A stretch of DNA of 64,000 bases from assembly GCF_000027125.1 (NCBI RefSeq), contig NC_017626.1. One strand, given 5' to 3'. Made by a program: the position numbers and the translations under genes. This document shows, piece by piece, positions 1 to 64,000 of this stretch. The notes below the pieces were generated by a model that did no database searches, was not told where the DNA came from, and saw only the letters and a list, made by a program, of their open reading frames with translations. How positions within the stretch are numbered: the stretch's first letter is position 1; each line of letters opens with the position of its first letter. Source of the DNA: Escherichia coli 042 (GTDB taxonomy: Bacteria; Pseudomonadota; Gammaproteobacteria; Enterobacterales; Enterobacteriaceae).

Positions 1-18333: not shown

Positions 18334-19070
18334 TGGACCGTTTGATTTATACCGCCCTGAGCGGTGCTTCTCAGACCCTGTACGAGCAGCAGATTAGCGC
18401 CAACAACCTGGCGAACGTCAACACCAACGGTTTTCGCGCCGACATGGCGATGGCGACCAACGACAAGGTGAAAGGCGGCGGCTTCGACACGCGCTATATG
18501 GCGCAGGAAGGGGCCAGCGGCGTGAACGACAGCACGGGTGTAGCGGAGAAAACCGAACGCCCGCTGGACGTGGCGATTCAGGGCGCGGGTTACATTGCGG
18601 TGCAGGATAAAAACGGCAACGAAGTGTATACCCGCAACGGCAACATTCAGCAGGACGACCAGGGGCAACTGGTCATCGACGGCAATCTGGTGCTGGGGGA
18701 TAACGGGCCGATCATTCTGCCGCCGAACGCCATCGCCTCGTTTGGCAGCGACGGCACGCTGTCGGTGACGCCCGATGACGGCGACGTGACCGCGACGATG
18801 GATATCGACCGCCTGAAGCTGGTGGATATTCCGGTTGCTAACCTGGCGAAAAATCCTGAAGGGATGCTGATAACTGCCGACGGCGTTCCGGCCCAGCGCG
18901 ATGAAAATATCAAAGTCAGTGGCGGTTTTCTCGAAGGCAGCAACGTCTCGGCGGTGAGCGAGATGATGTCGTCCATCGCCATGAACCGCCAGTTTGAAGC
19001 GCAGATCAAGATGATGAAAACCGCCGAAGATATCAGCGACGCGGGCAACCGCTTATTGCGCGGCTCGTAA
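18333..19070 (+). CDS. lfgF: FlgF homolog (rod)
   Basis: 245-aa ORF with rod-type termini (ISANNLANVNTNGFRAD; MNRQFEAQIKMMKTAED). Confidence 0.85.
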   Translation: MDRLIYTALSGASQTLYEQQISANNLANVNTNGFRADMAMATNDKVKGGGFDTRYMAQEGASGVNDSTGVAEKTERPLDVAIQGAGYIAVQDKNGNEVYTRNGNIQQDDQGQLVIDGNLVLGDNGPIILPPNAIASFGSDGTLSVTPDDGDVTATMDIDRLKLVDIPVANLAKNPEGMLITADGVPAQRDENIKVSGGFLEGSNVSAVSEMMSSIAMNRQFEAQIKMMKTAEDISDAGNRLLRGS

Positions 19071-19077
19071 CCGCACA

Positions 19078-19215
<138 letters not shown>

Positions 19216-19248
19216 CCGCGGCCGAAAAACAACACGGAATTTACCACC

Positions 19249-20034
19249 ATGAACGCAGCACTATGGATCAGCAAAACCGGCCTCTCGGCGCAGGATGCTG
19301 AAATGAGCGCGATTGCCAACAACATCGCCAACGTTAACACCACCGGCTTCAAGCGTGACCGGGTGATGTTTCAGGATCTGTTCTACCAGACCCAGGAAGC
19401 GCCGGGCGCGATGCTCGATCAGAACAACATCATGCCGACCGGGCTGCAATTCGGTAGCGGCGTGCGCATTGTCGGCACCCAGAAAACCTTCACCGAAGGC
19501 AACGTCGAAACCACCGACAACGCCATGAATGTCGCCATTATGGGGCAGGGGTTTTTGCAGGTGCAAAAGGCCAACGGCGATATCGCCTATACCCGCGACG
19601 GCAACTTGCAGGTGAACGCCGACGGCGTACTGACCAACTCGCAGGGCTTGCCGTTGCAGCCGGAAATCGACGTTCCGGCGGGGGCGACCAACGTCGCGTT
19701 TGGCGAGGACGGCACGGTGACGGCGATCTTACCCGGCGACAGCGATGTGACCGAGTTAGGGCAACTGACACTGGTGAACTTCGCCAACCCAGCGGGGCTT
19801 TCTGCCGAGGGCGACAACCTGTATCTGGAAACCGCCGCCAGCGGTCAGCCGACCGAAGGTGTGCCGGGCGAAGATGGGCTTGGCACCTTGCAGGACAACG
19901 CGCTCGAAGGCTCGAACGTGGATATCGTCAACGAAATGGTGGCGATGATTACGGTGCAACGCGCGTACGAGATGAACGCCAAAATGGTGTCGGCAGCGGA
20001 CGATATGTTGCAGTACATCAGCCAGACGCTGTAA
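19249..20034 (+). CDS. lfgG: FlgG homolog (distal rod)
   Basis: 261 aa from ATG 19249 (MNAALWISKTGLSAQDAEMSAIANNIANVNTTGFKRDR); track ORF start at 19123 lies inside the REP cluster. Confidence 0.88.
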   Translation: MNAALWISKTGLSAQDAEMSAIANNIANVNTTGFKRDRVMFQDLFYQTQEAPGAMLDQNNIMPTGLQFGSGVRIVGTQKTFTEGNVETTDNAMNVAIMGQGFLQVQKANGDIAYTRDGNLQVNADGVLTNSQGLPLQPEIDVPAGATNVAFGEDGTVTAILPGDSDVTELGQLTLVNFANPAGLSAEGDNLYLETAASGQPTEGVPGEDGLGTLQDNALEGSNVDIVNEMVAMITVQRAYEMNAKMVSAADDMLQYISQTL

Positions 20035-20046
20035 GGGAGTGGGGGC

Positions 20047-20163
20047 AACGTGCGGTCTGATGCCCTCACCCCGGCCCTCTCCCACAGGGAGAGGGGGAAA
20101 AGCGGTGCACGATGTAACAACGCGCACAGGTCAGTCCCCTCTCCCTTGAGGGAGAGGGTTAGG
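20047..20163. repeat. ~115-bp interspersed element with inverted termini, copy B
   Basis: CTGATGCCCTCACCCCGGCCCTCTCCCACAGGGAGAGGG...CCCCTCTCCCTTGAGGGAGAGGGTTAGGGTGAGGGGG; same family as 12821-12936. Confidence 0.75.
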
Positions 20164-20240
20164 GTGAGGGGGAACAAACAGCTCCGCACCCACTAAACAA
20201 CCGGCCACCCCCGTGGCCTGCAACACTAAACAGGCAGAAC

Positions 20241-20906
20241 GTGAAAAATTATCTCTGGCTGGTGGCGCTGCTTCCACTCCTTAGCGGGTGTGAATCACAG
20301 GCCATTCTGGTCAAAAAAGACGACGCATACTTTGCGCCACCCAAAACCGAAGCGCCGCCTCCGGCAGACGGGCGTGCCGGGGGCGTGTTTGAAACTGGCT
20401 ACAACTGGTCGCTAACCGCCGACCGGCGGGCTTACCGCGTGGGCGATATCCTGACGGTGATCCTCGAAGAATCTACCCAGTCGAGCAAACAGGCGAAAAC
20501 CAACTTCGGCAAAAACAACACCGTCGATATCGGCGCGCCGACCATTTTTGGTCACACCAAAGATAAGCTTTCCGGCTCTATCGACGCCAACCGCGACTTT
20601 GACGGCAGCGCCACTTCCCAGCAGCAGAACAGCCTGCGCGGGGAGATCACCGTTTCCGTCCATGCGGTGCAGCCCAACGGCATTCTGGAAATTCGCGGCG
20701 AAAAATGGCTCACCCTCAACCAGGGTGATGAGTACATCCGCTTAAGCGGCCTGGTGCGCGCCGACGATATCCAGAACGACAACTCGGTTTCCTCCCAGCG
20801 GATCGCCGACGCCCGCATTTCCTATGCCGGACGCGGCGCGTTAAGCGACGCCAACGCCGCAGGCTGGCTGACGCGGTTGTTTAACCATCCTCTGTTCCCG
20901 ATTTAA
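20241..20906 (+). CDS. lfgH: FlgH homolog (L-ring lipoprotein)
   Basis: 221-aa ORF with lipobox (LLPLLSGC). Confidence 0.88.
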
Positions 20907-20920
20907 TGCCGGAGAGTGCA

Positions 20921-22021
20921 ATGCAAAACTGGATAAAGGCCGCAGCGATCGCTGTAAGCCTGGCGCTGCCCGGCGTGGCGCTGGCGCAATCGCTGGAGTC
21001 GCTGGTCAACGTACAGGGCGTGCGTGAAAACCAACTGGTCGGCTACAGCCTGGTGGTCGGCCTCGACGGCACGGGTGATAAAAACCAGGTCAAATTCACC
21101 AACCAGACCATCACCAATATGCTGCGCCAGTTTGGCGTGCAGCTGCCGAATAAAATCGACCCGAAGGTGAAAAACGTCGCGGCGGTGGCGGTGAGCGCCA
21201 CGCTGCCGCCGATGTACTCGCGCGGGCAGACCATTGACGTCACCGTTTCGTCGATTGGCGATGCCAAAAGTATTCGCGGCGGCACTTTATTGCTTACGCA
21301 GCTGCACGGCGCAGATGGCGAAGTGTATGCCCTGGCGCAGGGAAGTGTGGTGGTGGGCGGGATGAATGCCACCGGGGCCAGCGGTTCCAGCGTGACGGTT
21401 AACACACCGACCGCCGGGTTAATTCCCAACGGCGCGACGGTGGAGCGTGAGATCCCCAGCGATTTTCAGATGGGCGACACCATCACCCTCAACCTGAAAC
21501 GCCCGTCGTTTAAAGATGCCAACAATATTGCGGCGGCGATCAACGCTTCGTTTGGCGGCATCGCCACCGCGCAGAGTTCCACCAACGTTACCGTGCGCGC
21601 GCCCACCAGCCCCGGCGCGCGGGTGGCGTTTATGTCGCAACTGGATGATGTACAGGTGCAGGTAGAGAAAATCCGCGCCCGCGTGGTGTTTAACTCGCGC
21701 ACTGGCACGGTGGTAATGGGCGATGGCGTTGCGCTGCACGCGGCGGCGGTGTCGCACGGCAGTTTGACCGTCTCGATTAACGAAACCAGCAACGTCAGCC
21801 AGCCGAATGCCTTTGCGGGCGGGCGCACGGCGGTAACGCCGCAGAGCAATATCGCGGTGAATCACGCCCGTCCGGGGGTGGTGAGTTTGCCGGAGTCGAG
21901 CAGCCTGAAAACGTTGGTTAATGCGTTGAACAGTTTAGGCGCGACGCCGGATGACATTATGTCGATTTTGCAGGCGCTGCATGAAGCGGGCGCGCTGGAT
22001 GCCGACCTGGAGGTGATCTGA
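20921..22021 (+). CDS. lfgI: FlgI homolog (P-ring)
   Basis: Signal peptide ([23 protein letters not shown]) and FlgI-like body; start at 20921 with GGAGA ribosome-binding site preferred over track start 20906. Confidence 0.85.
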
Positions 22022-22320
22022 TGAAAGTTAACGGCAGCGGCGGGATTGATGGCAGCGACGCATTAATGGGGCCGAAGGTTCAGGCCAATGATATCAAGCA
22101 GGCTGCGGAACAGTTTGAGGCGATTTTTTTACGCAACATGTTGAAAGAGATGCGTAAAACCAACGAGTTGTTCGATTCGAAAGATAACCCGTTTAACAGC
22201 GATTCGGTGCGCATGATGCAGGGGTTTTATGACGATGAGTTGTGTAACACCCTGGCGCAGCAGCACGGGATTGGGATTGCGGCGATGATTGTGAAGCAGT
22301 TGTCGCCGAAGCATAAATGA
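22021..22320 (+). CDS. lfgJ: FlgJ homolog, rod-binding domain only, no muramidase domain
   Basis: 99-aa ORF with FlgJ N-terminal-type sequence (AAEQFEAIFLRNMLKEMRK); ends before a REP cluster with no room for a glucosaminidase domain. Confidence 0.75.
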   Translation: MKVNGSGGIDGSDALMGPKVQANDIKQAAEQFEAIFLRNMLKEMRKTNELFDSKDNPFNSDSVRMMQGFYDDELCNTLAQQHGIGIAAMIVKQLSPKHK

Positions 22321-22334
22321 GGCTCCGACGTTCG

Positions 22335-22421
22335 GTGCCTGATGCGACGCTGGCGCGTCTTATCAGGCCTACGAGTCGCCCGTATGTAGGCCGGATAAGG
22401 CGTTCACGCCGCATCCGGCAC
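22335..22421. repeat. REP/BIME cluster
   Basis: GCCTGATGCGACGCTGGCGCGTCTTATCAGGCCTAC followed by GTAGGCCGGATAAGGCGTTCACGCCGCATCCGGCA. Confidence 0.85.
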
Positions 22422-22495
22422 CCGGTTTACGGAACTTAAGAATCCCCAACCTAACGCCGCTTTTAACCGGCACGATTTACCGGTAAGGATCCAAC

Positions 22496-23872
22496 ATGGA
22501 CATGATTAACATCGGCTACAGCGGCGCATCAACCGCGCAGGTGGAGCTGAACGTCACGGCGCAAAACACCGCCAACGCCATGACCACGGGCTACACCCGT
22601 CAGGTGGCGGAGATCAGCACCATCGGTGCCAGCGGCGGTTCGCCGAACAGCGCCGGTAACGGCGTGCAGGTCGATAGCATTCGCCGCGTCTCCAACCAGT
22701 ATCAGGTGAATCAGGTGTGGTATGCCGCCAGCGATTACGGCTATTACAGCACCCAGCAAGGGTATCTCACGCAACTGGAAGCGGTACTGAGCGACGATAA
22801 CAGCAGCCTGAGCGGCGGCTTCGATAACTTTTTCGCCGCCCTTAACGAAGCGACCACCAGCCCCGATGATTCCGCCCTGCGCGAGCAGGTGATCAGCGAA
22901 GCCGGGGCGCTGTCGCTGCGTATCGACAACACGCTGGATTACATCGACTCGCAAAGCACGGAAATCATCAGCCAGCAGCAGGCGATGGTGTCGCAAATTA
23001 ATACGCTCACCAGCGGTATCGCCAGCTATAACCAGCAAATCGCTCAGGCCGAAGCCAACGGCGATAACGCCTCCGCGCTGTACGACGCCCGCGACCAGAT
23101 GGTGGAAGAACTCAGCGGGATGATGGATGTGCAGGTCAATATCGACGACCAGGGCAACTACAACGTTACCCTGAAAAACGGTCAACCGCTGGTGAGCGGG
23201 CAGCAAAGCTCGACCATCGCGCTGGAAACCAACGCCGACGGCACGCCGACCATGTCGCTGACCTTCGCCGGAACCACCTCGACGATGACCACCGACACTG
23301 GAGGTTCATTAGGCGCACTGTTTGATTATCAAAACGACGTGCTGACGCCGCTGACCGACACCATCAACAGCATGGCGTCGCAGTTTGCCGATGCGGTCAA
23401 CAATCAACTGGCGCAGGGCTACGATCTCAACGGCAACCCCGGCGAGCCGCTGTTTATTTATGACGCCAGCAACGCCGATGGCCCGCTGACCGTCAACCCG
23501 GATATCACCGCCGATGAGCTGGCGTTTTCCAGTTCACCGGACGAAAGCGGTAACAGCGACAACTTACAGGCGCTGATCAATATCTCCACCGAACCGCTGG
23601 AGATAGCCAACCTCGGCAGCGTGACGGTCGGGCAGGCGTGCTCGTCAATCATCAGCAATATCGGCATTTACAGCCAGCAAAACCAGACGGAAGTCGATGC
23701 CGCGTCCAATGTCTATTCCGCAGCGCAAAACCAGCAGAGCAGCGTCAGCGGCGTCAGCATGGACGAAGAGGCGGTTAACCTGATCACCTATCAACAAATT
23801 TATGAAGCCAATCTGAAAGTCATTTCCGCCGGGGCCGAGATTTTCGATTCGGTGCTGGAAATGTGCAGCTAA
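22496..23872 (+). CDS. lfgK: FlgK homolog (hook-associated protein 1)
   Basis: 458-aa ORF with axial-protein N-terminus and FlgK position. Confidence 0.85.
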   Translation: MDMINIGYSGASTAQVELNVTAQNTANAMTTGYTRQVAEISTIGASGGSPNSAGNGVQVDSIRRVSNQYQVNQVWYAASDYGYYSTQQGYLTQLEAVLSDDNSSLSGGFDNFFAALNEATTSPDDSALREQVISEAGALSLRIDNTLDYIDSQSTEIISQQQAMVSQINTLTSGIASYNQQIAQAEANGDNASALYDARDQMVEELSGMMDVQVNIDDQGNYNVTLKNGQPLVSGQQSSTIALETNADGTPTMSLTFAGTTSTMTTDTGGSLGALFDYQNDVLTPLTDTINSMASQFADAVNNQLAQGYDLNGNPGEPLFIYDASNADGPLTVNPDITADELAFSSSPDESGNSDNLQALINISTEPLEIANLGSVTVGQACSSIISNIGIYSQQNQTEVDAASNVYSAAQNQQSSVSGVSMDEEAVNLITYQQIYEANLKVISAGAEIFDSVLEMCS

Positions 23873-23886
23873 GCGGGAGCGCGAAA

Positions 23887-24816
23887 ATGCGAGTAACCAC
23901 CCAACAAACCTACGTCTCGATGACGCAAAGTTTTAATAATCTCTCCGGCGATCTGGCGCATGTGGTCGAGCAGATGGCAACCGGCAAGGAAATTTTGCAG
24001 CCGTCGGATGACCCGATCGCCGCCACGCGCATCACCCAGTTGAACCGCCAACAGTCGGCGATTGAGCAGTATCAGAGCAATATCGACTCCGCGTCGGCGG
24101 GGTTAAGTCAGCAGGAATCAATCCTTGATGGCGTCAACAACAGCCTGCTGGCGGTGCGCGACGACCTGCTGGAAGCGGCGAATGGCACCAATACCGCCGA
24201 TTCGCTCGCAAGTCTCGGGCAGGATATTGAGTCGCTCACCGAATCAATGGTCGTGGCGCTGAACTATCAGGACGAAGACGGGCATTACGTGTTTGGCGGT
24301 ACCATCAACGATCAGCCGCCGATTGTGGCGGTGGACGATGACGGCGATGGCGTGACCGACAGCTACAGCTATCAGGGCAACAGCGACCACCGCCAGACCA
24401 CGGTGTCGAACGGCGTGGAAGTGGATACCAACGTGGCGGTGAGCGATTTCTTCGGCAGCAATTTAGATGTGCTCAACACACTGAATACCCTGTCGCAGGA
24501 GTTGCAAGACCCAAACGTTGACCCGGCCGATCCGCAGGTGCAGAGCGATATTCAGAACGCCGTTGATGTGGTGGACACCGCCTCGGATAACCTCAACGCC
24601 TCGATTGCGTCGCTCGGCGAGACGCAGAACACCATGTCGATGTTGAGCGATGCGCAGACCGATATCTCTACCTCTAATGATGAGCTGATTGGTTCATTAC
24701 AGGATCTCGATTACGGCCCGGCGTCGATCACCTTTACCGGACTGGAAGTAGCAATGGAAGCTACCCTCAAGACTTACTCGAAAGTGAGTGAGTTGAATTT
24801 GTTCAGCGTTCTCTAA
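23887..24816 (+). CDS. lfgL: FlgL homolog (hook-associated protein 3)
   Basis: Start at ATG 23887 (MRVTTQQTYVSMTQ) with GGGAG ribosome-binding site; flagellin-like N-terminus (GKEILQPSDDPIAATRI); track start 23863 overlaps lfgK. Confidence 0.82.
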   Translation: MRVTTQQTYVSMTQSFNNLSGDLAHVVEQMATGKEILQPSDDPIAATRITQLNRQQSAIEQYQSNIDSASAGLSQQESILDGVNNSLLAVRDDLLEAANGTNTADSLASLGQDIESLTESMVVALNYQDEDGHYVFGGTINDQPPIVAVDDDGDGVTDSYSYQGNSDHRQTTVSNGVEVDTNVAVSDFFGSNLDVLNTLNTLSQELQDPNVDPADPQVQSDIQNAVDVVDTASDNLNASIASLGETQNTMSMLSDAQTDISTSNDELIGSLQDLDYGPASITFTGLEVAMEATLKTYSKVSELNLFSVL

Positions 24817-24832
24817 CTCTTTCAGGAACAGT

Positions 24833-25810
24833 ATGCAGGTCGGACTTACATCTTCGTCACTCGCCACCGGCGGCGCGCATAGCGCTGCGGTATCGTCGTC
24901 AACCGTTGCGCCCACTCAGGCGGTGCGGCAAAAACTCCCGGCGACGGCGAGTGAATATCCGGCCTCGCCGCTGATTACCACTCGCCCGCAGCGTTACAGC
25001 GTGCAGCTTAACGACCAGCTCACCACGTTGCAGCAGGCGGATCACTATCTCGGGCAACTGGAGCAGCAGTTGCTCGATTATCGTCACAGCCAGCGCAAAG
25101 GCGGGCAGGCGCAGAGTTCGGCGCTGATGCAGATGCTGGACAAACGCACCGCGCTTTCCGGCGGTGCGGTGGACCGCCAGTTGCAGCCAGTGTTGCAGGG
25201 GGAAGCGCGGGTGACTTTTCACTCGCCGGATCTGGCGAATCTGGTACACAATCCCACGCCGGGAACGCGCATGTTCAGCGTCTCTGACGGGCGGCAGACT
25301 CAGCTTTCGGCGGTGATGCTGTCTGAGGATGACAGCGCTGGGCAGTACCAGACGCGGCTGACCAACGCCCTGCGCCGCGTGGGCGTGCAGATGCATCAAA
25401 ACGCCGATGGTATAAGTTTCTCCACCACTGAAAAACAGTGGCCCAACATTGAAAGCACCCTAAGCGTGCGCACCGATGGTGATAAATCAGCGTTTATGCC
25501 ACTAAAAACCTTTGCCGAACCGTCGCAGGCGGACCGCTTAGTGCAAAGCCTGCAACAGGGCGGAGCGGGGATTTCTCAGACGTTAGAAAGCATTAATCAG
25601 CAGCGTGTGCAGATGGCGGTACAGCAGGAAAAGGCGCGGCAGTTGATCGACGGCATGTCGCGCTTCCCGCAAACGGAAAGCGCCGTGCAGGCGTCGGAAA
25701 ATCTCGGCGGCGTGCTGGATAGCGCCAATCATAACTATCAGGTTTTATTGCAGGCGGTGAACGGTCAGGCGCGAATTTCCAGCCAGACGGTGAGGAGTTT
25801 ATTGGGTTAG
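24833..25810 (+). CDS. lafW: Lateral-flagellar protein of uncertain role
   Basis: 325-aa Gln/Ser-rich ORF after lfgL; symbol assigned by position in the Flag-2 gene order, not by motif. Confidence 0.55.
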   Translation: MQVGLTSSSLATGGAHSAAVSSSTVAPTQAVRQKLPATASEYPASPLITTRPQRYSVQLNDQLTTLQQADHYLGQLEQQLLDYRHSQRKGGQAQSSALMQMLDKRTALSGGAVDRQLQPVLQGEARVTFHSPDLANLVHNPTPGTRMFSVSDGRQTQLSAVMLSEDDSAGQYQTRLTNALRRVGVQMHQNADGISFSTTEKQWPNIESTLSVRTDGDKSAFMPLKTFAEPSQADRLVQSLQQGGAGISQTLESINQQRVQMAVQQEKARQLIDGMSRFPQTESAVQASENLGGVLDSANHNYQVLLQAVNGQARISSQTVRSLLG

Positions 25811-25828
25811 GGTTATTGTCATTGTTGC

Positions 25829-25874
25829 TTTTATAGCTATTAAGCTATAGTTTATCTATAGCATAAAAGCTATG
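25829..25874 (+). promoter_or_regulatory. Palindrome-rich putative operator/promoter of the toxin-antitoxin pair
   Basis: Repeated TATAGC/GCTATA and CTATAG half-sites (TTTTATAGCTATTAAGCTATAGTTTATCTATAGCATAAAAGCTAT) just upstream of the toxin gene. Confidence 0.45.
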
Positions 25875-25882
25875 AGGGACCG

Positions 25883-26227
25883 ATGATGTGGGACGTCGAG
25901 ACAACGGAGACTTTCGACAACTGGTTTGATGCCCAGACTGTTGCGCTGAAAGAAGATTTACTTGCTGCAATGCTGATTCTTGCTGAGTATGGCCCACAGT
26001 TGGGCAGACCCTTTGCGGATACGGTTAATGATTCACAGTTTTCAAATATGAAAGAATTACGCGTCCAACATCAGGGAAACCCGGTACGTGCTTTTTTTGC
26101 TTTCGATCCTGCGCGCCGTGGCATTGTATTATGTGCGGGTGATAAAACGGGGTTAAATGAGAAAAAGTTTTATCGCGATATGATCAAGCTCGCTGATTCT
26201 GAATACCGTAAGCATCTGAAAAAGTAA
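25883..26227 (+). CDS. HigB/RelE-superfamily toxin-like protein (Gp49-like)
   Basis: 114-aa ORF resembling the HigB/Gp49 killer family (ELRVQHQGNPVRAFFAFDPARRGIVLCAGDK), paired with a downstream HTH protein. Confidence 0.7.
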   Translation: MMWDVETTETFDNWFDAQTVALKEDLLAAMLILAEYGPQLGRPFADTVNDSQFSNMKELRVQHQGNPVRAFFAFDPARRGIVLCAGDKTGLNEKKFYRDMIKLADSEYRKHLKK

Positions 26228-26236
26228 GGAACGATA

Positions 26237-26536
26237 ATGGCTACTCTAAAAGAACTGATGGCAAAGCAAAGCCCTGAAAGCCAGGCGCGTATTGCGGCAA
26301 AAGTTGAGGAAATGCGCCAGACCATCGCCTTGCATCAGCTGAGAGAAGAACTCAATATTTCGCAAACGGAAATGGCGGCAGCGATGGGCATTAAGCAACC
26401 GACTCTTGCAAAAATGGAGCAGGCAGATAACGATCCTCGGTTGTCTACGCTAAAACGCTATGTTGCGGCTTTAGGTGGGGAATTGAGTATCGACGTTAAA
26501 CTGCCGAATGGTAAGAGAATTGCATTTCAGATTTAA
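26237..26536 (+). CDS. HigA-like HTH (XRE-family) antitoxin
   Basis: 99-aa ORF with HTH (LNISQTEMAAAMGIKQPTLAKME), 10 bp downstream of the toxin gene. Confidence 0.7.
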   Translation: MATLKELMAKQSPESQARIAAKVEEMRQTIALHQLREELNISQTEMAAAMGIKQPTLAKMEQADNDPRLSTLKRYVAALGGELSIDVKLPNGKRIAFQI

Positions 26537-26593
26537 TTTTGGGGTGCATTTTATGAACCGGATTAGATAAAACGGTATCTAATCCGGTAAACA

Positions 26594-27487
26594 TCAGCAT
26601 TTCTGCACAGTATTTAACAACTTCTCTAAATTCTGATACATCGCGCTATTAATATCGCTATTCTGCCAGCTATCCACATTAAAAGTTAATTGCCAGCTAC
26701 CGTTGCACTGGTTGCGCAGAACAATATCACTCTCCAGTCGGTTACGAACATATTTATAATAGGTTGTCATTGTCATATTATGCGCTGACAATAAATTATC
26801 GAGTTTGTCTTTTCCTGGTGCGAGGGTTTGTGACAGTAACGGTACGGAATTATTTTCCTTTCCAGAACTAAGATGAAATATTTTTATTCTTGGACTGTTA
26901 ATTGACTCTTTTACCAGTTGCGGGGCGTCAGGTGTACTTTTCAAGTGTGAATACCCCACGGTTGAGCCAACCAATATAACAGCTGCGGCCAACGCTAACC
27001 CCATCAGTCCTTTATGTTTTTTTCTAACAGGCACATACGGTGTTGTCGAAGATATCTCTTCTGGGGCTGTATCCTGTATCTGGTCGGTAATAATCAGCGC
27101 TTCTGCAGGCGATGACTCCGGCAAAGACACATACTCTTTATTGCATAAGTAACCTTTCTTCGGAATTGTTTTAATAATGTTCTGTTGTTTGCCATCATCG
27201 TCGATAGCAACGCGCAACGCATGGATCGCCGTCGGCAGGCTGTTTCCGCCGACAATACGGTTCTTCCATACTTCGGCACATAAATAAGATCGCGATAAAA
27301 CCACATCGGCATTTTTTGCTAATGTTTCCAGCAAAATAAAATGGTATTCGCCGAGACGACGTGTTTCACCCGTTTCGCAATGTATTAAGGCATTAAGCGA
27401 CGGGTCCATCCGCCAGTTGTTGATAATAATACTCATAGTTGAGTTTACCTTAGCAAGGGATAAATGTTTCCTGATAGTGCTTTGCAT
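26594..27487 (-). CDS. lafZ: ToxR/CadC-like membrane-anchored transcriptional regulator
   Basis: N-terminal winged-helix OmpR-type segment (LRVAIDDDGKQQNIIKTIPKKGY), one TM helix (GLMGLALAAAVILVGSTVGY), periplasmic C-terminus; start may be internal ATG 27436. Confidence 0.7.
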   Translation of the reverse strand: MQSTIRKHLSLAKVNSTMSIIINNWRMDPSLNALIHCETGETRRLGEYHFILLETLAKNADVVLSRSYLCAEVWKNRIVGGNSLPTAIHALRVAIDDDGKQQNIIKTIPKKGYLCNKEYVSLPESSPAEALIITDQIQDTAPEEISSTTPYVPVRKKHKGLMGLALAAAVILVGSTVGYSHLKSTPDAPQLVKESINSPRIKIFHLSSGKENNSVPLLSQTLAPGKDKLDNLLSAHNMTMTTYYKYVRNRLESDIVLRNQCNGSWQLTFNVDSWQNSDINSAMYQNLEKLLNTVQKC

Positions 27488-27849
27488 AAAGCACAGTCTT
27501 ATACGTCCCTGAGAAGATGATTTTTCTGCGTGATAATTAATATTTTATGGTGATAAGATTATTCTTAATCACTATATAGCGTGGAAATGTAACGAAATGA
27601 CAGGACAGGTACAATAGCCAAATGTGTACTATTTGCAACGCAATGTAAATTTTGGCATCAGTACATTGAGAACAAAACGCGATAATTGATGACAATCTTA
27701 ACTATATCAAGCGTTTGATAAAGACATATTTTGATACCTGGCCATGTGGCAGATATTGCTAATAATCTTTTTATCTGAATTTAAACTCTGCTTTTTTTAG
27801 CTAAAAGTGGCATCGGATAATACGTGGCGAAAAAATTATAACGGCGATT

Positions 27850-27877
27850 TTAAGTTTGCTCCTGAGGTGTCGTTTTT
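27850..27877 (+). promoter_or_regulatory. Candidate sigma-28-type promoter upstream of lafA
   Basis: TTAAGTTT, 12-nt spacer, TCGTTTTT about 45 nt upstream of the lafA ATG; same layout as the lfgM candidate. Confidence 0.3.
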
Positions 27878-27921
27878 ACAGGGTATCGAAACGAAAACGA
27901 TTAATCCCAAGGAGCAGTATC

Positions 27922-28836
27922 ATGTTATCTATTAACACCAATAACGCCTCAATGGCCGCCGTTAATGCAATCAGCAAAAGCAGCTCTTCTCTGTCTACAT
28001 CTATGGAACGCCTGGCGACAGGTAACCGGATTAACTCTTCTGCCGATGACGCCGCAGGCAAACAAATTGCTAACCGTCTGACAGCACAGTCCAGCGGTAT
28101 GGGTGTTGCGCTGAGCAACATCAATGATGCCACCGCGATGCTGCAAACCGCTGACAGCATGTTCGACGAAATGTCTGACGTGCTGGGTCGTATGAAAGAC
28201 CTGTCAACTCAGGCAGCGAACGGCACCTACAGCGACGACGACCTGCAGGCGATGCAGGACGAATACGACGAACTGGGCCAGCAGATGTCTGACATGCTGC
28301 AAAACACCACTTACGGCGGCACCAACCTGTTCGGTGTTTCCGGTACCAGCAACACCGGTACTGACGGTCTGTTCCAGAGCGCGGTAACTTTCCAGGTGGG
28401 CGCGGAATCTTCCGACACCATGACCGTGAATATTTCAAGCCAGCTGAATACCCTGGTGACGGATCTTTCTGCAATCAGCAACTCCTTTAGTGCGGATCAG
28501 GCTGACACCACTGGCACCGCAGGCGTTTCTGGCGGTACTGAGCTGACTGCGTCTGGCTCGGCTAACCAGATGATCACCAGCATCTCTACCGCGATGGATG
28601 ACGTGTCTCAGATCCAGTCCAAGCTGGGTGCCTCTATCAACCGTCTGAACGACACTGCCAACAACCTGACCAGTATGCAAGACAACACCGAAGTCGCTAT
28701 CGGTAACATCATGGATACCGACTACGCGACGGAAGCGTCCAATATGACCAAACAGCAAGTGCTGATGCAGACTGGCATCACCATGCTGAAACAGTCCAAC
28801 AGCATGTCCAGCATGGTTTCCAGCCTGCTGCAGTAA
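27922..28836 (+). CDS. lafA: Lateral flagellin
   Basis: Flagellin N-terminus (MLSINTNNASMAAVNAISKSSSSLSTSMERLATGNRINSSADDAAG) and C-terminus (TKQQVLMQTGITMLKQSN); start at 27922 with AGGAG ribosome-binding site. Confidence 0.9.
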   Translation: MLSINTNNASMAAVNAISKSSSSLSTSMERLATGNRINSSADDAAGKQIANRLTAQSSGMGVALSNINDATAMLQTADSMFDEMSDVLGRMKDLSTQAANGTYSDDDLQAMQDEYDELGQQMSDMLQNTTYGGTNLFGVSGTSNTGTDGLFQSAVTFQVGAESSDTMTVNISSQLNTLVTDLSAISNSFSADQADTTGTAGVSGGTELTASGSANQMITSISTAMDDVSQIQSKLGASINRLNDTANNLTSMQDNTEVAIGNIMDTDYATEASNMTKQQVLMQTGITMLKQSNSMSSMVSSLLQ

Positions 28837-28837
28837 T

Positions 28838-28870
28838 GGCGGACTTGCCGATGCGGCGTAAACGCCTTAT
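28838..28870. repeat. REP unit
   Basis: GCCGATGCGGCGTAAACGCCTTATCCGGCC. Confidence 0.8.
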
Positions 28871-28880
28871 CCGGCCACGA

Positions 28881-28927
28881 ACAACACCGCCTGCGGGCGG
28901 TGTTGTGCTTTCAGCGGCAGGCTTTTT
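28881..28927 (+). terminator. Rho-independent terminator after lafA
   Basis: GC-rich hairpin (CAACACCGCC...GGCGGTGTTG inside GCCTGC...GCAGGC) followed by TTTTTT. Confidence 0.65.
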
Positions 28928-28992
28928 TCCGCCAGAACGGAAACGTCATTTCCGCCTGTTTTTCAATCTATTGATTATTCACATAAAAAATA

Positions 28993-29008
28993 TTGGCACG
29001 CCTTTTGC
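28993..29008 (+). promoter_or_regulatory. Sigma-54 (-24/-12) promoter upstream of lafB
   Basis: TGGCAC-GCCTT-TTGCC, matching TGGCAC-N5-TTGC, 33 bp upstream of the lafB ATG. Confidence 0.7.
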
Positions 29009-29040
29009 CATTAACCTGACATCGTTACCCGGAGTCATCA

Positions 29041-30357
29041 ATGATTAACCCAAGAACCATTGCGCAAGAAATTGCTTATGCGGATGTCGCCACCCAGGCG
29101 GCAAATTTGCAGGAGAAGCAGACCGAGCTGGACGCTGAAAGCAGCGGCCTGGACTCGCTCAGCTCGGCGTTAAGCGATTTCCAGAGCGCCGTTGACGCGC
29201 TGAACAGCGATACCGACGGCCCGGTGACTTTTGCCGCCACCAGCAATAATGACTCGGCGACCGTTTCCGCTAACTCGCAGGCACAGGCGGGAAGCTACTC
29301 GTTTTTCGTTGAGCAACTGGCGCAGGGGCAGCAAACCACGTTCAGTATGGGCGACGACGCCTTTTCCGCTACCGGTACTTTTGAACTGACGATGGGCGAC
29401 AGCACCATGGATATCGATCTGTCGGCGGCAGATCAGAACGGTGACGGCGACGGTTTTATCGACGCCAGCGAACTGGTGAACGCGATTAACGACTCCGATG
29501 ATAATCCAGGCGTTTCAGCGGCGTTGGTGAAAACCGACGGCACCACCACCATTATGCTCACCTCCGATAGCACCGGGGCGCAGAGCGCGTTTTCGGTGAG
29601 CGTAACGGGGCATGATGCCAGCAACGATAGCACCAGCGCGCCCGTTGCCACGGTTGTTTCCTCAGCCCAGGACGCGATTATTCATCTCGGTAGCGCCACG
29701 GGCCCGGCGATCACCAACAGCAGCAATACGTTTGATGATGTGATCCCCGGCGTCACCATGACTTTTACCGAAGTCAGCGATTCTGACAGCGACCTCACCA
29801 CTTTTAACATCAGCGAAGATTCCAGCTCCAGCCAGGAGAAAGTACAGACTTTTGTCGATGCCTATAACACCTTGATTGATACGGTTGATTCGCTAACCAC
29901 TCACGGTGATGACAGTACCAGCGCCGGGGTATTTGCAGGCGACGCCGGACTCAGTTCACTGGCGAACCAGCTCGATGACATCGCCCATGCCAGCTACAAC
30001 GGCGTGTCGATTGTTGACTATGGCATCACCCTCGATTCTCACGGCCACTTACAGATTGACTCCGACCAGTTCAACGACGAAATGGCGAAAAATCCTGACG
30101 GTCTGACCTCTATTTTCGTTGGCGACAACAGCATGGTAGCGCAGATGGACGACCTGATTAACACCTACACGGACTCCAGCAACGGCATCATCACCCTGCG
30201 CCAGCAGAACATTGACGATCAGATGAGCAAAATTCAGGACGAAGGCGATCAGCTTACTGATACCTATAACGCCAACTACGACCGTTATCTCGAGGAGTAC
30301 ACCAACACGCTGGTCGAGGTGTACACCATGAAAGCCAGCATGGCGGCATTCGCGTAA
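29041..30357 (+). CDS. lafB: FliD homolog (filament cap)
   Basis: 438-aa ORF with FliD-like termini, directly after the flagellin gene. Confidence 0.82.
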   Translation: MINPRTIAQEIAYADVATQAANLQEKQTELDAESSGLDSLSSALSDFQSAVDALNSDTDGPVTFAATSNNDSATVSANSQAQAGSYSFFVEQLAQGQQTTFSMGDDAFSATGTFELTMGDSTMDIDLSAADQNGDGDGFIDASELVNAINDSDDNPGVSAALVKTDGTTTIMLTSDSTGAQSAFSVSVTGHDASNDSTSAPVATVVSSAQDAIIHLGSATGPAITNSSNTFDDVIPGVTMTFTEVSDSDSDLTTFNISEDSSSSQEKVQTFVDAYNTLIDTVDSLTTHGDDSTSAGVFAGDAGLSSLANQLDDIAHASYNGVSIVDYGITLDSHGHLQIDSDQFNDEMAKNPDGLTSIFVGDNSMVAQMDDLINTYTDSSNGIITLRQQNIDDQMSKIQDEGDQLTDTYNANYDRYLEEYTNTLVEVYTMKASMAAFA

Positions 30358-30379
30358 CTCAGAAGGAATATCCCTAAAG

Positions 30380-30772
30380 ATGTACCAAGTACAGGACGGC
30401 TATTCGCAATATAAAGAGATCGATCTCGCGGCGCGTACCGCGGCGGCATCGCCTCTGGAACTGGTGCTGGTGCTGTTTTCTGGCCTGATGGACGAGCTGG
30501 AACGCGCCAAAAGCCATATTGAAGGGCGGCGTTTCGAGAAGAAAGCCCAGAGCATCAATAAATGCATCGACATTCTCAATGCGCTCACCAGTTCGCTGGA
30601 ATTTGAAACCGGCGGCGAGCTGGTGGTCAACCTTTCGCGCCTCTATGACCACTGCGTTTACCGATTGTATGAAGCCAGCGGCGAACTGTCGGCAGAGAAA
30701 ATCGATGAAGTGATGCTGATCTTAAGCAACCTGCGCGAAGGCTGGGAAGGGCTTTCGGGCAAGCTGGGTTAA
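30380..30772 (+). CDS. lafC: FliS homolog (flagellin chaperone)
   Basis: 130-aa ORF with FliS-like sequence (LVLVLFSGLMDELERAKSHIEG). Confidence 0.85.
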   Translation: MYQVQDGYSQYKEIDLAARTAAASPLELVLVLFSGLMDELERAKSHIEGRRFEKKAQSINKCIDILNALTSSLEFETGGELVVNLSRLYDHCVYRLYEASGELSAEKIDEVMLILSNLREGWEGLSGKLG

Positions 30773-30776
30773 GACG

Positions 30777-31088
30777 ATGGAAAAACAACGCAGGCAACTT
30801 TTCGTACTGGTCGAGGCGATGAATGAAGCCCTCGACAAGCAACGCTGGCGACGCCTTCCGGCCCTGCATCAGCAGGTGATGCGCCAGTTTCACGATTATG
30901 CGACGGCGGAAACCGATGCGACGCAGTTGTGTGCGGTGAAGGCGCAACTGTACGGCGCGTTTAATGCCCTGATTAAACGACGCGAGCAGCGCGCAGAAGT
31001 GTTGAAAGCGCGTATGGAGCAGCATCAACGGCATCAGGAAGGTGTGCTGGCCTACTCAATTGTTAATTTACTTTCGGAGAAGTCATGA
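30777..31088 (+). CDS. lafD: FliT-like chaperone
   Basis: 103-aa helical ORF after the fliS homolog (fliD-fliS-fliT order). Confidence 0.6.
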   Translation: MEKQRRQLFVLVEAMNEALDKQRWRRLPALHQQVMRQFHDYATAETDATQLCAVKAQLYGAFNALIKRREQRAEVLKARMEQHQRHQEGVLAYSIVNLLSEKS

Positions 31089-32146
31089 ATCCGGCATTGC
31101 TTGCCACGCTCGGAACGCTTGCGGAAACGGCGTCGCTGAAAGCGGATATTTTACCGCCGATGAGCGGTAAAAACGCGCCCGCGTTTACCCTGCCGAAAAT
31201 GGCGGTCGCGGCGGTGGCGGAGCGCGTTCATAGCGCTAAAACCAGTCAGCAACAGGCGACGCGCCCGCAGGAGAACGATCCGGTGGCGATGCAGGCGCTA
31301 ATGGCGCTGTTACTTCCGCAACCTGCCGCGACGCATCAGGACACGCCGCAGCCGCGAAACGTCGCAACATCGCCGGTTATTCAGCAATTGACGAAAGCGG
31401 TGGTGCAAAACGCGCCGCAACGCCCGACACAACAGCAGGAACTCACGACATTGCCGCCACAGTTGCAGGAACTGATCGGTCAGTTGCCGCAGGCGAAACC
31501 CGAACAGCAGGCCAGACTGGCAATTTACGCCAGTGAAGATTTACATGCCATTGCGCCGACGCAGCCGCGCGTCTCAACACAGCCCGCTCGCCCGAAACCT
31601 GAACTAACCCGTGTGACCGCGCGCCCACAGGTCGAGCGTAAAACGGAAAAAGTGCCGGACAGCGAACCGGTTATTGCGCGTGCGGTGTTGCAGGTTAAGA
31701 CGCCGGAGCTGGTCAGCCAGCATCAGGAGATTGTCGCCAAACCAGCCACGCTTTCAATGGACGAACTGGGCGAAAAACTGACGACGCTGTTGAAAGATCA
31801 GATCCACTTTCAGCTCAACAAACAACAGCAGATCTCCACCATCCGTCTCGATCCACCGTCGCTTGGCAAGCTCGAGATCGTCGTACAACTCGATAACGGC
31901 AAACTGATGGTGCACATCGGCGCGAACCAAAGTGAAGTTTGCCGCGCGTTACAACAGTTTAGCGACGATCTCCGCCAGCATCTGACGGCGCAAAATTTTA
32001 TGGAGGTGAACGTACAGGTTTCCTCCGAAGGGCAGTCGCAGCAACAACAACAGTCGGGCCATCAGCAGGAAGAGGTGAGTGCCGCCTTACAGCTTGATGA
32101 TGCGCCTCAATTTCAACAGAACGAATCCGTTTTGATCAAAGTGTAA
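31085..32146 (+). CDS. lafE: FliK homolog (hook-length control)
   Basis: Pro/Gln-rich linker and C-terminal FliK-type domain (LDPPSLGKLEIVVQLDNGKLMVHIGANQSEV). Confidence 0.78.
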   Translation: MNPALLATLGTLAETASLKADILPPMSGKNAPAFTLPKMAVAAVAERVHSAKTSQQQATRPQENDPVAMQALMALLLPQPAATHQDTPQPRNVATSPVIQQLTKAVVQNAPQRPTQQQELTTLPPQLQELIGQLPQAKPEQQARLAIYASEDLHAIAPTQPRVSTQPARPKPELTRVTARPQVERKTEKVPDSEPVIARAVLQVKTPELVSQHQEIVAKPATLSMDELGEKLTTLLKDQIHFQLNKQQQISTIRLDPPSLGKLEIVVQLDNGKLMVHIGANQSEVCRALQQFSDDLRQHLTAQNFMEVNVQVSSEGQSQQQQQSGHQQEEVSAALQLDDAPQFQQNESVLIKV

Positions 32147-32153
32147 AGGCAAT

Positions 32154-32621
32154 ATGAAGAAAATCGTGGTGGCGGGCGTGGTCAGCGCCGTTCTGGCGTT
32201 GGTGGTGGGGGCCGGAGCTGGATGGGGTGTCTGGCATCATTATGCCGGAAAAGGAAAACCGACTGCCGCCGCGCAGACGGAAACGGTGGAAACCCTGGAT
32301 GAAAGCAAAAGCGTGTTTGTGACGTTGCCGGAAACCATTGTCACTTTGCATGACAACAACGGCGCGGACCATTATTTGTCGGCGGAATTAGTGATGGTGG
32401 TTGCCAGTGACAAAGAAGCGGAAAAAATAAAACATCAGGAGCCGCTGTATCAAAGTATTGCAGTTGAATGCCTGACGGAAATGAAATTTGAAGATTTGCG
32501 CGGCATGAAAATATCTGCCATCCGCAAACTGATTTCGGATGCGTTAAAGAAAGATCTTCAACGTCGCAAAATGAGCGCACCGTATAAGGATTTGCTGGTG
32601 AAAAAAGTGGTCTTCCAGTAA
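32154..32621 (+). CDS. lafF: FliL homolog (basal-body-associated membrane protein)
   Basis: 155-aa ORF with one N-terminal TM helix and FliL-like periplasmic region. Confidence 0.75.
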   Translation: MKKIVVAGVVSAVLALVVGAGAGWGVWHHYAGKGKPTAAAQTETVETLDESKSVFVTLPETIVTLHDNNGADHYLSAELVMVVASDKEAEKIKHQEPLYQSIAVECLTEMKFEDLRGMKISAIRKLISDALKKDLQRRKMSAPYKDLLVKKVVFQ

Positions 32622-32640
32622 TCACCAGGCGGATATAAAC

Positions 32641-33357
32641 ATGCTACAGGATGTATTCGAGTCAGAAGAATTTGCTGCCGCGCCGGTATTAACCCCGCAG
32701 CAGGAGAGCCACTACTTGCAGGCCTATTTACCACTGGTGCGTAAAGTTGTGCGGCAACTTGCCCCGCAGTGTAATTGCATTATTGATCGTCAGGATATGG
32801 AACAAACGGCGTTAATGGGGCTGCTTAATGCCATTCGCCGCTACGGACTGCCGGACGAAGGTTTTGCGGGCTATGCCGTGCACCGTATTCGCGGCGCGAT
32901 CCTGGATGAGCTGCGCGCTCTCGACTGGCGACCGCGCCAGCTGCGACAGAAATATCATCAGATGAAAGATCTGATTCGTGAGACGCGCAAAAAACTGGGG
33001 CACGAACCGGAGTGGTCAGAACTGGCCGTGGAAGGGATTTCGCATGAAGATTATCTCGAATATCAGCAACTGGAAGGGGCGGAAACGCTCGCCAGCCTGG
33101 ACGAACTGCTGAACGGTGAAGGGCCCGGCATTCCACTTGCTGGCAGGGAACTGGAAGATCAGTTTGTCACCCAGCAAATGCTGCAACACGCGCTTTCACT
33201 ATTAAGCGAAAAAGAGCAACTGATCCTCTCCATGTATTACCAGCATGAGATGAATCTCAAAGAGATTGCGCTGGTATTAGGGCTAACCGAGGCCCGAATT
33301 TGTCAACTGAATAAACAGATCGCGCAGAAAATTCGTGATTTTGTCTATCCGAATTAA
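32641..33357 (+). CDS. lafS: Sigma-28 (FliA-family) sigma factor
   Basis: 238-aa ORF with sigma-70 region 2 and region 4 HTH (LKEIALVLGLTEARICQLNKQI). Confidence 0.85.
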   Translation: MLQDVFESEEFAAAPVLTPQQESHYLQAYLPLVRKVVRQLAPQCNCIIDRQDMEQTALMGLLNAIRRYGLPDEGFAGYAVHRIRGAILDELRALDWRPRQLRQKYHQMKDLIRETRKKLGHEPEWSELAVEGISHEDYLEYQQLEGAETLASLDELLNGEGPGIPLAGRELEDQFVTQQMLQHALSLLSEKEQLILSMYYQHEMNLKEIALVLGLTEARICQLNKQIAQKIRDFVYPN

Positions 33358-33369
33358 AGTGAAGAAATC

Positions 33370-34233
33370 ATGCAAAAAATATTAGGTTTACTGGTGGTGC
33401 TCGGCTGCGTATTTGGCGGTTATTTTGAAGCGGGCGGGCAACTAGTGGCTATCTGGCAACCGGCGGAGATGATCATTATTTGGGGTGCCGGTTTCGGGGC
33501 GATGATTATTGGTAACCCGAAACATGTGCTGAAAGAGATTGCCCATCAAATTAAAGGCGTGATCAGTAAAAAACAGCTCGGGCCGGAGTTTCAGCGCCAG
33601 CTATTAATGTGTCTGTATGAGTTGCTCGAAATGGTGCAAAACGGTGGTCTGCGCATGTTGGATCAGCATATTGAGCAGCCGGAAGAGAGCACCATTTTCC
33701 AGAAATACCCGCTGGTGTTAACCCAGAAGCGGCTGGTGACCTTTATTGCCGATAACTTTCGCCTGATGGCGATGGGCAAGATTGACGCCCATGAACTGGA
33801 AGGCATTCTCGATCAGGAACTGGACACCGCGGAAGAGTCCCTGTTAACGCCGTCGCGCTCGCTGCAACGTACTGCCGAAGCGATGCCGGGATTTGGTATT
33901 TGCGCGGCGGTGCTGGGCATCATCATCACCATGCAGTCGATTGATGGATCTATCGCCCTGATTGGCCTGAAAGTGGCGGCGGCGCTGGTGGGGACGTTTT
34001 TAGGCGTCTTTATCTGCTACTGCCTGATGGACCCGCTCGCCAACGCCATGGAACAACAGGCGCGGGCGGAACATTCTTTGCTGGAGTGCGTGCGTACTGT
34101 GCTGGTGGCGCAGGCAGGCGGCAAACCGACGCTGCTGGCGGTGGACGCCGGGCGTAAGCTGCTGCATCTGGCGTCCAAACCGACCTTCGCCAACCTCGAT
34201 GCGTGGGTGAATGCGATGCTGGAGCAAGAATAA
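33370..34233 (+). CDS. lafT: MotA homolog (stator)
   Basis: 287-aa four-TM protein with MotA/TolQ/ExbB-type C-terminal helices. Confidence 0.85.
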   Translation: MQKILGLLVVLGCVFGGYFEAGGQLVAIWQPAEMIIIWGAGFGAMIIGNPKHVLKEIAHQIKGVISKKQLGPEFQRQLLMCLYELLEMVQNGGLRMLDQHIEQPEESTIFQKYPLVLTQKRLVTFIADNFRLMAMGKIDAHELEGILDQELDTAEESLLTPSRSLQRTAEAMPGFGICAAVLGIIITMQSIDGSIALIGLKVAAALVGTFLGVFICYCLMDPLANAMEQQARAEHSLLECVRTVLVAQAGGKPTLLAVDAGRKLLHLASKPTFANLDAWVNAMLEQE

Positions 34234-34235
34234 GC

Positions 34236-35159
34236 ATGAGAAAGACGGGCAACCGCCGCGAGCGTGGGGCAAAAACCACCATCGTCCGGCGGCAGATCAA
34301 AAAGAATCATGCCGGGCATCATGGCGGGGCGTGGAAGGTGGCGTTCGCCGATTTTACTTTGGCAATGATGGCGCTGTTTATGACGCTGTGGATTGTCAAC
34401 AGCGTCAGTAAATCCGAGCGTGAAAGCATTATCGCCGCGCTGCACGGGCAGTCGATTTTCAATGGCGGCGGGTTGTCGCCGTTAAATAAAATCAGCCCGT
34501 CTCATCCGCCAAAACCTGCCACCGTGGCGGCGCCGGAAGAGACGGAGAAAAAAGCGCGTGACGTCAATGAGAAAACGGCGCTGCTGAAGAAGAAATCCGC
34601 TACTGAGCTTGGCGAGCTGGCGACCAGTATCAACACCATTGCCCGTGATGCACATATGGAAGCGAATCTGGAGATGGAGATTGTTCCCCAGGGACTGCGC
34701 GTGCTGATTAAAGATGACCAGAACCGCAATATGTTTGAACGCGGCAGCGCACAGATTATGCCGTTCTTTAAAACTTTGCTGGTGGAGCTCGCGCCAGTGT
34801 TCGACTCGCTCGATAACAAAATTATTATTACCGGGCATACCGATGCGATGGCCTACAAAAACAATATCTACAACAACTGGAACCTTTCGGGCGATCGCGC
34901 GCTTTCGGCTCGTCGGGTGCTGGAAGAGGCCGGAATGCCGGAAGATAAAGTGATGCAGGTGAGCGCGATGGCGGACCAGATGCTGCTGGACGCGAAAAAT
35001 CCGCAAAGCGCGGGCAACCGACGCATTGAGATTATGGTGCTGACCAAAAGTGCGTCCGATACGCTGTATCAATACTTTGGTCAGCATGGGGATAAAGTGG
35101 TGCAGCCGCTGGTGCAAAAGCTGGATAAGCAGCAGGTGCATTCGCAGCGAACGCGCTAG
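34236..35159 (+). CDS. lafU: MotB homolog (stator, OmpA-like peptidoglycan-binding domain)
   Basis: N-terminal TM helix (FADFTLAMMALFMTLWIV) and OmpA-like C-terminus (NWNLSGDRALSARRVL); start at ATG 34236. Confidence 0.85.
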   Translation: MRKTGNRRERGAKTTIVRRQIKKNHAGHHGGAWKVAFADFTLAMMALFMTLWIVNSVSKSERESIIAALHGQSIFNGGGLSPLNKISPSHPPKPATVAAPEETEKKARDVNEKTALLKKKSATELGELATSINTIARDAHMEANLEMEIVPQGLRVLIKDDQNRNMFERGSAQIMPFFKTLLVELAPVFDSLDNKIIITGHTDAMAYKNNIYNNWNLSGDRALSARRVLEEAGMPEDKVMQVSAMADQMLLDAKNPQSAGNRRIEIMVLTKSASDTLYQYFGQHGDKVVQPLVQKLDKQQVHSQRTR

Positions 35160-35197
35160 ATGCTGAATCTTTACGCATTTCTCAAACCCTGAAATCA

Positions 35198-35213
35198 CTG
35201 TATACTTTACCAG
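35198..35213 (+). promoter_or_regulatory. LexA (SOS) box of dinB
   Basis: CTGTATACTTTACCAG matches CTGT-N8-ACAG, 17 bp upstream of the dinB ATG. Confidence 0.85.
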
Positions 35214-35229
35214 TGTTGAGAGGTGAGCA

Positions 35230-36285
35230 ATGCGTAAAATCATTCATGTGGATATGGACTGCTTTTTCGCAGCGGTGGAGATGCGCGACAATCCCGCCCT
35301 GCGCGATATCCCTATTGCTATTGGCGGCAGCCGCGAACGTCGGGGGGTGATCAGCACCGCCAATTATCCCGCGCGTAAATTTGGCGTACGTAGCGCTATG
35401 CCGACAGGGATGGCGCTCAAATTTTGCCCACATCTCACGCTGCTTCCAGGGCGCTTTGACGCCTACAAAGAAGCCTCAAATCATATCCGCGAAATTTTCT
35501 CGCGCTATACCTCGCGCATTGAACCGTTATCACTGGATGAAGCCTATCTCGACGTCACCGATAGTGTGCATTGCCACGGTTCTGCGACCCTCATCGCCCA
35601 GGAAATCCGCCAGACGATTTTCAACGAGCTGCAACTGACGGCATCTGCGGGCGTTGCGCCGGTAAAGTTTCTCGCCAAAATTGCTTCCGACATGAATAAA
35701 CCCAACGGTCAGTTTGTGATTACTCCGGCAGAAGTTCCGGCATTTCTGCAAACCTTACCGCTGGCAAAAATTCCTGGCGTCGGCAAAGTCTCGGCGGCAA
35801 AACTGGAAGCGATGGGGCTGCGGACCTGCGGTGATGTGCAAAAGTGTGATCTGGTGACTCTGCTCAAACGTTTTGGCAAATTTGGCCGCATTTTGTGGGA
35901 GCGTAGTCAGGGGATTGACGAGCGCGACGTTAACAGCGAACGGTTGCGAAAATCCGTCGGCGTGGAACGCACGATGGCGGAAGATATTCATCACTGGTCT
36001 GAATGTGAAGCGATTATCGAGCGGCTGTACCCGGAACTTGAACGCCGTCTGGCAAAGGTAAAACCTGATTTACTGATTGCCCGTCAGGGAGTGAAATTAA
36101 AGTTCGACGATTTCCAGCAAACCACTCAGGAGCACGTCTGGCCACGGCTGAATAAAGCTGATCTAATCGCCACCGCGCGTAAAACCTGGGATGAACGCCG
36201 CGGCGGGCGCGGTGTGCGACTGGTGGGGCTGCATGTGACGTTGCTTGACCCTCAAATGGAAAGACAACTGGTGCTGGGATTATGA
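35230..36285 (+). CDS. dinB: DNA polymerase IV
   Basis: 351-aa Y-family polymerase ([33 protein letters not shown]). Confidence 0.95.
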
Positions 36286-36336
36286 TGTATACTATTATGT
36301 CTATTCTGGTGTGCATTATTATGAGGGGATCACTGT

Positions 36337-36630
36337 ATGCATCGAATTCTTGCGGAAAAATCGGTCAATATCACTGAGTTACGTAAAAACCCAGCTAAAT
36401 ACTTTATTGATCAACCAGTTGCGGTTCTTTCTAATAATCGCCCCGCAGGATATCTCTTAAGTGCCAGCGCATTCGAAGCGTTAATGGACATGCTTGCTGA
36501 ACAAGAGGAGAAAAAGCCTATAAAGGCGCGCTTCCGTCCAAGTGCTGCAAGATTAGAGGAAATTACACGCCGAGCTGAAAAATATCTTAATGATATGACG
36601 GATGATGATTTCAATGACTTTAAGGAATAA
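36337..36630 (+). CDS. yafN: YafN antitoxin
   Basis: 97-aa Phd/YefM-like antitoxin located between dinB and yafO. Confidence 0.85.
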   Translation: MHRILAEKSVNITELRKNPAKYFIDQPVAVLSNNRPAGYLLSASAFEALMDMLAEQEEKKPIKARFRPSAARLEEITRRAEKYLNDMTDDDFNDFKE

Positions 36631-36632
36631 GG

Positions 36633-37031
36633 ATGCGGGTATTCAAAACAAAACTCATTCGCCTGCAACTTACAGCAGAGGAACTTGAAGCGTTAACGGC
36701 GGATTTTATTTCCTATAAGCGTGACGGTGTTTTGCCAGATATATTTGGTCGCGATGCACTCTACGACGACTCGTTTACCTGGCCATTAATCAAATTTGAG
36801 CGAGTTGCTCATATTCATCTGGCAAATTAGAATAATCCATTTCCGCCACAGTTGCGCCAATTCAGCAGAACGAATGACGAAGCGCATTTGGTATATTGTC
36901 AGGGTGCGTTTGATGAGCAAGCATGGTTGCTCATTGCCATTCTGAAACCTGAACCTCATAAACTGGCTCGAGATAACAACCAAATGCATAAAATTGGGAA
37001 AATGGCAGAAGCGTTTCGCATGCGTTTTTGA
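36633..37031 (+). pseudogene. yafO: YafO toxin gene interrupted by an in-frame TAG
   Basis: ORF stops at TAG 36828-36830 after 65 codons; same frame stays open for 66 more codons (NNPFPPQLRQFSRTNDEAHLVYCQGAF...MRF) to TGA 37029-37031, 10 bp before yafP. Confidence 0.75.
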
Positions 37032-37040
37032 ATTTATATT

Positions 37041-37493
37041 ATGAATAACATACATATAAGAAACTATCAGCCTGGCGATTTTCAGCAACTATGCGCTATT
37101 TTCCTTCGAGCGGTTACGATGACTGCCAGTCAGCACTATTCTCCACAGCAAATTGCCGCCTGGGCGCAGATTGACGAATCTCGCTGGAAAGATAAACTCG
37201 CGAAATCACAAGTGCGGGTTGCAGTCATTAATGCACAACCGGTTGGTTTTATTTCCCGCATTGAGCATTATATCGATATGTTATTTGTTGACCCTGAATA
37301 CACCCGCCGTGGGGTTGCCAGCGCTTTGTTAAAACCTTTGATTAAGTCTGAATCCGAACTTACGGTGGACGCCAGCATAACCGCAAAGCCCTTTTTTGAA
37401 CGTTATGGTTTTCAGACAGTTAAGCAGCAGTGCGTTGAATGCCGGGGAGCGTGGTTTACTAATTTTTATATGCGATATAAACCGCAACATTAA
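37041..37493 (+). CDS. yafP: GNAT-family acetyltransferase
   Basis: 150-aa ORF with GNAT-like sequence, in dinB-yafN-yafO-yafP order. Confidence 0.88.
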   Translation: MNNIHIRNYQPGDFQQLCAIFLRAVTMTASQHYSPQQIAAWAQIDESRWKDKLAKSQVRVAVINAQPVGFISRIEHYIDMLFVDPEYTRRGVASALLKPLIKSESELTVDASITAKPFFERYGFQTVKQQCVECRGAWFTNFYMRYKPQH

Positions 37494-37569
37494 ATCCAGC
37501 TTGCAATGAAAATAACGCCCGCCTAGTATGTGCGCGTTTTCTTATTCCACAAACTGCAAGGAGGTAAAT

Positions 37570-37617
37570 CATGACAAATCCTTTATCAATGACTCTTTGC
37601 AGACCTTTCCAGGATTA
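37570..37617 (+). CDS. 15-codon small ORF with strong ribosome-binding site (possible leader peptide)
   Basis: AAGGAGGT 5 nt upstream of ATG; encodes MTNPLSMTLCRPFQD; 55 bp upstream of the rtcB-like gene. Confidence 0.3.
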
Positions 37618-37671
37618 ATTCTTTTTTTCTTGCCCTGGATTCGTCTGCCATTTCCTGATTTTTATTCATAA

Positions 37672-38823
37672 ATGGAATGGTTTATGGGCAAATATATTCG
37701 TCCCTTATCCGATGCGGTATTTACCATCGCATCTGATGACCTGTGGATCGAGAGTTTAGCGATCCAACAATTACACACCACGGCAAATTTACCCAACATG
37801 CAGCGCGTAGTAGGGATGCCAGATTTACATCCCGGACGCGGCTACCCGATTGGCGCAGCGTTCTTCTCCGCAGGCCGTTTTTACCCGGCACTGGTCGGCA
37901 ATGATATCGGCTGCGGCATGGCGCTATGGCAAACAGATATTCTCGCTCGCAAATACAACGCCGATAAGTTTGAAAAGCGATTATCAGCTTTGGATGACGT
38001 TGCTGAAGAAAGCTGGCTGGAGGAAAACCTGCCGTCAGCATTTGCACAGCATCCGTGGCGCAGCTCGCTTGGCTCTATCGGTGGCGGAAACCACTTCGCA
38101 GAACTGCAACAAGTTGATGAAATCATCGACGCTGAACTGTTTGCACTGGCAGGTCTGGATGCGCAGCATCTGCAACTGCTGGTTCATAGCGGCTCGAGGG
38201 GGTTGGGGCAGTCTATTTTACAGCGGCATATTGCCTCGTTTTCGCATCATGGTTTGCCTGAAGGCAGTGACGACGCGCTACGGTATATTGCGGAACATGA
38301 CGATGTGCTAGCGTTTGCGCGTATTAATCGCCAGATGATTGCTTTGCGCATAATGCAACAAGTTAAGGCCACCGGAAGTCCGGTTCTGGATGTGGCGCAT
38401 AACTTTGTTAGCGCGTGCCAAATCGGCGATCAACAGGGTTGGTTGCATCGTAAAGGTGCCACGCCGGATGACAACGGTCTGGTGATTATTCCCGGTTCAC
38501 GCGGTGATTACTCCTGGCTTGTACAGCCTGTTGCGAACGAAAAAACGCTCCACTCGCTGGCGCATGGGGCAGGGCGTAAATGGGGGCGCACCGAGTGTAA
38601 AGGGCGTCTGGCAGCGAAATGCACGGCGACGCAACTCTCGCGTACTGAACTTGGCAGTCGGGTAATTTGTCGCGATAAACAACTCATCTTTGAAGAAGCG
38701 CCACAAGCCTATAAATCGGCTGAAAGCGTGGTGCAATGTCTGGTGCAAGCCGGTTTAATTATTCCTGTCGCGCGGCTGCGTCCGGTGCTAACGCTCAAAA
38801 ACAGTGGAGGGAAAAAAGGATGA
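37672..38823 (+). CDS. RtcB-family RNA ligase paralog, full length
   Basis: 383-aa ORF with RtcB-like segments ([25 protein letters not shown]); stop overlaps the prfH start (ATGA). Confidence 0.8.
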
Positions 38824-39434
38824 TCTTGCTACAACTCTCCTCAGCGCAGGGGCCGGAAGAATGTTGCCTCGCAGTGAAAAAGGCGCTGGACAGGTTGATT
38901 AAAGAAGCTACCCGACAAGACGTCGCGATAACGGTGCTGGAAACAGAAACGGGTCGCTACTCTGACACGTTGCGTTCAGCGCTGATTTCTCTGGATGGCG
39001 ATAACGCATGGGCATTAAGCGAAAGTTGGTGCGGCACTATCCAGTGGATTTGTCCGAGTCCGTATCGGCCTCATCATGGGCGCAAAAACTGGTTTCTGGG
39101 CATTGGGCGTTTTACTGCTGATGAGCAGGAACAATCGGATGCAATCCGTTATGAGACGCTGCGTTCGTCGGGGCCGGGCGGTCAACATGTCAATAAAACC
39201 GACTCGGCGGTACGCGCCACGCATCTGGCATCCGGGATTAGCGTGAAGGTTCAGTCAGAGCGCAGCCAACATGCCAACAAACGGCTGGCGCGATTGCTGA
39301 TTGCCTGGAAGCTGGAGCAACAGCAACAGGAAAATAGCGCGGCGCTGAAATCGCAGCGGCGAATGTTCCATCACCAGATTGAACGTGGCAACCCGCGACG
39401 AACGTTTACAGGGATGGCTTTTGTCGCTGTGTAA
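38820..39434 (+). CDS. prfH: Peptide chain release factor homolog H
   Basis: 204-aa ORF with GGQ motif ([16 protein letters not shown]); start [16 protein letters not shown]. Confidence 0.85.
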
Positions 39435-39495
39435 TTGAGGAATGTCTCCCGCCGTTTTCTATATGAAAGCGGCGGGAAAAACGAAAGGAATAGTC

Positions 39496-40005
39496 ATGTT
39501 TATCGGTCATCTTCCGGCTGGTTATTTAATAACTTGTACTTTAATGAAACGCTTGCCACTGATTGCTCGTCATGCGCGCTGGGCGATGGTTATTGGCTTA
39601 CTTGGGGCCGTTGCGCCCGATTTTGATCTTTTTTGGTGCTATCTGGTTGATAACGGGCAACGACATCATCATCTTTACCCGTCTCATTGGCCATTATTAT
39701 GGTTTGCTCTGCTGGCGGCGACATTAGTCTGGGCAGGAATTGCGAAGAATAAACTTCCGGCGTGGCTGGGCGTGGTGTTTTGCCTGAATAGTATCGCGCA
39801 TTTATTACTCGATACGCTGGTCGGTGATATCTGGTGGCTGATGCCTTTCGTTAACCAACCGTTTGCATTCTTTCATATTACGGCGGTACATCATCCGTGG
39901 TGGCTCAATTTTTTATTACACTGGTCGTTTTTACTGGAACTGGCATTAGTGGTTGCCGCCATTGCCATGTGGTGCAGGCGTAATGCCAAAATGGTAAATG
40001 CATGA
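39496..40005 (+). CDS. Inner-membrane protein, possibly membrane-bound metal-dependent hydrolase family
   Basis: 170-aa multi-TM ORF with His-rich motifs (HARWAM, QRHHHLYPSHW, HHPWW); family assignment uncertain. Confidence 0.5.
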   Translation: MFIGHLPAGYLITCTLMKRLPLIARHARWAMVIGLLGAVAPDFDLFWCYLVDNGQRHHHLYPSHWPLLWFALLAATLVWAGIAKNKLPAWLGVVFCLNSIAHLLLDTLVGDIWWLMPFVNQPFAFFHITAVHHPWWLNFLLHWSFLLELALVVAAIAMWCRRNAKMVNA

Positions 40006-40311
40006 AAAAATTATTCTGACTTTAAGCGGCGTAACATGTTTCCTGGGGAAATTCTCCCGTGGTTAAGTATGCTCTCCTGACTTTGCCCCAGGCTCTGAAC
40101 ATATAAAATTTCTGCTTTTCACCCTTAAGTTCTTTCACGGATTCCAGCGCAAAACCTTCTTTGGTGATCAGAAATTCTCCCCATGAAATATGGTCGCAGC
40201 TATATAAATATGCGACCTTTTCATGAGTTTCATAATGTTTTGTTATTTCGATATAGATAGCCATTGGCTTCAAACAGTAGTCCACGCCCGCAGGCGTGGA
40301 CATTATTGTAA

Positions 40312-41769
40312 TTACTTCGCCGGAATTTCTTTCAGCAGTTCAGTCAGTAGTGTCCAGTAATGACCTACGCTTTCGATGTGAACTTGCTCATCCGGAGAGT
40401 GTGGACCGGTGATGGTTGGCCCGATAGAAACCATGTCCATTTCCGGATACGGTTTTTTAAACAGACCACATTCCAGGCCCGCGTGGATAATCTGGATGTT
40501 CGGCGTCTTGTTGAACAGACGCTGATAGGTTTCACGTACCAGATGCATCACCGGAGAATTAGCGTCTGGCTGCCAGCCAGGATATGCGCCTTTCGCTTCG
40601 GTTTTCGCGCCTGCCAGTTTACCCAGCGAATCCAGCATGCTCACCACGTAGTCTTTACCGCTGTCGATCAGAGAACGGATCAGGCAGTGAATTTCTACGT
40701 TATTGTCAGTCATGGTCACCACACCGACGTTCAGGGAGGTTTCGACCACACCTTTTGCCACGTCGGAGTTGCGGATCACACCGTTCGGGGTAGCGTTCAG
40801 CAGACGAATAAAGGTATCGCGAGATTTCGCAATCAGGGCAGCTTTATCGTTCGCAACAGAGTCCAGCAGCAATGCCAGATTTTTCTCTTTCTCTGCCAGC
40901 TCGTTTTTCAGGATCTCCTGATAGGTATTCACCAGAGATTTCAGTGCGTCGACTTTATCAGCTGCGACAGCAATCGTCGCAAAGGCTTCACGCGGGATGG
41001 CGTTACGCAGTGTGCCACCGTTGAAATCGATAAGGCGCAGGTCCAGCTCTTCCGCATGACCCGCCAGGAAGCGCACCAGCAGTTTGTTGGCATTACCCAG
41101 GCCAACGTGGATTTCACCGCCGGAGTGACCGCCTTTTAGACCTTTTAAGGTTAACTTGAAGGTTTCAAAACCAGCTGGAACCGCTTCACGATCTAAATGC
41201 AGGTTGGAGGTGAAGTCGATACCCCCCGCGCAACCCATGTAGATTTCACCTTCTTCTTCGGAGTCGGTGTTAATCAGAATATCAGCCTGCAACCAGTTGC
41301 TCTGTAAGCCGAACGCACCGTCCATACCGGCTTCTTCGGTCATGGTCAGCAGCACTTCCAGCGGGCCGTGAACCACGTTTTCGTCAGCCAGAACCGCCAG
41401 TGCAGAGGCCATACCAATACCGTTATCCGCACCCAGCGTGGTGCCGCGCGCTTTAACCCATTCGCCATCAATATAAGGCTGGATAGGATCTTTAGTGAAG
41501 TCATGCACGGTGTCGTTATTTTTCTGCGGCACCATATCGAGGTGGGCCTGCAAGACGACTGGTTTACGATTTTCCATACCTGCGGTAGCAGGTTTACGAA
41601 TCAGGATATTACCTACCTGATCGCGTTCGACATGGAAACCTTTCTCTTTTGCCCAACCAACAATGTATTCAGCGAGTTGCTCTTCATGATAGGACGGGTG
41701 AGGAATAGAACAGATTTTGGCAAAAATATCCCACAGCGGCTGTGGAGATAATTGAGACAGTTCAGACAC
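40312..41769 (-). CDS. pepD: Cytosol non-specific dipeptidase (Xaa-His dipeptidase)
   Basis: 485-aa M20-family ORF (MSELSQLSPQPLWDIFAKICSIPHPSYHEEQL). Confidence 0.95.
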   Translation of the reverse strand: MSELSQLSPQPLWDIFAKICSIPHPSYHEEQLAEYIVGWAKEKGFHVERDQVGNILIRKPATAGMENRKPVVLQAHLDMVPQKNNDTVHDFTKDPIQPYIDGEWVKARGTTLGADNGIGMASALAVLADENVVHGPLEVLLTMTEEAGMDGAFGLQSNWLQADILINTDSEEEGEIYMGCAGGIDFTSNLHLDREAVPAGFETFKLTLKGLKGGHSGGEIHVGLGNANKLLVRFLAGHAEELDLRLIDFNGGTLRNAIPREAFATIAVAADKVDALKSLVNTYQEILKNELAEKEKNLALLLDSVANDKAALIAKSRDTFIRLLNATPNGVIRNSDVAKGVVETSLNVGVVTMTDNNVEIHCLIRSLIDSGKDYVVSMLDSLGKLAGAKTEAKGAYPGWQPDANSPVMHLVRETYQRLFNKTPNIQIIHAGLECGLFKKPYPEMDMVSIGPTITGPHSPDEQVHIESVGHYWTLLTELLKEIPAK

Positions 41770-42029
41770 GTTAAGTCTCCTTGTCGATCACCCGCAAAAC
41801 AGTATTGCAGGTCACAGGGTTAGCAGAAAATGTTGTCAACACAAGACAGGCTTGCGAGATATGTTTGAGAATACCACTTTATCCCGCGTCAGGGAGAGGC
41901 AGTGCGTAAAAAGACGCGGACTCATGTGAAATACTGGTTTTTAGTGCGCCAGATCTCTATAATCTCGCGCAACCTATTTTCCCCTCGAACACATTTTAAG
42001 CCGTAGATAAACAGGCTGGGACACTTCAC

Positions 42030-42488
42030 ATGAGCGAAAAATACATCGTCACCTGGGACATGTTGCAGATCCATGCACGTAAACTCGCAAGCCGACTGAT
42101 GCCTTCTGAACAATGGAAAGGCATTATTGCCGTAAGCCGTGGCGGTCTGGTACCGGGTGCGTTACTGGCGCGTGAACTGGGTATTCGTCATGTCGATACC
42201 GTTTGTATTTCCAGCTACGATCACGACAACCAGCGCGAGCTTAAAGTGCTGAAACGTGCAGAAGGCGATGGCGAAGGCTTCATCGTTATTGATGACCTGG
42301 TGGATACCGGTGGTACTGCGGTTGCGATTCGTGAAATGTATCCAAAAGCGCACTTTGTCACCATCTTCGCAAAACCGGCCGGTCGCCCGCTGGTTGATGA
42401 TTATGTTGTTGATATCCCGCAAGATACCTGGATCGAACAGCCGTGGGATATGGGCGTCGTATTCGTCCCGCCAATCTCCGGTCGCTAA
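42030..42488 (+). CDS. gpt: Xanthine-guanine phosphoribosyltransferase
   Basis: 152-aa ORF with PRPP-binding motif ([12 protein letters not shown]). Confidence 0.95.
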
Positions 42489-42494
42489 TCTTTT

Positions 42495-42528
42495 CAACGC
42501 CTGGCACTGCCGGGCGTTGTTCTTTTTA
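42495..42528 (+). terminator. Rho-independent terminator after gpt
   Basis: Hairpin AACGCC...GGCGTT followed by GTTCTTTTT. Confidence 0.6.
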
Positions 42529-42579
42529 ACTTCAGGCAGGTTACAATAGTTTCCAGTAAGTATTCTGGAGGCTGCATCC

Positions 42580-43824
42580 ATGACACAGGCAAACCTGAGC
42601 GAAACCCTGTTCAAACCCCGCTTTAAACATCCTGAAACCTCGACGCTAGTCCGCCGCTTTAATCACGGCGCACAACCGCCTGTGCAGTCGGCCCTTGATG
42701 GTAAAACCATCCCTCACTGGTATCGCATGATTAACCGTCTGATGTGGATCTGGCGCGGCATTGACCCACGTGAAATCCTCGACGTCCAGGCACGTATTGT
42801 GATGAGCGATGCCGAACGTACCGACGATGATTTATACGATACGGTGATTGGCTACCGTGGTGGCAACTGGATTTATGAGTGGGCCACCCAGGCGATGGTG
42901 TGGCAACAAAAAGCCTGTGCAGAAGAAGATCCGCAACTCAGTGGTCGTCACTGGCTGCATGCGGCTACGTTGTACAACATTGCCGCCTATCCTCATCTGA
43001 AAGGAGATGACCTGGCCGAGCAAGCGCAGGCTTTGTCAAACCGCGCCTATGAAGAGGCCGCTCAGCGTCTGCCGGGCACCATGCGGCAGATGGAGTTTAC
43101 CGTACCCGGCGGTGCGCCCATCACCGGCTTTTTGCATATGCCGAAAGGCGATGGCCCGTTCCCGACAGTATTAATGTGTGGTGGTCTGGATGCGATGCAG
43201 ACGGACTATTACAGCCTGTATGAACGTTATTTTGCGCCGCGCGGCATTGCGATGCTGACTATTGATATGCCGTCGGTGGGCTTTTCTTCAAAATGGAAGC
43301 TCACCCAGGACTCCAGCCTGTTGCATCAGCACGTCTTAAAGGCGCTGCCTAACGTACCGTGGGTAGATCACACTCGCGTCGCGGCCTTTGGTTTCCGTTT
43401 CGGCGCTAACGTTGCCGTGCGTCTGGCATACCTTGAATCGCCGCGTCTGAAAGCGGTTGCCTGTCTTGGTCCGGTAGTTCATACCCTGTTGAGTGATTTT
43501 AAGTGCCAGCAACAGGTGCCGGAAATGTATCTTGACGTTCTGGCGAGCCGTTTGGGGATGCATGATGCTTCCGACGAAGCGTTGCGCGTGGAGCTGAATC
43601 GCTATTCATTAAAAGTGCAAGGATTGCTGGGACGTCGCTGCCCAACGCCAATGTTATCAGGCTACTGGAAGAACGATCCGTTCAGCCCGGAAGAGGACTC
43701 ACGCTTAATCACCTCATCATCTGCTGACGGTAAATTGTTAGAGATCCCATTTAACCCGGTGTATCGGAATTTTGACAAAGGTCTTCAGGAAATCACCGAC
43801 TGGATCGAAAAACGATTGTGTTAA
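42580..43824 (+). CDS. frsA: Esterase FrsA
   Basis: 414-aa alpha/beta-hydrolase ORF in gpt-frsA-crl order. Confidence 0.9.
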
Positions 43825-44283
<459 letters not shown>

Positions 44284-44291
44284 GTGAAATG

Positions 44292-44314
44292 TGCCGGATG
44301 CATCACATCCGGCA
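44292..44314. terminator. Bidirectional terminator hairpin between convergent crl and phoE
   Basis: GCCGGATG-CATCA-CATCCGGC stem-loop in a 38-bp convergent intergenic space. Confidence 0.55.
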
Positions 44315-44321
44315 ATATCCA

Positions 44322-45377
44322 TTAAAACTGATAGGTCATGCCAACCGCGACAATATCATCATTATTGATGTTCAGCTTATTATCGCTATCTAGTTGGTTT
44401 ATTTTATAATCAACAAATGCCGACATATTTTTGTTGAAATAATACGTAGCACCAACATCGATATAATTGACCAGATCTTCATCACCGATGCCTTCAATAT
44501 CTTTCCCTTTCGATAAGACATAACCCAGCGACGGACGCAGACCAAAGTCAAACTGGTATTGGGCGACCGCTTCAAAGTTCTGTGTCTTATTGGCAAAGCC
44601 GCCAGTTATTGGCGTCATTTTGCGTGTTTCAGAATAGAAAGTTGCCAGATAAATATTATTGGCATCGTATTTCAGACCTGTTGCCCATGCTTCTGCACGC
44701 TTGCCTGTGCCACGGCTTTGCAGATTCTGCTCGTTGGTGCGATCTGAGTTGGTATAGGCCCCACTAATGGCGAAATCGCTGCCGCCAAAGTCATATGTCA
44801 ATGACGTGCCGAAGCCATCGCCGTTTTGCTTTTTAACGTCGCGGTTTTCGTTTTTCCCTTGATATTGCAGGGTTAAGTTCAGACCATCGATAACGCCGAA
44901 GAAGTCAGTGTTACGGTAAGTGGCCAGACCGCTGGCGCGTTTGGTCATAAAGTTGTCGGTCTGCGCCGAGGAGTCGCCACCAAATTCCGGGAACATATCG
45001 GTCCAGGCTTCCACGTCATACAGCGCGCCCAGGTTACGACCATAATCGAAAGAACCCAAATCTTTATATTTCAACCCGGCAAAAGCGAGACGTGTTTTTT
45101 GCTGTGCAGTATCACTCTCTGCTTTATTACCGGCAAACTCTGCTTCCCAGCGACCATAACCGGTCAATTGATCGTTAATTTGTGTTTCGCCTTTAAAACC
45201 AAAACGGATATAACTCTGGTCGCCATCTTTACTGTCATTATCACTCATATAATGCATGGCTTTAACTTTGCCATAGACATCCAGTTTATTACCGTCTTTG
45301 TTATATATTTCTGCGGCCTGTACGGATGCAGATGCCACAATGCCCATCACCACTAATGCCAGAGTGCTCTTTTTCAT
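44322..45377 (-). CDS. phoE: Outer membrane phosphoporin PhoE
   Basis: Signal peptide [21 protein letters not shown], porin beta-barrel, C-terminal Phe; start set at the third codon of the track ORF. Confidence 0.92.
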
Positions 45378-45664
45378 TTTCATTCCTGATTTTAATTAAC
45401 GCGCGAATATTCAGCGGGAGAGTCCCGTTGAAAACAGGAAAGTTTTTAACCTGAGATTGTTAAAGATATATTACAGATTAATAATATTCTTAAAATGTGG
45501 TAATTTATTAAATCTGTAATAAAAGCGTAAACAACTGCCGCTACGCTTGCTGATCCCGCGCAACAAAACGCCATGCTTTGCTCGCAGAAGGTTGGCAACC
45601 GACGACAGTCCTGCTAAAACGTTCGTTTGATATCATTTTTCCTAAAATTGAATGGCAGAGAATC

Positions 45665-46768
45665 ATGAGTGACAGCCAGACGCTGGTGGTAAAACTCGGC
45701 ACCAGTGTGCTAACAGGCGGATCGCGCCGCCTGAACCGTGCCCATATTGTTGAACTCGTTCGCCAGTGCGCGCAGTTACATGCCGCCGGGCATCGGATTG
45801 TTATTGTGACGTCGGGCGCGATTGCCGCCGGACGTGAGCACCTGGGTTACCCAGAACTACCAGCGACTATCGCCTCGAAACAATTGCTGGCGGCGGTAGG
45901 GCAGAGTCGACTGATTCAACTGTGGGAACAGCTGTTTTCGATTTATGGCATTCACGTCGGGCAAATGCTGCTGACCCGTGCTGATATGGAAGACCGTGAA
46001 CGCTTCCTGAACGCCCGCGACACCCTGCGTGCGTTGCTCGATAACAATATCGTTCCGGTAATCAATGAGAACGATGCTGTCGCTACTGCAGAGATTAAGG
46101 TCGGCGATAACGATAACCTTTCTGCGCTGGCGGCGATTCTGGCGGGTGCCGATAAACTGTTGCTGCTGACCGATCAAAAAGGTTTGTACACCGCTGACCC
46201 GCGCAGCAATCCGCAGGCAGAACTGATTAAAGATGTTTACGGCATTGATGACGCACTGCGCGCGATTGCCGGTGACAGTGTTTCAGGCCTCGGAACTGGC
46301 GGCATGAGTACCAAATTGCAGGCCGCGGACGTGGCTTGCCGTGCGGGTATCGACACCATTATTGCCGCGGGCAGCAAGCCGGGCGTTATTGGTGATGTGA
46401 TGGAAGGCATTTCCGTGGGTACGCTGTTCCATGCCCAGGCGACTCCGCTTGAAAACCGTAAACGCTGGATTTTCGGTGCGCCGCCGGCGGGTGAAATCAC
46501 GGTAGATGAAGGGGCAACCGCCGCCATTCTTGAACGCGGCAGCTCCCTGTTGCCGAAAGGTATTAAAAGCGTGACTGGCAATTTCTCGCGTGGTGAAGTC
46601 ATCCGCATTTGCAACCTCGAAGGTCGCGATATCGCCCACGGCGTCAGTCGTTACAACAGCGATGCATTACGCCGTATTGCCGGACACCACTCGCAAGAAA
46701 TTGATGCAATACTGGGATATGAATATGGCCCGGTTGCCGTTCACCGTGATGACATGATTACCCGTTAA
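45665..46768 (+). CDS. proB: Glutamate 5-kinase
   Basis: Start [19 protein letters not shown]; amino-acid kinase domain plus C-terminal PUA domain. Confidence 0.95.
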
Positions 46769-46779
46769 GGAGCTGGCCG

Positions 46780-48033
46780 ATGCTGGAACAAATGGGCATT
46801 GCCGCAAAGCAAGCCTCGTATAAATTAGCGCAACTCTCCAGCCGCGAAAAAAATCGTGTGCTGGAAAAAATCGCCGATGAACTGGAAGCACAAAGCGAAA
46901 TCATCCTCAACGCTAACGCCCAGGATGTTGCTGACGCGCGTGCCAATGGCCTTAGCGAAGCGATGCTTGACCGTCTGGCACTGACGCCCGCACGGCTGAA
47001 AGGCATTGCTGACGATGTGCGCCAGGTGTGTAACCTTGCCGATCCGGTGGGGCAGGTAATCGATGGCGGCGTACTGGACAGCGGCCTGCGTCTTGAGCGT
47101 CGTCGCGTACCGCTGGGCGTGATTGGCGTGATTTATGAAGCGCGGCCGAACGTGACGGTTGATGTCGCTTCGCTGTGCCTGAAAACGGGTAACGCGGTGG
47201 TCCTGCGTGGCGGTAAAGAAACCTGCCGCACTAACGCTGCAACGGTGGCGGTGATTCAGGACGCCCTGAAATCCTGCGGCTTACCGGCGGGTGCCGTGCA
47301 GGCGATTGATAATCCTGACCGTGCGCTGGTCAGTGAAATGCTGCGTATGGATAAATACATCGACATGCTGATCCCGCGTGGTGGCGCTGGCCTGCATAAA
47401 CTGTGCCGCGAACAGTCGACGATCCCGGTGATCACAGGTGGTATAGGCGTATGCCATATTTATGTTGATGAAAGTGCAGAGATCGCTGAAGCCCTGAAAG
47501 TAATCGTCAACGCGAAAACCCAGCGTCCGAGCACATGTAATACGGTTGAAACGTTGCTGGTGAATAAAAACATCGCCGATAGCTTCCTGCCCGCATTAAG
47601 CAAACAAATGGCGGAAAGCGGCGTGACATTACACGCAGATGCAGCTGCGCTGGCGCAGTTGCAGACAGGCCCCGCGAAGGTGGTGGCTGTGAAAGCGGAA
47701 GAGTATGACGATGAGTTTCTGTCATTAGATTTGAACGTCAAAATCGTCAGCGATCTTGACGATGCCATCACCCATATTCGTGAACACGGCACACAACACT
47801 CCGATGCGATCCTGACCCGCGATATGCGCAACGCCCAGCGTTTTGTTAACGAAGTGGATTCGTCCGCTGTTTACGTTAACGCCTCTACGCGTTTTACCGA
47901 CGGCGGCCAGTTTGGTCTGGGTGCGGAAGTGGCGGTAAGCACACAAAAACTCCACGCGCGTGGCCCAATGGGGCTGGAAGCACTGACCACTTACAAGTGG
48001 ATCGGCATTGGTGATTACACCATTCGTGCGTAA
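46780..48033 (+). CDS. proA: Gamma-glutamyl phosphate reductase
   Basis: 417-aa aldehyde-dehydrogenase-family ORF directly after proB. Confidence 0.95.
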
Positions 48034-48147
48034 ATAAAACCGGGTGATGCAAAAGTAGCCATTTGATTCACAAGGCCATTGACGCATCGCCCGGTTAGTT
48101 TTAACCTTGTCCACCGTGATTCACGTTCGTGAACATGTCCTTTCAGG

Positions 48148-48223
48148 GCCGATATAGCTCAGTTGGTAGAGCAGCGCATTCGTAATGCGAAGGTCGTAGG
48201 TTCGACTCCTATTATCGGCACCA
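48148..48223 (+). tRNA. thrW: tRNA-Thr (anticodon CGT)
   Basis: GCCGATATAGCTCAGTTGGTAGAGCAGCGCATTCGTAATGCGAAGGTCGTAGGTTCGACTCCTATTATCGGCACCA; cloverleaf with CGT anticodon and 3' CCA. Confidence 0.95.
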
Positions 48224-48224
48224 T

Positions 48225-48503
48225 TTAAATCAATAAGTTACACATAATTAGTACCTTCCTTTTTTTTGACTGGGACAAATTTGGGACCGATGGGTTCAGG
48301 ACTGAGTCTATTTGCCGTGCGTGTTCGGTAAGGTGATTAGGCGCGAGGTGAGCATATCGACGAACCATTTCGATAGACTCCCAGCCTCCCATTTCTGAAA
48401 ATGCAAGAAGAGAAACACTGGACTGAACCAGCCTGCTTGCCTTTGCTATCAAAGTACCTTGAAGGCCAGATGATTTCTGGCGATATTTACAGCGCTTCCG
48501 CAA
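48225..48503 (-). pseudogene. 3' remnant of a P4-type tyrosine integrase gene abutting thrW
   Basis: C-terminal integrase signature [32 protein letters not shown] with the catalytic-Tyr RRYAHL motif; no N-terminal or core domains upstream. Confidence 0.75.
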
Positions 48504-48585
48504 TGAGTTTTTCTCTGTGCCGCCAGAGGCGTTCCCCGCTTTTTCAGCACCGCAATAATGTCGGCGGAATGCCAGTCCTGTTGCA

Positions 48586-49056
48586 TCATGCGGCCACCTC
48601 GCTGATAAATTTTACGCCGTCGGCGGTACGCAGCCAGCGTGGGGCTTTGAGTCCTTCCGTGAAATACCAGACCAGCTCACACAGCAGCCCGGTCAGGGTT
48701 TGCTCCATTTTTGGTTCCGCCGGACGTTCCAGCAGAAGCTGGAGTAGTGCGAGGCAGTATTCGCACAAGGAATCAGGTTCGGAAATAAAGTGCTCTGGTG
48801 TGGCGGGAAGGGTATCCACGGTCAGGCTTTCGGTAAGATGCGGTGGGATGGGGTCGTGTAGTGTGGGTTGCAGTAGCGCAAGAGCCGCGTGAAGCCGCCC
48901 GCAGAGCGCCAGTCGTAGCGCTGGATCGTCGGTTTCAATCAGGGTTTCGGCAAAGCGGGCGCAGTAGTCAGCAAGGACAGTGAAATCCGTGGTGGCATTG
49001 AAGGGGACGGTCAATAGATCGAGTAAATCGCTGTCAGTGGTGAGGATTGTAGCCAT
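48586..49056 (-). CDS. Hypothetical 156-aa protein, function unknown
   Basis: Acidic Leu-rich ORF with GGAGG ribosome-binding site 8-12 nt upstream of the ATG; no motif recognised. Confidence 0.55.
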
Positions 49057-49059
49057 AGG

Positions 49060-49260
49060 GCAACCTCCGATAAGTGGGTGTTCAAGCCACCACCGGAGAG
49101 GCTAATCTCGCGGGTGGTGGAACCGGGCAGGGTTAGCCTTACCAGCCTTATCGGACACTGGCGCGTCTTGCGACGCCCCCGCCCGGCCCACCATTGAGAT
49201 GTAACCGTGCGAACAACACAAAAAAAGACGCTGGCGCGTCATGTGTCGCCGATAAGATTT
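49060..49260. repeat. Cluster of degenerate REP-like palindromic units and hairpins
   Basis: GACACTGGCGCGTCTTGCGACGCC (49155-49178) and GACGCTGGCGCGTCATGTGTCGCC (49227-49250); CCGATAAG/CTTATCGG three times; 8-bp inverted repeat CCACCACC/GGTGGTGG (49087-49094/49113-49120); minus-strand GACGC-loop-GCGTC hairpin followed by T7 (49221-49241). Confidence 0.65.
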
Positions 49261-49402
49261 CTTCAGGAGGCTAATCCCGACGCCTGATTTTGCAGGCGCG
49301 GGAGAAAGATACTGCGATTGGTCATGAGTGGCAAGGGCTACATCATGTTTACCGACATCTCACGCAAAAATACCCTGATTATTAATAGCGAAAATCAGTT
49401 TC

Positions 49403-52400
49403 TTATTTTGGCGGTAGCTTTTTGCGGTTCTTTGCCAACTGGAATCCTTCAGGTAACGGTTTGAATTTATCGCCGCCTTTAGGCCAGCGTTTTGCCCTGC
49501 TCTGAAATGCCCTTAACGAGTCGATATCCAGCGTTGCAGCGACCACAAAGTCATTATCACCGCCCTTCACACGAGCAATATCACGCATAAAGGGTTCTTT
49601 TGCCGGGGAACGTACGCGACTATCGCCGTATTTTCGGTTATTCACTAAAATAGTATAGGCATGAATATCCAGCGCTGCTGATTCAATCAACGATGCAAAC
49701 GTATCTAGATCTTTATTCCAGCTCAATACCATTAATGCATCGAGTGCGCCCTGAAAACGGATCCTCGCTTTACTATTCTGGAGTTCAGAGCAAATCATAA
49801 CGCCAAAATTGACGCCGTGATGAATATATACCGGCTTACGTTGTTTAACATTAAGTGTCGAATCCCAAGACTTACCATAAGTTGAAAATAATGCCTCATC
49901 TTCACCTACGGCGGGTTCCAGCTTGGGTTGCCATATTTTGACACTCGCTGGATAGCCGAGTCTGTTATCTGAAAGGACAAGTACGGCCTCACTCTTCAGT
50001 TGATTATCGTCTAAGTGGCGGTATTCTGTTCCCGCAATTAGACTGATACCCGCCGAACTCAAACGATCAGCAATACTGTTAACCCAGCGTAACGGGATTG
50101 AAAGCTCAGGGAATAAAACATAATCAGGTTTAGGAGATAGTTTCAATGTTGCATTAACCAGTTCAGAAATCCGCTGGTACCTTGAACGGGACAAGTTAGA
50201 TTTATTGCAGGCCATTTTAGCCCAGTCGTCCTCCTCTGTTTTAATGCTGGTTAGCGCAACGACAACTTTATGTTTCCTGTCTGTGCCAATATGAATGAAT
50301 TTCTTAGGCCGAGCTTTTTTTGTCGCTTCATCTGAGTCCTGCTCCGATGCTAGCAACGTCGGTTTGATCCATACTCCGCGTAATGCTTGAGTATATTTTG
50401 CCCAAATGGTGGACGGTCTCTCATCTGGTTTTTTGTCGGATGTGGAGGGTAATCCAACACATTCGGGGGCCAGTTCTGATATTTCAGCGGGTGTTAAAGG
50501 ACGTGTAGGGAAAATGTAAGGTAGGTAACTTTCGTTCTTACGATTTCCTTTAGCCACTTTTTCCAGTCGGGTATTCTTGGTTGATTTCAAAAATAGCTTA
50601 ATAACGTCAATATCAATAAGCGATGAGTCGCTCATTAATTTCAGTATTTTAACTTCTTTTTTACTATCACGCTGATTAACAAGTTTTTCTGCCGACTGAC
50701 TCTTTACGATCTGTTTATAAGGTTCCTTTGCTAAATCAGCTCGAGCTACCAATGGCGCTTTTAAATAAAAATCTGCTGAATCAAAGCGAAGATCCAGTAA
50801 ATCCTTTAGATTCGTCAGACTTTGTGAAATATGATTAAAAAATGTATCCGCAAGGCACTCTTCTTTCTTTGAACGTTTATCAAGAAATAATCTGTCAGGA
50901 CTGTAATATCGTGTCGCTGCATCAACAAATAGCCAGCTTAATGTGCCTTTTATACAGCGCCAAAGATCATTTACTGCTCGAGTTTTGCAACCATTTATAT
51001 TCACTTCCTTACCTGAAGTAATCACCGATGCCAACAGGTTGATGGATTCGTAAGCTTTAAGTACAATTTTTTCCGCGTGCTGCCATTCATTCATACTGAT
51101 AGCAAAGCCAAGCAGCCTTGGCAGATAACTAAAATGTGCAAATAGATTATCAGCCCTAAGAATATGGTTGTAGGCAAACTGATAAAACTCTTCCCGCTGT
51201 TCTTTCCATTCACTTGGAGGCAGATCTCGTGCCAGTGTTTCAACGTAGCGTAATTGCAGTGACCAGCCCAAACGACGAATGGTTAATCCATCCGCACGGC
51301 GCAGAGTATCGGCATTTTCACCTACACTACCGGCAGCGGAAAGGACTTTAGCTGCGGTGGAGTGTTCCAGTTGATCCGGTGAAGGCATCAAGCGGTGTTC
51401 ACTAGAAAGCTCGTAGATCTCCTTTTCGATACTGTCGAGCAGGTCTATTCCAGCCCTCCCTTGAAGCACGAAAAGTTTTTGCTTATCGGATTGTAACTGG
51501 ATGGTGGTCTTACCCTGGAAATGCTCGCCCTGCTGTATTTGCCATATTTGTTTTTGCTCGTTTTTCAAATAAACGCAATCATTGCCAAGCCTATCTTGCA
51601 GCAATAACATAAATTCGTGATTATTAGTAATTGTCCCTGTATCGCGTATTACAAGGAACATATCATCGACATAACGACCGTAGTGAATTGGTGATAGTTT
51701 TTCAATGACTAATTTATCCCAATGGTGTAGCAATATATTTGAAATGATCCGACTGGCTGTTAATCCAATGACCAGACCACCATTAATAACAGGTGTTTTG
51801 TACGCTATTTTCTTTCCAAATGCCGCTGCGCCGTCAGACCAGTGCTTTAAGAATACTGCTAACTGTGCAGTAAACGCTTTTTCATCCTCAGTCAGTTTTA
51901 TGTTTAGTGTGTTATAGAGATCATCAGAGGTTATAGCCAGTGGATCAATAAAATGATAGTAACTTTTTAAATCCAGTGAGGCGGCGATAATGTCACGATC
52001 TTTTTCCAACTCGTCACGTATAGCTTTTAAGCCATCACCACGCCATTTTTGGTAGGGCTGGAAGTAGGGGCTAAAAGAACCCACGGCACTGATATGGAAT
52101 GGATTATCCTGCTCATTGCTAAATAATTCATCATTACGAATACGCTTTAGCCGCGCGCCATAGCAACAGTTATCTAAGCTGGCATCAAATTTATGCCCGA
52201 CCATGTTAATCCATAGTGCAGAGATAATGTGACTATCAACCGGGAAGTCACCAATAATACGAAACTCTGGTATCAGATCAAAATTATTAAATAAATGGTC
52301 GGCTGCTCGTTTAGGATTAGAAAAGTGGACGTGTCCATTTTGGGATTCATGTTTTTTCTTTGTGGTTAATTTTTTCGGTAACAAACGAAATTTGCCAATC

Positions 52401-52612
52401 AACTTCTTATTGCTACTGAATCCATCTTCGCTCTGCAAAAGATCTAAGAGTTTTTGCAGGTTTTCAAGTAATTCCTGCTCATACTCGGCAAATTTGATAG
52501 CAACAGGAAATGTATTCTCAAAGAAGCTATCGGCTTTTGCTTTCCGGTAAGCGACCAGAAGGTCTTCAATCGTCAGATCATCCCAGCCAGTGAAAATTGC
52601 CTGATATGTCAT
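49403..52612 (-). CDS. Reverse transcriptase fused to a C-terminal nitrilase-family domain (DRT type 1-like)
   Basis: 1069-aa ORF; RT motif A-like LDLKSYYHFI, motif C YGRYVDDMFLV; C-terminal nitrilase-like Glu in YVLFPELSIP and Cys in GVMICSE. Confidence 0.8.
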   Translation of the reverse strand: MTYQAIFTGWDDLTIEDLLVAYRKAKADSFFENTFPVAIKFAEYEQELLENLQKLLDLLQSEDGFSSNKKLIGKFRLLPKKLTTKKKHESQNGHVHFSNPKRAADHLFNNFDLIPEFRIIGDFPVDSHIISALWINMVGHKFDASLDNCCYGARLKRIRNDELFSNEQDNPFHISAVGSFSPYFQPYQKWRGDGLKAIRDELEKDRDIIAASLDLKSYYHFIDPLAITSDDLYNTLNIKLTEDEKAFTAQLAVFLKHWSDGAAAFGKKIAYKTPVINGGLVIGLTASRIISNILLHHWDKLVIEKLSPIHYGRYVDDMFLVIRDTGTITNNHEFMLLLQDRLGNDCVYLKNEQKQIWQIQQGEHFQGKTTIQLQSDKQKLFVLQGRAGIDLLDSIEKEIYELSSEHRLMPSPDQLEHSTAAKVLSAAGSVGENADTLRRADGLTIRRLGWSLQLRYVETLARDLPPSEWKEQREEFYQFAYNHILRADNLFAHFSYLPRLLGFAISMNEWQHAEKIVLKAYESINLLASVITSGKEVNINGCKTRAVNDLWRCIKGTLSWLFVDAATRYYSPDRLFLDKRSKKEECLADTFFNHISQSLTNLKDLLDLRFDSADFYLKAPLVARADLAKEPYKQIVKSQSAEKLVNQRDSKKEVKILKLMSDSSLIDIDVIKLFLKSTKNTRLEKVAKGNRKNESYLPYIFPTRPLTPAEISELAPECVGLPSTSDKKPDERPSTIWAKYTQALRGVWIKPTLLASEQDSDEATKKARPKKFIHIGTDRKHKVVVALTSIKTEEDDWAKMACNKSNLSRSRYQRISELVNATLKLSPKPDYVLFPELSIPLRWVNSIADRLSSAGISLIAGTEYRHLDDNQLKSEAVLVLSDNRLGYPASVKIWQPKLEPAVGEDEALFSTYGKSWDSTLNVKQRKPVYIHHGVNFGVMICSELQNSKARIRFQGALDALMVLSWNKDLDTFASLIESAALDIHAYTILVNNRKYGDSRVRSPAKEPFMRDIARVKGGDNDFVVAATLDIDSLRAFQSRAKRWPKGGDKFKPLPEGFQLAKNRKKLPPK

Positions 52613-52906
52613 GCGTTATCGTCCTTAGATTACAGTCTGTACAGAATTAGCCAGCCGTTTCATGCCCGAAGGGGGGCTCTTGACACCAGTAATCCATCAG
52701 TGAGGCTGGCAATAATTTTGATTTGTATCCATGTTACACGCTCCCCGCAACCAGTCCGAGCATATATTTGTCACATTTTTCCCGAAAGTGATTAAGTTTG
52801 AATTTTTTGTTTAATGTCGATTTTTAGTCGACAAAATGAGGAATAAGTAAACTATTTCTTGCTGTGGCGTATCCCTGAATCTACACTGGTTTAAATATTT
52901 GTACTA

Positions 52907-53710
52907 ATGTCTATTCAGAGGCGACAGTTGCCAAACTATCTAAACTGGCTGATGCAGCACACGCTACCCGGCCAGGTGCTGCTCCAGTCATGGCTTACCC
53001 GCAACGGCATAGATCGTAAGCTCTCTTATCTCTATGTGAAGAATGGCTGGCTCAGGCGGATCGCTCACGGCGTATACTGCCGGACGGGCCGTGAGCCGGA
53101 TTGGGTAGACGCGGTTTACTGCCTTCAAACACAGTGGGAAAAGCCTGTTCGGGTGGCGGGGCTAACCAGCCTTGCGCTTCAGGGCCATGCGCACTATACC
53201 GAACCGGGTAAGCCGCAGGTCTGGCTCGCGCTTCCGGCTTACGTTAAGCTGCCGGGATGGTTTGCTGCCTTCGAACAATCTGCAACATTTATCACGCTGT
53301 ATACATCGGGGCTTACCGTAGATGTAACGTCATTGACTACGGAACTGAAAATTGGCGACCGCCAGTTAGCAGGCAGTGCCCCGGAACTGGCCGCGTATGA
53401 GATCGCCTGCGGCGTTCCTTCGTTGATATCGTTCGAACATGCCGATGCTCTGTTTCAGGGGATGAATCTTCTCAGCCCGCGTAAATTGCAGGCGTTACTC
53501 TGCGCCAGTCATTCGGTTAAAACCAACCGGGTGATGCTTTACCTTGCCCGGCGTAATGGACACCCTTATTTTCAGTATCTTGATCAAAGCGGTATAGAAA
53601 CAGGTACGGGAAAGCGGCAAATCATACCTGGTGGCTGGCTGGAGCCGGATTATCAAATTACTGTTCCACGCGAATTTAAACCGGAAGGAGTCGAAGATGG
53701 ATCTGCGTGA
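52907..53710 (+). CDS. AbiEi-like antitoxin/transcriptional regulator
   Basis: 267-aa ORF immediately upstream of, and overlapping by 14 bp, a DUF1814-type nucleotidyltransferase gene; assigned mainly by that pairing. Confidence 0.6.
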   Translation: MSIQRRQLPNYLNWLMQHTLPGQVLLQSWLTRNGIDRKLSYLYVKNGWLRRIAHGVYCRTGREPDWVDAVYCLQTQWEKPVRVAGLTSLALQGHAHYTEPGKPQVWLALPAYVKLPGWFAAFEQSATFITLYTSGLTVDVTSLTTELKIGDRQLAGSAPELAAYEIACGVPSLISFEHADALFQGMNLLSPRKLQALLCASHSVKTNRVMLYLARRNGHPYFQYLDQSGIETGTGKRQIIPGGWLEPDYQITVPREFKPEGVEDGSA

Positions 53711-54617
53711 TAGCTATACCCGGCAGGTCAAACTGTTGATGGACGCTCTGCCGCATGTGGCGAAGGAGTCCGGTTTCGCATTAAAAGGCGGCACCGCAAT
53801 CAATTTGTTTGTGCAGGATTTTCCCCGTCTGTCGGTGGATATCGATCTGGCGTATAAGACTTTTGCGGATCGCGATACCGATTTGACGGCGATCAACGAC
53901 GCTTTGAAGAGAATTACTGCATCGCTGAACAGTAAACCGGGGATTACCGCGATTCGGCAGGAAAATAAAACGGATGAAAAGCGCATCATTGTGAATACGG
54001 CTGATGCCCAGATTAAGATCGAGGTTAGTCCGGTCTGGCGTGGGCTATTGTTGCCTCCGGCAGAAATGTCGGTGTGCGAACGTGTGGAAATGGAGTATGG
54101 CTTCACCACTATGAGTGTCGTTTCGCTGGCGGATCTTTATGGCGGTAAAATCTGCGCAGCGCTTGATCGTCAGCACCCGCGCGATCTGTTTGATGTGCTG
54201 AATATGCTGGAGAAACCGGGACTGATGCGGGAGATCTTTGACGGTTTTCTTTGTTATCTGGCAGGCCATCCCCGCCCCATTGCCGAGTTGCTGGCTCCAA
54301 ACTGGGATACAGAGCGGATCACGACGCTGTATGCTCAGGAATTTTCGGGGATGACTCAGCAGGAAACGTCGCTGGAATCGCTGCTGTCAGTAACGACTTT
54401 GCTGCCGCAGGCGTTGAAGTCACATCTTACGGATCTGGATCGCGAGTTCTTGCTCAGTTTTAAGCAAAACAGCCCTGACTGGTCGCGGTATCGCTATCCT
54501 GAAATTCAGCATCTTCCGGCTATTCGCTGGAAGCAACGTAATCTGGCGGTGCTGAAAGATAAAAATCCGGCGAAGTATGTGGCGGCGGTGAATAAGCTAG
54601 AGAGGGTGCTGGCGTAA
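53697..54617 (+). CDS. AbiEii-like nucleotidyltransferase toxin (DUF1814)
   Basis: 306 aa from ATG 53697 (MDLRDSYTRQ); nucleotidyltransferase signature FALKGGTAINLF...RLSVDIDLAY. Confidence 0.75.
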   Translation: MDLRDSYTRQVKLLMDALPHVAKESGFALKGGTAINLFVQDFPRLSVDIDLAYKTFADRDTDLTAINDALKRITASLNSKPGITAIRQENKTDEKRIIVNTADAQIKIEVSPVWRGLLLPPAEMSVCERVEMEYGFTTMSVVSLADLYGGKICAALDRQHPRDLFDVLNMLEKPGLMREIFDGFLCYLAGHPRPIAELLAPNWDTERITTLYAQEFSGMTQQETSLESLLSVTTLLPQALKSHLTDLDREFLLSFKQNSPDWSRYRYPEIQHLPAIRWKQRNLAVLKDKNPAKYVAAVNKLERVLA

Positions 54618-55059
54618 TCAATAGACCAGCATTAATCACAGAAGATTACCAATCAGACAGAAATGGTTAAATCGTCGAATTCATAATTAATACTTTTTCT
54701 TACGCCGCTGAACAGCTTGAAAAGGATACATATTTTAAATATCAGTGAAGTGAACAGTTTATTGCCGTTATTAATAGAGATGGAGGAATAAATACGCGTA
54801 TTCTACTATTGCAACAAAAAAAACGATGATGATCAGTTTTCATAATGAAGTAACCTGACAGATATAAAAATGTTGATTGAGGCTCAATGCCCGAATGAAG
54901 GTTGTCGAGGGAGCCAGGTGGTTTTTTCTTTTGGGTGATCTCCATTGCTGGATAGTCCCCTCTTTCTCGCTCAAAGCAGGGTGTACAGACCCTGGAATTG
55001 AACGCAGAGGGACTACCTGACACAATTTTGCACAGTGAAGAGTCGGTCGTTATTAACGT

Positions 55060-55944
55060 TCAGATTTTCAATGTATCAATGACCATCCGCAGGGCGGGGG
55101 AGACGTTGCGATGAGGGTAATAGAGAAACAATCCCTCCATTCGCAGGCTGTAACGCTGCAACACCCTGATAAGCTTACCGTGTTCTAAATCATCCGCGAC
55201 CAGTTCAACAGGAACATAGGCCAATCCGAGGCCCAGCCGGGCTGCTTCTGCTTCCATATAGCTGTCGGATAAGGCCCATTGCCCTTCAGGGCGATGAGTG
55301 ATTTTTTTATCATCCTGATTGAGTTCCCACTGGTATACGCTGCCGTCGGCAAACTGATAGGCGATACAGGGATGCGCCTTTAAATCCGCCGGGGTTTGCG
55401 GAAAACCATAGCGACGAAAATGTTCCGGAGTCCCCACAATTGCCATCTCCATATCGGGCGTGATGCGTACCGCGACCATACCCTGGCCGACTTCAGGCCC
55501 CAGGCGGACACCTGCATCGAATCTTTCCTCGATGATATCGACGAACCGGCTCTCATTTATCAGTTCAAGCCGGATATCAGGATATCGCTGTTTAAATACC
55601 GCCAGATTTGGCAGCAGGCATTTATCAATCGCGTGCTGGCTGGCATTGATACGCACCGTGCCGGAGGGCGTCTCTCGATAGTGCGCCAGCGTGGCAAGCC
55701 CAAGATCTAACATTTCAAATCCAGATGCCGTCTTCTGGTAGAGCTGCTCGCCTGCTTGTGTCAGCGACAGTTTACGCGTGGTGCGCACTAGCAGCTGGAC
55801 ACCCAGCCTTTCTTCAAGCTCGCGAACAGAACGGCTGACTCCTGACTGAGCAAGACCCAGCCGCTGAGCCGCTGCGGTAAAGCTGCCTTCTCGCACCACC
55901 TGCATAAACAGGTACAGCTCGTTGTAGTTCTCCCTTTTCGCCAT
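55060..55944 (-). CDS. LysR-family transcriptional regulator
   Basis: N-terminal HTH (FMQVVREGSFTAAAQRLGLAQSGVSRSVRELEERLGVQLLVRTTRK) and LysR substrate-binding domain. Confidence 0.88.
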   Translation of the reverse strand: MAKRENYNELYLFMQVVREGSFTAAAQRLGLAQSGVSRSVRELEERLGVQLLVRTTRKLSLTQAGEQLYQKTASGFEMLDLGLATLAHYRETPSGTVRINASQHAIDKCLLPNLAVFKQRYPDIRLELINESRFVDIIEERFDAGVRLGPEVGQGMVAVRITPDMEMAIVGTPEHFRRYGFPQTPADLKAHPCIAYQFADGSVYQWELNQDDKKITHRPEGQWALSDSYMEAEAARLGLGLAYVPVELVADDLEHGKLIRVLQRYSLRMEGLFLYYPHRNVSPALRMVIDTLKI

Positions 55945-56130
55945 TGAAACATCCCCCCTTCATGCCGGCAATCTCCGCATTAATTTATAACAATATGGTA
56001 TTAATCTTAGCATTAATCGCCCCCTAATCAGCACTAATTCTGCTCACTATAATGACCCCATCAAAGCAAAGCACTGCAGCGTTGTCCGTCGGAAACCTGT
56101 ATCTCTCTGTTGTTTTTTATGGGGATTTTT

Positions 56131-57267
56131 ATGAAAGCCTTCACCCGAACGCTAAAAACCGCGATGCCGACCATGCTGCTTTTCGCGTCATTATGTGGAG
56201 TCACGACAATGAGTTATGCTGATTCAACCAATCCTAATGCCCCTGTGTCCATGACAGATAAATGGGATAAAACGTTCGCCGAGAGCCAGAAAGTCGATCA
56301 CCGTAAAGTATCGTTCCCGAACCGATATGGCATCACCTTAGTGGGCGATCTTTACCTGCCTAAAGACCGTGGCGATCGCAAGCTGGCGGCGATTGCGGTC
56401 AGTGGGCCATTTGGCGCGGTGAAAGAGCAATCCAGCGGCCTGTATGCGCAGACGCTGGCGGAACGAGGGTTTGTTACCCTGGCGTTCGATCCTTCTTACA
56501 CCGGGGAAAGCGGCGGCTATCCGCGAAACGTCGCCTCACCGGATATCAACACTGAAGATTTCAGCGCGGCGGTGGATTTCTTAGGGCTGCAAAAAGAGGT
56601 AGATCGCAACCGTATCGGGCTGCTCGGTATTTGTGGCTGGGGCGGCATGGCGCTGAACGACGTGGCGATGGATACCCGCGTTAAAGCGGTAGCTACCAGC
56701 GTGATGTATGACATGAGCCGGGCGATGGGTCATGGTGTGGGGGATGGCAAAGACCGTTATTCTACCGCCGACCGTCGTGCCGTTCTGCAATATCTGAATG
56801 AACAGCGCTGGAAGGATGCGCAGAGCGGAACGTTCGCTCACGGTGGTCATGATATTAATGTCGACAGCAACGGCAAGGTCAGTGCGGGCGAGCGCATTCT
56901 GCCAGAAACGCTGCCGGCAAATCCTCATCCGGTACTGAAAGAGTTCTTTGACTACTATCGCATGCCGCGCGGCTTCCACGAACGTTCCGTTAACTCTACC
57001 GGGGCGTGGACGGCAACGATGCCGCTGTCATTTATGAATATGCCGCTGTTGAGCTACGCCAGTGAAATCACCATTCCGACGCTGATTGTGACCGGTGAGA
57101 AAGCGCATTCACGCTATTTTGCTGAAGATGCTTACAAGGCGGTTGGCAGTAAAGACAAAGAGTTGGTGGTGGTACCAGGGGCAAATCACGTGGACCTGTA
57201 CGATAACGTGGCCGGAAAAATACCTTTCGCGAAGTTCGAACAATTTTTCCAGACCAAACTGAAATAA
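56131..57267 (+). CDS. Secreted alpha/beta-hydrolase-fold protein
   Basis: Signal peptide (MKAFTRTLKTAMPTMLLFASLCGVTTMSYA), nucleophile-elbow-like GICGWGG; start uncertain among 56110, 56119 and 56131. Confidence 0.7.
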   Translation: MKAFTRTLKTAMPTMLLFASLCGVTTMSYADSTNPNAPVSMTDKWDKTFAESQKVDHRKVSFPNRYGITLVGDLYLPKDRGDRKLAAIAVSGPFGAVKEQSSGLYAQTLAERGFVTLAFDPSYTGESGGYPRNVASPDINTEDFSAAVDFLGLQKEVDRNRIGLLGICGWGGMALNDVAMDTRVKAVATSVMYDMSRAMGHGVGDGKDRYSTADRRAVLQYLNEQRWKDAQSGTFAHGGHDINVDSNGKVSAGERILPETLPANPHPVLKEFFDYYRMPRGFHERSVNSTGAWTATMPLSFMNMPLLSYASEITIPTLIVTGEKAHSRYFAEDAYKAVGSKDKELVVVPGANHVDLYDNVAGKIPFAKFEQFFQTKLK

Positions 57268-57342
57268 AACCTCTCCTGAATTGATGCAAAGCCACCGGTC
57301 TATGGCCGGTGGCTTTTATCCTGATCTTTGTGAAATTTCACT

Positions 57343-58536
57343 ATGTCGACACTAAGCCAAACACTATCACCTCATCATCAGCGCGCATACTGGGGCGGTA
57401 TTTTTGCCATGACCCTGTGCGTGTTTGTGCTGATTGCTTCTGAATTTATGCCCGTCAGCCTGCTCACGCCGATTACCCGCGATTTAGGCGTGACGGAGGG
57501 GCTGGCAGGGCAGGGGATTGCTATCTCCGGCGCGCTGGCGGTTCTGACCAGCCTGACGCTTTCAACGCTAGCTGGAAAGATGAATCGTAAGTTCCTGCTG
57601 CTGGGGATGACGGTTCTGATGGCCGTATCGGGGCTTATTATTGCGCTGGCTTCCAGTTATCTGATGTATATGGTCGGTCGTGCGATGATTGGTGTGGCCA
57701 TTGGCGGATTCTGGTCGATGTCAGCGGCAACGGCTATTCGTCTGGTACCGCAGCATCAGGTTACGCGTGCGCTGGCGATTTTCAACGCCGGTAATGCGCT
57801 GGCGACGGCCGTGGCCGCACCGCTGGGAAGCTATCTGGGGGCTAAGGTCGGATGGCGAGGCGCTTTCTTGTGCCTGGTGCCTATCGCGGTTGTCGCCTTT
57901 ATCTGGCAATGCATTAGTCTGCCAAGCATGGATGCGAATAAAAGCCACACGTCATGTGGCGCGGTATTCCGCTTATTTAGCCGCCGCATGGTTGTGGTCG
58001 GCATGATAGCCTGCGGCCTGTTTTTCATGGGGCAGTTTGCACTATTCACCTATGTGCGCCCGTTTCTGGAGTCGGTGACACGGGTTAATTCCTTAGGCTT
58101 GTCGTCGATTTTGTTGATTATCGGCGTGGCCGGTTTTATTGGCACGCTGGTTGTTTCGGCATTTCTCAACAGAAAATTCTACCCCACGCTGATGGCCATA
58201 CCCGGACTGATGGCCGTCATTGCCATCGGTCTGATGCTTACCGGGCATCACGTCTGGACGGTCTCGCTGCTGTTAGGACTCTGGGGCATGCTGGCCACCG
58301 CCGCGCCAACCGGATGGTGGACATGGATTGCGCGTACGTTGCCTGACAACGCCGAAGCTGGAGGCGGGCTCATGGTCGCGGTGATTCAGCTCGCCATCGC
58401 CCTTGGATCAACGGCAGGAGGCATCGTGTTTGACCGCCTTGGCTGGCAGAGCACGTTTGCTATGAGTAGCGTGCTGCTCCTTTGCGCTGGCGTACTGACC
58501 TTTGTTACCGCACGCCAGAAGGCCGGTGCGCTTTAG
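57343..58536 (+). CDS. MFS-family transporter
   Basis: 397-aa ORF with about 12 hydrophobic helices and MFS-like loop motifs. Confidence 0.8.
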   Translation: MSTLSQTLSPHHQRAYWGGIFAMTLCVFVLIASEFMPVSLLTPITRDLGVTEGLAGQGIAISGALAVLTSLTLSTLAGKMNRKFLLLGMTVLMAVSGLIIALASSYLMYMVGRAMIGVAIGGFWSMSAATAIRLVPQHQVTRALAIFNAGNALATAVAAPLGSYLGAKVGWRGAFLCLVPIAVVAFIWQCISLPSMDANKSHTSCGAVFRLFSRRMVVVGMIACGLFFMGQFALFTYVRPFLESVTRVNSLGLSSILLIIGVAGFIGTLVVSAFLNRKFYPTLMAIPGLMAVIAIGLMLTGHHVWTVSLLLGLWGMLATAAPTGWWTWIARTLPDNAEAGGGLMVAVIQLAIALGSTAGGIVFDRLGWQSTFAMSSVLLLCAGVLTFVTARQKAGAL

Positions 58537-58661
58537 TCCGGCGAGGGCGCGCGTTGCTGAATAAGTTACACAAGGCGATGAGCGCCCACTATGGGTTGGG
58601 CGCTCTTTTAAACGATTTAGGTGATTTTCTAAAACGGCTACTGCAGATTTTTTCTCTTAAT

Positions 58662-59672
58662 TTATGGGTATTTCCCCCGGAGGCGAGAAAGCGCTCTCCA
58701 CGCCCAGCCGCAAGGATCAGGACACGGGGGCAGGCATGAATCCTCCTCCTGATGGAGACGTACAGAGGCGACTTCTGCCAGCACGGAGAGTGCCAGAGTA
58801 TGCGCATCCCGGGCTTTGGGGAATATCCCGACGGGTGCCCGGATTTGCGCTGTCTCCTCCCTGGACCATCCCAGCTCGTGGAGCTTTTGCAGACGTAAAG
58901 TGTGGGTTCGATAGCTGCCCAATGCGCCGAGATAAAAGGGTTTTGCTTCTCGCGCGGCCTGCAACACTGGCAGCTCCCGGTTGAGATCATGGCACAGCAA
59001 AATGACCGCCGTATCGGTATCGATCTGAGCGCTGGCTGAGGCCGGAAAAAGATCGAAGATATGGCTGTCATAGCCTGTGGCTGCTGCAAGACTCGCGGTT
59101 GCCTGCGCCTCAAGAGAACGTCCGTAAATCATCAGCCTGACGCATGGCCTGAACCCCACCTCAAAGCCATTGAGATTCCAGCCCGTCCGGGTTTGCGTGG
59201 GCAGGCACACCAGCGATTGAGCTTGCGGATCGTAGCGCAGACCCGACGGTTTTCTCTGTTCCAGGCGGTTCAGCACGGCGAGCAGAGGCTGTGCCGAGCG
59301 TAGTTTATGGAGCGTCAGCGTGATCCCACCGCCGCAGGGCAGAACGATGTCAAACCACGGCGAACCTTCGCCATAGCGAATTTCGCGATCGCAGCCTGAG
59401 CCCATCACCTCCAGCGCTTCAAAAGCGGCAGCGGCCTCCACGCAGCCGCCAGAGACAAAACCGCAGTAACGACCATCTTCGCGCACTACCATCTGTGCTC
59501 CGAGCGGGCGCGCCGCGCCGCCGCGTATCTCCACCAGCGTCACCAGCACCGCTCCTTTACCGGACATTAGCGCCTCTACGGCGAAGCGCAGAATGGCCCG
59601 GTGGTCATCGGTGAGAAACGCCTGCTCTGGCTTATGCCAGTGCTCGTCTTTGTCAAAAAGTGGGTATGACAT
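58662..59672 (-). CDS. paoD: XdhC-family molybdenum cofactor insertion chaperone
   Basis: XdhC/CoxI-like sequence (RFAVEALMSGKGAVLVTLVEIRGGAARPLGAQMVV) downstream of the oxidoreductase genes. Confidence 0.85.
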   Translation of the reverse strand: MSYPLFDKDEHWHKPEQAFLTDDHRAILRFAVEALMSGKGAVLVTLVEIRGGAARPLGAQMVVREDGRYCGFVSGGCVEAAAAFEALEVMGSGCDREIRYGEGSPWFDIVLPCGGGITLTLHKLRSAQPLLAVLNRLEQRKPSGLRYDPQAQSLVCLPTQTRTGWNLNGFEVGFRPCVRLMIYGRSLEAQATASLAAATGYDSHIFDLFPASASAQIDTDTAVILLCHDLNRELPVLQAAREAKPFYLGALGSYRTHTLRLQKLHELGWSREETAQIRAPVGIFPKARDAHTLALSVLAEVASVRLHQEEDSCLPPCPDPCGWAWRALSRLRGKYP

Positions 59673-59681
59673 TGTTCCTCC

Positions 59682-64000: not shown

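Follow-up and report, generated by a model that had tools for sequence, protein, structure and literature searches.

How does a flagellar rod pass through the peptidoglycan layer if the locus that encodes it supplies a rod cap and no enzyme that cuts the cell wall? The question is raised by lfgJ, a known gene for the rod cap in the Flag-2 locus of Escherichia coli, a secondary flagellar locus of the lateral type that lies in the 64-kb stretch of DNA analysed here (64,000 nucleotides, referred to as the window; Table 1). Little significance attaches to this window as such: the gene and its locus were reportedly described in 2005, by Ren et al. for E. coli 042, and "rod-binding protein" is the routine annotation of the product. 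This annotation is correct, and single-domain FlgJ proteins form an established class. Which lytic enzyme serves the lateral-type rods of Enterobacteriaceae and Vibrio is, moreover, a question older than the observation on lfgJ.

Flag-2 loci are defined by the gene order lfiRQPNM-lafK-lfiEFGHIJ / lfgNMABCDEFGHIJKL / lafWZABCDEFSTU before dinB, with lafK, lafW, and lafZ as markers (PMC6993521). The window encodes all 39 gene products of this definition; 38 match at full length and their genes are intact, and LfgC matches only from residue 16 on. According to a scan of the window and the RefSeq annotation of strain 118UI (NZ_CP032515.1), lfiRQPNM, lafK, lfiEFGHIJ, a variable region, and lfgNMA/BCDEFGHIJKL are followed by lafW, lafZ, and lafA-U, and then by dinB. 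Window positions 17113-47617 are colinear with 118UI at identical coordinates (98.8% identity), and positions 126-17105 are 96.9% identical to the same strain.

The exception to full length, lfgC, encodes a proximal rod protein. Its frame, which opens at the ATG at 15970, ends at a stop codon at 16033-16035, and the remainder is readable in another frame (16017-16400). LfgC residues 16-143 can thus be read only out of the start frame, and the lesion is an insertion of 2 bp that lies in the GC run GCGCGC, a short way past the ATG. This stretch of lfgC is present in 1101 E. coli genomes, of which the best matches reach 97.5% (78 of 80 nt), and those genomes are therefore without the insertion. 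LfgJ of E. coli 042 is encoded by the same gene as the one in the window, at the same place in lfgNMABCDEFGHIJKL and together with a disrupted lfgC, which in strain 042 is a published lesion (PMC6993521; PMC4637896). Because of the frameshift, the Flag-2 copy in the window is probably inactive and probably builds no rod that would have to cross the wall; lfgJ is an intact gene within a probably inactive system. In the ST131 strain EC958, whose lfgC is intact, LafA was undetected and there was no Flag-2 motility (PMC4637896). Given the lfgC frameshift and the negative result in EC958, the question of rod passage is partly moot in E. coli.

Table 1. Features of the Flag-2 locus discussed in the text (window coordinates)
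Feature	Position	Strand	Basis or remark
lfgC, proximal rod gene; 2 bp inserted near 16013-16020 disrupt it	15970..16400	+	
lfgI, P-ring protein gene, directly upstream of lfgJ	20921..22021	+	Pfam FlgI E 7e-134, RefSeq annotation
lfgI-lfgJ translational coupling	22009..22023	+	GGAGG 22009-22013; lfgI TGA 22019-22021 overlaps ATG 22021-22023 as TGATG
lfgJ, 99-aa single-domain FlgJ homologue, rod-binding (rod-cap) domain only	22021..22320	+	ORF, ATG start, Pfam PF10135
REP element 1, GCCTGATGCGACGC-TGGC-GCGTCTTATCAGGCCTAC	22337..22372	+	internal palindrome I2
REP element 2, in the opposite orientation to REP 1, with which it forms a BIME-like pair	22386..22421	-	palindromes I1 and I3
Sigma-28-type promoter-like motif for lfgK, TAAG-N15-GCCGCTTT	22437..22463	+	gap alignment
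lfgK, hook-associated protein 1, next gene 3′ of lfgJ	22496..23872	+	Pfam FlgK_D1 E 1e-64
LafW, Flag-2-specific conserved protein without a domain match	24833-25810		

lfgJ is the final gene of the lfgB-J block. It sits between lfgI and lfgK in the flgI-flgJ-flgK order typical of a rod/hook operon, as part of the series lfgH-I-J-K-L inside the complete Flag-2 locus. The GGAGG lies seven bases 5′ of its ATG, and the stop codon of lfgI and the start codon of lfgJ share one base. The only Pfam match in the product is the Rod-binding family PF10135 (residues 42-93, E 3e-14). The score of 53.7 bits (cut-off 25.1), with model positions 1-51 of 51 covered, makes LfgJ a member of that family, and no Pfam match to the C-terminal GH73 glucosaminidase domain (PF01832) was obtained in the lfgJ product. 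The earlier note on this DNA, which described a 99-amino-acid FlgJ homologue that has only the rod-binding domain and ends ahead of a REP cluster, is thereby borne out in its first part; its second part agrees with the REP pair in the lfgJ-lfgK gap. The NCBIfam model of the dual-domain protein, TIGR02541, gives 68.1 bits, below its equivalog cut-off of 193, and its alignment is restricted to the N-terminal model positions 20-91 of 294. The NCBIfam models that match best are short, with 97 and 129 positions. The RefSeq entry WP_000867281.1 ("rod-binding protein") is the lfgJ product at 100% amino acid identity, and all of 30 lfgJ records among the matches listed carry this name.

Comparison of orthologues places the variable part of LfgJ in its N-terminal 24 residues. 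The N terminus is also disordered in an otherwise all-helical AlphaFold model of low confidence (pLDDT 53); no PDB chain matches the LfgJ domain by sequence. Such a variable, predicted-disordered N-terminal segment would be consistent with export via the flagellar type III apparatus. A hydrophobic N terminus is missing (Kyte-Doolittle maximum 0.24 in an 11-residue window over the first 30 residues), and LfgJ therefore has no Sec signal.

Could the missing domain be encoded in another frame close by? The C-terminal 163 residues of K-12 FlgJ (residues 151-313) were compared by tblastn with all six frames of the 64-kb window, and no glucosaminidase domain was found; the best match (E 0.04, 31 amino acids) lies within lfgH. 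As a positive control, the same query detects the C-domain at E 1e-30 to 1e-36 in the dual-domain loci of Colwellia and Glaciecola, and the test therefore works at about 40% identity. In addition, the 175 bp between the lfgJ stop codon and the lfgK ATG are too short for a domain of ~150 amino acids. Hence, the search for a muramidase domain downstream in another frame, which would have pointed to a frameshifted dual-domain gene, was negative, and lfgJ is a true single-domain gene.

When 5.8 billion proteins were searched by word index, 104 clusters of LfgJ homologues were obtained, all of them short (99-106 amino acids where full length), from Escherichia, Citrobacter, Leclercia, Scandinavium, Dryocola, Pseudescherichia, and other genera. 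Of 5426 complete E. coli genomes, 1273 carry lfgJ, each as a single copy. Scanning a single genome for each species provided 25 related Enterobacterales loci. In each of these, the orthologue is 99-105 amino acids long and FlgI abuts it upstream, and tblastn found a FlgJ C-domain within 6 kb of the orthologue in none of the 25. In loci from other genera than Escherichia, FlgK starts 66-100 bp 3′ of the gene; in E. whittamii this distance is 85 bp. The dN/dS of the window gene relative to its orthologues is about 0.05-0.25, and 25 alignment columns are invariant among LfgJ sequences as low as 49% in identity. These comparisons indicate that lfgJ is under strong purifying selection, and that the single-domain form, common to all 25 Flag-2 loci, is by this evidence ancestral and no truncation. 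The missing cell-wall-cutting half of FlgJ is ordinary for Flag-2-type flagellar systems.

The Flag-1 FlgJ of K-12 offers a comparison. Its N-terminal part is homologous to LfgJ (34% identity over 77 amino acids, residues 30-102, E 1e-13), its gene likewise follows flgI, and flgI and flgJ show the same one-base TGATG overlap as lfgI and lfgJ. With 313 amino acids against 99, however, it carries the C-terminal 160-200 residues, including the glucosaminidase, that are missing from LfgJ. The other rod, ring, and hook proteins of Flag-2 are within about 10% of the length of their Flag-1 paralogues, with the exception of FlgB and FlgK.

In beta- and gamma-proteobacteria, FlgJ typically has both domains, and elsewhere a single-domain FlgJ is combined with a separate lytic transglycosylase (PMC8517470). 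The single-domain class was catalogued in alpha-, delta-, and epsilon-proteobacteria by Nambu et al. 2006, in so far as that work is cited in PMC6913195. In Rhodobacter sphaeroides, the lytic transglycosylase SltF binds the single-domain FlgJ (PMC7277832), and BB0259 is the lytic partner of the single-domain FlgJ in Borrelia (PMC8517470). Like LfgJ, both of these FlgJ proteins have the rod-binding domain and lack the hydrolase domain, and since LfgJ lacks it, the lytic function must come in trans. In contrast to the SltF and BB0259 systems, the host of LfgJ is a gamma-proteobacterium, where the dual-domain form is the rule, and its flagellar cluster has no lytic gene within it or beside it. 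Lateral systems of the same type and gene order as Flag-2 are found in Plesiomonas shigelloides and Vibrio alginolyticus. The Plesiomonas cluster has been shown experimentally to drive swarming (PMC4481668), and its FlgJ_L has 328 amino acids, a glucosaminidase domain, and a rod-binding part 36% identical to LfgJ. At least one lateral-type system thus has its hydrolase built in, and both solutions exist. In V. alginolyticus, the lateral flgJ2 is short, as is lfgJ, with 182 amino acids compared to 307 for the polar gene (PMC10956519).

If the enzyme acts in trans, its gene might be expected within the Flag-2 cluster. The RefSeq annotation lists no peptidoglycan-lytic gene between FlhA and LafU, and Pfam and NCBIfam scans of the Flag-2 ORFs without an obvious flagellar role gave no lytic enzyme. 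The matches obtained were limited to a cytidylyltransferase, a family-2 glycosyltransferase, a weak FliB-like lysine methylase, a RelE/ParE-type toxin (Pfam Gp49) whose gene forms a toxin-antitoxin pair with the HTH gene beside it, the winged-helix regulator LafZ, FliL, and MotB. A Sec-exported SLT-domain gene, as present in the SltF-type system, is absent from FlhA to LafU by annotation, Pfam, and NCBIfam, and elsewhere in the 64-kb window neither annotation nor domain scans revealed an SLT, glucosaminidase, or lysozyme-like gene. The domain search for lytic genes at the locus that the earlier note had asked for thus returned none, and its proposal of a separately encoded lytic activity is supported to the extent that the Flag-2 locus encodes none. 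Whatever lytic activity there is must hence come from a gene at another place.

Two further sets of genes were considered in this context. LafW, the sole conserved protein of the Flag-2 locus without an assigned function, was modelled with AlphaFold from a 22-sequence alignment (pLDDT 74) and compared with the PDB by Foldseek. The model matches flagellins and hook-associated proteins (best E 1e-6) at a TM-score of about 0.3, which is low. LafW was rejected as the missing lytic enzyme on the grounds of this flagellin-like fold, as Foldseek gave no lysozyme or transglycosylase fold for it. In strain 118UI, rayT, yafL (a C40 peptidase), and dpaA lie upstream of lfhA, just beyond the limits of the window. 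We take these to be core genes of the K-12 map that are present also in strains without Flag-2, and for this reason they were not counted as parts of Flag-2.

On the model of the N-domain of Salmonella FlgJ and of other single-domain FlgJ proteins, LfgJ would be exported by the Flag-2 type III apparatus and would sit on the growing rod tip, where it may promote polymerization of LfgB, C, F, and G. With lower confidence, we infer that the enzyme which opens the peptidoglycan has its gene outside the Flag-2 locus. The likeliest source would be one or more housekeeping lytic transglycosylases that are present at, or recruited to, the nascent rod, in preference to an obligatory loan of Flag-1 FlgJ. 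We therefore prefer, and consider fairly probable, the reading that lfgJ is the rod cap (scaffold) gene of Flag-2 and that housekeeping lytic transglycosylases, rather than a Flag-1 protein, open the wall at the rod tip.

One alternative, raised as a possibility in the earlier note, is that the muramidase is borrowed from the primary system; Flag-1 FlgJ, or its C-terminal glucosaminidase domain after release, would then open the wall for Flag-2 rods. A dual-domain flgJ of Flag-1 is present in 5424 of the 5426 complete E. coli genomes, hence in essentially every carrier of lfgJ, and borrowing is therefore possible in this species. A partial cross-complementation has also been reported between the polar and lateral systems of Shewanella for the L-ring protein (PMC5178100). 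However, Tatumella ptyseos, Budvicia aquatica, and Pragia fontium are reported to be without Flag-1 and to carry Flag-2, and have been described as motile (De Maayer et al., PMC6993521), a statement that for T. ptyseos rests on a taxonomic manual cited in that paper. The FlgJ of T. ptyseos has 124 amino acids with Rod-binding as its sole domain, its stop codon abuts FlgK, and no lytic gene is found in the complete cluster from FlhA to MotB. As this species is reported to be motile with Flag-2 alone and has the same single-domain gene, Flag-1 FlgJ is no general requirement. Several properties of the two systems argue in the same direction. Identity is just 39-48% between their rod paralogues and 34% between the two J proteins, and their regulators differ, LafK, a sigma-54 activator, being encoded in the Flag-2 locus. 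In Salmonella, FlgJ caps the tip of the rod to which it is tethered and reaches it through the export apparatus of that same system, which speaks against a loan to the rod of another system. Collectively, we regard borrowing as unlikely. Motile species with Flag-2 alone, such as T. ptyseos, would be a clean place to seek the lytic enzyme of lateral-type rods.

A related possibility, to which we give a similarly low probability, is that Flag-2 is hydrolase-free and that the 11-kDa LfgJ recruits a shared enzyme, either the Flag-1 FlgJ glucosaminidase or a specific housekeeping lytic transglycosylase. If so, the assembly of one flagellar system would depend on a component outside it.

The enzyme might also be a dedicated one, a lytic transglycosylase of the SltF kind with its gene at another chromosomal site, co-regulated with Flag-2, and recruited by LfgJ. 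This would follow the arrangement of SltF in R. sphaeroides (PMC7277832) and BB0259 in Borrelia (PMC8517470). In those bacteria, however, the lytic gene is part of the flagellar cluster or close to it, whereas annotation and domain scans show none in the Flag-2 locus or the rest of the window, and the complete T. ptyseos cluster is likewise without one. We consider a dedicated enzyme slightly less likely again than borrowing.

Less probable still is that no specific lytic step is needed and that the rods use gaps left by normal wall growth, at lower efficiency. Plesiomonas excepted, no lytic gene is present in the Flag-2 clusters examined, which speaks for it. Hirano et al. reportedly observed in 2001 that Salmonella FlgJ without its C-terminal domain supports weak motility after long incubation, and we count this in its favour. 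Against it, the rod is too wide for the peptidoglycan mesh of about 2 nm (PMC8517470), and the single-domain systems studied so far all use a lytic enzyme (PMC8517470, PMC7277832).

There remains the stretch between lfgJ and lfgK, where the two inverted REP palindromes are located. We take the REP consensus to be a ~35-nt imperfect palindrome of the type GCC(G/T)GATGCG...CTTATC(A/C)GGCCTAC, which is extragenic and occurs in many copies; both elements of the gap fit it. Consistent with repetitive sequence, a query that included the gap matched 5425 of the 5426 E. coli genomes, at a median of at least 39 places per genome. Alignment of the gaps from eight genera shows an invariant TTAAGAA and, fifteen bases later, a conserved GCCG just 5′ of lfgK. 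This putative lfgK motif resembles the sigma-28 consensus, TAAA-N15-GCCGATAA. Consensus scans of positions 21900-22600 found neither a sigma-70 promoter nor an intrinsic terminator.

The gap also bears on the weakest alternative, that lfgJ is what remained of a dual-domain gene after a frameshift removed its 3′ half or the REP insertion took the place of that half: the dual-domain FlgJ of most beta- and gamma-proteobacteria (PMC8517470), the two domains of the Plesiomonas lateral protein, and the REP elements directly 3′ of lfgJ speak for it, but the length of 99-105 amino acids in the 25 related loci, the short REP-free gap in 20 of these, the absence of any glucosaminidase trace from every frame, the strong purifying selection on lfgJ, and the conserved promoter-like motif that follows its stop codon make it highly improbable. 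A recent loss of the muramidase half is refuted, and domain loss, if it ever occurred, predates the divergence of these Enterobacterales genera.

The REP elements themselves, counted by regular expression at the related loci, are missing from the gap in 20 of 25 and present only in some Escherichia-like ones. The pair in the window is hence, by this distribution, a recent and variable insertion of the Escherichia lineage between the lfgJ stop codon and the promoter-like motif of lfgK. Within Escherichia, the number of REP elements at this site is zero in E. whittamii, two at two loci, and eight at one locus, where the gap measures 794 bp.

The motif TAAG-N15-GCCGCTTT that precedes lfgK is kept in eight genera, with TTAAGAA invariant, and its sequence resembles a sigma-28 (LafS) promoter, here placed to serve lfgK. 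If so, the lfgB-J transcription unit would end with lfgJ, the single-domain rod-binding gene, and lfgKL would have a separate late promoter, as in the primary flagellar system, Flag-1. In the lfgJ-lfgK gap, the Escherichia-like genomes (the window and the related loci L007, L009, L010 and L011) carry 0, 2 or 8 REP elements, and the length of the gap ranges from 85 to 794 bp. In the colinear E. coli strain 118UI, rayT, a REP-associated transposase gene, lies a short way upstream of Flag-2, at a position outside the window.

Features of the window, with coordinates in nucleotides
Feature	Position	Strand	Remark
Variable region, lfiJ to lfgN	9758-13924		
lfgC, Flag-2 proximal rod gene	15970-16400	+	2-bp insertion in GCGCGC run
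REP elements	22337-22421		lfgJ-lfgK gap
TAAG-N15-GCCGCTTT motif	22437-22463	+	just upstream of lfgK, conserved
lafW	24833-25810	+	Flag-2-specific protein
RelE/ParE-type toxin gene (Pfam Gp49) and HTH (Xre-type) gene	25883-26536	+	annotation
6.4-kb insertion	48241-54607		adjoins tRNA-Thr

The extra 2 bp in the lfgC run, at about 16013-20, lead to a stop at 16033-35, and they are missing from the best matches in a set of 1101 E. coli genomes that contain the same stretch. Because this lesion agrees with the one reported for strain 042, the Flag-2 copy in the window is, judged from its sequence, probably inactive.

LafW has no match in Pfam or NCBIfam. Its 50 N-terminal residues are disordered, and the predicted fold combines long terminal helices and a beta insert. 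A Foldseek search with this model matched flagellins and hook-associated proteins (E 1e-6, low TM), and LafW is probably an additional axial or junction protein. The toxin and HTH genes are placed between lafW and lafZ, a site described as the "variable region 2" cargo site of Flag-2 (PMC6993521). The region from lfiJ to lfgN encodes a cytidylyltransferase, a family-2 glycosyltransferase of 847 aa whose C-terminal part weakly resembles a glycerophosphotransferase, and a weak match to a FliB-like lysine methylase. Relative to strain 118UI, it is this region that diverges most (92-94% protein identity), and its genes probably encode flagellin-modifying machinery.

Among 5426 E. coli genomes, 258 carry the whole insertion at tRNA-Thr, whereas strain 118UI lacks it. 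Its annotation in the carrier genomes (an integrase, an RNA-directed DNA polymerase and an AbiEi/AbiEii toxin-antitoxin pair) gives it the appearance of a small defence islet. ISEc31 splits paoA in strain 118UI at the point corresponding to about 63319, where the window is continuous and free of the element.

Follow-up and report, generated by a model that had tools for sequence, protein, structure and literature searches.

The window analysed here is a 64-kb stretch of Escherichia coli 042 DNA in which two lateral-flagella genes of the Flag-2 locus, lafW and lafZ, are separated by a 781-bp cassette (25811–26591, + strand). The cassette makes up the whole spacer between the two genes, with boundaries determined by alignment of alleles and by blastn, and corresponds in position to variable region VR2 of Flag-2, a cargo hotspot (De Maayer et al. 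2020, PMC6993521). It contains only two ORFs, a toxin gene and an antitoxin gene, and no mobility genes. On the left, lafW (24833–25810, + strand, 325 aa) comes after lfgK and lfgL, and its stop codon abuts the cassette; RefSeq annotates the product as a hypothetical or a flagellar hook-associated protein. On the right, lafZ (26594–27487, − strand) is a convergent gene for a CadC/ToxR-like winged-HTH regulator; the RefSeq start gives a product of 280 aa (26594–27436). The LafZ N-terminus matches an NCBIfam CadC-like model with an E value of 1.6e-8, and lafA is the next gene. This order fits the lafW-lafZ-lafA arrangement of Flag-2 cluster 3 (PMC6993521). With lfgL upstream, the CadC-like ORF convergent and lafA beyond it, the names lafW and lafZ, given to the flanks by an earlier reading made from the sequence alone, fit these genes.

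The G+C content of the cassette is ∼0.44, compared with 0.55–0.60 in the flagellar structural genes; lafZ is likewise low in G+C. An origin from a transposon, an IS element, or an integron was considered and rejected: 25811–26591 is not flanked by terminal repeats, either inverted or direct, and neither a duplication nor a recombinase gene was found; the absence of attC from the cassette was judged by eye. Elsewhere in the window, the Flag-2 locus carries a frameshifted lfgC, the same frameshift that was reported for strain 042 (PMC3032704).

A hairpin with a perfect 13-bp stem and a 6-nt loop (26557–26588) lies near the right end of the cassette, between the stop codons of the convergent antitoxin and lafZ genes. 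Its z value is −5.0 for the + strand and −5.6 for the − strand, and no T-run follows it on either strand. The hairpin occupies the position of a REP element in the other alleles of this site and may mark a transcript end or act as a terminator. A terminator-like site reported by the scan at 26521–26548 overlaps the antitoxin stop codon. An Rfam search of 24800–27600 returned no RNA family at E ≤ 1.

The toxin and antitoxin genes

The toxin gene (25886–26227, + strand) encodes a 113-residue protein of the Gp49 family (PF05973), of HigB2 type within the RelE/ParE superfamily. An alternative ATG at 25883 would give 114 residues. The second ATG, at 25886, is the start in the Klebsiella and Citrobacter orthologues and in the RefSeq annotation, and a GAGGGA Shine-Dalgarno sequence (25874–25879) is found ahead of it. 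The antitoxin gene (26237–26536, + strand) encodes a 99-residue XRE-type HTH protein of the HigA2/HigA3 kind. Only 9 nt (26228–26236) separate the two genes. The sequence-only reading had described a 114-aa toxin gene followed 10 bp later by a 99-aa antitoxin gene. Both ORFs (25883–26227 and 26237–26536) are present on the + strand as it described; the start is corrected here to 25886 (113 aa) and the gap to 9 nt. Both ORFs are whole and the pair is intact-looking.

In a Pfam search at E ≤ 0.001, the toxin matched Gp49 (PF05973) alone, with an E value of 1.4e-20 over positions 1–89 of the 90-position model, and no other toxin family. At this threshold no match was obtained to the canonical HigB models PF05015 (HigB-like) and PF09907 (HigB), and the Pfam search likewise gave no match to ParE_toxin (PF05016). 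Consistently, the toxin matched PHROG 3445, labelled ‘toxin’, with an E value of 1.3e-22, and PF05973 is the precomputed assignment for 120 of the 120 toxin homologues listed. Neither the toxin nor LafW matched any NCBIfam model. Because PDB searches with the toxin sequence, queried alone or as a profile of 77 sequences, produced zero matches, the fold assignment rests on Pfam and on a predicted structure.

The AlphaFold2 model of the toxin, computed on an alignment of 77 diverse homologues, has a pLDDT of 96.5 and a pTM of 0.90. When the model was compared with the PDB by Foldseek, the top 14 matches were all HigB, HigB2, RelE, or ParE toxins, with a probability of 1.00. The best match is Streptococcus pneumoniae HigB (6AF4, TM 0.68; TM up to 0.69 for 6AF4/6AF3) and the second best is Vibrio cholerae HigB2 (5JAA). 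Further matches are archaeal RelE (1WMI), E. coli RelE (4FXE), Mycobacterium tuberculosis RelE1, and ParE2; the ParE2 structures score under the HigB and RelE matches. The near-invariant residues of the family, E57, R59, R68, R77, K87, and Y96 among others, are all kept in the toxin. The model thus supports a RelE/HigB (RelE/BECR) fold, and the term ‘HigB-like’ is valid for this toxin only loosely, by gene order and fold. An identity as ParE, a gyrase poison, was rejected on the lack of a PF05016 match and on the position of ParE2 below HigB and RelE in the structural comparison.

The antitoxin matches Pfam HTH_3 with an E value of 2e-12. Its PDB sequence matches are M. tuberculosis HigA3 (6LTY, 1.8e-8), M. 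tuberculosis HigA2 (7EWC, 2.1e-8), and S. pneumoniae HigA (6AF3_B), the last being the partner of the best structural match of the toxin. A HipB identity was also tried and rejected: the score against the NF007271 equivalog is 26.1 bits for a cut-off of 79, the neighbouring gene encodes a Gp49 toxin, and there is no hipA gene.

Among 80 loci from 80 species, an antitoxin homologue immediately follows the toxin homologue in every one. Since the antitoxin relative always follows, and given the family and fold evidence, the pair is assigned to the toxin-first type II modules of the Gp49/HigBA2 kind. The HigB/HigA-like, toxin-first module proposed by the sequence-only reading is thereby upheld, with Gp49 and XRE-HTH as its components and the RelE/HigB fold supported by Pfam, the predicted model, and Foldseek. 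The cassette is very likely a type II toxin-antitoxin operon that belongs to the Gp49 (PF05973)/HigBA2 kind and resides on the chromosome, where it is part of the variable cargo found in the VR2 spacer of E. coli Flag-2 loci.

For the gp49 family, ribosome-dependent mRNA degradation and a toxin-first gene order have been described (PMC11980606). By analogy with the family, free HigB would be a ribosome-dependent mRNA endonuclease and would arrest growth once the labile antitoxin is depleted. For the lafW-lafZ pair, toxicity, neutralisation, RNase activity, and operator binding are predicted properties.

The putative promoter and the probable operator palindromes

A putative sigma-70 promoter can be read at 25825–25851 on the + strand, with a −35 element TTGCTT (25825–25830), a −10 element TATAGT (25846–25851), and a 15-nt spacer. 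A promoter scan reported no cassette promoter because the scanner accepts only spacers of 16–18 nt, a range that leaves out the 15-nt spacer found here. In most orthologues the −10 element is TATAAT, and conservation of the promoter block in orthologues is consistent with the proposed assignment.

Two palindromes of the form ATAGC-N6-GCTAT accompany this promoter. Operator O1 (25833–25848; ATAGC-TATTAA-GCTAT) is a 16-bp palindrome whose right half overlaps the −10 element. Operator O2 (25858–25873; ATAGC-ATAAAA-GCTAT) lies at a distance of 25 bp from O1, after the −10 element and ahead of the GAGGGA Shine-Dalgarno sequence. The motif has two exact matches in the 64-kb window, both at the cassette, compared with 0.06 expected by chance. 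A HigA regulon inside Flag-2 was considered as well and rejected, as the 64-kb window holds no extra operator sites above chance.

Comparison of orthologous loci provides further evidence. The DNA surrounding these loci cannot be aligned, yet the segment from a TTG(C/A) −35-like element to the start codon is conserved; within it the operator half-sites are invariant across genera and the 6-bp spacers vary. Over a broader set of 83 loci, most have one or two perfect palindromes of the form ATAxy-N6-y′x′TAT within 90 bp upstream. Changes in the two variable half-site bases are symmetrical and go along with changes in the predicted recognition helix of the antitoxin. Half-sites ATAGC/GCTAT go with the helix VKQPT.AK.EQ in the window and the enterobacterial group; ATAGA/TCTAT goes with I(K/S)QPS..AIE(N/Q) in Acinetobacter, Psychrobacter, and Photobacterium; and ATAGG/CCTAT goes with VKQPTIAGMEK in Halomonas. 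ATAAC/GTTAT and ATAAG/CTTAT are found with other helices in other groups. Because the palindromes are unique in the window, are conserved across genera, and have half-sites that co-vary with the helix, they are very probably the operators of the antitoxin, in line with the operator-like cluster that the sequence-only reading had seen at this position. As in the family, HigA dimers, and more strongly HigB-HigA complexes, would bind both operators and repress the overlapping promoter.

The layout of the cassette could also be read as a regulatory add-on to Flag-2, in which the HTH protein, or convergent transcription into lafZ combined with read-through from lafW, would modulate Flag-2 expression. 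No terminator-like element was found between the lafW stop codon (25810) and the toxin start, and therefore the lfgKL-lafW flagellar transcript could read into higBA. At its other end the cassette is convergent with lafZ, with only the T-run-less hairpin between them, and it takes the place of the REP element of empty loci. Such read-through, together with convergence on lafZ across the REP-replacing hairpin, could link the expression of the toxin-antitoxin pair to the regulation of lateral flagella in lineages that have the cassette. The operator search, however, argues against this reading: beyond the two exact sites, one-mismatch matches elsewhere in the window are at chance level and lie away from Flag-2 promoters. 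In addition, orthologous pairs are found in unrelated contexts, none of the 80 species loci having LafW, LafZ, LfgL, or LafA within 8 kb of the pair, and most Flag-2 loci are without the pair. A regulatory role in Flag-2 is hence regarded as most improbable.

Allelic states and spread of the cassette

The lafW-lafZ junction was found in ∼1273 of 5426 complete E. coli genomes, which were taken as Flag-2-positive, and three allelic states were observed at this junction. The intact cassette is present in 71 of these genomes (5.6%); in all 71 it is chromosomal, in single copy, at the lafW-lafZ site, and at least 99% identical. The relic allele, present in 47 genomes, is a 303-bp spacer between intact lafW and lafZ genes. 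What is left in it of a related pair is approximately the last 25 toxin codons, in degenerate form, and the first 30 antitoxin codons (MATLKQLMDKQSPES...); this remnant has a pseudogene annotation, and a REP element comes after it. These alleles have lost the promoter and the greater part of the toxin gene, and their antitoxin is truncated. The empty allele, found in ∼1150 genomes, has a 54-bp spacer that is essentially one REP element. After the lafW stop codon, the relic and the intact cassette have the left junction GGTTATTG in common; over their best 55 bp they are only 85% identical.

The cassette is therefore a presence/absence polymorphism at one fixed site. The sequence-only reading had taken the pair for an insertion, and the spacer comparison across Flag-2-positive genomes agrees with it, the pair being found in some loci and not in every one. 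The cassette is VR2 cargo, with non-core genes between lafW and lafZ, variable presence, and deviant G+C.

These allelic states bear on the suggestion of the sequence-only reading that the pair stabilises the locus, which it would do as an addiction module. In that case deletion of Flag-2 would remove the antitoxin gene, residual toxin would kill the cell, and the cluster would thereby be protected. En-bloc deletion often removes Flag-2 (PMC6993521), a loss against which protection would be of use, and a relative of the pair, HigBA2, stabilises an unstable Acinetobacter plasmid (PMC5906591). Homologues, with a best identity of 78%, are also carried by plasmids: they were found in 1982 records, of which 1291 are conjugative. 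Against this, the locus persists with no intact pair in ∼94% of the Flag-2-positive E. coli genomes. In the 47 relic-bearing genomes a related pair has decayed in place while lafW and lafZ are intact; the relics show that the toxin gene was lost first and that the flanking genes were left untouched. The Flag-2 of the window itself has the frameshifted lfgC, and the pair therefore does not preserve Flag-2 function. Moreover, deletion of HigBA2 left its native plasmid, pAB120, stable (PMC5906591). The distribution thus argues against stabilisation of Flag-2 by the pair, and this explanation is not favoured and is judged unlikely.

Among strains with lafW genes that are 4–7% divergent, no more than 1 SNP per 781 bp distinguishes the intact cassettes. 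Three backgrounds were distinguished. The first is represented by the window and EF5-18-41. The second, represented by AST240 and the O166:H15 strain JNE070796, is identical to the window over 25724–26808. The third, AR_0077, has flanks like those of a relic-bearing strain and is identical to the window over approximately 25798–26646. Because the cassette has no mobility genes and is almost unchanged in three or more lafW/lafZ haplotypes that are 4–7% apart, its most likely history is recent horizontal transfer among E. coli lineages, with homologous recombination acting through the flanking Flag-2 genes, as the three backgrounds suggest.

A point against the recombination route is that in AR_0077 the last differences lie only 14–28 bp left of the cassette. 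The short left identity tract of this strain prompted consideration of site-specific insertion. This possibility was not retained, since all alleles show little variation in the last 60 bp of lafW and since the common junction of the relic alleles, noted above, gives usable homology.

Outside E. coli, the closest orthologues of the pair (83–85% aa identity) are found in Klebsiella and Citrobacter, where they occupy another conserved site, with a DUF1198 gene (yicN-like) on one side and an MFS transporter gene on the other. Homologues are rare in phages.

A patchy, horizontally spread distribution of this kind is typical of defence genes, and anti-phage abortive infection was weighed for this reason among others. 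In such a scheme, a phage that shuts off host transcription or degrades the antitoxin would free the RNase toxin, and the infection would be aborted. Toxins of the RelE/ParE superfamily are discussed as defence toxins (PMC11980606). Furthermore, PADLOC gave a match of the toxin to the C-terminal domain of NsnC (E value of 1.5e-7) and of the antitoxin to an HTH model (E value of 8e-10). The PADLOC match, however, is to a common domain and to generic HTH models, with no full-length or system-level match, and no other defence genes adjoin the cassette. A role in phage defence is considered quite unlikely, and the analysis lent support neither to it nor to a regulatory link with lafZ.

The most fitting view of the cassette is that of a selfish or near-neutral passenger, not of a component of the flagellar system. 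It is highly doubtful that it is more than a passive passenger, in the sense that toxin-antitoxin expression would be coupled to lateral-flagella regulation and that the near-identical copies in at least three haplotypes would result from positive selection, for example for phage defence, and not from drift.

Published descriptions and known systems

The sequence-only reading considered a toxin-antitoxin module inside a flagellar cluster unexpected. This view is not sustained, as the spacer is the published cargo hotspot VR2 (PMC6993521) and the pair had been noted at this position in E. coli 042 (Archer et al. 2011, PMC3032704). Table S3 of De Maayer et al. 2020 (PMC6993521) lists ‘ParE’ (113 aa) and ‘HipB1’ (99 aa) in VR2 of 46 Escherichia strains. 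The position, the lengths of 113 and 99 aa, the genus, and the variable presence all agree with the cassette, no biological difference separates the two, and the published ParE/HipB1 element is almost certainly the same element. RefSeq labels the two products ‘type II toxin-antitoxin system RelE/ParE family toxin’ and ‘helix-turn-helix domain-containing protein’. Since the pair appears in PMC3032704, in Table S3 of PMC6993521, and in RefSeq, its finding is already known. The published VR2 labels ParE and HipB are at superfamily level only, whereas the toxin is placed here in Gp49 (PF05973), of HigB2 type.

The pair is ordinary in kind, and its importance goes little beyond the tidying of annotation. 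The new details are modest: family assignment, operator evidence, and near-identity across three diverged flanking haplotypes. The first places the pair with the experimentally studied HigBA2/Gp49 group instead of ParE/HipB. The second provides a concrete operator in two ATAGC-N6-GCTAT copies, and the co-variation of half-site and helix across the family could explain how paralogous modules are insulated from one another. The comparison of genomes adds three states of the VR2 site, intact, relic, and empty, and a toxin-antitoxin cassette that has spread without mobility genes among diverged Flag-2 haplotypes, with no sign of locus protection.

The closest characterised member of the group is HigBA2 of Acinetobacter baumannii plasmid pAB120, which has a GP49-domain toxin; HigB2 is an RNase that is neutralised by HigA2 (Armalyte et al. 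2018, PMC5906591). HigA2 represses its own operon, and the complex does so more strongly; it is this system that stabilised an unstable plasmid (PMC5906591). The Acinetobacter homologues are 54–57% identical to the toxin and ∼53% identical to the antitoxin. The two systems share a toxin-first operon, a GP49 toxin, an XRE-HTH antitoxin, and the ATAxy-N6-y′x′TAT palindrome design; in HigBA2 the palindrome is ∼30 bp upstream of the toxin gene. They differ in that HigBA2 is plasmid-borne and the lafW-lafZ pair is chromosomal, and in that HigBA2 loci have one ATAGA/TCTAT operator whereas the lafW-lafZ pair has two ATAGC/GCTAT operators. The predicted recognition helices differ as well, IKQPSLSAIEN in HigBA2 and IKQPTLAKMEQ in the lafW-lafZ antitoxin.

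M. tuberculosis HigBA2 (Rv2022c-Rv2021c) and HigBA3 (Rv3182-Rv3183) provide the best solved relatives of the antitoxin, HigA3 (6LTY) and HigA2 (7EWC), at E values of ∼2e-8, and their toxins belong to the same GP49 group (PMC5906591). These systems are distant and come from another phylum, and the lafW-lafZ toxin has no sequence-level PDB match. Canonical HigBA (Proteus vulgaris Rts1; E. coli K-12 ygjN-ygjM; PF05015/PF09907) and V. cholerae HigBA2 (PF06296) are likewise toxin-first, with a RelE fold and an XRE-HTH antitoxin, but belong to Pfam families other than Gp49, with identities of 12–17% in structural alignments. The tad-ata system (Paracoccus pAMI2, phage N15, SXT; Dziewit et al. 2007, as cited in PMC5906591) combines a Gp49 toxin, toxin-first order, and an HTH antitoxin with a role in stabilisation, and is only ∼20% identical to the HigBA2 group (PMC5906591).

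Alleles of the lafW-lafZ spacer

In 47 genomes the lafW-lafZ spacer is 303 bp long and contains, together with a REP element, the decayed relic of a toxin-antitoxin pair related to that of the cassette, at the site occupied in the window by 25811-26591. Examples are found in E. coli SWHEFF_68 (comparison locus L002, 1906-2208), O157:H16 (L003), and XH990 (L095). Divergence among the relic alleles reaches ~8%, suggesting that the insertion is old and undergoing neutral decay. The relic allele is also present in NZ_CP104632.1 (L096), a 100,861-bp sequence labeled as plasmid pHNAH212872-2 and annotated with a Flag-2 segment from flgG to fliL; either a plasmid has picked up this stretch of chromosome or the sequence was misassembled.

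The REP element of the empty and relic alleles reads GCCGGATAAGACGCG...CGCATCCGGC (1912-1945 in comparison locus L001). In its place, the cassette-bearing alleles carry a different, perfect hairpin, ACCGGATTAGATA-AAACGG-TATCTAATCCGGT (window 26557-26588); the CCGGAT...ATCCGG ends are common to both elements.

Hybrid operators in orthologous pairs

Imperfect hybrid operators lie upstream of the toxin gene in orthologues from Photorhabdus, Xenorhabdus, and Mangrovibacter (comparison loci L026, L028, L031-L034, L036, and L039-L041), such as ATAGT-N6-GTTAT and ATAAC-N6-GCTAT. The antitoxin recognition helix paired with them is VKQPSVARMEQ. This combination of operator and helix may represent an intermediate stage of a change in operator specificity.

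Disrupted genes in the window

Sequence comparison with strain GN06156 revealed a 2-bp insertion in lfgC (15970-16403) near 16014-16017, where the window reads GACGGCGCGCAAAC and GN06156 reads GACG--GCGCAAAC; the reading frame is lost after ~15 codons. An lfgC frameshift has been reported for E. coli 042 (PMC3032704), and the window may accordingly derive from that strain or one closely related to it. With lfgC frameshifted, Flag-2 in the window is probably non-functional.

A second type II toxin-antitoxin pair, yafN-yafO (36337-37034), is located immediately past lafU and dinB, ~10 kb downstream of the cassette pair. The antitoxin gene yafN is intact (97 aa) and the toxin gene yafO contains a stop codon at codon 66, which RefSeq also annotates in GN06156. 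What remains is an antitoxin beside an inactivated toxin.

Flag-2 mosaicism and the VR1 cargo

The window is 95.6% identical to GN06156 at 5525-17105 and 98.8% identical at 17113-47003, with the breakpoint, at ~17.1 kb, falling on the lfgD/lfgE boundary. Since identity shifts at this point and lafW alleles diverge by 4-8% between strains, Flag-2 is a recombination mosaic with a diversity unusually high for E. coli. The lfiJ-lfgN interval (9758-13924) harbors three open reading frames, encoding a cytidylyltransferase-like protein of 134 aa and products of 847 and 322 aa; RefSeq annotates the 847-aa product as a glycosyltransferase. This interval corresponds to VR1, the published flagellin-glycosylation cargo region.

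Follow-up and report, generated by a model that had tools for sequence, protein, structure and literature searches.

Enteric FliA reads class 3 promoters of the form TAAAGTTT-N11-GCCGATAA, among them those of the Flag-1 genes fliC, flgM, flgK and tar. In the E. coli and P. aeruginosa sigma-28 structures the -10 box is numbered G-15 C-14 C-13 G-12 A-11 T-10 A-9 A-8. C-13 and G-12 are critical for recognition by E. coli sigma-28, the extended -10 GC is read by an arginine (R97 in P. aeruginosa, aligned to E. coli R91), and the non-template A-11 flips into a shallow cavity made by a region 2 loop, where it stacks on Y76 in P. aeruginosa (aligned to E. coli Y70). The flagellin (hag) promoter read by B. 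subtilis sigma-D has an UP element upstream and a canonical -10, GCCGATAT.

Lateral flagellar regulons governed by LafS (FliAL) have been described in V. parahaemolyticus, A. hydrophila and P. shigelloides, where a sigma-54 tier leads to LafS and LafS to the late genes. Deletion of fliAL (lafS) in Plesiomonas lowers fliCL, flgMNL and flgKLL, as measured by RNA-seq (PMC11242183). No consensus for a lateral or Flag-2 sigma-28 promoter was found in the full-text literature searched, the classic V. parahaemolyticus, Aeromonas and Flag-2 papers lying outside its coverage.

The DNA analysed here, referred to as the window, is a 64-kb stretch of E. coli sequence with a Flag-2 lateral-flagellar locus that would follow the same tiers. 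We describe paired boxes upstream of lafA, lfgM and lfgK, and from comparison of sequences we consider these sites likely to be late class 3 Flag-2 promoters read by LafS.

The Flag-2 locus and its candidate late promoters

The region around the sites is 100% identical to E. coli chromosomes in which lafA, fliD and a transcriptional regulator are annotated, and the RefSeq annotation of this identical region describes a complete Flag-2 lateral-flagellar locus (Table 1). The gene order upstream of lafA is lafW, a RelE/ParE-HTH pair and lafZ (minus strand), and lafS is followed by lafT, lafU and dinB in this order. The toxin-antitoxin pair, inserted between lafW and lafZ, lies in variable region 2 as described for Flag-2 loci.

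An initial annotation of the window had noted that lafA and lfgM share an TAAAGTTT-like -35 octamer and a -10-like element about 40 nt before the ATG. Reading the sequence bore out the coordinates and the octamers, and the -10 box ends 45 nt before the ATG of lafA and 38 nt before that of lfgM. The 12-nt spacer given for both genes holds for lfgM, but at lafA it is 11 nt in the register set by the orthologues. The -10 element had been written as (T/A)CG(T/C)TTT; its shared core stands, as YCGYTTT, but its register was one base off for lfgM. The literal (T/A)CG fails at lfgM, which reads ACCG, because the 12-nt spacer there gives ACCGCTTT. In the register of the orthologue set the box is (G/A)YCGYTTT, with spacers of 11 nt at lafA and 12 nt at lfgM. 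An alternative register at lafA has the spacer gctcctgaggt(g), followed by (G)TCGTTTTT ending at 27877. The third site, upstream of lfgK, was absent from the initial annotation. Transcription start sites are predicted for all three genes (Table 1) by taking the G or A of the box as -15, that of lafA by sigma-28 numbering.

Table 1. Positions in the 64-kb window of the candidate promoters, the surrounding genes and other features discussed in the text
Feature	Position	Strand	Sequence	Remarks
Sigma-54 box	13935-13921	-	CGGCAC-N5-TTGC	One mismatch; about 35 nt before a hypothetical gene
lfgN	14013-14441	-		RefSeq annotation
lfgMN operon	14013-14732	-		Served by the candidate promoter upstream of lfgM
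lfgM	14454-14732	-		Anti-sigma factor, annotated as FlgM; ATG 14732; RefSeq annotation
lfgM predicted start	14762-14765	-		About 14763
lfgM -10 box	14778-14771	-	ACCGCTTT	Candidate
lfgM -10 box, 10-nt form	14778-14769	-	ACCGCTTTAC	Candidate
lfgM spacer		-	tgccgcctgtta	12 nt, between -35 and -10 boxes
lfgM -35 box	14798-14791	-	TAAAGTTT	Candidate; 15 nt past lfgA stop codon
lfgA	14813-15550	-		RefSeq annotation
Sigma-54 box	15580-15594	+	TGGCAC-N5-TTGC	Perfect; before lfgB
lfgB to lfgL		+		RefSeq annotation
lfgC insertion	16015-16016		GC	2 bp, relative to strain 118UI
lfgC remnant	16113-16403			96-aa ORF
lfgD-lfgE interval	about 17107-17131			Longer in strain 118UI
REP-type palindromic element	19083-19159	+		Between lfgF and lfgG; matches Rfam naRNA4
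REP-type palindromic element	22330-22420			Between lfgJ and lfgK
lfgK candidate promoter	22436-22465	+	TTAAGAAT-N12-GCCGCTTTTA	31 nt before ATG
lfgK predicted start	near 22471	+
lfgK	22496-23872	+		ATG 22496; RefSeq annotation
RelE/ParE toxin and HTH antitoxin genes	25883-26536	+		Between lafW and lafZ
Weak sigma-70-like site	27739-27766			About 110 nt upstream of the lafA boxes
A-tract/T-tract	27830-27841	+	aaaaaattataa	About -54 to -43; 10-22 nt upstream of lafA -35 box
lafA -35 box	27850-27857	+	TTAAGTTT	Candidate; about -34 to -27
lafA -10 box	27869-27876	+	GTCGTTTT	Candidate; spacer 11 nt (gctcctgaggt)
lafA extended -10 and -10 box	27869-27878	+	GTCGTTTTTA	Candidate; G is -15
lafA 5' leader	27879-27921	+	acagggtatcgaaacgaaaacgattaatcccaaggag
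lafA predicted start	27882-27886	+		About 27884
lafA	27922-28836	+		Lateral flagellin gene; ATG 27922; RefSeq annotation of identical region
REP-type palindromic element	28850-28880			After lafA
Sigma-54 box	28994-29008	+	TGGCAC-N5-TTGC	Perfect; before lafB
lafB	29041-30357	+		Operon includes lafS
lafF-lafS	32154-33357			19-nt gap between genes
lafS	32641-33357	+		FliA/WhiG-family sigma factor; Pfam sigma-70 regions 2 and 4
Intragenic matrix match	39905-39933	+	TCAATTTT-N11-GTCGTTTTTA	Within 'metal-dependent hydrolase' gene
tRNA, then C4 antisense RNA and isrK matches (Rfam)	48148-49299			Adjoins 1,069-aa minus-strand ORF

Conservation of the two boxes in other genomes

Flag-2 loci were fetched via the P-ring protein LfgI, whose gene lies midway between the lafA and lfgM sites, with 10 kb on each side and one genome per species. 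The retrieved set comprised about 30 Enterobacterales loci from Escherichia, Pseudocitrobacter, Citrobacter, Phytobacter, Enterobacter, Leminorella, Rahnella, Rosenbergiella and Tatumella, and a further set of beta-proteobacterial loci. lafA and lfgM orthologues were located by tblastn and their upstream regions were then read. This comparison with other Flag-2 loci, which the initial annotation had suggested, showed both boxes in the gene's orientation before every lafA and lfgM orthologue found, that is, in every retrieved Enterobacterales locus containing the gene. Their consensus is TTAAG(T/A)(T/A)T-N12-G(T/C)CG(C/T)TTT, with TA frequently coming next; nearly all spacers are 12 nt and a few 11 nt long, and their sequence varies freely between genera.

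Computed over 24 distinct lafA and 18 distinct lfgM sequences, information content was 1.46 and 1.60 bits per column (lafA and lfgM sets, respectively) in the -35 box and 1.68 and 1.39 in the -10 box, with 0.42 and 0.51 in the spacer and 0.53-0.61 and 0.51-0.65 in the flanks. Such a profile is what a two-box promoter classically leaves as its phylogenetic footprint. The lafA -35 box is kept in all lafA orthologues, and the lafA -10 box is identical in Escherichia, Citrobacter, Phytobacter and Tatumella. Among lfgM orthologues the -10 box is G(T/C)CGCTTT. The E. coli copies are slightly off consensus, with the 11-nt spacer at lafA and A for G at -15 of lfgM. In E. coli the lafA and lfgM promoter segments are single-copy and occur in about 1,270-1,280 of 5,426 complete genomes. 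The only variant allele examined, EcPF18, was drawn from the 95-99% identity band, where most genomes fall, and differs from the window solely in the spacer.

A position weight matrix was built from 20 distinct non-Escherichia sites, all of them upstream of lafA or lfgM orthologues, and the 30 loci were scanned with it at a threshold of at least 15 bits. Matches clustered 25-93 nt before lafA, lfgM and lfgK, always on the gene's strand. Because the lafA and lfgM sites trained the matrix, their counts are partly circular: 28 matches at lafA, three of these being secondary sites up to 163 nt upstream, and 22 at lfgM, plus five where tblastn had missed the short gene. The lfgK sites are independent of the training, as is the scan of the window described below. 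They accounted for 11 matches, all at the same position as in the window, and 12 matches lay elsewhere, those five lfgM ones set aside. By eye, the lfgK element is visible in all Enterobacterales orthologues and in most of the beta-proteobacterial ones. In several beta-proteobacterial loci the form TTAAGTTT-N12-GTCGCCTT precedes flgM-like, flgK and flagellin genes.

Among the 24 distinct lafA orthologue sequences, the columns aaAAaattTTtt are conserved upstream of the -35 box in nearly all genera, and the A-tract/T-tract of the window may be an UP element. The B. subtilis hag promoter is likewise a sigma-28-family flagellin promoter with an A/T-rich upstream element, but its -10 is canonical, unlike that of lafA, where moreover the UP element is putative. 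Citrobacter has a T-tract before the lfgM -35 box as well. The lafA 5' leader is nearly unchanged across Escherichia, Citrobacter and Phytobacter, unlike the intergenic DNA upstream of the lafA promoter, which has diverged among them. A search of Rfam placed no family at the sites or in their leaders, the lafA leader included.

Three Citrobacter loci also contain TTAATTTT-N12-GCCGATATTA on the plus strand (L008, 580-609; L009, 583-612; L010, 521-550), about 9.4 kb upstream of lfgI. This element, TTAATTTT-N12-GCCGAT(A/G)TTA, has a canonical FliA-like -10; we dropped it as a promoter candidate, there being no clear downstream gene in the three loci.

The -10 box and the sigma factor LafS

The Flag-2 sites share most features of sigma-28 promoters. 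The sigma-28 -35 element TAAA(G)/TAAAGTTT is represented by TTAAGTTT, TAAAGTTT and TTAAGAAT, with the TTAAG core conserved in orthologues, and the extended -10 GC and the C-13 G-12 core are present. Sigma-28 octamers stand about 11 nt apart (15 nt after TAAA), and the corresponding distance is 11 nt at lafA and 12 nt at lfgM and lfgK. The sites point towards the late flagellar genes they precede, at a distance of 25-93 nt in about 30 loci, and the locus encodes both a sigma-28-family factor (lafS) and a FlgM-type anti-sigma factor (lfgM). The downstream half ATAA with A at -11 is absent from the Flag-2 sites, and thus these are not canonical FliA promoters; they nevertheless appear to work like sigma-28 class 3 promoters.

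The initial annotation had remarked that the -10 differs from the FliA consensus GCCGATAA, and this difference proved systematic. When positions -15 to -8 are assigned by analogy with FliA, G-15 is found in 18 of the 20 training sites, while all 20 have C or T at -14, C-13, G-12 and, at -11, C or T and never A; -9 and -8 are mostly T. The downstream half of the -10 is therefore YTTT in place of ATAA, and spacers are usually 12 nt long, against 11 nt at FliA promoters. The resemblance to FliA promoters otherwise lies in the two-box layout, the near-identical -35 and the retention of G-15, C-13 and G-12. It extends to the regulon, whose targets are flagellin, the anti-sigma factor and hook-associated proteins, with a flgM-type promoter just after flgA, and to LafS itself, a member of the same family that is paired with a FlgM-type anti-sigma factor.

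LafS aligned to E. coli FliA (PDB 6PMI) with E = 7.6e-31. In this alignment it keeps FliA R58, R74 and R84, which contact the -13 and -12 bases in the E. coli structure, and Y70, D81 and R91, which correspond to the P. aeruginosa contact residues Y76, D87 and R97. Residues facing the downstream half have changed: Q63, which contacts -11A, is P in LafS, and T69, which contacts -9A, is G. R95 has become Q and R98 has become H. The FliA loop RYDALQGTAF, which receives the flipped base, is RYG-LPDEGF in LafS, shorter by one residue, and this altered loop is kept in all Flag-2 LafS and beta-proteobacterial LafS-like proteins examined. DNA and protein thus differ and agree at matching points, consistent with LafS as the reader with its own -10 preference. 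That preference is probably distinct from the preference of the co-resident Flag-1 FliA, judging from the two sequences. The base that flips could instead be the conserved A that follows two or three positions later (TTTTA). The initial annotation had offered a LafS-specific variant as one reading of the -10, and both the cross-genus conservation and the sigma factor comparison favour it; the most fitting description of the sites is that of a sigma-28 promoter variant belonging to the LafS clade.

It is unlikely, in our judgement, that Flag-1 FliA is the main user of the sites, as ordinary sigma-28 promoters with a -10 that is a weak GCCGATAA. The near-consensus -35 and the retained G-15, C-13 and G-12, including the two bases critical for E. 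coli sigma-28, would suit FliA, but the departure at -11, -9 and -8 is constant. The Flag-2 sites have 4-5 mismatches to the 16-base FliA consensus, and a scan of the whole window for canonical FliA promoters gave no site with 3 or fewer. The motif also persists where Flag-1 is reported missing: Leminorella grimontii ATCC 33999, reported to lack Flag-1 (PMC6993521), keeps it at lafA, lfgM and lfgK (locus L023), which argues against FliA as the required sigma factor. It persists too in the beta-proteobacterial loci, where the sigma gene, in those loci that include it, is LafS-like.

The motif appears not to extend to every lateral system, the clade of the experimental model among them: in the V. 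campbellii lateral locus on chromosome 2, the sole Vibrio lateral locus examined, there was no convincing motif before lafA. The best match there scored 16.4 bits and lies about 200 nt before lafB. V. campbellii LafS is 40% identical to E. coli LafS, and its loop differs again, without the deletion. A search for LafS homologues returned only Enterobacterales among the 120 matches listed. Several assemblies, at least one of them named E. coli, encode a 400-aa fusion of LafF (FliL domain) and LafS (proteins P0001-P0017), implying that in those strains the frame changes within the 19 nt that separate lafF from lafS.

Other promoter types in the window

Perfect sigma-54 boxes precede lafB, whose operon contains lafS, and lfgB, and a box with one mismatch precedes a hypothetical gene that heads the variable region adjoining lfgN. 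With 1 or fewer mismatches allowed, sigma-54 boxes were found at these and other places but not at lafA, lfgM or lfgK. Scans for sigma-70 promoters (TTGACA-N16-18-TATAAT) gave no match overlapping the lafA or lfgM site and nothing at lfgK. This distribution points to two promoter types in the locus: a sigma-54 type at the structural operons, including the one with lafS, and the TTAAG...GYCGYTTT type at the genes for flagellin, the anti-sigma factor and its chaperone, and the hook-associated proteins.

We consider it quite improbable that the boxes are bound by a transcription factor, for example LafZ or LafK, or belong to a sigma-70 promoter that has an UP element. The setting of lafA lends this idea some appeal, as 485 nt of AT-rich DNA separate lafA from the divergently transcribed lafZ, the lafA -35 box has a conserved A/T tract immediately before it, and a weak sigma-70-like site is found farther upstream. 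But the same two-box motif stands with fixed spacing and orientation before three late operons, two of them far from lafZ, and the boxes themselves have no sigma-70-like match. LafK-type sigma-54 promoters elsewhere in the locus look different, and both boxes resemble the halves of the sigma-28 consensus.

Box pairs and matrix scores within the window

The pattern TWAAGTTT-N11-13-YCGYTTT, searched for on both strands of the window (128 kb), matched the lafA and lfgM sites and nothing else, and had no match in 300 windows simulated with a first-order Markov model. The TAAAGTTT-like octamers alone were not enriched (43 observed, 39.7 expected); the signal resides in the box pair and its position, not in the octamer alone.

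When the window was scanned with the matrix, the lafA site ranked first (27.8 bits), an intragenic match second (22.4 bits) and the lfgM site third (20.5 bits). The lafA site shifted by one base was fourth, and the lfgK site was fifth, or fourth without this duplicate, with 18.8 bits from a matrix trained without any lfgK site. In 30 simulated windows the highest score was 20.4 bits and the mean maximum 16.2 bits. A coincidence between AT-rich upstream regions, which the initial annotation had allowed for, is scarcely credible and can be set aside: the octamers by themselves occur at chance frequency, but the paired pattern is missing from all simulations, the lafA and lfgM scores lie above every simulated maximum, both boxes persist from genus to genus with their spacing and orientation fixed while the spacer sequence varies, and the lfgK site was found independently.

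The intragenic match also exceeds every simulated maximum. It sits within an accessory 'metal-dependent hydrolase' gene, carried by 327 of 5,426 E. coli genomes, with convergent genes downstream. We rejected it as a promoter: it probably matches by chance, in T-rich sequence coding for a membrane protein; an intragenic promoter at this place is nonetheless conceivable.

A model of late Flag-2 expression

Reading by LafS would fit into the following order of events. LafK and sigma-54 would activate the structural operons, including lafB...lafS. LafS would then bind core RNA polymerase, its region 4 reading TTAAG(T/A)(T/A)T at about -34 to -27 and its regions 2 and 3 reading G(T/C)CG(C/T)TTT at -15 to -8, and transcription would begin about 7-8 nt past the -10 box, giving 5' leaders of roughly 25-40 nt. 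LfgM would keep LafS inactive until the hook-basal body exports LfgM, and through this hold flagellin, LfgM/N and LfgK/L would be made last. We infer the hierarchy, the dependence on LafS and the start sites from features read directly, namely the motif with its statistics, conservation and position. The three operons with the motif are the same as the fliCL, flgMNL and flgKLL operons of the Plesiomonas FliAL regulon. In Plesiomonas fliDSL...lafTU is FliAL-responsive as well, whereas lafB in the window is preceded by a sigma-54 box and not by a site of the LafS type.

The system may not run to completion in this strain. Relative to strain 118UI, lfgC carries a 2-bp insertion that shifts the reading frame and leaves only a short ORF, which probably makes the rod of Flag-2 defective. 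On the usual view of the checkpoint, LfgM would then be retained in the cell and LafS would stay inactive, so that the late Flag-2 promoters may be silent here.

These results specify, in precise and conserved terms, the late promoters of enterobacterial Flag-2 systems, which occur in about one quarter of complete E. coli genomes. They extend a well-understood type of regulation and reveal no new type. The matrix can be used to seek LafS-controlled genes beyond the locus. Any mutual avoidance of FliA and LafS could rest on a changed preference for the -11 base tied to the sigma factor loop, which is testable; we infer this role of the loop, and any insulation from FliA, from the directly observed differences in sigma factor sequence. 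As a tentative proposal, for which we would claim somewhat less than even confidence, the LafS-type sigma factors of Enterobacterales Flag-2 loci and the related beta-proteobacterial loci may form a distinct specificity class in the sigma-28 family, in which the shorter loop would switch -11 to a pyrimidine. The -10 for this class would then read GYCGYTTT instead of GCCGATAA, the Flag-1/FliA and Flag-2/LafS regulons could operate in the same cell with hardly any cross-talk, and sigma-28 factors and their promoters would here form an orthogonal pair that occurs in nature.

Further features of the window

The interval between lfgD and lfgE is longer by about 120-127 bp in strain 118UI (L001, 9988-10132), a difference that rests solely on coordinate offsets. 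Within the Flag-2 locus, REP-type palindromic elements occupy the lfgF-lfgG and lfgJ-lfgK intervals and also follow lafA; the lfgK candidate promoter is intact, directly downstream of one of them. The tRNA with the adjoining C4 antisense RNA and isrK matches, next to a long minus-strand ORF, may belong to a prophage or integrated element that sits at the tRNA gene.

Follow-up and report, generated by a model that had tools for sequence, protein, structure and literature searches.

A conserved sigma-54 promoter in front of the predicted lafB operon of the Escherichia coli Flag-2 locus, with a candidate LafK enhancer upstream

The window analyzed here, a stretch of 64 kb, comprises the Flag-2 (lateral flagella) locus of E. 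coli, as identified from the RefSeq annotation of strain CB6837 and NCBIfam scans. The fliR-fliM-like genes, lafK and the fliE-J-like genes are followed by a variable region that encodes a glycosyltransferase and a lysine-N-methylase, then by the flgN-M-A and flgB-L-like genes, lafA and lafB-lafU, after which comes dinB (Table 1); laf gene names, lafD included, and locus layout are given after PMC6993521. The chromosomes of E. coli A10 and CB6837 show 100% identity to a 2.6-kb lafA-lafB query, and the Flag-2 lafA-lafB region is carried by about 1275-1282 of 5426 complete E. coli genomes, which is roughly one quarter. The rpoN gene, a core gene of E. coli, is absent from the 64-kb window. The flgL-like gene (23863-24816) is called a pseudogene in RefSeq for CB6837, its C-terminus being missing, and Flag-2 may therefore not be functional in the strain of the window. 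PMC4578781 regards Flag-2 as presumably silent or inactivated in certain strains and reports it to be inactive in strain 042. Genes for a RelE/ParE toxin and an HTH antitoxin (25883-26536) are inserted within the flagellar locus, between the lafW-like gene and lafZ.

Table 1 Coordinates of genes and predicted regulatory features in the 64-kb window, with the basis of each assignment
Feature	Coordinates	Strand	Basis
lafK, sigma-54 enhancer-binding protein, 326 aa	3299..4279	+	domain scan
Third promoter: dyad 13990-13976, sigma-54-type site CGGCACGCTTATTGCA 13935-13920	13920..13990	-	motif and dyad scans
lfgB promoter: dyad GGAA-N7-TTCC 15514-15528, sigma-54 site TGGCACAGCGATTGCT 15580-15595	15514..15595	+	motif and dyad scans
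Sigma-28-like lafA promoter TTAAGTTT-N11-GTCGTTTT, presumed LafS target	27850..27876	+	15 Enterobacterales loci; sigma assignment inferred
lafA, lateral flagellin	27922..28836	+	NF033376, 667 bits
REP-like element directly after the lafA stop	28847..28876		resemblance to REP consensus
lafA terminator hairpin ACAACACCGCC-TGCG-GGCGGTGTTGT, then GCTTTC (short U-tract)	28881..28906	+	RNA fold, alignment
Half-sites TTCC-N8-GGAA-N7-TTCC, TTCCGCCAGAACGGAAACGTCATTTCC; candidate LafK enhancer (UAS)	28927..28953		alignment, dyad counts
IHF core consensus WATCAANNNNTTR, exact match AATCAATAGATTG, between dyad and promoter	28964..28976	-	consensus scan
Sigma-54 -24/-12 element TGGCACGCCTTTTGCC	28994..29009	+	sequence, E. 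coli alleles, cross-taxon conservation
Predicted transcription start, about 12 nt past GC; leader about 21 nt	29019..29021	+	standard sigma-54 geometry
Shine-Dalgarno GGAG, 6 nt ahead of the lafB ATG	29031..29034	+	sequence; GGAG kept in orthologues
lafB, FliD-like filament cap	29041..30357	+	ORF, RefSeq annotation, NCBIfam
lafC, FliS-like chaperone	30380..30772	+	ORF, RefSeq annotation, NCBIfam
lafD, small protein, no family match	30777..31088	+	ORF; name from PMC6993521
lafE, FliK-like hook-length control protein	31085..32146	+	ORF, RefSeq annotation, NCBIfam
lafF, FliL-like protein	32154..32621	+	ORF, RefSeq annotation, NCBIfam
lafS, FliA/WhiG-family sigma-28	32641..33357	+	NF009091, 445 bits
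lafT, MotA-like stator protein	33370..34233	+	TIGR03818, 376 bits
lafU, MotB-like stator protein; final gene ahead of dinB (35230)	34239..35159	+	NF005273, 578 bits

The promoter assigned to lafA was derived from the orthologous regions of 15 Enterobacterales, in all of which the element is kept, and its -10 sequence GTCGTTTT is unusual. A scan with the standard E. coli sigma-28 (FliA) pattern TAAAGTTT-N11-GCCGATAA gave nothing convincing anywhere in the window, the region upstream of lafA included. On the 3' side of lafA lies a GC-rich hairpin of 11 bp that is kept across genera with compensatory changes; as its U-tract is poor in E. coli, transcription of lafA may read through it. The element between the lafA stop codon and this hairpin is called REP-like from its likeness to the E. 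coli REP consensus. The divergent lafZ-lafA region furthermore contains a near-perfect palindrome, TATCAAGCGTTTGATA (27705-27720), with two overlapping IHF-consensus matches, and after it another TTTTGATA. The palindrome is a possible operator, of the CadC/ToxR-like LafZ for instance.

In the 204-bp intergenic region between lafA and lafB, the first-pass annotation had placed a sigma-54 motif, TGGCAC-GCCTT-TTGCC, which the sequence bears out to within one base. Its start at 28993 took in one extra T on the 5' side and its distance of 33 nt from lafB has to be read as 32 nt, counted from C29008 to the ATG on the same strand; its placement after the lafA hairpin was correct. TGGCAC occupies 28994-28999, GCCTT 29000-29004 and TTGC 29005-29008, with the final C at 29009, and the GG and GC doublets (28995-28996 and 29007-29008) are exactly 10 nt apart, which is the canonical spacing. 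Compared with the extended sigma-54 consensus mrNrYTGGCACGrNNNTTGCWNNw, reportedly compiled by Barrios et al. in 1999, 16 of the 18 specified positions match. The element departs from this consensus by a C at the 'r' position and by a C instead of W directly after TTGC, where 20 of 22 orthologues carry a T, and the E. coli lafB site may for these two reasons be weaker than that of its relatives. The window holds two exact copies of TGGCAC-N5-TTGC, at 15580 and at 28994 on the plus strand, against an expectation of 0.31; each lies just upstream of a flagellar operon, the copy at 15580 in front of the flgB-like lfgB. If one mismatch is allowed, nine sites are found versus 7.9 expected, i.e. there is no enrichment; near-consensus counts are thus uninformative and the case rests on the exact matches and on conservation.

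Ten E. coli alleles, picked so as to represent the variety of lafA-lafB spacers, were fetched and compared. TGGCAC and TTGC are invariant in all ten of them; the allelic differences fall into the 5-nt spacer (GCCTT to GCTTT) and the bases just upstream and just downstream of the element. Local identity goes down to 88%, and the spacer varies in length between 205 and 763 bp, a range that stems from REP/BIME-like arrays inserted directly after the lafA stop codon. These insertions (up to about 560 bp) always lie between the lafA stop codon and the terminator hairpin and never between promoter and upstream dyad (see below). The corresponding segment of the window, 28837-28880, appears as a hotspot for REP/BIME-like arrays among E. 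coli strains.

A genome scan with an alignment of nine LafB sequences yielded 79 loci, one genome per species, in which the best GG-N10-GC arrangement within 300 nt upstream of the fliD-like start was called as a site if at least 9 of 12 consensus positions matched. Such a site was present in 41 of the 44 gammaproteobacterial loci, in spacers and flanks that are unrelated or diverged, at 24-67 nt from the fliD-like start codon and, in two Vibrio species, at 132-157 nt. It was found in Citrobacter, Phytobacter, Leminorella, Enterobacter, Pseudescherichia, Dryocola and Tatumella as well as in Enterovibrio, Vibrio, Pseudomonas/Stutzerimonas, Alkalilimnicola, a Cellvibrionaceae MAG and Ferrimonas; the three gammaproteobacterial loci with no qualifying site belong to Colwellia, a Xanthomonas species and Shewanella electrica. 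For comparison, sites scoring 10 or more occur at 6 × 10−5 per position in the scanned loci, true sites included, corresponding to about 0.004 per 70-nt region. When 22 Enterobacterales sequences were anchored on the motif, TGGCA and TTGC carried 2.0 bits and the most variable spacer positions about 0-0.2 bits, a pattern which is a classic phylogenetic footprint. Site counts alone are weak evidence, and it is this conservation pattern that decides for a promoter. On these comparative grounds a chance origin of the motif can be regarded as excluded, and the lafB motif is, judged by its conservation, a real and strongly conserved sigma-54 promoter whose function is well supported, though it is ordinary and previously published.

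None of the 35 betaproteobacterial or unclassified loci gave a sigma-54 site. The homologous fliD...sigma-28-motAB operons of betaproteobacteria are without the sigma-54 site and without the dyad described below; they share instead an element ATTTCAG-N15/16-GGTCGCCTT, about 40-90 nt before the fliD-like start, the -10 part of which resembles the lateral sigma-28 -10. Their sequences suggest a different and possibly self-reinforcing wiring of these operons.

Upstream of the E. coli -24/-12 element, the alignment of the same 22 Enterobacterales sequences unveiled three further conserved tetranucleotides, namely TTCC at -68 to -65, GGAA at -56 to -53 and TTCC at -45 to -42 (counted from the T of TGGCA), separated by unconserved spacers. 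Further conserved blocks in this alignment are a TTGAtTT block and an A-tract adjoining the -24 element. In the window the dyad GGAA-N7-TTCC lies at 28939-28953 and the half-sites together span about -93 to -67 relative to the predicted transcription start. Four copies of GGAA-N7-TTCC are present in the window where about one is expected, and three of these dyads lie upstream of the three best sigma-54 sites of the window, those of lafB, lfgB and the gene for the lysine-N-methylase. The fourth dyad, at 19662 within the flgG-like gene, lies close to no sigma-54 site and was set aside, one dyad being expected by chance. Furthermore, the window has only three copies of the 9-mer TTCCGCCTG, 44, 55 and 44 nt before the sigma-54 sites of lafB, lfgB and the methylase gene, respectively.

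The last of these three sites lies 34 nt before the ATG (13885-13883) of the lysine-N-methylase gene (12956-13885, minus strand), which has the glycosyltransferase gene of the variable region downstream of it. The first-pass annotation had counted the lafB promoter as the second sigma-54 promoter; the lafB site itself stands, and the ordinal does not, as this minus-strand site is a third one in the window. Since it shares the dyad and the 9-mer with the other two, flagellin-modification genes appear to belong to the same regulon.

The coupling of dyad and promoter extends well beyond E. coli. The dyad was found upstream of all 42 lafB-type sigma-54 promoters across taxa and upstream of all ten lfgB promoters (from ten genera), here at 66-69 nt and within the coding sequence of lfgA, which runs the opposite way. 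Related loci totaling 965 kb contain 50 dyads, and for 44 of them a sigma-54-like site comes 30-130 nt later. At the lafB promoters the dyad offset is about 55 nt in Enterobacterales, 66 nt in Enterovibrio, 97-100 nt in Pseudomonas, Stutzerimonas, Ferrimonas, Alkalilimnicola and Cellvibrionaceae and 110 nt in Vibrio, so that offsets of about 55, 66, 99 and 110 nt differ by multiples of 11 nt, i.e. whole helical turns. Even in the most divergent E. coli alleles, the dyad spacers are changed and the half-sites are kept. In the allele of E. coli O111 RM9322 a 23-bp unit with half-sites, TTTCCGCCAGACCGGAAACGCCA, is present in 3.3 tandem copies with 100% identity (locus positions 249-325, corresponding to about 28925-28950 of the window); 132 of 1275 E. 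coli records fall into the identity band typified by this allele, a figure that reflects band membership and not individual inspection. In RM9322-type alleles the repeated half-site unit may tune expression.

Given the dyad symmetry, the helical phasing, the coupling to sigma-54 sites and a locus that has no other activator gene, LafK is the obvious candidate for the protein that binds the dyad. On balance, we consider it probable from these patterns that GGAA-N7-TTCC, often extended to TTCC-N8-GGAA-N7-TTCC, is the enhancer of the LafK family from Enterobacterales to Vibrio, Pseudomonas/Stutzerimonas and Ferrimonas, placed an integral number of turns (about 5, 6, 9 or 10) upstream of the -24 element, and that it defines a three-promoter regulon in E. 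coli. This regulon would comprise lfgB, lafB and the flagellin lysine-methylase gene together with, probably, the downstream glycosyltransferase gene. A literature search found no report of a LafK binding site and no LafK binding data. The candidate enhancer, the IHF-like site and the third promoter are reported here in addition to what the first-pass annotation had described, and for the dyad no prior report was found.

The segment between dyad and promoter contains one of eight exact IHF consensus matches in the window, versus 2.2 expected. The TTGAtTT block, which is part of this match in E. coli, carries 0.7-1.2 bits in Enterobacterales, many orthologues reading cTGAaT, and lfgB promoters carry tCAA-N4-TTA in the other orientation. 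IHF is accordingly named here only as a candidate for a role at the lafB promoter, from the sequence match.

LafK itself is intact. It carries the sigma-54 interaction domain PF00158 (1.7e-64) with Walker A, the GAFTGA motif at residues 79-84, an AAA lid and an HTH_8 domain (Fis-type HTH); a full sigma-54 activation domain was also noted for LafK of PCN033 (PMC4578781). As its sigma-54 domain begins at residue 6, there is no N-terminal regulatory or sensory domain, and the Enterobacterales orthologues listed, with about 324-348 aa, have the same domain architecture. Lacking a sensory domain, LafK is probably active whenever it is made, which suggests control by the abundance of LafK and not by a signal-sensing domain. 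Neither a sigma-54 site nor the dyad was found in the spacer between the fliM-like gene (lfiM) and lafK (2912-3298), so that transcription of lafK probably relies on another sigma factor, as has been reported for Aeromonas (PMC4481668). The lfiM-lafK spacer also contains REP-like elements and very A/T-rich DNA.

Downstream of the promoter the eight genes lafB to lafU overlap or are separated by gaps of at most 22 nt, and the order lafB-C-E-F-S-T-U is kept in all complete loci (lafD was not among the queries). Within lafB-lafU, terminator-like matches are weak and no commoner than in shuffled sequence, no plus-strand LafS-type promoter comparable to that of lafA was found, and no convincing sigma-70-type promoter was detected. 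The sole 9/12 sigma-70 match in the lafA-lafB spacer (29016-29045) overlaps the lafB start codon, cannot serve lafB and was discarded. Tight packing, conserved gene order and the lack of clear internal signals argue for the cap/chaperone/FliK/FliL/sigma-28/stator operon that the first-pass annotation had proposed behind the sigma-54 motif; weak internal promoters and read-through from lafA into the lafB operon are possible. Its further proposal, that lafS itself is under the control of sigma-54 and LafK, gains computational support from the footprint, the operon layout and the intact LafK and agrees with the published cascade. In that cascade LafK activates the class II lateral genes, including the lateral sigma-28 gene fliA-L, and the lateral sigma-28 then drives the class III genes (PMC4481668; PMC11242183). 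The class II promoter PflgB of Aeromonas dropped from 970 to 20 Miller units in a lafK mutant (PMC5013049). A fliA-L mutant of Plesiomonas showed lower expression of the orthologous cluster (PMC11242183), which points to a sigma-28 input to this cluster in some species. For E. coli Flag-2 the literature search found no transcript, rpoN-mutant or lafK-mutant data.

Taken together, we propose that the sigma-54 (RpoN) holoenzyme would form a closed complex at the -24/-12 element and would need an ATP-dependent activator to proceed. LafK, the only such activator encoded in the locus, would bind the half-sites TTCC-N8-GGAA-N7-TTCC, and a bend in the A/T-rich stretch with the IHF consensus (28964-28990) would carry it over to the polymerase, so that the lafB promoter would depend on both RpoN and LafK. 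Transcription would start near 29020 and run through lafB-lafC-lafD-lafE-lafF-lafS-lafT-lafU. With lafS inside the lafB operon, the lateral sigma-28 and its targets, lafA at least, would come after LafK and sigma-54 in the cascade. To this reading we assign a probability of roughly 85%. Sigma-54 without core polymerase often binds DNA poorly. Purified RpoN alone did not shift the lafB promoter of V. parahaemolyticus in EMSA (PMC9817140).

A real sigma-54 promoter might instead be served by LafK bound elsewhere or acting from solution, the dyad then being the operator of another factor or a second terminator hairpin of lafA. The latter would fit the observation that GGAAACGTCATTTCC with CCTGTTTTTC behind it scored as terminator-like and is paired in the RNA fold predicted here, and the dyad is centered just some 74 nt from the predicted start, a short distance for an enhancer; moreover, no LafK binding data came up in the literature search. 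As a terminator, however, the dyad would have a stem of just 4-6 bp, it is not followed by a T-run in other genera, and it would make no sense at lfgB, where the coding sequence of lfgA, running the other way, contains it. Offsets across taxa that differ by multiples of 11 nt and the coupling of 44 of 50 dyads to a sigma-54 site also speak against this alternative, which we consider unlikely, though a serious contender.

It could also be argued that the motif is vestigial or non-functional in a largely cryptic cluster, lafB-lafU being expressed, if at all, by read-through from the sigma-28-type promoter of lafA. The weak U-tract of the lafA terminator in E. coli, the reported inactivity of Flag-2 in strain 042 (PMC4578781) and the effect of FliA-L on the orthologous Plesiomonas cluster (PMC11242183) would agree with this. 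Expression by read-through only is circular, however, as lafS would require LafS for its own expression, and motif and upstream elements are kept across the E. coli alleles and 41 distant loci while neighboring bases drift, which makes a vestigial motif improbable. The idea that the palindrome TGGCA-N7-TGCCA is a minus-strand hairpin or terminator, or the operator of a dimeric repressor, and no sigma-54 promoter at all derives from the listing of TGGCAAAAGGCGTGCCA plus a T-run as a minus-strand terminator-like site. No minus-strand gene ends there, though, and the palindrome is broken in 20 of 22 orthologues, which read TTGCT and not TTGCC with the sigma-54 consensus kept; the terminator reading was rejected for these reasons and the palindrome interpretation as a whole is very hard to credit. 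The RpoN promoter with LafK at the dyad accordingly stays our preferred reading.

If it holds, the promoter fixes the logic of the Flag-2 cascade for E. coli as well as its relatives: LafK and sigma-54 would switch on the lfgB operon (hook-basal-body) and, in parallel, the cap/chaperone/sigma-28/stator operon, and flagellin would be turned on only after LafS. The promoter itself is nothing new and agrees with the textbook picture of lateral flagella. Concrete and cheap experimental targets are the candidate enhancer and the third promoter, which would tie flagellin-modification genes to the same switch, and the combination of dyad and sigma-54 site may serve as a signature by which LafK regulons of other bacteria could be predicted from sequence. 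Although about one quarter of complete E. coli genomes carry the region, no published test of Flag-2 regulation in E. coli was found in the literature search.

The closest known case is Flag-2 of E. coli PCN033, for which Liu et al. 2015 (BMC Genomics 16:717; PMC4578781) reported TGGCAC-N5-TTGC upstream of lfgB and lafB. Locus, consensus and both positions are the same there, and the lafB sigma-54 site is thus already known as a prediction; that paper devotes one sentence to it, without conservation analysis, upstream elements, a third promoter or promoter experiments. The V. parahaemolyticus lateral hierarchy (Stewart and McCarter 2003, as relayed in PMC4481668 and PMC11242183) has the same outline, since there LafK and sigma-54 activate class II genes including the sigma-28 gene, which in turn leads to late genes such as lafA. 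A sigma-54-like site is predicted before VPA1550 lafB, and the lafBCD transcripts fall in an rpoN mutant (PMC9817140). The order lafB...lafS-lafT-lafU is common to both systems. In contrast, LafK of Enterobacterales (about 326-348 aa) has no N-terminal domain, and for E. coli the dependence is a prediction. In Vibrio, LafK is a longer, FleQ-like protein. The two Vibrio loci sampled have the dyad about 110 nt from the promoter instead of 55 nt and the promoter 132-157 nt ahead of the start codon.

Classical sigma-54 promoters that combine an enhancer with DNA bending by IHF (general principle in PMC2709558), among them nifH, glnHp2 and pspA, share the layout of dyad, IHF consensus or A/T-rich bend and GG-N10-GC. 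Classical sigma-54 activators are, like LafK, AAA+ proteins with GAFTGA and a Fis-type HTH. PspF, too, has no regulatory domain. Unlike in these classical systems, the candidate enhancer in Enterobacterales is unusually close to the promoter, and the role of IHF is here a candidate one, from the sequence match. We know of no activator site that the GGAA/TTCC half-site matches. Finally, the FleQ- and FlrA-dependent fliD promoters of the polar flagella of P. aeruginosa and V. cholerae also express fliD from an RpoN promoter, and V. cholerae fliD is among the RpoN-bound promoters (PMC9817140). In contrast to the lafB operon, these polar operons have no sigma-28 or stator genes after fliD. The FleQ box, GTCaNTAAATTGAC, bears no relation to GGAA-N7-TTCC.

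Follow-up and report, generated by a model that had tools for sequence, protein, structure and literature searches.

Does the yafNO toxin-antitoxin module in the dinB operon of Escherichia coli 042 still encode a toxin? In K-12, YafN-YafO is a type II system in which YafO is a ribosome-dependent mRNA interferase; mRNA cleavage and growth arrest upon expression are known for the K-12 YafO alone (PMC2814082, PMC7781912). In the 64,000-nt stretch of DNA analyzed here (hereafter, the window), the operon lies on the plus strand and begins with dinB (DNA polymerase IV; 35230-36285), a 351-aa ORF that carries the dinB annotation in the collinear record of 118UI. The genes that follow are yafN (36337-36630), a 97-aa ORF for an antitoxin of the Phd/YefM type (Pfam PF02604, 31.5 bits), yafO (36633-37031), and yafP (37041-37493), an intact GNAT acetyltransferase gene by ORF and Pfam match. 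The last Flag-2 lateral-flagellar genes (motA, lafU) lie upstream of the operon, and rtcB and prfH, both intact, lie downstream. A preliminary description of the locus had reported that an amber codon ends the yafO ORF after 65 codons, that the same frame then continues for 66 sense codons and stops 10 bp before yafP, as expected for a full-length toxin of ~132 aa, and that yafN is intact. The ORF layout and the translation bear this out. The yafO ATG at 36633, 2 nt after the end of yafN, is followed by 65 codons, by TAG at 36828-36830 as codon 66, by 66 sense codons (residues 67-132), and by TGA at 37029-37031, with 9 nt between this stop and the yafP ATG at 37041. The frame thus spans 132 codons, broken at codon 66 in an allele identical to that of 118UI. 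The yafN ORF is uninterrupted and encodes the same protein as the yafN genes of 118UI and FRIK1989, the latter a strain with an intact YafO.

A run of 66 sense codons has a chance of ~0.04 of arising at random. The frame past the TAG reflects homology rather than luck because its translation matches the Pfam YafO_toxin profile at positions 47-101 with E = 4.8e-22 (78.4 bits). With the stop reverted to a sense codon, the whole product scores 135.1 bits against PF13957 over profile positions 2-101, well within the family as defined by its curated cut-off of 25 bits; the 65-aa fragment scores 36.5 bits over positions 2-36 of 101. The length of 65 aa could in principle be the conserved functional form, an outcome that the preliminary description had named as grounds for abandoning its reading. 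Close YafO homologues in other Enterobacterales are 131-134 aa long, an exhaustive profile search recovered 274 family members at E ≤ 0.001, and 111 of the 144 new representatives are 119-151 aa, the shorter entries matching part of the profile only. Homologues from Klebsiella, Pectobacteriaceae, Pantoea, and Pseudocitrobacter, together with the 119-151 aa of most representatives, rule out 65 aa as the normal length. The window yafO, stopped at codon 66, is not an uninterrupted single-chain ORF of ~120-150 aa. The locus combines a yafO pseudogene with a yafN left as an orphan, and it belongs to the module by sequence, context, and fold: an intact Phd/YefM-type antitoxin gene lies directly upstream in the dinB operon, and the toxin gene is not intact.

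A PDB sequence search found no solved YafO structure, its lone match being a spurious designed repeat protein (E = 0.04). An AlphaFold (AF2) model of GAG-reverted YafO was built on a 112-sequence alignment drawn from the exhaustive profile search, and it reached a pLDDT of 97.7 and a pTM of 0.91, where a 19-sequence alignment had given a pLDDT of 49. The model shows an antiparallel β-sheet on N-terminal helices, like the solved RelE/HigB toxins, which is the fold of the RelE/ParE superfamily. Sequence identity between YafO and the mRNA interferases of RelE/HigB fold (HigB2 5mje, HigB1 7nbu, RelE, YafQ, YoeB) is only 3-15%, and the YafO model differs from them in having an extra hairpin of helices at the N terminus and a long helix at the C terminus. 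The truncated ORF (36633-36830), as placed by Pfam and the model, holds β1 (residues 2-5), helices at 7-12 and 15-31 (α1-α2), β2 (38-43), a helix at 51-55 (α3), and β3 (59-63). The untranslated remnant past the stop (36831-37031) holds β4 (84-90), β5 (97-104), and two C-terminal helices (108-112 and 115-131). Residue 66 itself falls just past β3, within the long connection from β3 to β4. Two residues, F25 and Y88, are invariant in the 112-sequence alignment, and Y28, F38, G39, D41, H60, H62, L86, H109, A125, and F128 are conserved in at least 90% of the sequences. Along with β1-β3, the fragment retains the HxH motif (H60, H62); Y88 and H109 are lost together with β4, β5, and the two C-terminal helices. 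Judged from the model, such a 65-residue fragment would be unable to fold into the toxin or to form a ribosome-dependent mRNA interferase.

The remnant contains an ORF of its own, 59 codons from a TTG at 36852 to 37031, that appears as a second 'YafO' gene in the output of some gene callers. In one assembly with the TAG allele, the gene caller splits yafO into a 65-aa and a 59-aa 'YafO' gene, both of which match PF13957. In a toxin-antitoxin survey (mBio 2023; PMC10790755), 'YafO (76P) and YafO (77P)' are given as novel antitoxins and as markers confined to ST69. Because gene callers split the TAG allele in this way, these ST69-exclusive clusters are most likely the two halves of the TAG pseudogene called as separate ORFs. 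One could instead take the calls and the two ST69-exclusive YafO-domain 'partner' clusters of the survey (PMC10790755) at face value and suppose a split toxin, in which the N-terminal fragment of 65 aa associates again with a C-terminal one of 59 aa that has its own start, the two chains together being active or regulatory and each half having its PF13957 match. We consider this very improbable. The gene calls are mechanical ORF predictions, and the TTG at 36852 has no Shine-Dalgarno motif before it (ccatttccgccacag); the yafO start is preceded by the Shine-Dalgarno-like AAGGA, which lies within the last part of yafN. The toxin is a single chain in most family representatives (111 of 144 at 119-151 aa), and in the model the break would part β3 from β4 of one sheet. 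The remaining ORFs at yafO, two antisense ones of 100 and 85 aa and one in the +2 frame, have no Pfam match. No Rfam family was found at the locus, where the one match scored 21.5 bits against a cut-off of 60, and a promoter and terminator scan over 35000-37800 gave no excess over shuffled sequence.

For a reading as a nonsense mutation, codon 66 should be a sense codon in other E. coli, a comparison that the preliminary description had proposed. Alleles were counted with a 61-mer centered on the TAG, which was searched in complete-genome E. coli records. Among the 2,842 records that carry the yafO region, codon 66 is GTG (Val) in 1,793 (63%; e.g., NRG857C and FRIK1989), GAG (Glu) in 862 (30%; e.g., K-12), and TAG in 141 (5%; 118UI and the window allele), the last at 100% identity over the 61-mer; a further 46 records have another codon or differ elsewhere in the 61-mer. 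GAG and GTG together account for 2,655 records with a sense codon. GAG is also the codon in the outgroup E. whittamii; in Pseudocitrobacter the aligned residue is Ala, and across the family the position is variable. Apart from codon 66, the yafO alleles differ at only 3-7 sites. The K-12 locus has the same four-gene operon, spacing, and Pfam families as the window, and its yafO differs at 5 of 399 bases; at codon 66 it reads GAG in place of TAG, and the window toxin is cut to 65 of 132 residues.

The direction of the change can be read from a still closer relative. An exact GAG revertant of the window yafO, at 100%, is absent from complete RefSeq genomes, where nothing comes closer than the TAG alleles, at 99.7%. 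An exact-protein look-up located the GAG version in a metagenome-assembled E. coli contig (ERZ28629368 scaffold_115). This contig differs from the window at only five sites over 36581-40031, and within yafO the sole difference is at 36828, G versus T. Because of this single difference, the lesion is assigned to one G-to-T transversion, GAG to TAG, on an otherwise intact allele. By this comparison, the window yafO has undergone no further change since the TAG mutation. The preliminary description had called the mutation recent. The absence of a second lesion and the single base that separates the allele from a natural intact GAG allele agree with that word; in the sense of being new to the isolate it does not hold, given the fixation of the allele in a widespread clade that we describe below. 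A different in-frame stop, at codon 119 (…NNQMQ*IGKM…), is present independently in Escherichia strain SCPM-O-B-8794, which belongs to a separate lineage, on a GTG-66 allele.

A single-base difference from intact alleles is also what a sequencing or assembly error would look like, and an error at 36828, with a real yafO that is intact, was the second ground on which the preliminary description had said it could fail. The same base recurs in the 141 complete-genome records, which were assembled independently. At least 1,000 contigs and 11,286 assembly-index blocks, from many sources, encode exactly this 65-aa product, and the TAG is linked to one haplotype among the complete-genome matches. An error is ruled out by the recurrence in complete genomes and index blocks, and we give it next to no weight. 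The stop is thus real in the organism, it lies where orthologues have a sense codon, and homology continues past it, as in a nonsense pseudogene.

The carriers include 'O15:H18 strain ST69', TAG-carrying reference genomes best match ST69 isolates (PMC7952442), and the carrier EcPF15 is ST394 by MLST (PMC7427188). Far from being private to the window strain, the TAG allele has become fixed across a widespread clade of phylogroup D that comprises ST69, ST394, and their relatives. Public annotation already flags it as a pseudogene: each TAG record that we inspected (118UI, EC1, NMBU-W13E19, 51489) carries the RefSeq/PGAP note 'internal stop' for yafO.

We think it highly probable that yafO is here a nonsense pseudogene, of single origin and inherited with its clade, caught at an early stage of yafNO loss. 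The course of events would be as follows. A G-to-T change at the first base of codon 66 converted GAG (Glu) to TAG on an otherwise intact yafO allele, and ribosomes from the well-placed yafO start would now release a 65-residue fragment. YafN is left as an orphan antitoxin, and two TAG carriers have already lost yafN to IS insertions. The allele would have arisen once and been inherited across the phylogroup-D clade (ST69, ST394, and relatives), with a fixation that was probably neutral or mildly beneficial. The window strain shares it within a 4.8-kb block of near identity, by common descent or by homologous recombination.

In the carrier EC1 an IS1 lies inside yafN after codon 73, and in chromosome OZ039993.1 an IS5-like element lies in yafN at about 36456-36461 (window numbering). 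Of the best-matching TAG records listed, just two, from other carriers than these, have an IS1 in yafP. Losing an antitoxin should be detrimental to a cell whose toxin still works, and the two yafN insertions, which are independent of each other, fit a dead toxin for this reason. They suggest that the antitoxin is no longer needed in the TAG background. An IS in yafN may also silence yafO transcription and hence is no proof that the allele is harmless. From the lost structural elements, the lost conserved residues, and these natural yafN knock-outs, we infer that YafO toxicity is lost.

One may ask whether the toxin is weakened and not dead. If UAG is occasionally read through, by a near-cognate tRNA or by a natural amber suppressor encoded elsewhere in the genome, a trickle of full-length YafO would result, YafN would still be needed, and the module would keep working at a lower dose; both the 66 post-stop codons free of further lesions and the intact yafN of the window and most carriers are what this would predict. 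On the other side, an allele one base from intact needs no selection to explain the absence of decay, an IS-disrupted yafN is tolerated in two carriers, and the only tRNA gene within the window is Thr-CGT, so that no suppressor is encoded there. We judge a leaky toxin quite unlikely as an account of the locus. As for the open downstream frame and the intact yafN in nearly all carriers, taken on their own, low-level read-through and a short time since the mutation fit equally well.

The stop may also reach beyond yafO. The 25 nt before the yafP ATG contain no Shine-Dalgarno-like motif (tcgcatgcgtttttgaatttatatt; 37015-37043), and yafP translation may depend on ribosomes that arrive from yafO; going by the sequence, the premature stop could be polar on yafP. 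The stop might have been selected, either for removing an SOS-induced growth arrest or for lowering YafP through lost translational coupling or Rho-dependent polarity. It ends translation 200 nt before yafP, which has no Shine-Dalgarno of its own, and the ATGA overlap in the dinB-yafP fusion of other strains (PMC3105422) suggests that yafP translation depends on upstream genes. yafO is co-transcribed with dinB from a LexA-controlled promoter (PMC7781912), yafNO has been lost repeatedly, and ST69, where the allele is located, is a successful lineage. Selection need not be invoked for fixation in a clonal lineage, however, and yafP is intact in nearly all carriers and is not clearly being discarded. 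We regard a selected knock-out as unlikely, and the more specific proposal for extra-intestinal pathogenic E. coli of ST69 and ST394, that the amber allele is adaptive because it removes an SOS-co-induced toxin and permits faster recovery from DNA-damaging antibiotics, perhaps with less YafP, as somewhat more doubtful still. If true, it would parallel the repeated yafNO deletion in other successful lineages.

The flanks of the allele bear on how the window strain came by it. The window and 118UI (Eco118UI_RS26610, 'internal stop') share all 399 yafO bases including the TAG, the YafN protein, rtcB, prfH, and a ydjM-like gene. They differ upstream of 35682, where the window has another haplotype (2-4% divergence) that takes in lafU/motA and parts of Flag-2, and at the private yafP site 37265. 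Along the window, the two sequences are nearly identical over 1-4500, diverge by 3-6% over about 5000-19000, return to near identity over 19000-30000, diverge by 3-4% over 30000-35682, are nearly identical over 35683-40458 with the single difference at 37265, and diverge by about 1% over 40459-48000. The TAG sits inside the 4.8-kb near-identity block 35683-40458. The SNP map places the haplotype breakpoint with respect to ST69-type strains inside dinB, at about 35682/35683, and across yafN-yafO-yafP the sole difference from the ST69-type haplotype is position 37265 (yafP codon 75), a synonymous GAG in the window where all eight compared strains have GAA. This mosaic indicates that homologous recombination has acted repeatedly across the Flag-2/dinB region. 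Because the window is a mosaic with respect to 118UI, the TAG allele is present in at least two genetic backgrounds. The window strain could share the block either by common descent, with later imports around it, or by import of the block itself.

The loss of yafO has ample company in E. coli. Of 5,426 complete genomes, 2,590 lack the gene, and in these yafP directly follows dinB. Gutierrez et al. described yafNO as recurrently deleted, with dinB and yafP fused by an ATGA overlap in about half of the natural isolates, and found the clean deletion in CFT073, in all B1 strains, and in many B2 and D strains (PMC3105422). The outcome in the window would be the same, a genome without functional YafO, for a module that is dispensable and often lost. 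The route differs, as the window has a point nonsense mutation, keeps the antitoxin and all of the DNA, and has a yafP that does not overlap dinB. We read the window allele as an early stage of the yafNO loss that about half of E. coli has completed by clean deletion. Toxin pseudogenes with a kept antitoxin have been reported elsewhere, for example parE-1 in CFT073 and orphan higA in K-12, HS, NRG857c, and CFT073 (PMC7232551). These cases resemble yafO here in that the toxin goes before the antitoxin, which is kept; they involve other toxin-antitoxin families and other lesions.

The yafO TAG allele is ordinary gene decay, and the finding matters little beyond bookkeeping. Within that scope, it provides a clean and inexpensive one-SNP marker for a clade of phylogroup D to which ST69 and ST394 belong, and it shows a point-mutation route to yafNO loss where other lineages used deletion. 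TAG strains would be natural yafO nulls in which yafN is kept, which is relevant to work on SOS-linked toxins, persistence, and YafP in ST69-type strains.

Several other features of the window were recorded. The genes rtcB (383 aa) and prfH (204 aa), at 37672-39434, are intact in the window and in ST69-type strains; only remnants of them are found in K-12, XJ6-3, F1140, and F5505-C1, and FRIK1989 combines a complete prfH with a truncated rtcB. Directly 3' of tRNA-Thr(CGT) (48148-48223), the window contains about 6.4 kb (48241-54607) that are absent at the same site in 118UI. This segment holds a gene for a reverse transcriptase-nitrilase fusion of 1,068 aa (49403-52612, minus strand; PADLOC RT_UG5-nitrilase, DRT class, 1,033 bits) and an AbiEi/AbiEii pair (52907-53710 and 53631-54617), and it resembles a small islet for anti-phage defence at thrW. 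Finally, the Flag-2 cluster contains a toxin-antitoxin-like pair at 25883-26536, in which a Gp49/HigB-like toxin gene (114 aa, PF05973) is followed by an HTH_3 antitoxin gene (99 aa); in the 118UI annotation the first is a toxin of the RelE/ParE family and the second an HTH protein.

Follow-up and report, generated by a model that had tools for sequence, protein, structure and literature searches.

A candidate ribosome-dependent translational attenuator in the leader of the rtcB2-prfH operon of Escherichia coli

How the synthesis of a ribosome rescue-and-repair module is controlled is the question raised by the rtcB2-prfH pair of Escherichia coli 042, found in a 64,000-nt stretch of the E. coli chromosome (the window) with the order dinB-yafNOP/rtcB2-prfH/pepD. 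The rtcB-prfH operon was first noted by Baranov et al. in 2006 (PMC1586002). Colicin E3 and CdiA-CT cut 16S rRNA between A1493 and G1494; PrfH frees the peptide from 70S ribosomes damaged in this way, and RtcB2 then re-ligates the 30S subunit (PMC9304027, PMC9223846), the same function that a preliminary description of this DNA, made from the sequence alone, had cited for the pair. Functional studies of RtcB2-PrfH used plasmid over-expression or knockouts, and control of its synthesis was not addressed there: a promoter, a leader, an upstream ORF, and native regulation go unmentioned in PMC9304027, PMC9223846, PMC1586002, and the 2026 follow-ups. A literature search found nothing linking rtcB2 or prfH with a leader, upstream ORF (uORF), or attenuator and no match to the uORF peptide described below; the Term-seq supplement has no entry for yafP, ykfJ, or prfH, and the K-12 small-ORF paper lists none for the leader uORF (253240) in its supplement. 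The gene pair is already known and well studied; the leader is the new part.

RtcB2 scored 637.7 bits against NCBIfam model NF007153 (cut-off 407) and 616.1 bits against TIGR03073 (cut-off 271.8), and PrfH scored 328.8 bits against TIGR03072 (cut-off 166.65). With these scores far over the cut-offs and a match of PrfH to chain 8 (PrfH) of PDB 7SA4 (E-value 2e-135; 3 substitutions in 202 aligned residues, ~98.5% identity), the initial identification of both genes proved correct. The sequence likewise contains the release-factor homolog with its GGQ motif, coupled to rtcB through an ATGA, as originally described; rtcB2 lies directly 5' of prfH on the same strand, and this overlapping arrangement is repeated in relatives. 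The ligase had been put at 383 aa, and an ORF of that length does exist (37672-38823, the longest at this position), but its first ATG is not conserved, being absent in Citrobacter, Intestinirhabdus, and others, whereas the ATG at 37684, which is also the RefSeq start, is conserved and gives 379 aa. Catalytic H294, mutated by Tian et al. (PMC9304027), is a histidine only in the 379-aa numbering, and Gln122 of PrfH, mutated in the same study, is present in the 204-aa numbering. RtcB2 is most likely the 379-aa rather than the 383-aa protein. Judged by its sequence, the known RtcB2-PrfH module is present intact at 37684-39434: both genes, their order and overlap, the matching family models, and the catalytic residues are those of the systems of Tian et al. 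2022 (PMC9304027) and Maviza et al. 2022 (PMC9223846), without difference in the proteins. Near-identity to the tested proteins of strain ATCC 25922 suggests that this pair, too, would protect against colicin E3 and CdiA-CT. PADLOC defence-system models gave no match to rtcB2-prfH or the two downstream genes.

The modules of E. coli ATCC 25922 and CFT073 occupy the same chromosomal site as the one analyzed here, and at least 80% of the region is present in 2,709 of 5,426 complete genomes of E. coli, so that about half of them have the pair intact; K-12 retains only fragments of both genes, in line with their reported degradation in that strain. For comparison across taxa, a contig search with one protein yielded only 8 loci and was widened by protein matches and the contigs encoding them; further loci came from a plasmid tblastn search and one degenerate-DNA metagenome scan. 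The rtcB_2 gene of an Acinetobacter desiccation paper was set aside as a different, Rsr-linked paralogue.

The features of the locus are collected in Table 1. The predicted promoter is followed by a GC-rich discriminator (GTGCGCG), with the transcript start predicted near 37536. A TTGCxx-17-TAnnAT element lies 40-53 nt 5' of the uORF ATG in ~15 gamma- and betaproteobacterial loci with otherwise different neighbors; only 8 of 12 positions match, so that a generic promoter scan missed the operon promoter.

Table 1. Features of the rtcB2-prfH operon and its leader (positions in the window)
Feature	Position	Strand	Description
Predicted sigma-70 promoter	37501-37529	+	-35 TTGCAA (37501-37506), 17-bp spacer, -10 TAGTAT (37524-37529)
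Segment 1	37554-37565	+	CUGCAAGGAG (37554-37563), overlapping the uORF SD AAGGAGGU (37558-37565)
Leader uORF	37571-37618	+	ATG at 37571, TAA at 37616-37618, 15 codons plus TAA: MTNPLSMTLCRPFQD; SD AAGGAGGT (37558-37565), 5 nt 5' of the ATG
Segment 2	37593-37604	+	CUCUUUGCAG (37593-37602), predicted to pair with segment 1; GCAGAC (37599-37604), "A"
Inner helix	37609-37638	+	CCAGG (37609-37613) with CCUGG (37634-37638), plus loop
Segment 3 (putative anti-start-site element)	37630-37655	+	UUGCCCUGGAUUCGUCUGCCAUUUCC; GUCUGC (37643-37648), "B"; CCAUUUCC (37648-37655)
Segment 4 (rtcB2 initiation region)	37670-37691	+	AAAUGGAAUGGUUUAUGGGCAA; weak SD-like GGA, start codon at 37684
rtcB2	37684-38823	+	Release-factor-H-coupled RtcB-family RNA ligase, 379 aa, intact; same start in RefSeq
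prfH	38820-39434	+	Peptide chain release factor H, 204 aa, GGQ at residues 120-122; ATG overlaps the rtcB2 TGA in ATGA at 38820-38823 (AAGGATGATCT)

The preliminary description had placed a 15-codon ORF with a near-perfect SD 55 bp upstream of rtcB. The ORF and its SD were confirmed, whereas the spacing from the uORF stop is 65 nt to the ATG at 37684 or 53 nt to that at 37672. Conservation of this ORF, named at the outset as the check that could overturn the idea, turned out to be strong. The uORF was found in all 21 hand-collected loci, which span three proteobacterial classes (gamma, beta, and alpha), with a length of 11-18 codons. A leader with the same SD and ATG and similar length and position is present in Escherichia, Citrobacter, Klebsiella, Salmonella, Kosakonia, Cronobacter, Providencia, Proteus, Limnobaculum, Pseudomonas, Ralstonia, an IncC plasmid, and several alphaproteobacteria; since the flanking genes differ between loci, the leader travels with the operon. 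In a metagenome sample chosen without regard to the leader, and with 8-25 codons permitted, the uORF was detected in 36 of the 42 regions upstream of close RtcB2 genes, compared to 5 in reverse complements, 2.6 in shuffled sequences, and 2 of 34 inside the gene; among distant operons (35-50% identity), it was detectable in 17 of 43. Codons 2-8 of the 21 hand-collected uORFs contain no in-frame stops (16 and 7 in the other two frames).

Short ORFs are common, and RefSeq leaves this one unannotated, as would be expected if it were a chance occurrence, or if it encoded a peptide acting in trans, with the leader having no cis-regulatory role. Chance is contradicted by the metagenome count against 2-5 in controls and by the invariance of SD and ATG across classes; on these sequence comparisons, the occurrence of the small ORF is far beyond chance. 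A trans-acting product is at odds with the peptide itself, which is unconserved: of the 71 unique uORFs, 43 contain the motif UUUGC[AG]G, 30 of them translating it as L-C-R and 13 as F-A-G. We consider this pair of explanations hardly credible. Since the motif is read in two frames, it is RNA sequence and structure that are conserved, not the peptide. The motif begins at least 22 nt past the uORF ATG, outside the edge of an initiating ribosome. A search with the Rfam 15 covariance models gave no match at E ≤ 1 in 36000-41000, and no match in the leader region reached the gathering score.

Four segments of the leader can be arranged in two mutually exclusive ways, with segments 2 and 3 each having two partners (1:2 plus 3:4, or 2:3). 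The SD with its 5' extension, G[CU]A[AG](A)GGAG, was found in 39 of 71 unique leaders, and its pairing with segment 2 appears in minimum-energy folds (88% of cells paired in A4, a hand-anchored alignment). The sequence at the rtcB2 start, UGGAWUGGUAUAUGGGCAA, is nearly invariant among relatives, and segment 3:4 pairing is present in nearly all folds, with 98.7% of the outer and 83% of the inner pairs formed in A4; in all 16 comparisons, the CCAWWUCC part of segment 3 pairs better with the rtcB start region of its own class. With sequences this invariant, helices 1:2 and 3:4 show little true covariation. The AUGGGC start has two possible partners, GUCU and UUGCCC. An outer 3:4 helix formed as GUCU:GGGC was not preferred by the folding program in many species, UUGCCC:GGGCAA being the alternative, and because the exact 3:4 partner is ambiguous, the whole of 37630-37655 is reported as the anti-start-site element.

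The competing 2:3 helix does covary. All six core pairs of A:B (GCAGAC:GUCUGC) form in each of the 19 leaders, 3 of the 6 showing compensatory changes, and none of 500 shuffles reached the observed values (these statistics ignore phylogeny); pairing is 84.6% in the actual register, versus at most 45% in slid registers. Without alignment, 42 of 43 leaders contain a downstream complement matching 6 of 6 positions (8.0 expected), with 11 covarying pair types. The inner helix (78% of cells paired; changes on both sides at 4 of 5 pairs) lengthens A:B into one long hairpin that encloses the uORF stop codon. Insertions fall only in predicted loops: ERIC elements occupy the loop that joins segments 3 and 4 in K-12 and others, and a ~170-nt insertion in Intestinirhabdus lies in the inner-helix loop. 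Folding of the E. coli leader alone is not significant against shuffles (z = -1.64).

Ahead of the known module, behind its own predicted promoter, lies a ~150-nt leader that probably acts as a ribosome-dependent translational attenuator, a reading that we hold with somewhat better than even confidence and that builds on predicted structures. In the naked RNA, segment 1 (the uORF SD and its 5' extension) would pair with segment 2 (uORF codons 8-11), and segment 3 (UUGCCC...GUCUGCCAUUUCC) would pair with segment 4, which holds the weak rtcB2 ribosome-binding site and AUG; owing to this 3:4 pairing, RtcB2 and the coupled PrfH would be poorly translated. A ribosome held on the uORF start or within the first ~5 codons would occupy segment 1, and the freed GCAGAC of segment 2 would join GUCUGC of segment 3 in the long hairpin, releasing the rtcB2 start site. 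A ribosome that has advanced to the end of the uORF would cover segment 2 and restore the off state. Because early and late occupancy would set opposite states, the leader would read the dwell of ribosomes at initiation and early elongation. We infer both translation of the uORF and a translational output. The suggestion of a translation-sensing leader, made in the preliminary description, gains support here from the conservation of the uORF and from predicted, covarying alternative helices that join it to the rtcB2 start.

Modeling with an assumed ribosome footprint of -15 to +15 and equilibrium folding agrees with this scheme. Across the 21 leaders, opening the rtcB2 start site is predicted to cost 10.4 kcal/mol in free RNA, 7.1 when a ribosome covers the uORF start, and 11.1 when one covers the uORF stop; the step is predicted between uORF codons 5 and 6, and occupancy of the uORF start raises the modeled A:B pairing probability from 0.08 to 0.82. 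In 56 independent metagenome leaders, the pattern was replicated (9.3, 7.0, and 10.0 kcal/mol, respectively), the cost going down by more than 1 kcal/mol in 41 and up in 3 (Wilcoxon p = 8e-8, phylogeny ignored). With the uORF start occupied, the modeled cost is lower by 2-4 kcal/mol, the effect being small or missing in some lineages (Pseudomonas, Ralstonia, and Methylosinus). Few metagenome leaders passed a strict automatic test of the three-step logic, since only 4 of the ~10 segment 2 bases re-pair.

These values also bear on a simpler role for the uORF, that of a constitutive helper whose translation would open the folded leader and supply the weak rtcB2 start with ribosomes by coupling or standby, with no sensing. 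The contrast between the very weak rtcB2 SD and the near-perfect uORF SD fits such a role, and strong upstream ribosome-binding sites acting by coupling are known (PMC13285730). However, the uORF stop lies 65 nt 5' of the rtcB2 AUG, segment 3 should remain available to shut the start while a ribosome terminates on the uORF, at a higher predicted opening cost than in free RNA, and simple coupling needs neither a covarying A:B helix nor a sequestered uORF SD. We regard this helper role as quite improbable.

Alternatively, the leader could act mainly on transcription, with translation of the uORF or stalling on it controlling premature termination before or inside rtcB2, either Rho-dependent, as in toiL-topAI or tnaC, or intrinsic, and with start-site pairing being secondary. 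Rho polarity typically arises where a promoter-proximal uORF precedes a gene that is poorly translated (PMC12121999), and a U-rich region follows segment 3 even in GC-rich Pseudomonas and Ralstonia. Against this, a terminator scan of 37494-37683 called no terminator-like site; the U-run lies 8-12 nt past the A:B stem instead of adjoining it and forms the loop of the 3:4 helix; and pure termination gives no role to the complementarity that segment 3 keeps with the rtcB2 start region. Primarily transcriptional control appears unlikely, and Rho effects could amplify the translational switch.

The leader RNA might also be an operator to which RtcB2, PrfH, or another protein binds, perhaps by mimicking helix 44 and the decoding-site region of 16S rRNA, with the uORF incidental or secondary. 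Ribosomal-protein operons are as a rule autoregulated through mimicry of rRNA, a 4x4 internal loop is conserved in the hairpin, and short similarities to 16S positions 1400-1420 were noticed by eye only. An operator leaves unexplained the invariant SD and ATG, the constrained length and stop position of the uORF, and the choice between two competing partners that segments 2 and 3 each have, and we consider it very unlikely.

The attenuator reading finds its closest parallels among known leader ORFs. In ermC, a short leader ORF with its own SD precedes segments that pair as 1:2 and 3:4 or as 2:3; the regulated gene has its ribosome-binding site and start in segment 4, and an early stall frees segment 2. 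A leader ORF with its own SD and mutually exclusive helices are common to ermC/cat attenuation and the rtcB2 leader, for which the rest of the four-segment logic is predicted. Unlike in ermC, segment 1 here is the SD region of the leader itself rather than leader codons; unlike in ermC/cat, the peptide is not conserved, no drug is known to act on the leader, and the inducing window is predicted to extend from initiation to codon 5. The ermC/cat genes modify the ribosome or the drug, whereas the genes regulated here repair ribosomes. Given an unconserved peptide and a shared motif translated in two different frames, the rtcB2 leader is attenuator-like rather than an erm/cat arrest-peptide leader. 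The trp, his, and pheA attenuators similarly combine a leader peptide with alternative RNA helices, but the rtcB2 leader lacks a terminator hairpin with a direct U-tract as well as runs of regulatory codons, and its final helix is predicted to sequester a start site instead. The rtcBA operon (the RtcB1 system) is under RtcR/sigma-54, a transcription activator; stress-inducible control of an RtcB RNA-repair ligase would be common to both systems, being proposed here for rtcB2. No rtcR gene adjoins rtcB2 in the loci examined, and the place expected for a sensor is taken by the leader. The toiL uORF upstream of topAI-yjhQ also senses stalling in a sequence-tolerant way and controls downstream translation; it differs in also involving Rho termination, in having several antibiotics as inputs, and in its downstream system (PMC12121999), and it shares no sequence or structural similarity with the rtcB2 leader.

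As for what would hold a ribosome at the uORF start, the natural trigger may be decoding-defective ribosomes with damage of the colicin E3 type, with PrfH resetting the switch by releasing them. In its fullest form, which we put forward tentatively as a possible but doubtful extension, the leader is a direct damage sensor: ribosomes cut by colicin E3 or CdiA-CT would initiate on the strong uORF SD, fail to decode the next codons, park there, and flip the RNA to A:B, whereupon intact ribosomes would make RtcB2 and PrfH, and PrfH would release the parked ribosome. If so, the circuit would sense damage and limit itself, the damaged ribosome serving as signal and substrate at once, and ribotoxin damage would be a new physiological input for leader-ORF attenuators.

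The leader represents an RNA family that could enter Rfam, and it may be usable as a reporter of decoding-site damage or of drugs that trap ribosomes at start codons. A promoter, leader, and operon forming one unit would account for the movement of the module between genomes and plasmids. More generally, the arrangement suggests that the translation apparatus may report its own damage through a generic initiation stall, with neither a regulator protein nor an arrest peptide.

The RtcB-family gene (rtcB2) scored far over the curated cut-offs of NF007153 (637.7 bits) and of TIGR03073 (616 bits), the model of the RtcB subfamily occurring with release factor H, and prfH did so for TIGR03072 (328.8 bits); PrfH differs from the PrfH chain of cryo-EM structure 7SA4 by three substitutions in 202 aligned residues. 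These matches bear out the rtcB-like/prfH pair of the preliminary description, as the sequence does its ATGA overlap; the degradation of both genes in K-12 holds too, fragments alone remaining there. The 383-aa RtcB read from ATG 37672 has to be shortened: the conserved start, also that of RefSeq, is ATG 37684, giving 379 aa. Tian et al. (PMC9304027) mutated RtcB2 His294 and PrfH Gln122, and both residues occur here. PrfH frees peptide only from 70S ribosomes with 16S rRNA cut at A1493/G1494, independently of the A-site codon, after which RtcB2 mends the freed 30S subunit, and the two proteins jointly shield cells against colicin E3-type toxins (PMC9304027, PMC9223846); the rescue-and-repair role assigned to the pair (Tian et al. 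2022) matches this function. Because that function is published, the pair is already known, and it is ordinary for E. coli; the region is found at ≥80% coverage in 2709 of 5426 complete E. coli genomes. In the PrfH/RtcB2 papers open to reading, the experiments used plasmid expression or knockouts throughout and no promoter, leader or upstream ORF is mentioned, and regulation is not dealt with in any of the searched papers that mention RtcB2.

The window is E. coli chromosome with the gene order dinB, yafN, yafO, yafP, a 190-nt gap, rtcB2, prfH, two small genes and pepD. The two small genes have no match in NCBIfam or PADLOC and are absent from K-12, Salmonella, Kosakonia, Cronobacter and Entomohabitans; in the latter four genera, pepD directly follows prfH. 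The toxin gene of the yafNO pair, yafO, carries an in-frame stop after codon 65, identical in strain MS 198-1 as marked by RefSeq, and the antitoxin gene yafN is intact. A perfect 7-bp GC-rich hairpin (CCCGCCG...CGGCGGG, without a U-tract) just past the prfH stop may mark the end of the operon or represent a REP-like element. Elsewhere in the window, Rfam models matched naRNA4, a nucleoid-associated, REP-derived RNA (78 bits), and C4 antisense RNA plus isrK ~1 kb downstream of tRNA-Thr(CGU), features characteristic of a prophage element, P4-like or other, integrated at thrW.

Features of the rtcB2-prfH region and other elements of the window
Feature	Position	Strand	Sequence or remark
naRNA4 match	19083-19159		
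dinB	35230-36285		
yafN	36337-36630		
yafO	36633-37031		
yafP	37041-37493		
Predicted sigma-70-like promoter	37501-37529		TTGCAA, 17 bp, TAGTAT; 8 nt past yafP stop
Discriminator of predicted promoter	37530-37536		GTGCGCG
Segment 1	37554-37563		CUGCAAGGAG; overlaps uORF SD; complementary to segment 2
uORF	37571-37618		15 codons
Segment 2	37593-37602		CUCUUUGCAG; uORF codons 8-11
GCAGAC, 3' part of segment 2	37599-37604		complementary to GUCUGC, 37643-37648
Segment 3	37630-37655		UUGCCCUGGAUUCGUCUGCCAUUUCC; contains GUCUGC; complementary to rtcB2 initiation region
Segment 4, rtcB2 initiation region	37670-37691		GGAAUGG...AUGGGCAA
rtcB2	37684-38823	+	
prfH	38820-39434	+	
GC-rich hairpin	39450-39478		
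169-aa "metal-dependent hydrolase"	39496-40005	+	membrane-protein-like; between prfH and pepD
93-aa hypothetical	40022-40303	-	between prfH and pepD
pepD			past the two small extra genes; on the other strand
tRNA-Thr(CGU)	48148-48223		
C4 antisense RNA and isrK	49110-49299	-	

The upstream ORF (uORF) tentatively proposed as a leader is present, is widely conserved and lies within a covarying RNA; its stop is 65 nt before the real rtcB2 start. An ORF of exactly 15 codons, in the same position and with the SD AAGGRGGU, precedes rtcB2 in all relatives of the first set (four further Escherichia lineages, Citrobacter, two Klebsiella species and one Enterobacteriaceae MAG). Among further loci, reached via protein hits and plasmid tblastn, uORFs of 11-18 codons, 110-150 nt before rtcB2, were found in Salmonella, Intestinirhabdus, Kosakonia, Cronobacter, Entomohabitans, Providencia, Proteus, Limnobaculum, Pseudomonas, Ralstonia, a Klebsiella pneumoniae IncC plasmid, Microbulbifer, Methylosinus, Shinella, Rhizobium and Tritonibacter. 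No such ORF was detected at the Skermanella rtcB2 locus, and in Novosphingobium rtcB2 lies immediately behind another ORF, without a leader. Outside Enterobacteriaceae the leader and operon are found among differing flanking genes and hence move together. On the IncC plasmid pKpnB4_3, a conjugative resistance plasmid, a divergent rtcB2-prfH operon (53% identity; locus L023, 849-2712) immediately precedes sul1 and has a uORF leader of its own, so resistance plasmids are one route by which leader and module spread together. On a Shinella plasmid (locus L026, 1-694), a second RtcB-family gene is immediately upstream of the leader and rtcB2-prfH.

For a leader-agnostic sample, metagenomes were scanned with a degenerate DNA pattern for the intragenic RtcB2 motif GNDIGCGM, and a uORF was defined as an ATG-initiated ORF of 8-25 codons, preceded by an SD, 60-300 nt upstream. 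Genes sharing at least 50% identity with the E. coli protein contributed 42 unique upstream regions, of which 36 had such a uORF, against 5 in reverse complements, 2.6 in shuffled sequences and 2/34 inside the gene, an enrichment that excludes a chance ORF and bears out the conservation expected of the small ORF. Among distant genes (35-50% identity), the count was 17/43 versus ~5 in controls; in some apparent negatives the uORF is farther upstream or the rtcB2 start is uncertain.

The constraint acts on the RNA; the peptide is not conserved. The N-terminal codons vary freely without acquiring stops (codons 2-8: 0 in frame, 16 and 7 in the two alternative frames), and the conserved 3' part is a nucleotide motif, UUUGC(A/G)G, found in 43 of 71 unique uORFs and read as Leu-Cys-Arg in 30 and Phe-Ala-Gly in 13. 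The 5' extension of the SD, G(C/U)A(A/G)(A)GGAG, is kept in 39/71. Distant operons (~40% identity; loci L039, L047, L054, L081, L129, L140 and similar) have another uORF family, MLANxxxxVKTR, of 12-14 codons behind the same AGCAAAGGAG SD extension and with an overlapping TTG-initiated ORF; the E. coli-type 1:2 helix was not predicted there.

By complementarity, with coordinates checked in the window, four leader segments form two alternative pairing schemes, 1:2 plus 3:4 or 2:3. Single-sequence and consensus folds gave 1:2 plus 3:4 as the ground state in nearly all gamma and beta leaders; in the alternative, GCAGAC:GUCUGC and an inner helix, CCAGG/CCUGG, form a long hairpin enclosing the uORF stop codon. 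When 19 leaders were aligned as gapless, hand-anchored blocks, all 19 formed each of the six core pairs of GCAGAC:GUCUGC, with both-sided changes at three of the six; none of 500 shuffles reached the observed values, the leaders being related to each other, and sliding the register lowered pairing from 84.6% to at most 45%. Pairing is 88% for segments 1:2, where most changes lead to G-U, and 83-99% for segments 3:4, whose start-site side hardly varies; in 16/16, CCAWWUCC of segment 3 corresponds to whichever start-region variant, GGAAUGG or GGAUUGG, the same leader carries. An alignment-free test on all motif-bearing leaders found a perfect 6-bp downstream complement of the GCNGNN hexamer in 42 of 43 (8.0 expected from shuffling), with the median complement ending 40 nt upstream of the rtcB2 AUG and 11 covarying pair types represented (e.g., GCAGGU/ACCUGC, GCAGCC/GGCUGC and GCGGGC/GCCCGC). 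The leader matched no Rfam 15 family. These data point to a covarying RNA switch with an embedded uORF, not described in the literature open to search. Transcription attenuation through the leader is an unlikely alternative, given that no terminator was called there, even though Rho polarity could add to a translational effect.

Natural insertions were found only within predicted loops. An ERIC/IRU-like repeat of ~127 bp, lacking in the window, separates segments 3 and 4 in K-12 (locus L001, 2686-2815), two other Escherichia lineages and K. spallanzanii (equivalent site of L004, L007 and L010, with shorter remnants in the last two); the spot is either hit repeatedly by insertions or is a loop that tolerates them. 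In Intestinirhabdus, a 170-nt insert lies within the hairpin loop. In strain MS 198-1 (locus L003, 2763-3460), otherwise identical to the window, IS1 sits right after ATGGG of rtcB2, splitting the operon from its leader.

The predicted sigma-70-like promoter recurs, with its spacing to the uORF unchanged, in ~15 gamma and beta loci, so promoter, leader and operon form one mobile unit. It is followed by a GC-rich discriminator (elsewhere ACGCGCA, GCCCGCG and similar) of a type resembling rRNA and ribosomal-protein promoters under stringent control, which may tie operon expression to ribosome synthesis.

Ribosome occupancy was modeled by blocking positions -15 to +15 relative to the P site (an assumed footprint, with equilibrium folding), and opening cost as the ensemble free energy spent on freeing the rtcB2 start region (-13 to +6) from pairing. 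For 21 hand-collected leaders, this cost was 10.4 kcal/mol when free, 7.1 with the uORF start occupied and 11.1 with the stop occupied. Scanned by P-site codon, it was low at codons 1-5, except for a spike to 10.0 at codon 3, and ≥10.4 from codon 6 on because the footprint then reaches GCAG. The modeled probability of the GCAGAC:GUCUGC helix rose from 0.08 to 0.82 once the uORF start was occupied, and UUUGC(A/G)G always starts at least 22 nt past the AUG, just beyond an initiating ribosome. For the 56 metagenome leaders, none of them used in building the model, the values were 9.3, 7.0 and 10.0 kcal/mol, respectively; 41 dropped by >1 kcal/mol and 3 rose (Wilcoxon p = 8e-8, kinship of leaders ignored). 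The predicted effect was weak or absent in Pseudomonas, Ralstonia and many distant operons.

Under this model, a ribosome on the uORF start would let the GCAGAC:GUCUGC helix form and make the rtcB2 start easier to open, and one at the uORF stop would close it again. Simple translational coupling of the uORF to rtcB2 is quite improbable, fitting neither the 65-nt gap nor the prediction that a terminating ribosome closes the start site; that the leader RNA serves as a protein-binding operator appears even less probable. The ribosome-dependent switching logic would most likely be that of ermC-type translational attenuation, except that the SD of the leader itself serves as segment 1 and that the sensitive window comprises initiation and the first few codons. 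We infer that a damaged ribosome, held at the uORF start, would be the trigger, and that PrfH would reset the switch. This trigger would be the most economical because the operon repairs a lesion blocking A-site decoding, not initiation, and because PrfH works on damaged-ribosome complexes carrying fMet-tRNA in the P site. The leader, as modeled, is a new variation on ribosome-dependent attenuation, joined to a ribosome-repair operon.

Follow-up and report, generated by a model that had tools for sequence, protein, structure and literature searches.

A probable composite genomic island at thrW of Escherichia coli 042 with an exchangeable cargo slot and a putative C4-controlled 156-residue protein

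What kind of element lies between thrW and the neighboring LysR gene of E. coli 042, and is its 156-codon gene (here orf156) related to the reverse transcriptase (RT) gene beside it? These questions were raised by an original prediction made on a 64,000-nucleotide stretch of NC_017626.1 (the window). We consider it probable, taking the explanation as a whole, that 48242-54606 holds a composite genomic island that has become immobilised, an allele of the GI-thrW published for ST131, that a phage-type C4 antisense RNA, a relic of the island's old control circuit, acts on the translation of orf156, and that orf156 is not a partner of the RT. The island is a composite of known kinds, and its sole undescribed piece is the 156-residue protein with its predicted C4 gating. 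The gene positions originally given (tRNA-Thr, C-terminal integrase stub, 156-aa ORF, RT-nitrilase, AbiEi/AbiEii and LysR) were all borne out. The site itself is made up as follows.

48148-48223, plus strand: thrW, tRNA-Thr(CGU), the attachment site (ARAGORN; Rfam tRNA, 71.8 bits)
54607-55059, no strand: right island junction and chromosomal spacer, non-island, with a ykgR remnant at about 54771-54848
55060-55944, minus strand: LysR gene (ORF), to the right of the spacer

The island adjoins thrW and spans ~6.4 kb. Both edges are given by the island-free strain 118UI, which aligns with the window at 46000-48241 and then at 54607-57000. Alignment against E. coli genomes, as originally proposed, defined the ends at 48242 and 54606 as well as the cargo alleles. 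Variable cargo at a thrW hotspot had been predicted, and the site does vary across 5426 complete E. coli genomes rather than being universally conserved core: 258 carry the complete island and 180 have a near-empty thrW site, while in K-12 thrW is occupied by CP4-6, as had been stated. The 440-bp AT-rich stretch before LysR is present, but it is not part of the island as had been supposed, as the sequence from 54607 onward is common to island-free strains and 54607-54700 is matched in ~600 genomes without AbiE. A search of the right end of the island in the window for attR, a direct repeat of thrW, found none. At the left end, the 3′ 46 nt of thrW are phage-derived (attL), based on a 97% DNA match of 48178-48395 to the 3′ end of the SfII int gene plus attP, and in the T-stem a G-C pair of 118UI is replaced by U-A, a compensatory change.

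Two remnants adjoin the tRNA gene.

48255-48440, minus strand: C-terminal remnant (~62 codons) of an SfII/SfV/P22-type phage integrase (tblastn)
48433-48589, minus strand: Ner/SfsB(Nlp)-like HTH_35 regulator pseudogene (tblastn with the intact homologue of locus L010)

The decay of the integrase was recognized originally, but its assignment to the P4 type did not hold. By tblastn, residues 321-382 of the 387 of SfII Int map onto the stub at 81% identity over 62 residues, and over the final 46 aa its identity to the integrases of SfII, SfIV, SfI and SfV is 89-91%. Comparison with the P4-type Int of related islands and with IntF revealed no similarity. PGAP labels the stub in near-identical genomes an incomplete integrase. 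The Ner-like pseudogene had been overlooked. It matches residues 1-35 and 42-74 of the 84-residue L010 homologue in two different frames, interrupted by an internal stop, is called a frameshifted HTH fragment by PGAP in near-identical genomes, and its start overlaps the orf156 stop codon (ATGA). Intact homologues match NCBIfam SfsB at E values of 1e-30 to 1e-33 and contain Pfam HTH_35. In intact relatives the order is tRNA, P4-type Int, Integrase_1, (EFASI RNA), Ner-like gene, 153-aa gene, C4, isrK and cargo. As a reconstruction, we suggest that thrW probably once hosted two elements, an SfII/P22-type phage and a defence island of the tRNA-integrating kind. A later deletion would have left the island's Ner-like gene fused at its 3′ end to the final ~62 integrase codons of the phage, and through it the island would have lost its own P4-type integrase, a second recombinase (Integrase_1) and whatever attR it had.

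The right-hand part of the island encodes two candidate defence systems.

49336-52703, no strand: RT cargo cassette of 3368 bp, found only in the RT allele (window compared with L003 by blastn)
49403-52612, minus strand: UG5-large reverse transcriptase-nitrilase fusion (class 3 UG/Abi DRT), 1069 aa (PADLOC)
52928-53710, plus strand: AbiEi antitoxin/regulator (PADLOC AbiEi, E 1.6e-79; PGAP type IV TA AbiEi family)
53697-54617, plus strand: AbiEii nucleotidyltransferase toxin (PADLOC AbiEii, E 1e-115; PGAP)

The predicted 1069-aa fusion was confirmed by a full-length PADLOC match (RT_UG5-nitrilase, PDLC03780, 1034 bits, residues 1-1068). Its RT motif YVDD lies at residues 314-317 and the nitrilase cysteine is Cys941; in the alignment to the DRT1 structure 9yfd, C941 coincides with the catalytic C1116 and YVDD with D324/D325. 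No constant neighbor of the RT was found in homologous loci. Class 3 DRTs are reported to carry out protein-primed, template-free synthesis, and DRT11, a UG5-large system lacking a transmembrane (TM) protein, is reported to be sufficient for defence. By analogy with DRT1, DRT5L and DRT11, the island RT would make protein-primed, untemplated DNA adducts as part of a nitrilase-mediated abortive-infection defence. It is possible, though unlikely, that the RT-nitrilase is instead an orphan or inactive relic missing a partner needed by E. coli UG5-type systems, with AbiE as the only working defence. The validated E. coli UG5-type system includes a TM partner (Rousset 2022, assayed at room temperature), which was reported as required (Mestre 2022). 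In the island no TM gene adjoins the RT. Some strains have also inactivated the gene: in MEI003 it is divided between two ORFs, and in WP9-S17-ESBL-11 ISKpn26 has inserted into it. The homologue in Salmonella and Yersinia is embedded behind Kiwa genes. On the other hand, the ORF is intact here with both catalytic motifs, it is >99% identical in 260 E. coli genomes, and family length (~1067 aa) and ~70% identity are kept across distant Gammaproteobacteria. Moreover, DRT11 and DRT1 defend alone without a TM protein, and a TM gene has been reported in only 31 of 299 UG5-large loci.

A further part of the island is the AbiEi/AbiEii type IV toxin-antitoxin/Abi pair, which had been identified correctly. 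Both genes are full length and overlap by 14 nt, and the pair is an ordinary member of the AbiE systems with no notable difference. The longest AbiEi ORF begins at 52907; the start used here, 52928, is that of PGAP in near-identical genomes. AbiEii is present in 832 E. coli genomes. The pair belongs to the shared island backbone, outside the swapped cargo.

Between the remnants and the RT lies orf156 with its putative control region.

48586-49056, minus strand: orf156, an intact 156-aa ORF of an uncharacterised Enterobacterales family
49064-49105, minus strand: C4 target sites a2 and b2 (complementarity to C4 a′/b′)
49110-49198, minus strand: C4 antisense RNA, full length (Rfam RF01695, 71.1 bits; gathering score 45)
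49221-49299, minus strand: isrK-type sRNA (Rfam RF01394, 68.8 bits; gathering score 50)
49306-49334, minus strand: sigma-70-like promoter TTGCCA-17-TATCTT (consensus scan), predicted isrK start at ~49299

This region had been described as a REP-like structured spacer, which we reject, as both RNAs score above their Rfam gathering scores. C4 has a predicted fold of -51 kcal/mol and is overlain by an ORF (49102-49275) that PGAP calls an 'ash family protein'. Its elements a′ (AGGCUAA, 49139-49133) and b′ (UCCGAUAAG, 49155-49147) are complementary to a2 (UUAGCCU, 49105-49099) and b2 (CUUAUCGGA, 49074-49066), and b2 overlaps the orf156 Shine-Dalgarno sequence GGAGG (49068-49064). The isrK RNA carries the upstream sites a1 (49274-49268) and b1 (49256-49249), and a terminator scan found an intrinsic terminator at 49240-49227 followed by a T run; the c4-a1b1 Rfam model scored 43.8 bits, slightly under its gathering score of 46.7. 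Covariation was analyzed in six loci, namely the window and L003, L005, L010, L013 and L017; C4 was found in all five of the latter and also in L014 and L019. Within these six loci, a′/b′ and a2/b2 pair at 100%, and in 9 of 16 pairs both partners have changed; every a′/b′ to a1/b1 cell pairs as well, with double changes in 9 of 15 pairs. Neither value was reached by any of 500 shuffles, and slid controls gave 26-47% pairing. The promoter hexamers are kept in the six-locus alignment, and their region is the last conserved backbone ahead of the cargo. Complementarity and covariation indicate that the C4 loops pair with sites over the orf156 Shine-Dalgarno sequence. We predict a P1-immI-like module in which the promoter drives isrK, carrying decoy sites a1/b1 and a terminator, and read-through past this terminator yields the C4 antisense RNA. 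Pairing of a′/b′ with a2/b2 over the ribosome-binding site would then block orf156 translation, as repression is known from P1/P7 c4.

The 156-residue protein itself was rightly singled out as the least explained part of the locus. Its strong ribosome-binding site was confirmed, with GGAGG 7 nt ahead of the ATG. Relatives are typically ~153 aa and form 646 homologous clusters, every one unnamed (188 representatives at 50% identity). The proposed profile searches and structure prediction gave no match in Pfam, PHROG, NCBIfam, PADLOC or PDB, and an AF2 model of a four-helix bundle plus beta-hairpin (pLDDT 91, pTM 0.84) with no TM segments. A tblastn search of a phage collection returned the protein in one record only, unannotated and 1472 bp long. 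With a dN/dS of 0.10-0.31 (0.10 against the ST131 allele) and the confident fold model, the sequence data mark orf156 as a real gene. Members of the family always have isrK-C4 immediately upstream and a Ner/SfsB-like gene downstream. The matching position is taken by an antirepressor in P1, Gifsy-1 and Stx phages (Ant in an Stx phage; anrP is documented in Gifsy-1, PMC4825925). Most likely, orf156 encodes a small derepressor or regulator that served the ancestral island by binding protein and was translated together with the Ner-like repressor. Since it has no sequence or fold similarity to known antirepressors (Ant, Icd, AnrP, P4 epsilon) and its fold matches are generic four-helix bundles only, this role is read from position alone.

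Both ner and int are dead here, and an island regulator would therefore have no obvious remaining target, yet orf156 is still under purifying selection. In a quite unlikely alternative, isrK-C4-orf156 would form a module of its own, either an RNA-antitoxin/protein-toxin pair or a phage-sensing abortive-infection system. C4 would silence a harmful orf156 product until infection or C4 loss released it, which would explain its survival in a defence island whose mobility genes are dead. In P1, icd, which comes first among the genes that c4 controls, has a toxic effect on the cell. The island module is still intact and located among defence genes, its dN/dS is low (0.10) between two alleles with an identical truncated ner/int junction, and release of the isrK-controlled operon in Gifsy-1 leads to growth arrest (PMC4825925). 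However, no toxin-like fold was among the matches, and intact relatives all couple orf156 translationally to the Ner-like gene within an integrase module, a pattern that fits a regulatory operon. In addition, a toxin and antitoxin that are lost together would give weak addiction, and the selection signal may predate the decay. The same decay of its operon partner and integrases could mean that orf156 is a leftover without present function; this seems improbable, as its frame is intact in ~800 genomes, selection is evident between the two truncated alleles and its C4 pairing sites are fully preserved. A C4-controlled regulator remains our preferred reading.

The relation between orf156 and the RT that had been suspected was not supported. 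Homology with the ST131 backbone covers 47900-49335 and 52704-54618, and in the ST131-type GI-thrW a 6.1-kb hsdS-hsdM-hsdR (type I R-M) set replaces the RT, so that the breakpoint (49335/49336) falls between orf156 and the RT. Among the 5426 genomes the RT allele occurs in ~259 and the R-M allele in 541, and Klebsiella has a third cargo in the same island frame. The two genes are neighbors on one strand with 346 bp between them, and canonical UG5-large loci sometimes include a partner gene downstream, but that orf156 is an accessory RT subunit standing in for the TM partner is highly improbable given this breakpoint, the predicted promoter and RNA control of its own, its GC content (0.58-0.60 vs 0.36-0.48 across the RT), the lack of TM segments, homologues beside type I R-M (ST131), DUF4747 genes (Klebsiella), R-M plus DarTG (Dickeya) or T6SS cargo, and RT homologues (71-76% identity; Salmonella, Yersinia, Vibrio) without the 156-aa gene. 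Taken together, these comparisons suggest that cargo can be exchanged in a slot bounded by the isrK promoter and abiEi, which is filled here by a single-gene UG5-large RT-nitrilase.

The island RT resembles the known UG5-large systems (S. meliloti DRT11, the 'RT-nitrilase + 1TM' of E. coli P4-like satellites, and DRT5L) in its full-length profile match, its YVDD and nitrilase cysteine and its setting in a defence island whose backbone is that of a mobile element, and it shares the TM-less single-gene layout with DRT11. In contrast, it represents another subclade, lacks the TM partner of the Rousset system, and occupies a slot in the thrW island rather than the P4 psu-int hotspot. With DRT1 (UG1) it shares the class 3 architecture and an alignable nitrilase C-terminal region (E 1e-6 to 9yfd, catalytic Cys conserved), and likely also template-free, protein-primed DNA adducts that gate the nitrilase effector. 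It belongs to a different UG group, however (Drt1a HMM 89 bits vs 1034 for UG5), and the DRT1 priming Ser402 is reported not to be conserved in other class 3 DRTs.

The control region has the RNA families of P1/P7 immI and Gifsy-1 isrK-orf45-anrP and the same layout of a1/b1, C4 (a′/b′) and a2/b2 over the ribosome-binding site, with covarying specificities; like orf45 of Gifsy-1, an ORF call overlies the RNA. In contrast to those systems, the predicted target gene encodes an unrelated helical protein rather than Icd, Ant or AnrP and is followed by a Ner-like gene, and the host element is a tRNA-integrated island, not a phage. Another close relative is GI-thrW of ST131 (EC958, MNCRE44; named in PMC4659465), which shares the site, the backbone of int stub, ner′, orf156, C4 and isrK (89% identity) and AbiEi/AbiEii (93%, also for AbiEi alone). 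It differs in its type I R-M cargo (EcoMIII), in having retained an integrase pseudogene at its right end and a 45-bp attR copy of thrW, both absent from the window, and in the C4 b′ specificity (CCGAUAAG against CCUGUAACG).

The thrW-adjacent locus of E. coli 042 is real but largely a composite of known kinds, and its undescribed piece is the 156-aa family controlled by a C4 antisense RNA. An ORF and tRNA scan of the window placed the genes in the order originally predicted, and these are listed here together with the other elements of the locus.

Features of the thrW island and its flanks (window coordinates)
left of tRNA-Thr(CGU), start of the layout: proB and proA
48148-48223: tRNA-Thr(CGU), thrW
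beside thrW, minus strand: short integrase-like ORF
48433-48589, minus strand: Ner/SfsB-like HTH_35 pseudogene (residues 1-35 and 42-74 of 84, in two frames, with an internal stop)
48586-49056, minus strand: 156-aa ORF (orf156)
49110-49198, minus strand: C4 antisense RNA (RF01695, 71.1 bits against a gathering score of 45, model positions 1-87)
49221-49299, minus strand: isrK sRNA (RF01394, 68.8 bits against a gathering score of 50)
49240-49227, then a T run, minus strand: isrK terminator
49334-49306, minus strand: promoter-like site TTGCCA-17-TATCTT
49403-52612, minus strand: 1069-aa ORF (RT-nitrilase)
52907/52928-53710, plus strand: AbiEi ORF (PADLOC E 1.6e-79)
53697-54617, plus strand: AbiEii ORF (PADLOC E 1e-115)
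55060-55944, minus strand: LysR gene

The limits of the island were set by strain 118UI, in which the site is almost empty. Its alignment to the window ends at 48241 and resumes at 54607, and the island therefore comprises 48242-54606 (6365 bp). A 7.4-kb stretch is nearly intact in 258 of the 5426 complete E. coli genomes, 180 have the 118UI-type configuration, and K-12 carries the 34-kb CP4-6 element there, as originally stated; the view of the locus as a different cargo at a known thrW hotspot thus holds. PGAP annotates the copies of the 7.4-kb stretch in the order partial integrase, partial frameshifted HTH protein, hypothetical protein, 'ash family protein', RNA-directed DNA polymerase, AbiEi, AbiEii, ykgR fragment and LysR. 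The 440-bp AT-rich stretch that had been counted as part of the island belongs to the ordinary chromosome, contains a ykgR remnant and is shared by about 600 AbiE-less genomes. GC content is 0.58-0.60 across the 156-aa ORF, compared with about 0.36-0.48 across the large RT ORF. AbiEi and AbiEii are adjacent, overlap by 14 nt and form an AbiE type IV TA pair by PADLOC, whereas NCBIfam has no specific model matching the RT ORF, the AbiEi/AbiEii pair or the 156-aa ORF.

The spacer upstream of orf156 had been read as a REP-like structured element, a reading that we dropped in favor of isrK and C4, both of which match their Rfam models above the gathering scores, with isrK also carrying an intrinsic terminator. 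(An Rfam match to naRNA4, CssrE, a nucleoid-associated ncRNA/REP-type element, lies at 19083-19159 (+) with 78.4 bits and is unrelated to the island.) The Rfam model for the a1/b1 target scored just under its threshold. The b' loop of C4 is UCCGAUAAG and its a' segment is AGGCUAA, and each is exactly complementary to two sites over 7-9 nt. One pair of sites, b1/a1, lies inside isrK. The other, b2 (CUUAUCGGA) and a2 (UUAGCCU), lies in the 53 nt that separate C4 from the 156-aa ORF, with b2 overlapping its GGAGG Shine-Dalgarno sequence. Six loci were then aligned: those of the window, of ST131, of two further E. coli sites, and of Dickeya and Klebsiella. Among them the a' and b' sequences vary, the ST131 b' being CCUGUAACG, and all four target sites change in step. 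Both pairing sets consist entirely (100%) of standard pairs, with 9/16 and 9/15 pairs altered on both sides; none of 500 shuffles reached the observed covariation, and slid controls gave 26-47% pairing. Control of orf156 by a C4-type RNA is well supported. The arrangement of a1/b1, a'/b' and a2/b2 is the c4 architecture of P1 and P7, reportedly described by Citron and Schuster; C4 would accordingly be cut out of the transcript by RNase P and repress orf156 translation. At an asn-tRNA island of another E. coli (9777-9849 of locus L005), the isrK terminator hairpin has been deleted and the isrK score is 52.4, while C4 and its targets are still matched; this form may allow constitutive read-through into C4.

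PGAP's 'ash family protein' ORF, 49102-49275 (-), overlies C4. The same coincidence is seen in the ST131 strain MNCRE44 (14586-14744) and in another related locus, L010 (15109-15267), and Pfam PF10554 matches on fused versions of these ORFs fall on the C4 RNA. One frame is open across C4 in five of the six loci, the exception being Dickeya. In its position over C4 the ORF resembles its Gifsy-1 counterpart orf45, which is translated and is conserved in nucleotide but not in amino-acid sequence (PMC4825925). Calls of 'ash family protein' could be a systematic mis-annotation of an RNA gene, or mark a dual-function region like Gifsy-1 orf45.

A relation of the 156-aa ORF to the RT gene had also been raised, and comparison of the cargo argues against this. 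The window and ST131 MNCRE44 are homologous over 47900-49335 (89%) and 52704-54618 (93%), and as they share the insertion site, their backbones being homologous, the two islands are alleles; the ST131 island is the published GI-thrW with EcoMIII (PMC4659465). Between these blocks the window has a 3368-bp cassette with the RT gene only, whereas ST131 has hsdS-hsdM-hsdR there. Among complete genomes the RT allele is found in about 259 strains and the R-M allele in 541. In Klebsiella the same AbiE, slot, isrK-C4 and 153-aa frame (the orf156 homologue) surround a DUF4747 pair, and in Dickeya the cargo is R-M plus DarTG. In Salmonella, Yersinia and Vibrio the RT homologues (71-76% identity) follow Kiwa genes or an SMC-like ATPase, and no 153-aa gene accompanies them. 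Judged from these neighborhoods, orf156 is not an RT partner. The neighbors of the RT homologues were likewise set aside as partners, since Kiwa KwaA/KwaB and the SMC-like ATPase are separate systems. In a Salmonella and a Yersinia locus (1-10216 of L021 and 1-10219 of L025), the RT homologue is 75-76% identical and lies 13 bp behind a Kiwa-like KwaA/KwaB pair and a type I R-M operon, and the island backbone is the same Integrase_1/EFASI or P4-type Int; the RT-only and R-M-only alleles of E. coli could be deletion derivatives of such stacked cargo. The AbiE region of the window (52620-54700) is only 95.8-98.1% identical to that of other RT-bearing genomes, unlike the RT gene, which is 100% identical in many of them, and this contrast suggests recombination within the island. 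The locus offers a clean natural example of cassette exchange: at a single tRNA hotspot, a single-gene RT-nitrilase and a type I R-M system replace each other between constant flanks, in a frame that Klebsiella also has. Most of it is routine: its RT-nitrilase and AbiE are already picked up by standard defence finders, and the island is one allele of an element that has been published.

The RT-nitrilase and AbiE identities first read from the sequence were upheld by PADLOC. The RT is of the UG5-large type, with PDLC03780 (RT_UG5-nitrilase) matching residues 1-1068 at 1034 bits and the next group, Drt1a, at 89 bits. Its YVDD (residues 314-317) aligns with the catalytic YVDD (D324/D325) of the solved DRT1. 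The fused C-terminal C-N hydrolase domain (PADLOC RTasNitrilase, residues 783-1058, E 1.9e-43) has a C941 that aligns with the catalytic C1116 of DRT1, and E836 of its 'FPE' motif was assigned by inspection only. The family is unusually uniform (~1067 aa, ~70% identity across many Gammaproteobacteria), and E. coli copies are >99% identical to one another. In strain MEI003 the gene is split into two ORFs (4502-7707 of its locus), and in WP9-S17-ESBL-11 it is interrupted by an ISKpn26-family IS5-like element; both are sporadic inactivations of the defence gene. In UG5-large systems a TM partner is canonical but optional (31/299 loci), and Rousset's E. coli P4-hotspot RT-nitrilase system, which has one, was assayed at room temperature. 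Within the cassette (49336-52703) the RT strand has no further ORF, and no constant TM neighbor was seen in the homologous RT loci examined. The literature on DRT11, DRT1 and DRT5L describes anti-phage activity needing both domains and protein-primed, untemplated DNA synthesis, which in DRT1 gates the nitrilase. By analogy, the RT of the window likely uses the same mechanism, in which untemplated synthesis would gate the nitrilase. For mechanistic studies the cassette would be a convenient UG5-large system from E. coli that lacks a TM protein.

The integrase stub beside thrW had been labeled P4-type; this identity was ruled out. The stub resembles neither the P4-type Int found in related islands (E 1.5) nor IntF (E 9.5). 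It corresponds instead to residues 321-382 of the 387-aa SfII integrase (81% identity), and over its last 46 residues it shares 89-91% identity with the SfII, SfIV, SfI and SfV integrases. Serotype-converting Sf phages and P22 insert at thrW. At the DNA level, 48178-48395 matches the 3' end of SfII int and attP at 97% identity and takes in the 3' 46 nt of thrW; this match accounts for the compensatory change from G-C to U-A seen in the thrW T-stem relative to 118UI. Both T-stem versions of this pair were seen when 48195-48215 was compared with loci L011 and L002. The version is not strictly linked to the island, strain 7/2 having the island with the 'chromosomal' version, and this mismatch suggests recombination inside the att region. 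Adjoining the stub is the Ner-like pseudogene, which the original prediction had overlooked. The ner'/int' junction is common to the RT and R-M alleles, with one continuous alignment crossing it, and the truncation is therefore older than the split of the alleles, between which dS in orf156 is 0.28. We infer a starting state in which a P4-int-type island sat in tandem with an SfII-like prophage at thrW; a single deletion with one end inside the phage int and the other at the 3' end of ner would have given the observed order. ST131 GI-thrW keeps an integrase pseudogene at its right end, together with a 45-bp duplicate of the 3' end of thrW (attR), whereas the window has lost both; a search for this direct repeat inside the window found none. 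The ST131 strain MNCRE44 has, at 23055-24792 of its locus, a full-length integrase pseudogene, attR and a second copy of the SfII-like stub, which indicates repeated occupation of the thrW site.

The 156-aa protein had been singled out among the least explained parts. Profile searches (Pfam, PHROG, NCBIfam and PADLOC), PDB sequences and a fold search gave no specific match, and no Icd/Ant-type antirepressor homologue was found at this position of a C4-controlled operon. Its family comprises at least 646 clusters at 90% identity (188 representatives at 50%) in Enterobacterales, with members of ~153 aa, all unnamed, and dN/dS is 0.10-0.31 in all pairs compared. Longer homologues were discarded as clues to fused domains, being isrK/C4 read-throughs or mis-called N-termini. 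The stop of orf156 overlaps the Ner-like start (ATGA). Intact relatives keep a constant order of tRNA, P4-type Int, Integrase_1 (a second recombinase), EFASI RNA, Ner-like gene, 153-aa gene, C4, isrK and variable cargo. The EFASI motif (RF02957, 99-119 bits) lies between the Ner-like and Integrase_1 genes (L017 9300-9429, L005 11389-11517, L010 13271-13399 and L021 10836-10966) and is absent from the window. Based on this constant order and on the slot that antirepressors hold behind C4 in known phages, orf156 is read as the first gene, gated by C4, of an immI-like operon of the island, and is most likely a protein-binding derepressor, a biochemical role read from position only.

We think it improbable that isrK-C4-orf156 is no fossil and is kept by selection as a stand-alone RNA-gated effector of defence islands, silenced by C4 and released on a phage or satellite event. 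C4 variants with differing a'/b' 'immunity' specificities would then silence a novel four-helix protein; decoy RNA, RNase interference or transcription read-through would free orf156, which would arrest the cell or derepress resident prophages. If true, the unit would define a new family of modules that are under RNA control and act against phages or in conflicts between elements. A P4-satellite reading was dismissed because the satellite core genes (psu, delta, sid, alpA, epsilon and alpha primase) are missing from the island in the window and from the stretches read of intact relatives, which reach up to 10 kb (once 15 kb) to either side of the 153-aa gene and hold only Int, Integrase_1, the Ner-like gene, the 153-aa gene and cargo. 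A tblastn search of a phage collection with orf156 gave no match except one unannotated 1472-bp record.

An unnamed, widespread family (>600 Enterobacterales clusters) gains a testable regulatory context, as a direct C4 target with covarying specificity in a phage antirepressor slot. In P1 and P7 the antirepressor lies directly behind C4. An Stx phage likewise has its antirepressor gene directly behind C4, at the position where the window has orf156, and in Gifsy-1 the gene immediately behind C4 is also an antirepressor (PMC4825925).

Follow-up and report, generated by a model that had tools for sequence, protein, structure and literature searches.

What kind of enzyme is encoded by the long open reading frame (ORF) with both reverse-transcriptase (RT) and nitrilase motifs that lies near a tRNA gene of Escherichia coli 042, and does it belong to a defence family that has already been described? 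The first-pass annotation, made from the sequence alone, had read it as an RT fused to a nitrilase domain, "DRT type 1-like", within a defence island. Here, the window means the whole stretch of 64,000 nucleotides that was analysed (from NC_017626.1), and all coordinates are counted from its first letter. Judged mainly by homology, we give a probability of about 85% to the reading that the gene encodes a single-polypeptide UG5-large anti-phage defence enzyme with a DRT-like mechanism. The fusion had been read correctly, but the family is already known: UG5-large enzymes have been shown to protect bacteria from phages.

The RT-nitrilase gene and its islet at thrW

The ORF listing gives a single intact ORF of 1069 aa plus stop with an ATG start, as had been described, on the minus strand at 49403..52612; a Shine-Dalgarno-like AAGGA is found a few bases 5' of the ATG. 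All four motif strings quoted in the first-pass annotation were located in the protein by script (LDLKSYYHFI at residue 213, YGRYVDDMFLV at 311, FPE at 834, and GVMICSE at 937). They are not chance matches. In an alignment of 65 relatives (27-76% identity), our conservation set, the residues D214, Y314, D316, D317, E836, K897, E904, and C941 are invariant, which covers the YVDD box and the nitrilase Glu/Lys/Glu/Cys, and position 943 is E or D in every sequence.

The gene shares a 6.4-kb islet at tRNA-Thr (thrW) with a P4-like satellite, now decayed, and an AbiE pair. The tRNA, integrase remnant, and AbiE genes that had been named as its neighbours in a defence islet are all recovered by ARAGORN, PHROG, RefSeq, and PADLOC. 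The features of the islet, from left to right, are as follows.

48148..48223, plus strand: tRNA-Thr(CGT), thrW, integration site and left border of the islet (ARAGORN; Rfam tRNA, 71.8 bits)
48228..49312, minus strand: P4-like satellite rump (PHROG, RefSeq, Rfam)
48228-48503, minus strand: integrase C-terminal fragment (PHROG integrase families; RefSeq integrase pseudogene)
48586-49056, minus strand: 156-aa ORF within the P4-like rump
49110-49198, minus strand: C4 antisense RNA (Rfam, 71.1 bits)
49221-49299, minus strand: isrK (Rfam, 68.8 bits)
49260-49312, minus strand: c4 a1/b1 target (Rfam c4-a1b1, 43.8 bits)
49403..52612, minus strand: complete RT-nitrilase gene, assigned to UG5-large, a class 3 UG/Abi defence reverse transcriptase (ORF, PADLOC, DRT11 alignment, AF2 model)
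52613..52906, no strand: intergenic region of 294 bp, flanked by the divergent RT-nitrilase and abiEi genes and presumed to hold promoters (sequence)
52907-53710, plus strand: AbiEi antitoxin, a separate system (PADLOC, 264.7 bits; RefSeq)
about 53697-54617, plus strand, ORF open from 53631: AbiEii nucleotidyltransferase toxin (PADLOC, 384.2 bits; RefSeq)

RefSeq annotates integrase, HTH, and ash in the P4-like rump, all three as pseudogenes. The 294-bp intergenic region contains no Rfam family, no ORF of at least 40 aa, and no strong promoter consensus, and a functional coupling of the RT-nitrilase to the divergent AbiE pair appears very unlikely. A search for attR found the tRNA 3' end only once in the 64-kb window, and the islet is not flanked by long direct repeats; att sites can no longer delimit so decayed an element, and its right junction was therefore placed by comparison with other genomes.

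Domains, conserved residues, and family assignment

The AF2 model of the 1069-aa protein (mean pLDDT 87.9, pTM 0.91) was combined with fold searches, profiles, and the 65-relative alignment to divide the protein into the following parts.

51383..52612, minus strand: reverse-transcriptase domain, approximately residues 1-410 (invariant residues, fold matches, profile hits)
51971-51973, minus strand: motif A Asp214, in the RT domain (invariant in the 65 relatives)
51662-51673, minus strand: YVDD, residues 314-317, in the RT domain (Y314, D316, and D317 invariant in the 65 relatives)
51401-51403, minus strand: invariant Ser404, in the RT part (65-relative alignment)
50303..51382, minus strand: mostly alpha-helical middle region, approximately residues 411-770 (model secondary structure and pLDDT)
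49493..50302, minus strand: nitrilase-superfamily (C-N hydrolase) domain, approximately residues 771-1040 (Foldseek, invariant tetrad)
50105-50107 (Glu836), 49922-49924 (Lys897), 49901-49903 (Glu904), and 49790-49792 (Cys941), minus strand: predicted catalytic tetrad, all invariant
49406..49492, minus strand: conserved C-terminal tail, residues 1041-1069, putative counterpart of the domain-swapped "lid" of DRT1
49442-49462, minus strand: K1051-P-L-P-E-G-F1057 motif, within the C-terminal tail

The RT domain finds DGR RT, DRT9, AbiA, UG15, and DRT2 by fold (Foldseek) and Drt3a, retron, and DRT2 RTs by profile, and D316/D317 align with D324/D325 of DRT1 and D296/D297 of DRT11. At the end of the RT thumb, Ser404 lies in the motif S-S-E-[H/W]-R-L-[L/M]-P, upstream of a low-confidence loop of the model (residues 430-438). 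Ser404 is not the same residue as the priming Ser402 of DRT1: in an alignment that is approximate, the DRT1 sequence having been read by OCR, S402 (in a T-S-S context) falls opposite L408, four residues away from the invariant S404.

For the C-terminal domain, the top Foldseek matches are amidases, carbamoylases, and nitrilases, with superfamily targets that include 6ypa, 4lf0, 2plq, 6lcg, and 3ivz (probability 1.00, E about 1e-7, TM to target 0.5-0.67), so that a nitrilase-type fold is predicted, and its Glu-Lys-Cys triad is invariant in the 65 relatives. The tetrad aligns with the Glu, Lys, Glu, and C1116 of DRT1 in a family-profile HMMER alignment, and BLASTP places K897 and C941 on K833 and C876 of DRT11. 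In the tail, F1050, K1051, P1052, P1054, G1056, F1057, and R1063 are conserved in relatives; K1051, P1054, G1056, and F1057 align with DRT1 K1219, P1222, G1224, and F1225, while Glu1055 stands at the position of DRT1 A1223, and the same lid motif is found in DRT11 and in the E101 system DRT5L. As far as these alignments can tell, every residue whose mutation abolishes DRT11 or DRT1 defence is retained, namely D316/D317, C941 with E836/K897/E904, and Lys1051.

The choice of search method matters with a protein as divergent as this one. Pfam-A, the check suggested in the first-pass annotation (PF00078, PF00795), reports neither RVT_1 nor CN_hydrolase in the 1069-aa protein at E <= 10; across the 65 relatives, RVT_1 is matched at E <= 0.001 in 47 and CN_hydrolase in 0. 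The first-pass annotation had named a failure of profile searches to find both domains as evidence against the fusion; such a failure was seen with Pfam, but not with family-specific profiles, the fold search, or the residue alignment. Since those other methods agree, we read the Pfam result as a low sensitivity of its models for a divergent clade, and regard the fusion as backed by defence-system profiles, the structure model with its fold search, and the alignment to characterized relatives. Similarly, single-sequence phmmer against the PDB recovered DRT1 over no more than the last ~120 residues, and a profile search was needed for both domains: the family profile matches DRT1 (9yfd) in each of them (E = 1.1e-28), with the catalytic residues aligned. 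Addition of the OCR-read DRT1 sequence with MAFFT --keeplength misaligned the DRT1 nitrilase Glu and Lys regions, where the HMMER alignment was relied on.

The UG/DRT-profile check, also suggested earlier, gave a clear answer. PADLOC RT_UG5-nitrilase (PDLC03780) matches residues 1-1068 with 1034.3 bits (E = 0), and the validated DRT11 protein scores 1015.7 bits on the same model. BLASTP against DRT11 of Sinorhizobium meliloti is collinear over residues 13-1067 (30% identity, E = 6e-145), with the DRT11 YVDD (residues 294-297), K833, C876, and E878 falling on identical residues. The RT part also matches RT_UG5_small (133 bits, residues 15-413) and the nitrilase half matches RTasNitrilase (147 bits); in UG5-small, however, RT and nitrilase are encoded by separate genes, whereas they are fused into one polypeptide in the 042 gene. 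The size of 1069 aa and the helical extension at ~411-770 fit UG5-large proteins, which are large (about 1000 aa) and carry a non-catalytic extension between RT and hydrolase (PMC9226505). On profile and alignment evidence, then, the gene is a class 3 UG/Abi defence RT of the UG5-large family, which was named DRT11 in 2025 and is sister to DRT1/UG1.

DRT11 itself is the UG5-large RT-nitrilase of S. meliloti RMO17 pSymA (WP_040120558.1; bioRxiv 10.64898/2025.12.16.694600). The two proteins share the PDLC03780 match, the end-to-end architecture, and identical YVDD, Lys, Cys, and Cys+2 Glu residues, and both are encoded by a single gene without a transmembrane (TM) partner; like DRT11, the 042 gene probably has no non-coding RNA (ncRNA) either. 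They differ in sequence (30% identity, DRT11 being 64 residues shorter) and in setting, DRT11 residing on an alphaproteobacterial megaplasmid and the 042 gene in an enterobacterial tRNA islet. In S. meliloti, too, an AbiEii-type gene adjoins DRT11, within a variable region; the 042 gene adjoins the AbiE pair. The protection from phages that DRT11 gives S. meliloti depends on the MOI; the system was assayed against rhizobiophages only, loses defence in RT DD->AA and nitrilase C->A mutants, and does not require an ncRNA (bioRxiv 10.64898/2025.12.16.694600).

Partner genes, maintenance, and alternative readings

The RT-nitrilase of 042 is a single-gene form, without a TM partner and probably without an associated ncRNA. 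A tblastn search with the E101 TM protein found no RTasTM homolog in the whole 64-kb window (best E 8.4), and a hydrophobicity scan found no credible hydrophobic ORF in the islet, its hydrophobic fragments being out-of-frame or antisense pieces of known genes. There is no conserved downstream gene in seven other loci of relatives. Homolog loci adjoin type I R-M, Kiwa, PDC-M59, and Tn7. Upstream genes were considered as partners and rejected, since they vary among the genomes of relatives and belong to other defence systems (Kiwa, PDC-M59, a PtuA/AriA-like ATPase).

A comparison that bears on a partner is with the RT-nitrilase + 1TM system of E. coli E101, presumably the one called Rst_RT-nitrilase-Tm in DefenseFinder. 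That system (Rousset et al. 2022, PMC9122126), which is "DRT5L" in Neville et al. 2026, resembles the 042 gene in being UG5-large, in its host species, in its P4-like satellite, in the shared catalytic motifs, and in the C-terminal K-x-x-P-x-G-F. It differs in that its RT, of about 947 aa and ~26% identical over the RT half, belongs to subclade PDLC02995 and has as its partner a 1-TM protein of 229 aa (RTasTM, clusters 85/1858), which the 64-kb window lacks. For this system, defence was assayed at room temperature (PMC9122126).

One might accordingly regard the 042 gene as an incomplete system of this type that has lost its membrane effector and is hence inactive. In favour of this, the locus is what remains of a P4-like satellite, decay of the islet is plain to see, and the E101 system, which is P4-borne (PMC9122126), is reported to require its TM partner (PMC9226505), which means that self-sufficiency is not universal in UG5-large. 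We nevertheless consider such a loss improbable: the E101 RT is of another subclade (its first 399 residues score 879 bits on PDLC02995, against a partial match of 188 bits for the 042 protein), the window contains no RTasTM homolog and the seven other loci no conserved downstream gene, a TM gene occurs in only 31/299 UG5-large loci (PMC9226505), and DRT11, which matches the same PADLOC model as the 042 protein, works alone. A decaying relic, that is, an ORF that merely looks intact in a degraded island, is very improbable. The pseudogenes beside it would suit this view, as would the broken copies of individual strains (a frameshift in MEI003 and an IS5-family insertion in WP9-S17-ESBL-11), from which it follows that selection for the gene is not absolute; moreover, near-clonality among the E. 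coli copies prevents a measurement of selection within the species. Against it, the 3.2-kb ORF is uninterrupted with all catalytic residues intact, most of the E. coli copies listed are identical, and full-length orthologs at about 70-82% identity occur across many gammaproteobacterial genera, a pattern expected under purifying selection and not of a pseudogene.

The label "DRT type 1-like" holds as a resemblance, DRT1 (9yfd) being the best solved relative over both domains, but not as a family name. DRT1/UG1 is reportedly the system of Gao et al. 2020; like the 042 protein, it is a class 3 UG/Abi RT with an RT domain, a helical region, and a nitrilase domain in identical order, and the catalytic residues of both domains and the lid Lys, Pro, Gly, and Phe align. 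Its alpha-helical repeat domain occupies a position that matches the 042 middle region, and a drt1b TM neighbour stands beside about 18% of drt1 genes (PMC13275509). A bona fide UG1 system is nonetheless highly improbable, for PADLOC Drt1a (PDLC03745) covers residues 151-409 only with 89 bits and PDLC02171 residues 940-1045 only with 34 bits, compared with the full-length RT_UG5-nitrilase match; NCBIfam gives sub-threshold RT matches only, with no DRT model near its own cutoff; UG1 proteins measure 1200-1300 aa (PMC9226505), DRT1 itself 1229 aa; and the priming Ser402 is conserved neither in other class 3 DRTs (PMC13275509) nor in the 042 protein. Least credible of all is an RT of a mobile or RNA-templated retroelement (group II intron, retron, DGR) or an ncRNA-dependent class 2 DRT that would use the adjacent RNAs as template. 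It is true that C4 and isrK follow the RT stop codon at a distance of 100-300 nt and that the RT fold resembles those of DGR and retron RTs. The only structured RNAs near the gene, however, are C4, isrK, and a1/b1, which are known to serve immunity in P1/P4-type elements; three other loci lack them beside the RT gene, and they were rejected as an RT template on both grounds. For this region, Rfam reports neither a group II intron nor retron msr/msd nor a DRT ncRNA, and genes for a maturase, an endonuclease, or DGR accessory proteins are lacking. DRT11 works without a flanking RNA, and class 3 enzymes make DNA with RNase A present.

The preferred reading remains a single-gene UG5-large enzyme. 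The gene is present in 260/5426 complete E. coli genomes (about 5%) at >= 99% identity, and identity within the clade is about 70% from Vibrio to Yersinia. No RT-nitrilase homolog was found in the phage collection. Among matches to E. coli "plasmids", the one inspected carries chromosomal neighbours and was probably mis-binned.

Proposed mechanism and significance

A UG5-large enzyme was shown in 2026 to perform untemplated, protein-primed DNA synthesis. DRT1 acts by abortive infection and needs both its RT and nitrilase activities; its DNA adducts build dormant filaments in which a C-terminal lid covers the nitrilase site, and K1219A abolishes its defence (PMC13275509). The filament and lid mechanism is established for DRT1 only, which belongs to another family than UG5-large. 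By homology with these enzymes, the 042 RT, without an RNA template, would use a side chain of its own as primer and synthesize short, semirandom, covalently attached single-stranded DNA. The adducts would drive oligomerization through the nitrilase domains, and this would complete the nitrilase active site and lock it under the C-terminal lid of a neighbouring protomer in a dormant, pre-armed state. During infection, a phage replication factor would disturb this state, and the freed nitrilase would hydrolyse an essential C-N compound, so that growth stops or the cell dies before phage release (abortive infection). Untemplated, protein-primed DNA synthesis would in this way gate a nitrilase effector. 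Phage specificity, activity in E. coli, and partner independence are all extrapolated across 30% identity to DRT11 and about 26% (RT half) to E101 DRT5L. A bolder proposal, which we hold to be rather unlikely, is that the 042 protein stands for a gammaproteobacterial UG5-large clade, TM-less, very widespread, and conserved to an unusual degree, that primes on Ser404 and in which the lid regulates the nitrilase.

The conceptual gain is small: a catalogue of UG5-large RT-nitrilases dates from 2022, PADLOC has models for them, their defence against phages has been demonstrated for E. coli E101 in 2022 and for S. meliloti in 2025, and untemplated synthesis has been shown as well. A literature search on WP_000222103 found no mention of the protein. 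Its RefSeq product names, only "RNA-directed DNA polymerase" or "hypothetical protein", can be corrected, and the genome count puts on record a single-gene class 3 DRT at thrW in about 5% of complete E. coli genomes. If the reading is true, a native E. coli member without a partner gene offers a route to the class 3 nitrilase substrate and the phage trigger, and this single-gene system could be the most tractable one in which to find that substrate.

The gene and its two domains

The RT-nitrilase gene is a single ORF on the minus strand (49403..52612) that begins with ATG behind an AAGGA ribosome-binding site and encodes 1069 aa. The first-pass annotation had seen both reverse transcriptase (RT) and nitrilase motifs in this one ORF, and all of the strings it quoted are present in the product: LDLKSYYHFI at residue 213, YGRYVDDMFLV at 311, FPE at 834, and GVMICSE at 937. 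The G+C content over the gene is 0.39–0.45 versus approximately 0.50–0.56 in the flanks, as expected for horizontally acquired DNA.

The search with Pfam RT and CN-hydrolase profiles that had been proposed as a check came back empty, with Pfam-A reporting neither RVT_1 nor CN_hydrolase in the protein even at E ≤ 10, and NCBIfam returned sub-threshold RT matches only. Among 65 relatives, Pfam (E ≤ 0.001) recognized RVT_1 in 47 and CN_hydrolase in none. Despite this, three independent lines of evidence, namely defence-specific profiles, structure, and conservation, establish both domains.

The companion check, against UG/DRT profiles, was positive: the PADLOC model RT_UG5-nitrilase (PDLC03780) matches residues 1–1068 with 1034 bits, the RT-associated nitrilase model residues 783–1058 (147 bits), and RT_UG5_small residues 15–413 (133 bits). 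Modelled with AlphaFold2 on an alignment of 65 sequences, the protein reaches a mean pLDDT of 87.9 and a pTM of 0.91; the model's top Foldseek matches in the PDB are nitrilase-superfamily amidases, carbamoylases, and nitrilases (probability 1.00, TM-score to target ≤0.67), followed by a DGR RT, DRT9, AbiA, UG15/DRT4, DRT2, and group II intron RTs. Across the relatives used to assess conservation (n=65, 27–76% identity), D214 of motif A and Y311, R313, Y314, D316, and D317 of the YVDD box are invariant in the RT part, as are E836, K897, E904, and C941 in the nitrilase part, and position 943 is E or D in every one. K897 and E904 are spaced as would be expected if E904 were the second Glu in the Cys-Glu-Glu-Lys tetrad of nitrilases, judging by amidase structures such as 2plq.

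Family placement and likely mechanism

"DRT type 1-like" was the original label, and the kinship it implies is real. The best solved relative by family profile is DRT1 (PDB 9yfd, E = 1.1e-28), with separate matches for the RT and the nitrilase and with the catalytic Glu, Lys, second Glu, and Cys1116 aligned. A single-sequence search sets D316/D317 opposite DRT1 D324/D325 and C941 opposite C1116, the residues changed in the DRT1 knock-outs (PMC13275509). The family, however, is a different one: the Drt1a profiles of PADLOC give just partial matches (89 and 34 bits), and DRT1 is longer by 160 residues.

Class 3 of the UG/Abi RTs groups UG1 (to which DRT1 belongs), UG5, and UG29; UG5-large is its fused RT-nitrilase form, with a downstream transmembrane (TM) gene in 31 of 299 members (PMC9226505). 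The UG5-large protein of Sinorhizobium meliloti RMO17, validated against phage and named DRT11, gives MOI-dependent protection that is lost in RT DD296-297AA and nitrilase C876A mutants, and works without an ncRNA or a TM partner (bioRxiv 10.64898/2025.12.16.694600). Over residues 13–1067, our protein is 30% identical to DRT11 (E = 6e-145), in an alignment pairing DRT11 Y294-D297 with Y314-D317, K833 with K897, C876 with C941, and E878 with E943, and PDLC03780 also matches DRT11 (1016 bits). Because of this alignment and the shared model, we assign the protein, on sequence grounds, to UG5-large in the DRT11 sense, related to DRT1 and outside UG1.

A second point of comparison is E. coli E101, in which a P4-like satellite encodes the "RT-nitrilase + 1TM" system validated by Rousset et al. 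(PMC9122126); the "DRT5L" of Neville et al. is the RT-nitrilase of that system. In the supplementary sequences, the E101 RT shares approximately 26% identity with ours across the RT half, and its best PADLOC model is PDLC02995, with 879 bits for the first 399 residues as opposed to 188 bits for our protein. Its 229-aa TM partner, RTasTM, has no homolog within the 64-kb window, and a hydrophobicity scan of the islet around the gene yielded nothing but pieces of known genes read out of frame or antisense; the locus is, therefore, the single-gene form.

Any mechanism for our protein would be transferred in its entirety by homology. In characterized class 3 relatives, the DNA product is covalently bound to the enzyme; in DRT1, the adducts (approximately 17–30 nt) drive tetramers to assemble into dormant filaments, in which the last 19 residues of a neighbouring protomer form a closed lid on the nitrilase site (PMC13275509). 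Defence by DRT1 is abolished by K1219A or deletion of this tail, and activation of DRT1 depends on an ssDNA helicase encoded by the phage (T4 Dda), to which mutations of phages that escape DRT1 map (PMC13275509). The lid motif is retained in our protein, where the invariant K1051, P1054, G1056, and F1057 align with DRT1 K1219, P1222, G1224, and F1225, and is the same in DRT11 and E101 DRT5L, which makes it plausible that UG5-large gates its nitrilase in the manner of DRT1.

The priming residue cannot be carried over in the same way: in an approximate alignment, DRT1 Ser402 falls opposite Leu408. Four residues from that position lies Ser404 (codon 51401–51403; motif S-S-E-H-R-L-M-P), where the thumb helix ends, right before a low-confidence loop. 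It is invariant in the 65 relatives and conserved in DRT11 and E101 DRT5L; by its invariance and its position, it is a candidate priming site of UG5-large, and nothing more.

A probable decayed satellite at thrW

The neighbours named in the first-pass annotation (a tRNA, an integrase remnant, and AbiE) are all present, as the following features show.

Features of the islet at tRNA-Thr (thrW)
48148–48223, tRNA-Thr(CGT), left border of the islet
48228–48503, integrase C-terminal fragment, first after the tRNA
Between the integrase fragment and the C4 RNA region, HTH pseudogene
48586–49056 (−), 156-aa ORF, hypothetical (RefSeq WP_000201185.1), flanked by the integrase/HTH remnants and by the C4 RNA
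49110–49198 (−), C4 antisense RNA (Rfam, 71.1 bits), overlapped by an ash-family remnant
49221–49299 (−), isrK Hfq-binding sRNA (Rfam, 68.8 bits)
49260–49312 (−), c4 a1/b1 target (Rfam, 43.8 bits, slightly below the gathering score)
49403..52612 (−), RT-nitrilase gene, after c4 a1/b1
294 bp, divergent intergenic region between RT-nitrilase and AbiEi
52907–54617, AbiEi and AbiEii (PADLOC)
~54607, right junction, the AbiEii stop codon, beyond which islet-free E. coli genomes match again

The C4, isrK, and c4 a1/b1 elements are contiguous (49110–49312), lie directly 3′ of the RT-nitrilase gene, and overlap the "ash family" remnant; they are a P4/P1-type immunity region that has been left behind in a decayed islet. 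Since C4 and isrK are absent beside the RT gene in the Salmonella, Vibrio, and Marinobacter loci, these RNAs most likely are part of the satellite rather than of the RT system. The 156-aa ORF has no match in PADLOC, NCBIfam, or PHROG; its G+C content (approximately 0.55) is above that of the RT-nitrilase gene, and it is presumably satellite-derived. No further copy of the tRNA 3′ end survives on the distal side. We infer that the islet is what remains of a P4-like satellite that has lost its mobility functions but kept its defence cargo.

At the right junction of the islet, the islet-free E. coli 98232 instead holds an unrelated phage-like element with an integrase, which shows the thrW-ykgR interval to be a variable integration hotspot. 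That element adjoins a ykgR remnant and a truncated copy of a LysR-family gene. Elsewhere in the window, there is a match to naRNA4 (CssrE, nucleoid-associated ncRNA 4) at 19083–19159 (+), above the gathering score (78.4 bits) and unrelated to the RT-nitrilase.

Distribution and defence neighbours

Of 5426 complete E. coli genomes, 260 carry the gene at ≥99% identity, nearly always on the chromosome; its annotation there goes no further than "RNA-directed DNA polymerase" or "hypothetical protein." Strains 7/2 and FDAARGOS_448 are among the natural carriers. Loss-of-function alleles also occur in nature: in MEI003 (L001, 7304–10509), a frameshift divides the gene into two CDSs, and in WP9-S17-ESBL-11 (H40), the gene contains an insertion of the IS5-family element ISKpn26. 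Two records labelled as plasmids carry the gene (NZ_CP146678.1, "plasmid unnamed3" of E. coli MS 69-1, L010; and CP088862.1). The one of the two that was inspected has chromosomal neighbours (paoD, LysR, AbiE, e14 pinE) and no replicon or mobility typing, and these records look like mis-binned or duplicated chromosomal segments.

Beyond E. coli, orthologs of approximately 1067 aa and roughly 70–82% identity are found in Salmonella, Citrobacter, Yersinia, Vibrio, Marinobacter, Alteromonas, Idiomarina, and numerous metagenomes. There are 2013 relatives in a library clustered at 50% identity and none in phage genomes.

The proposed defence-island setting is borne out by AbiE here and by Kiwa-like, PDC-M59, and PtuA/AriA-like neighbours elsewhere. 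The immediate upstream gene varies from genome to genome; in four enterobacterial loci it is a KwaA/KwaB Kiwa-like pair following a type I R-M operon. Five loci (L002, L003, L007, L008, and L009, from Salmonella, Citrobacter, Yersinia, and one metagenome contig) share one cassette, in the order hsdR-hsdM-hsdS, a 184-aa KwaA-like gene, a 277-aa KwaB-like gene, a 12-nt gap, and the RT start; this is a fixed multi-system defence block adjoining an integrase. In Marinobacter (L005, 4492–5995), the RT gene is preceded by PDC-M59A/B, a candidate defence pair including a Fic-domain protein, within a Tn7-like transposon. In the P4-like element (AlpA, DUF927) of Vibrio anguillarum (L004, 4238–6004), the upstream gene encodes a 588-aa PtuA/AriA-like ATPase and shares 4 nt with the start of the RT gene. 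Because the upstream genes differ in this way, the RT-nitrilase behaves as an autonomous unit that collects in defence islands.

One might suspect a functional link with AbiE, as an AbiEii/AbiGii-like gene also adjoins DRT11 on S. meliloti pSymA (bioRxiv 10.64898/2025.12.16.694600). The AbiE-type toxin-antitoxin pair beside our gene (52907–54617) is, however, absent from seven other homolog loci, so the adjacency is probably a chance co-location in defence islands.

The initial interpretation is thus supported with one refinement, UG5-large/DRT11 instead of UG1/DRT1. The protein is not novel, its family being already catalogued, covered by defence-annotation profiles, and validated in two other hosts; its value is practical, as a representative native to E. 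coli and free of a partner gene in which to address the substrate and trigger questions of class 3 DRTs.
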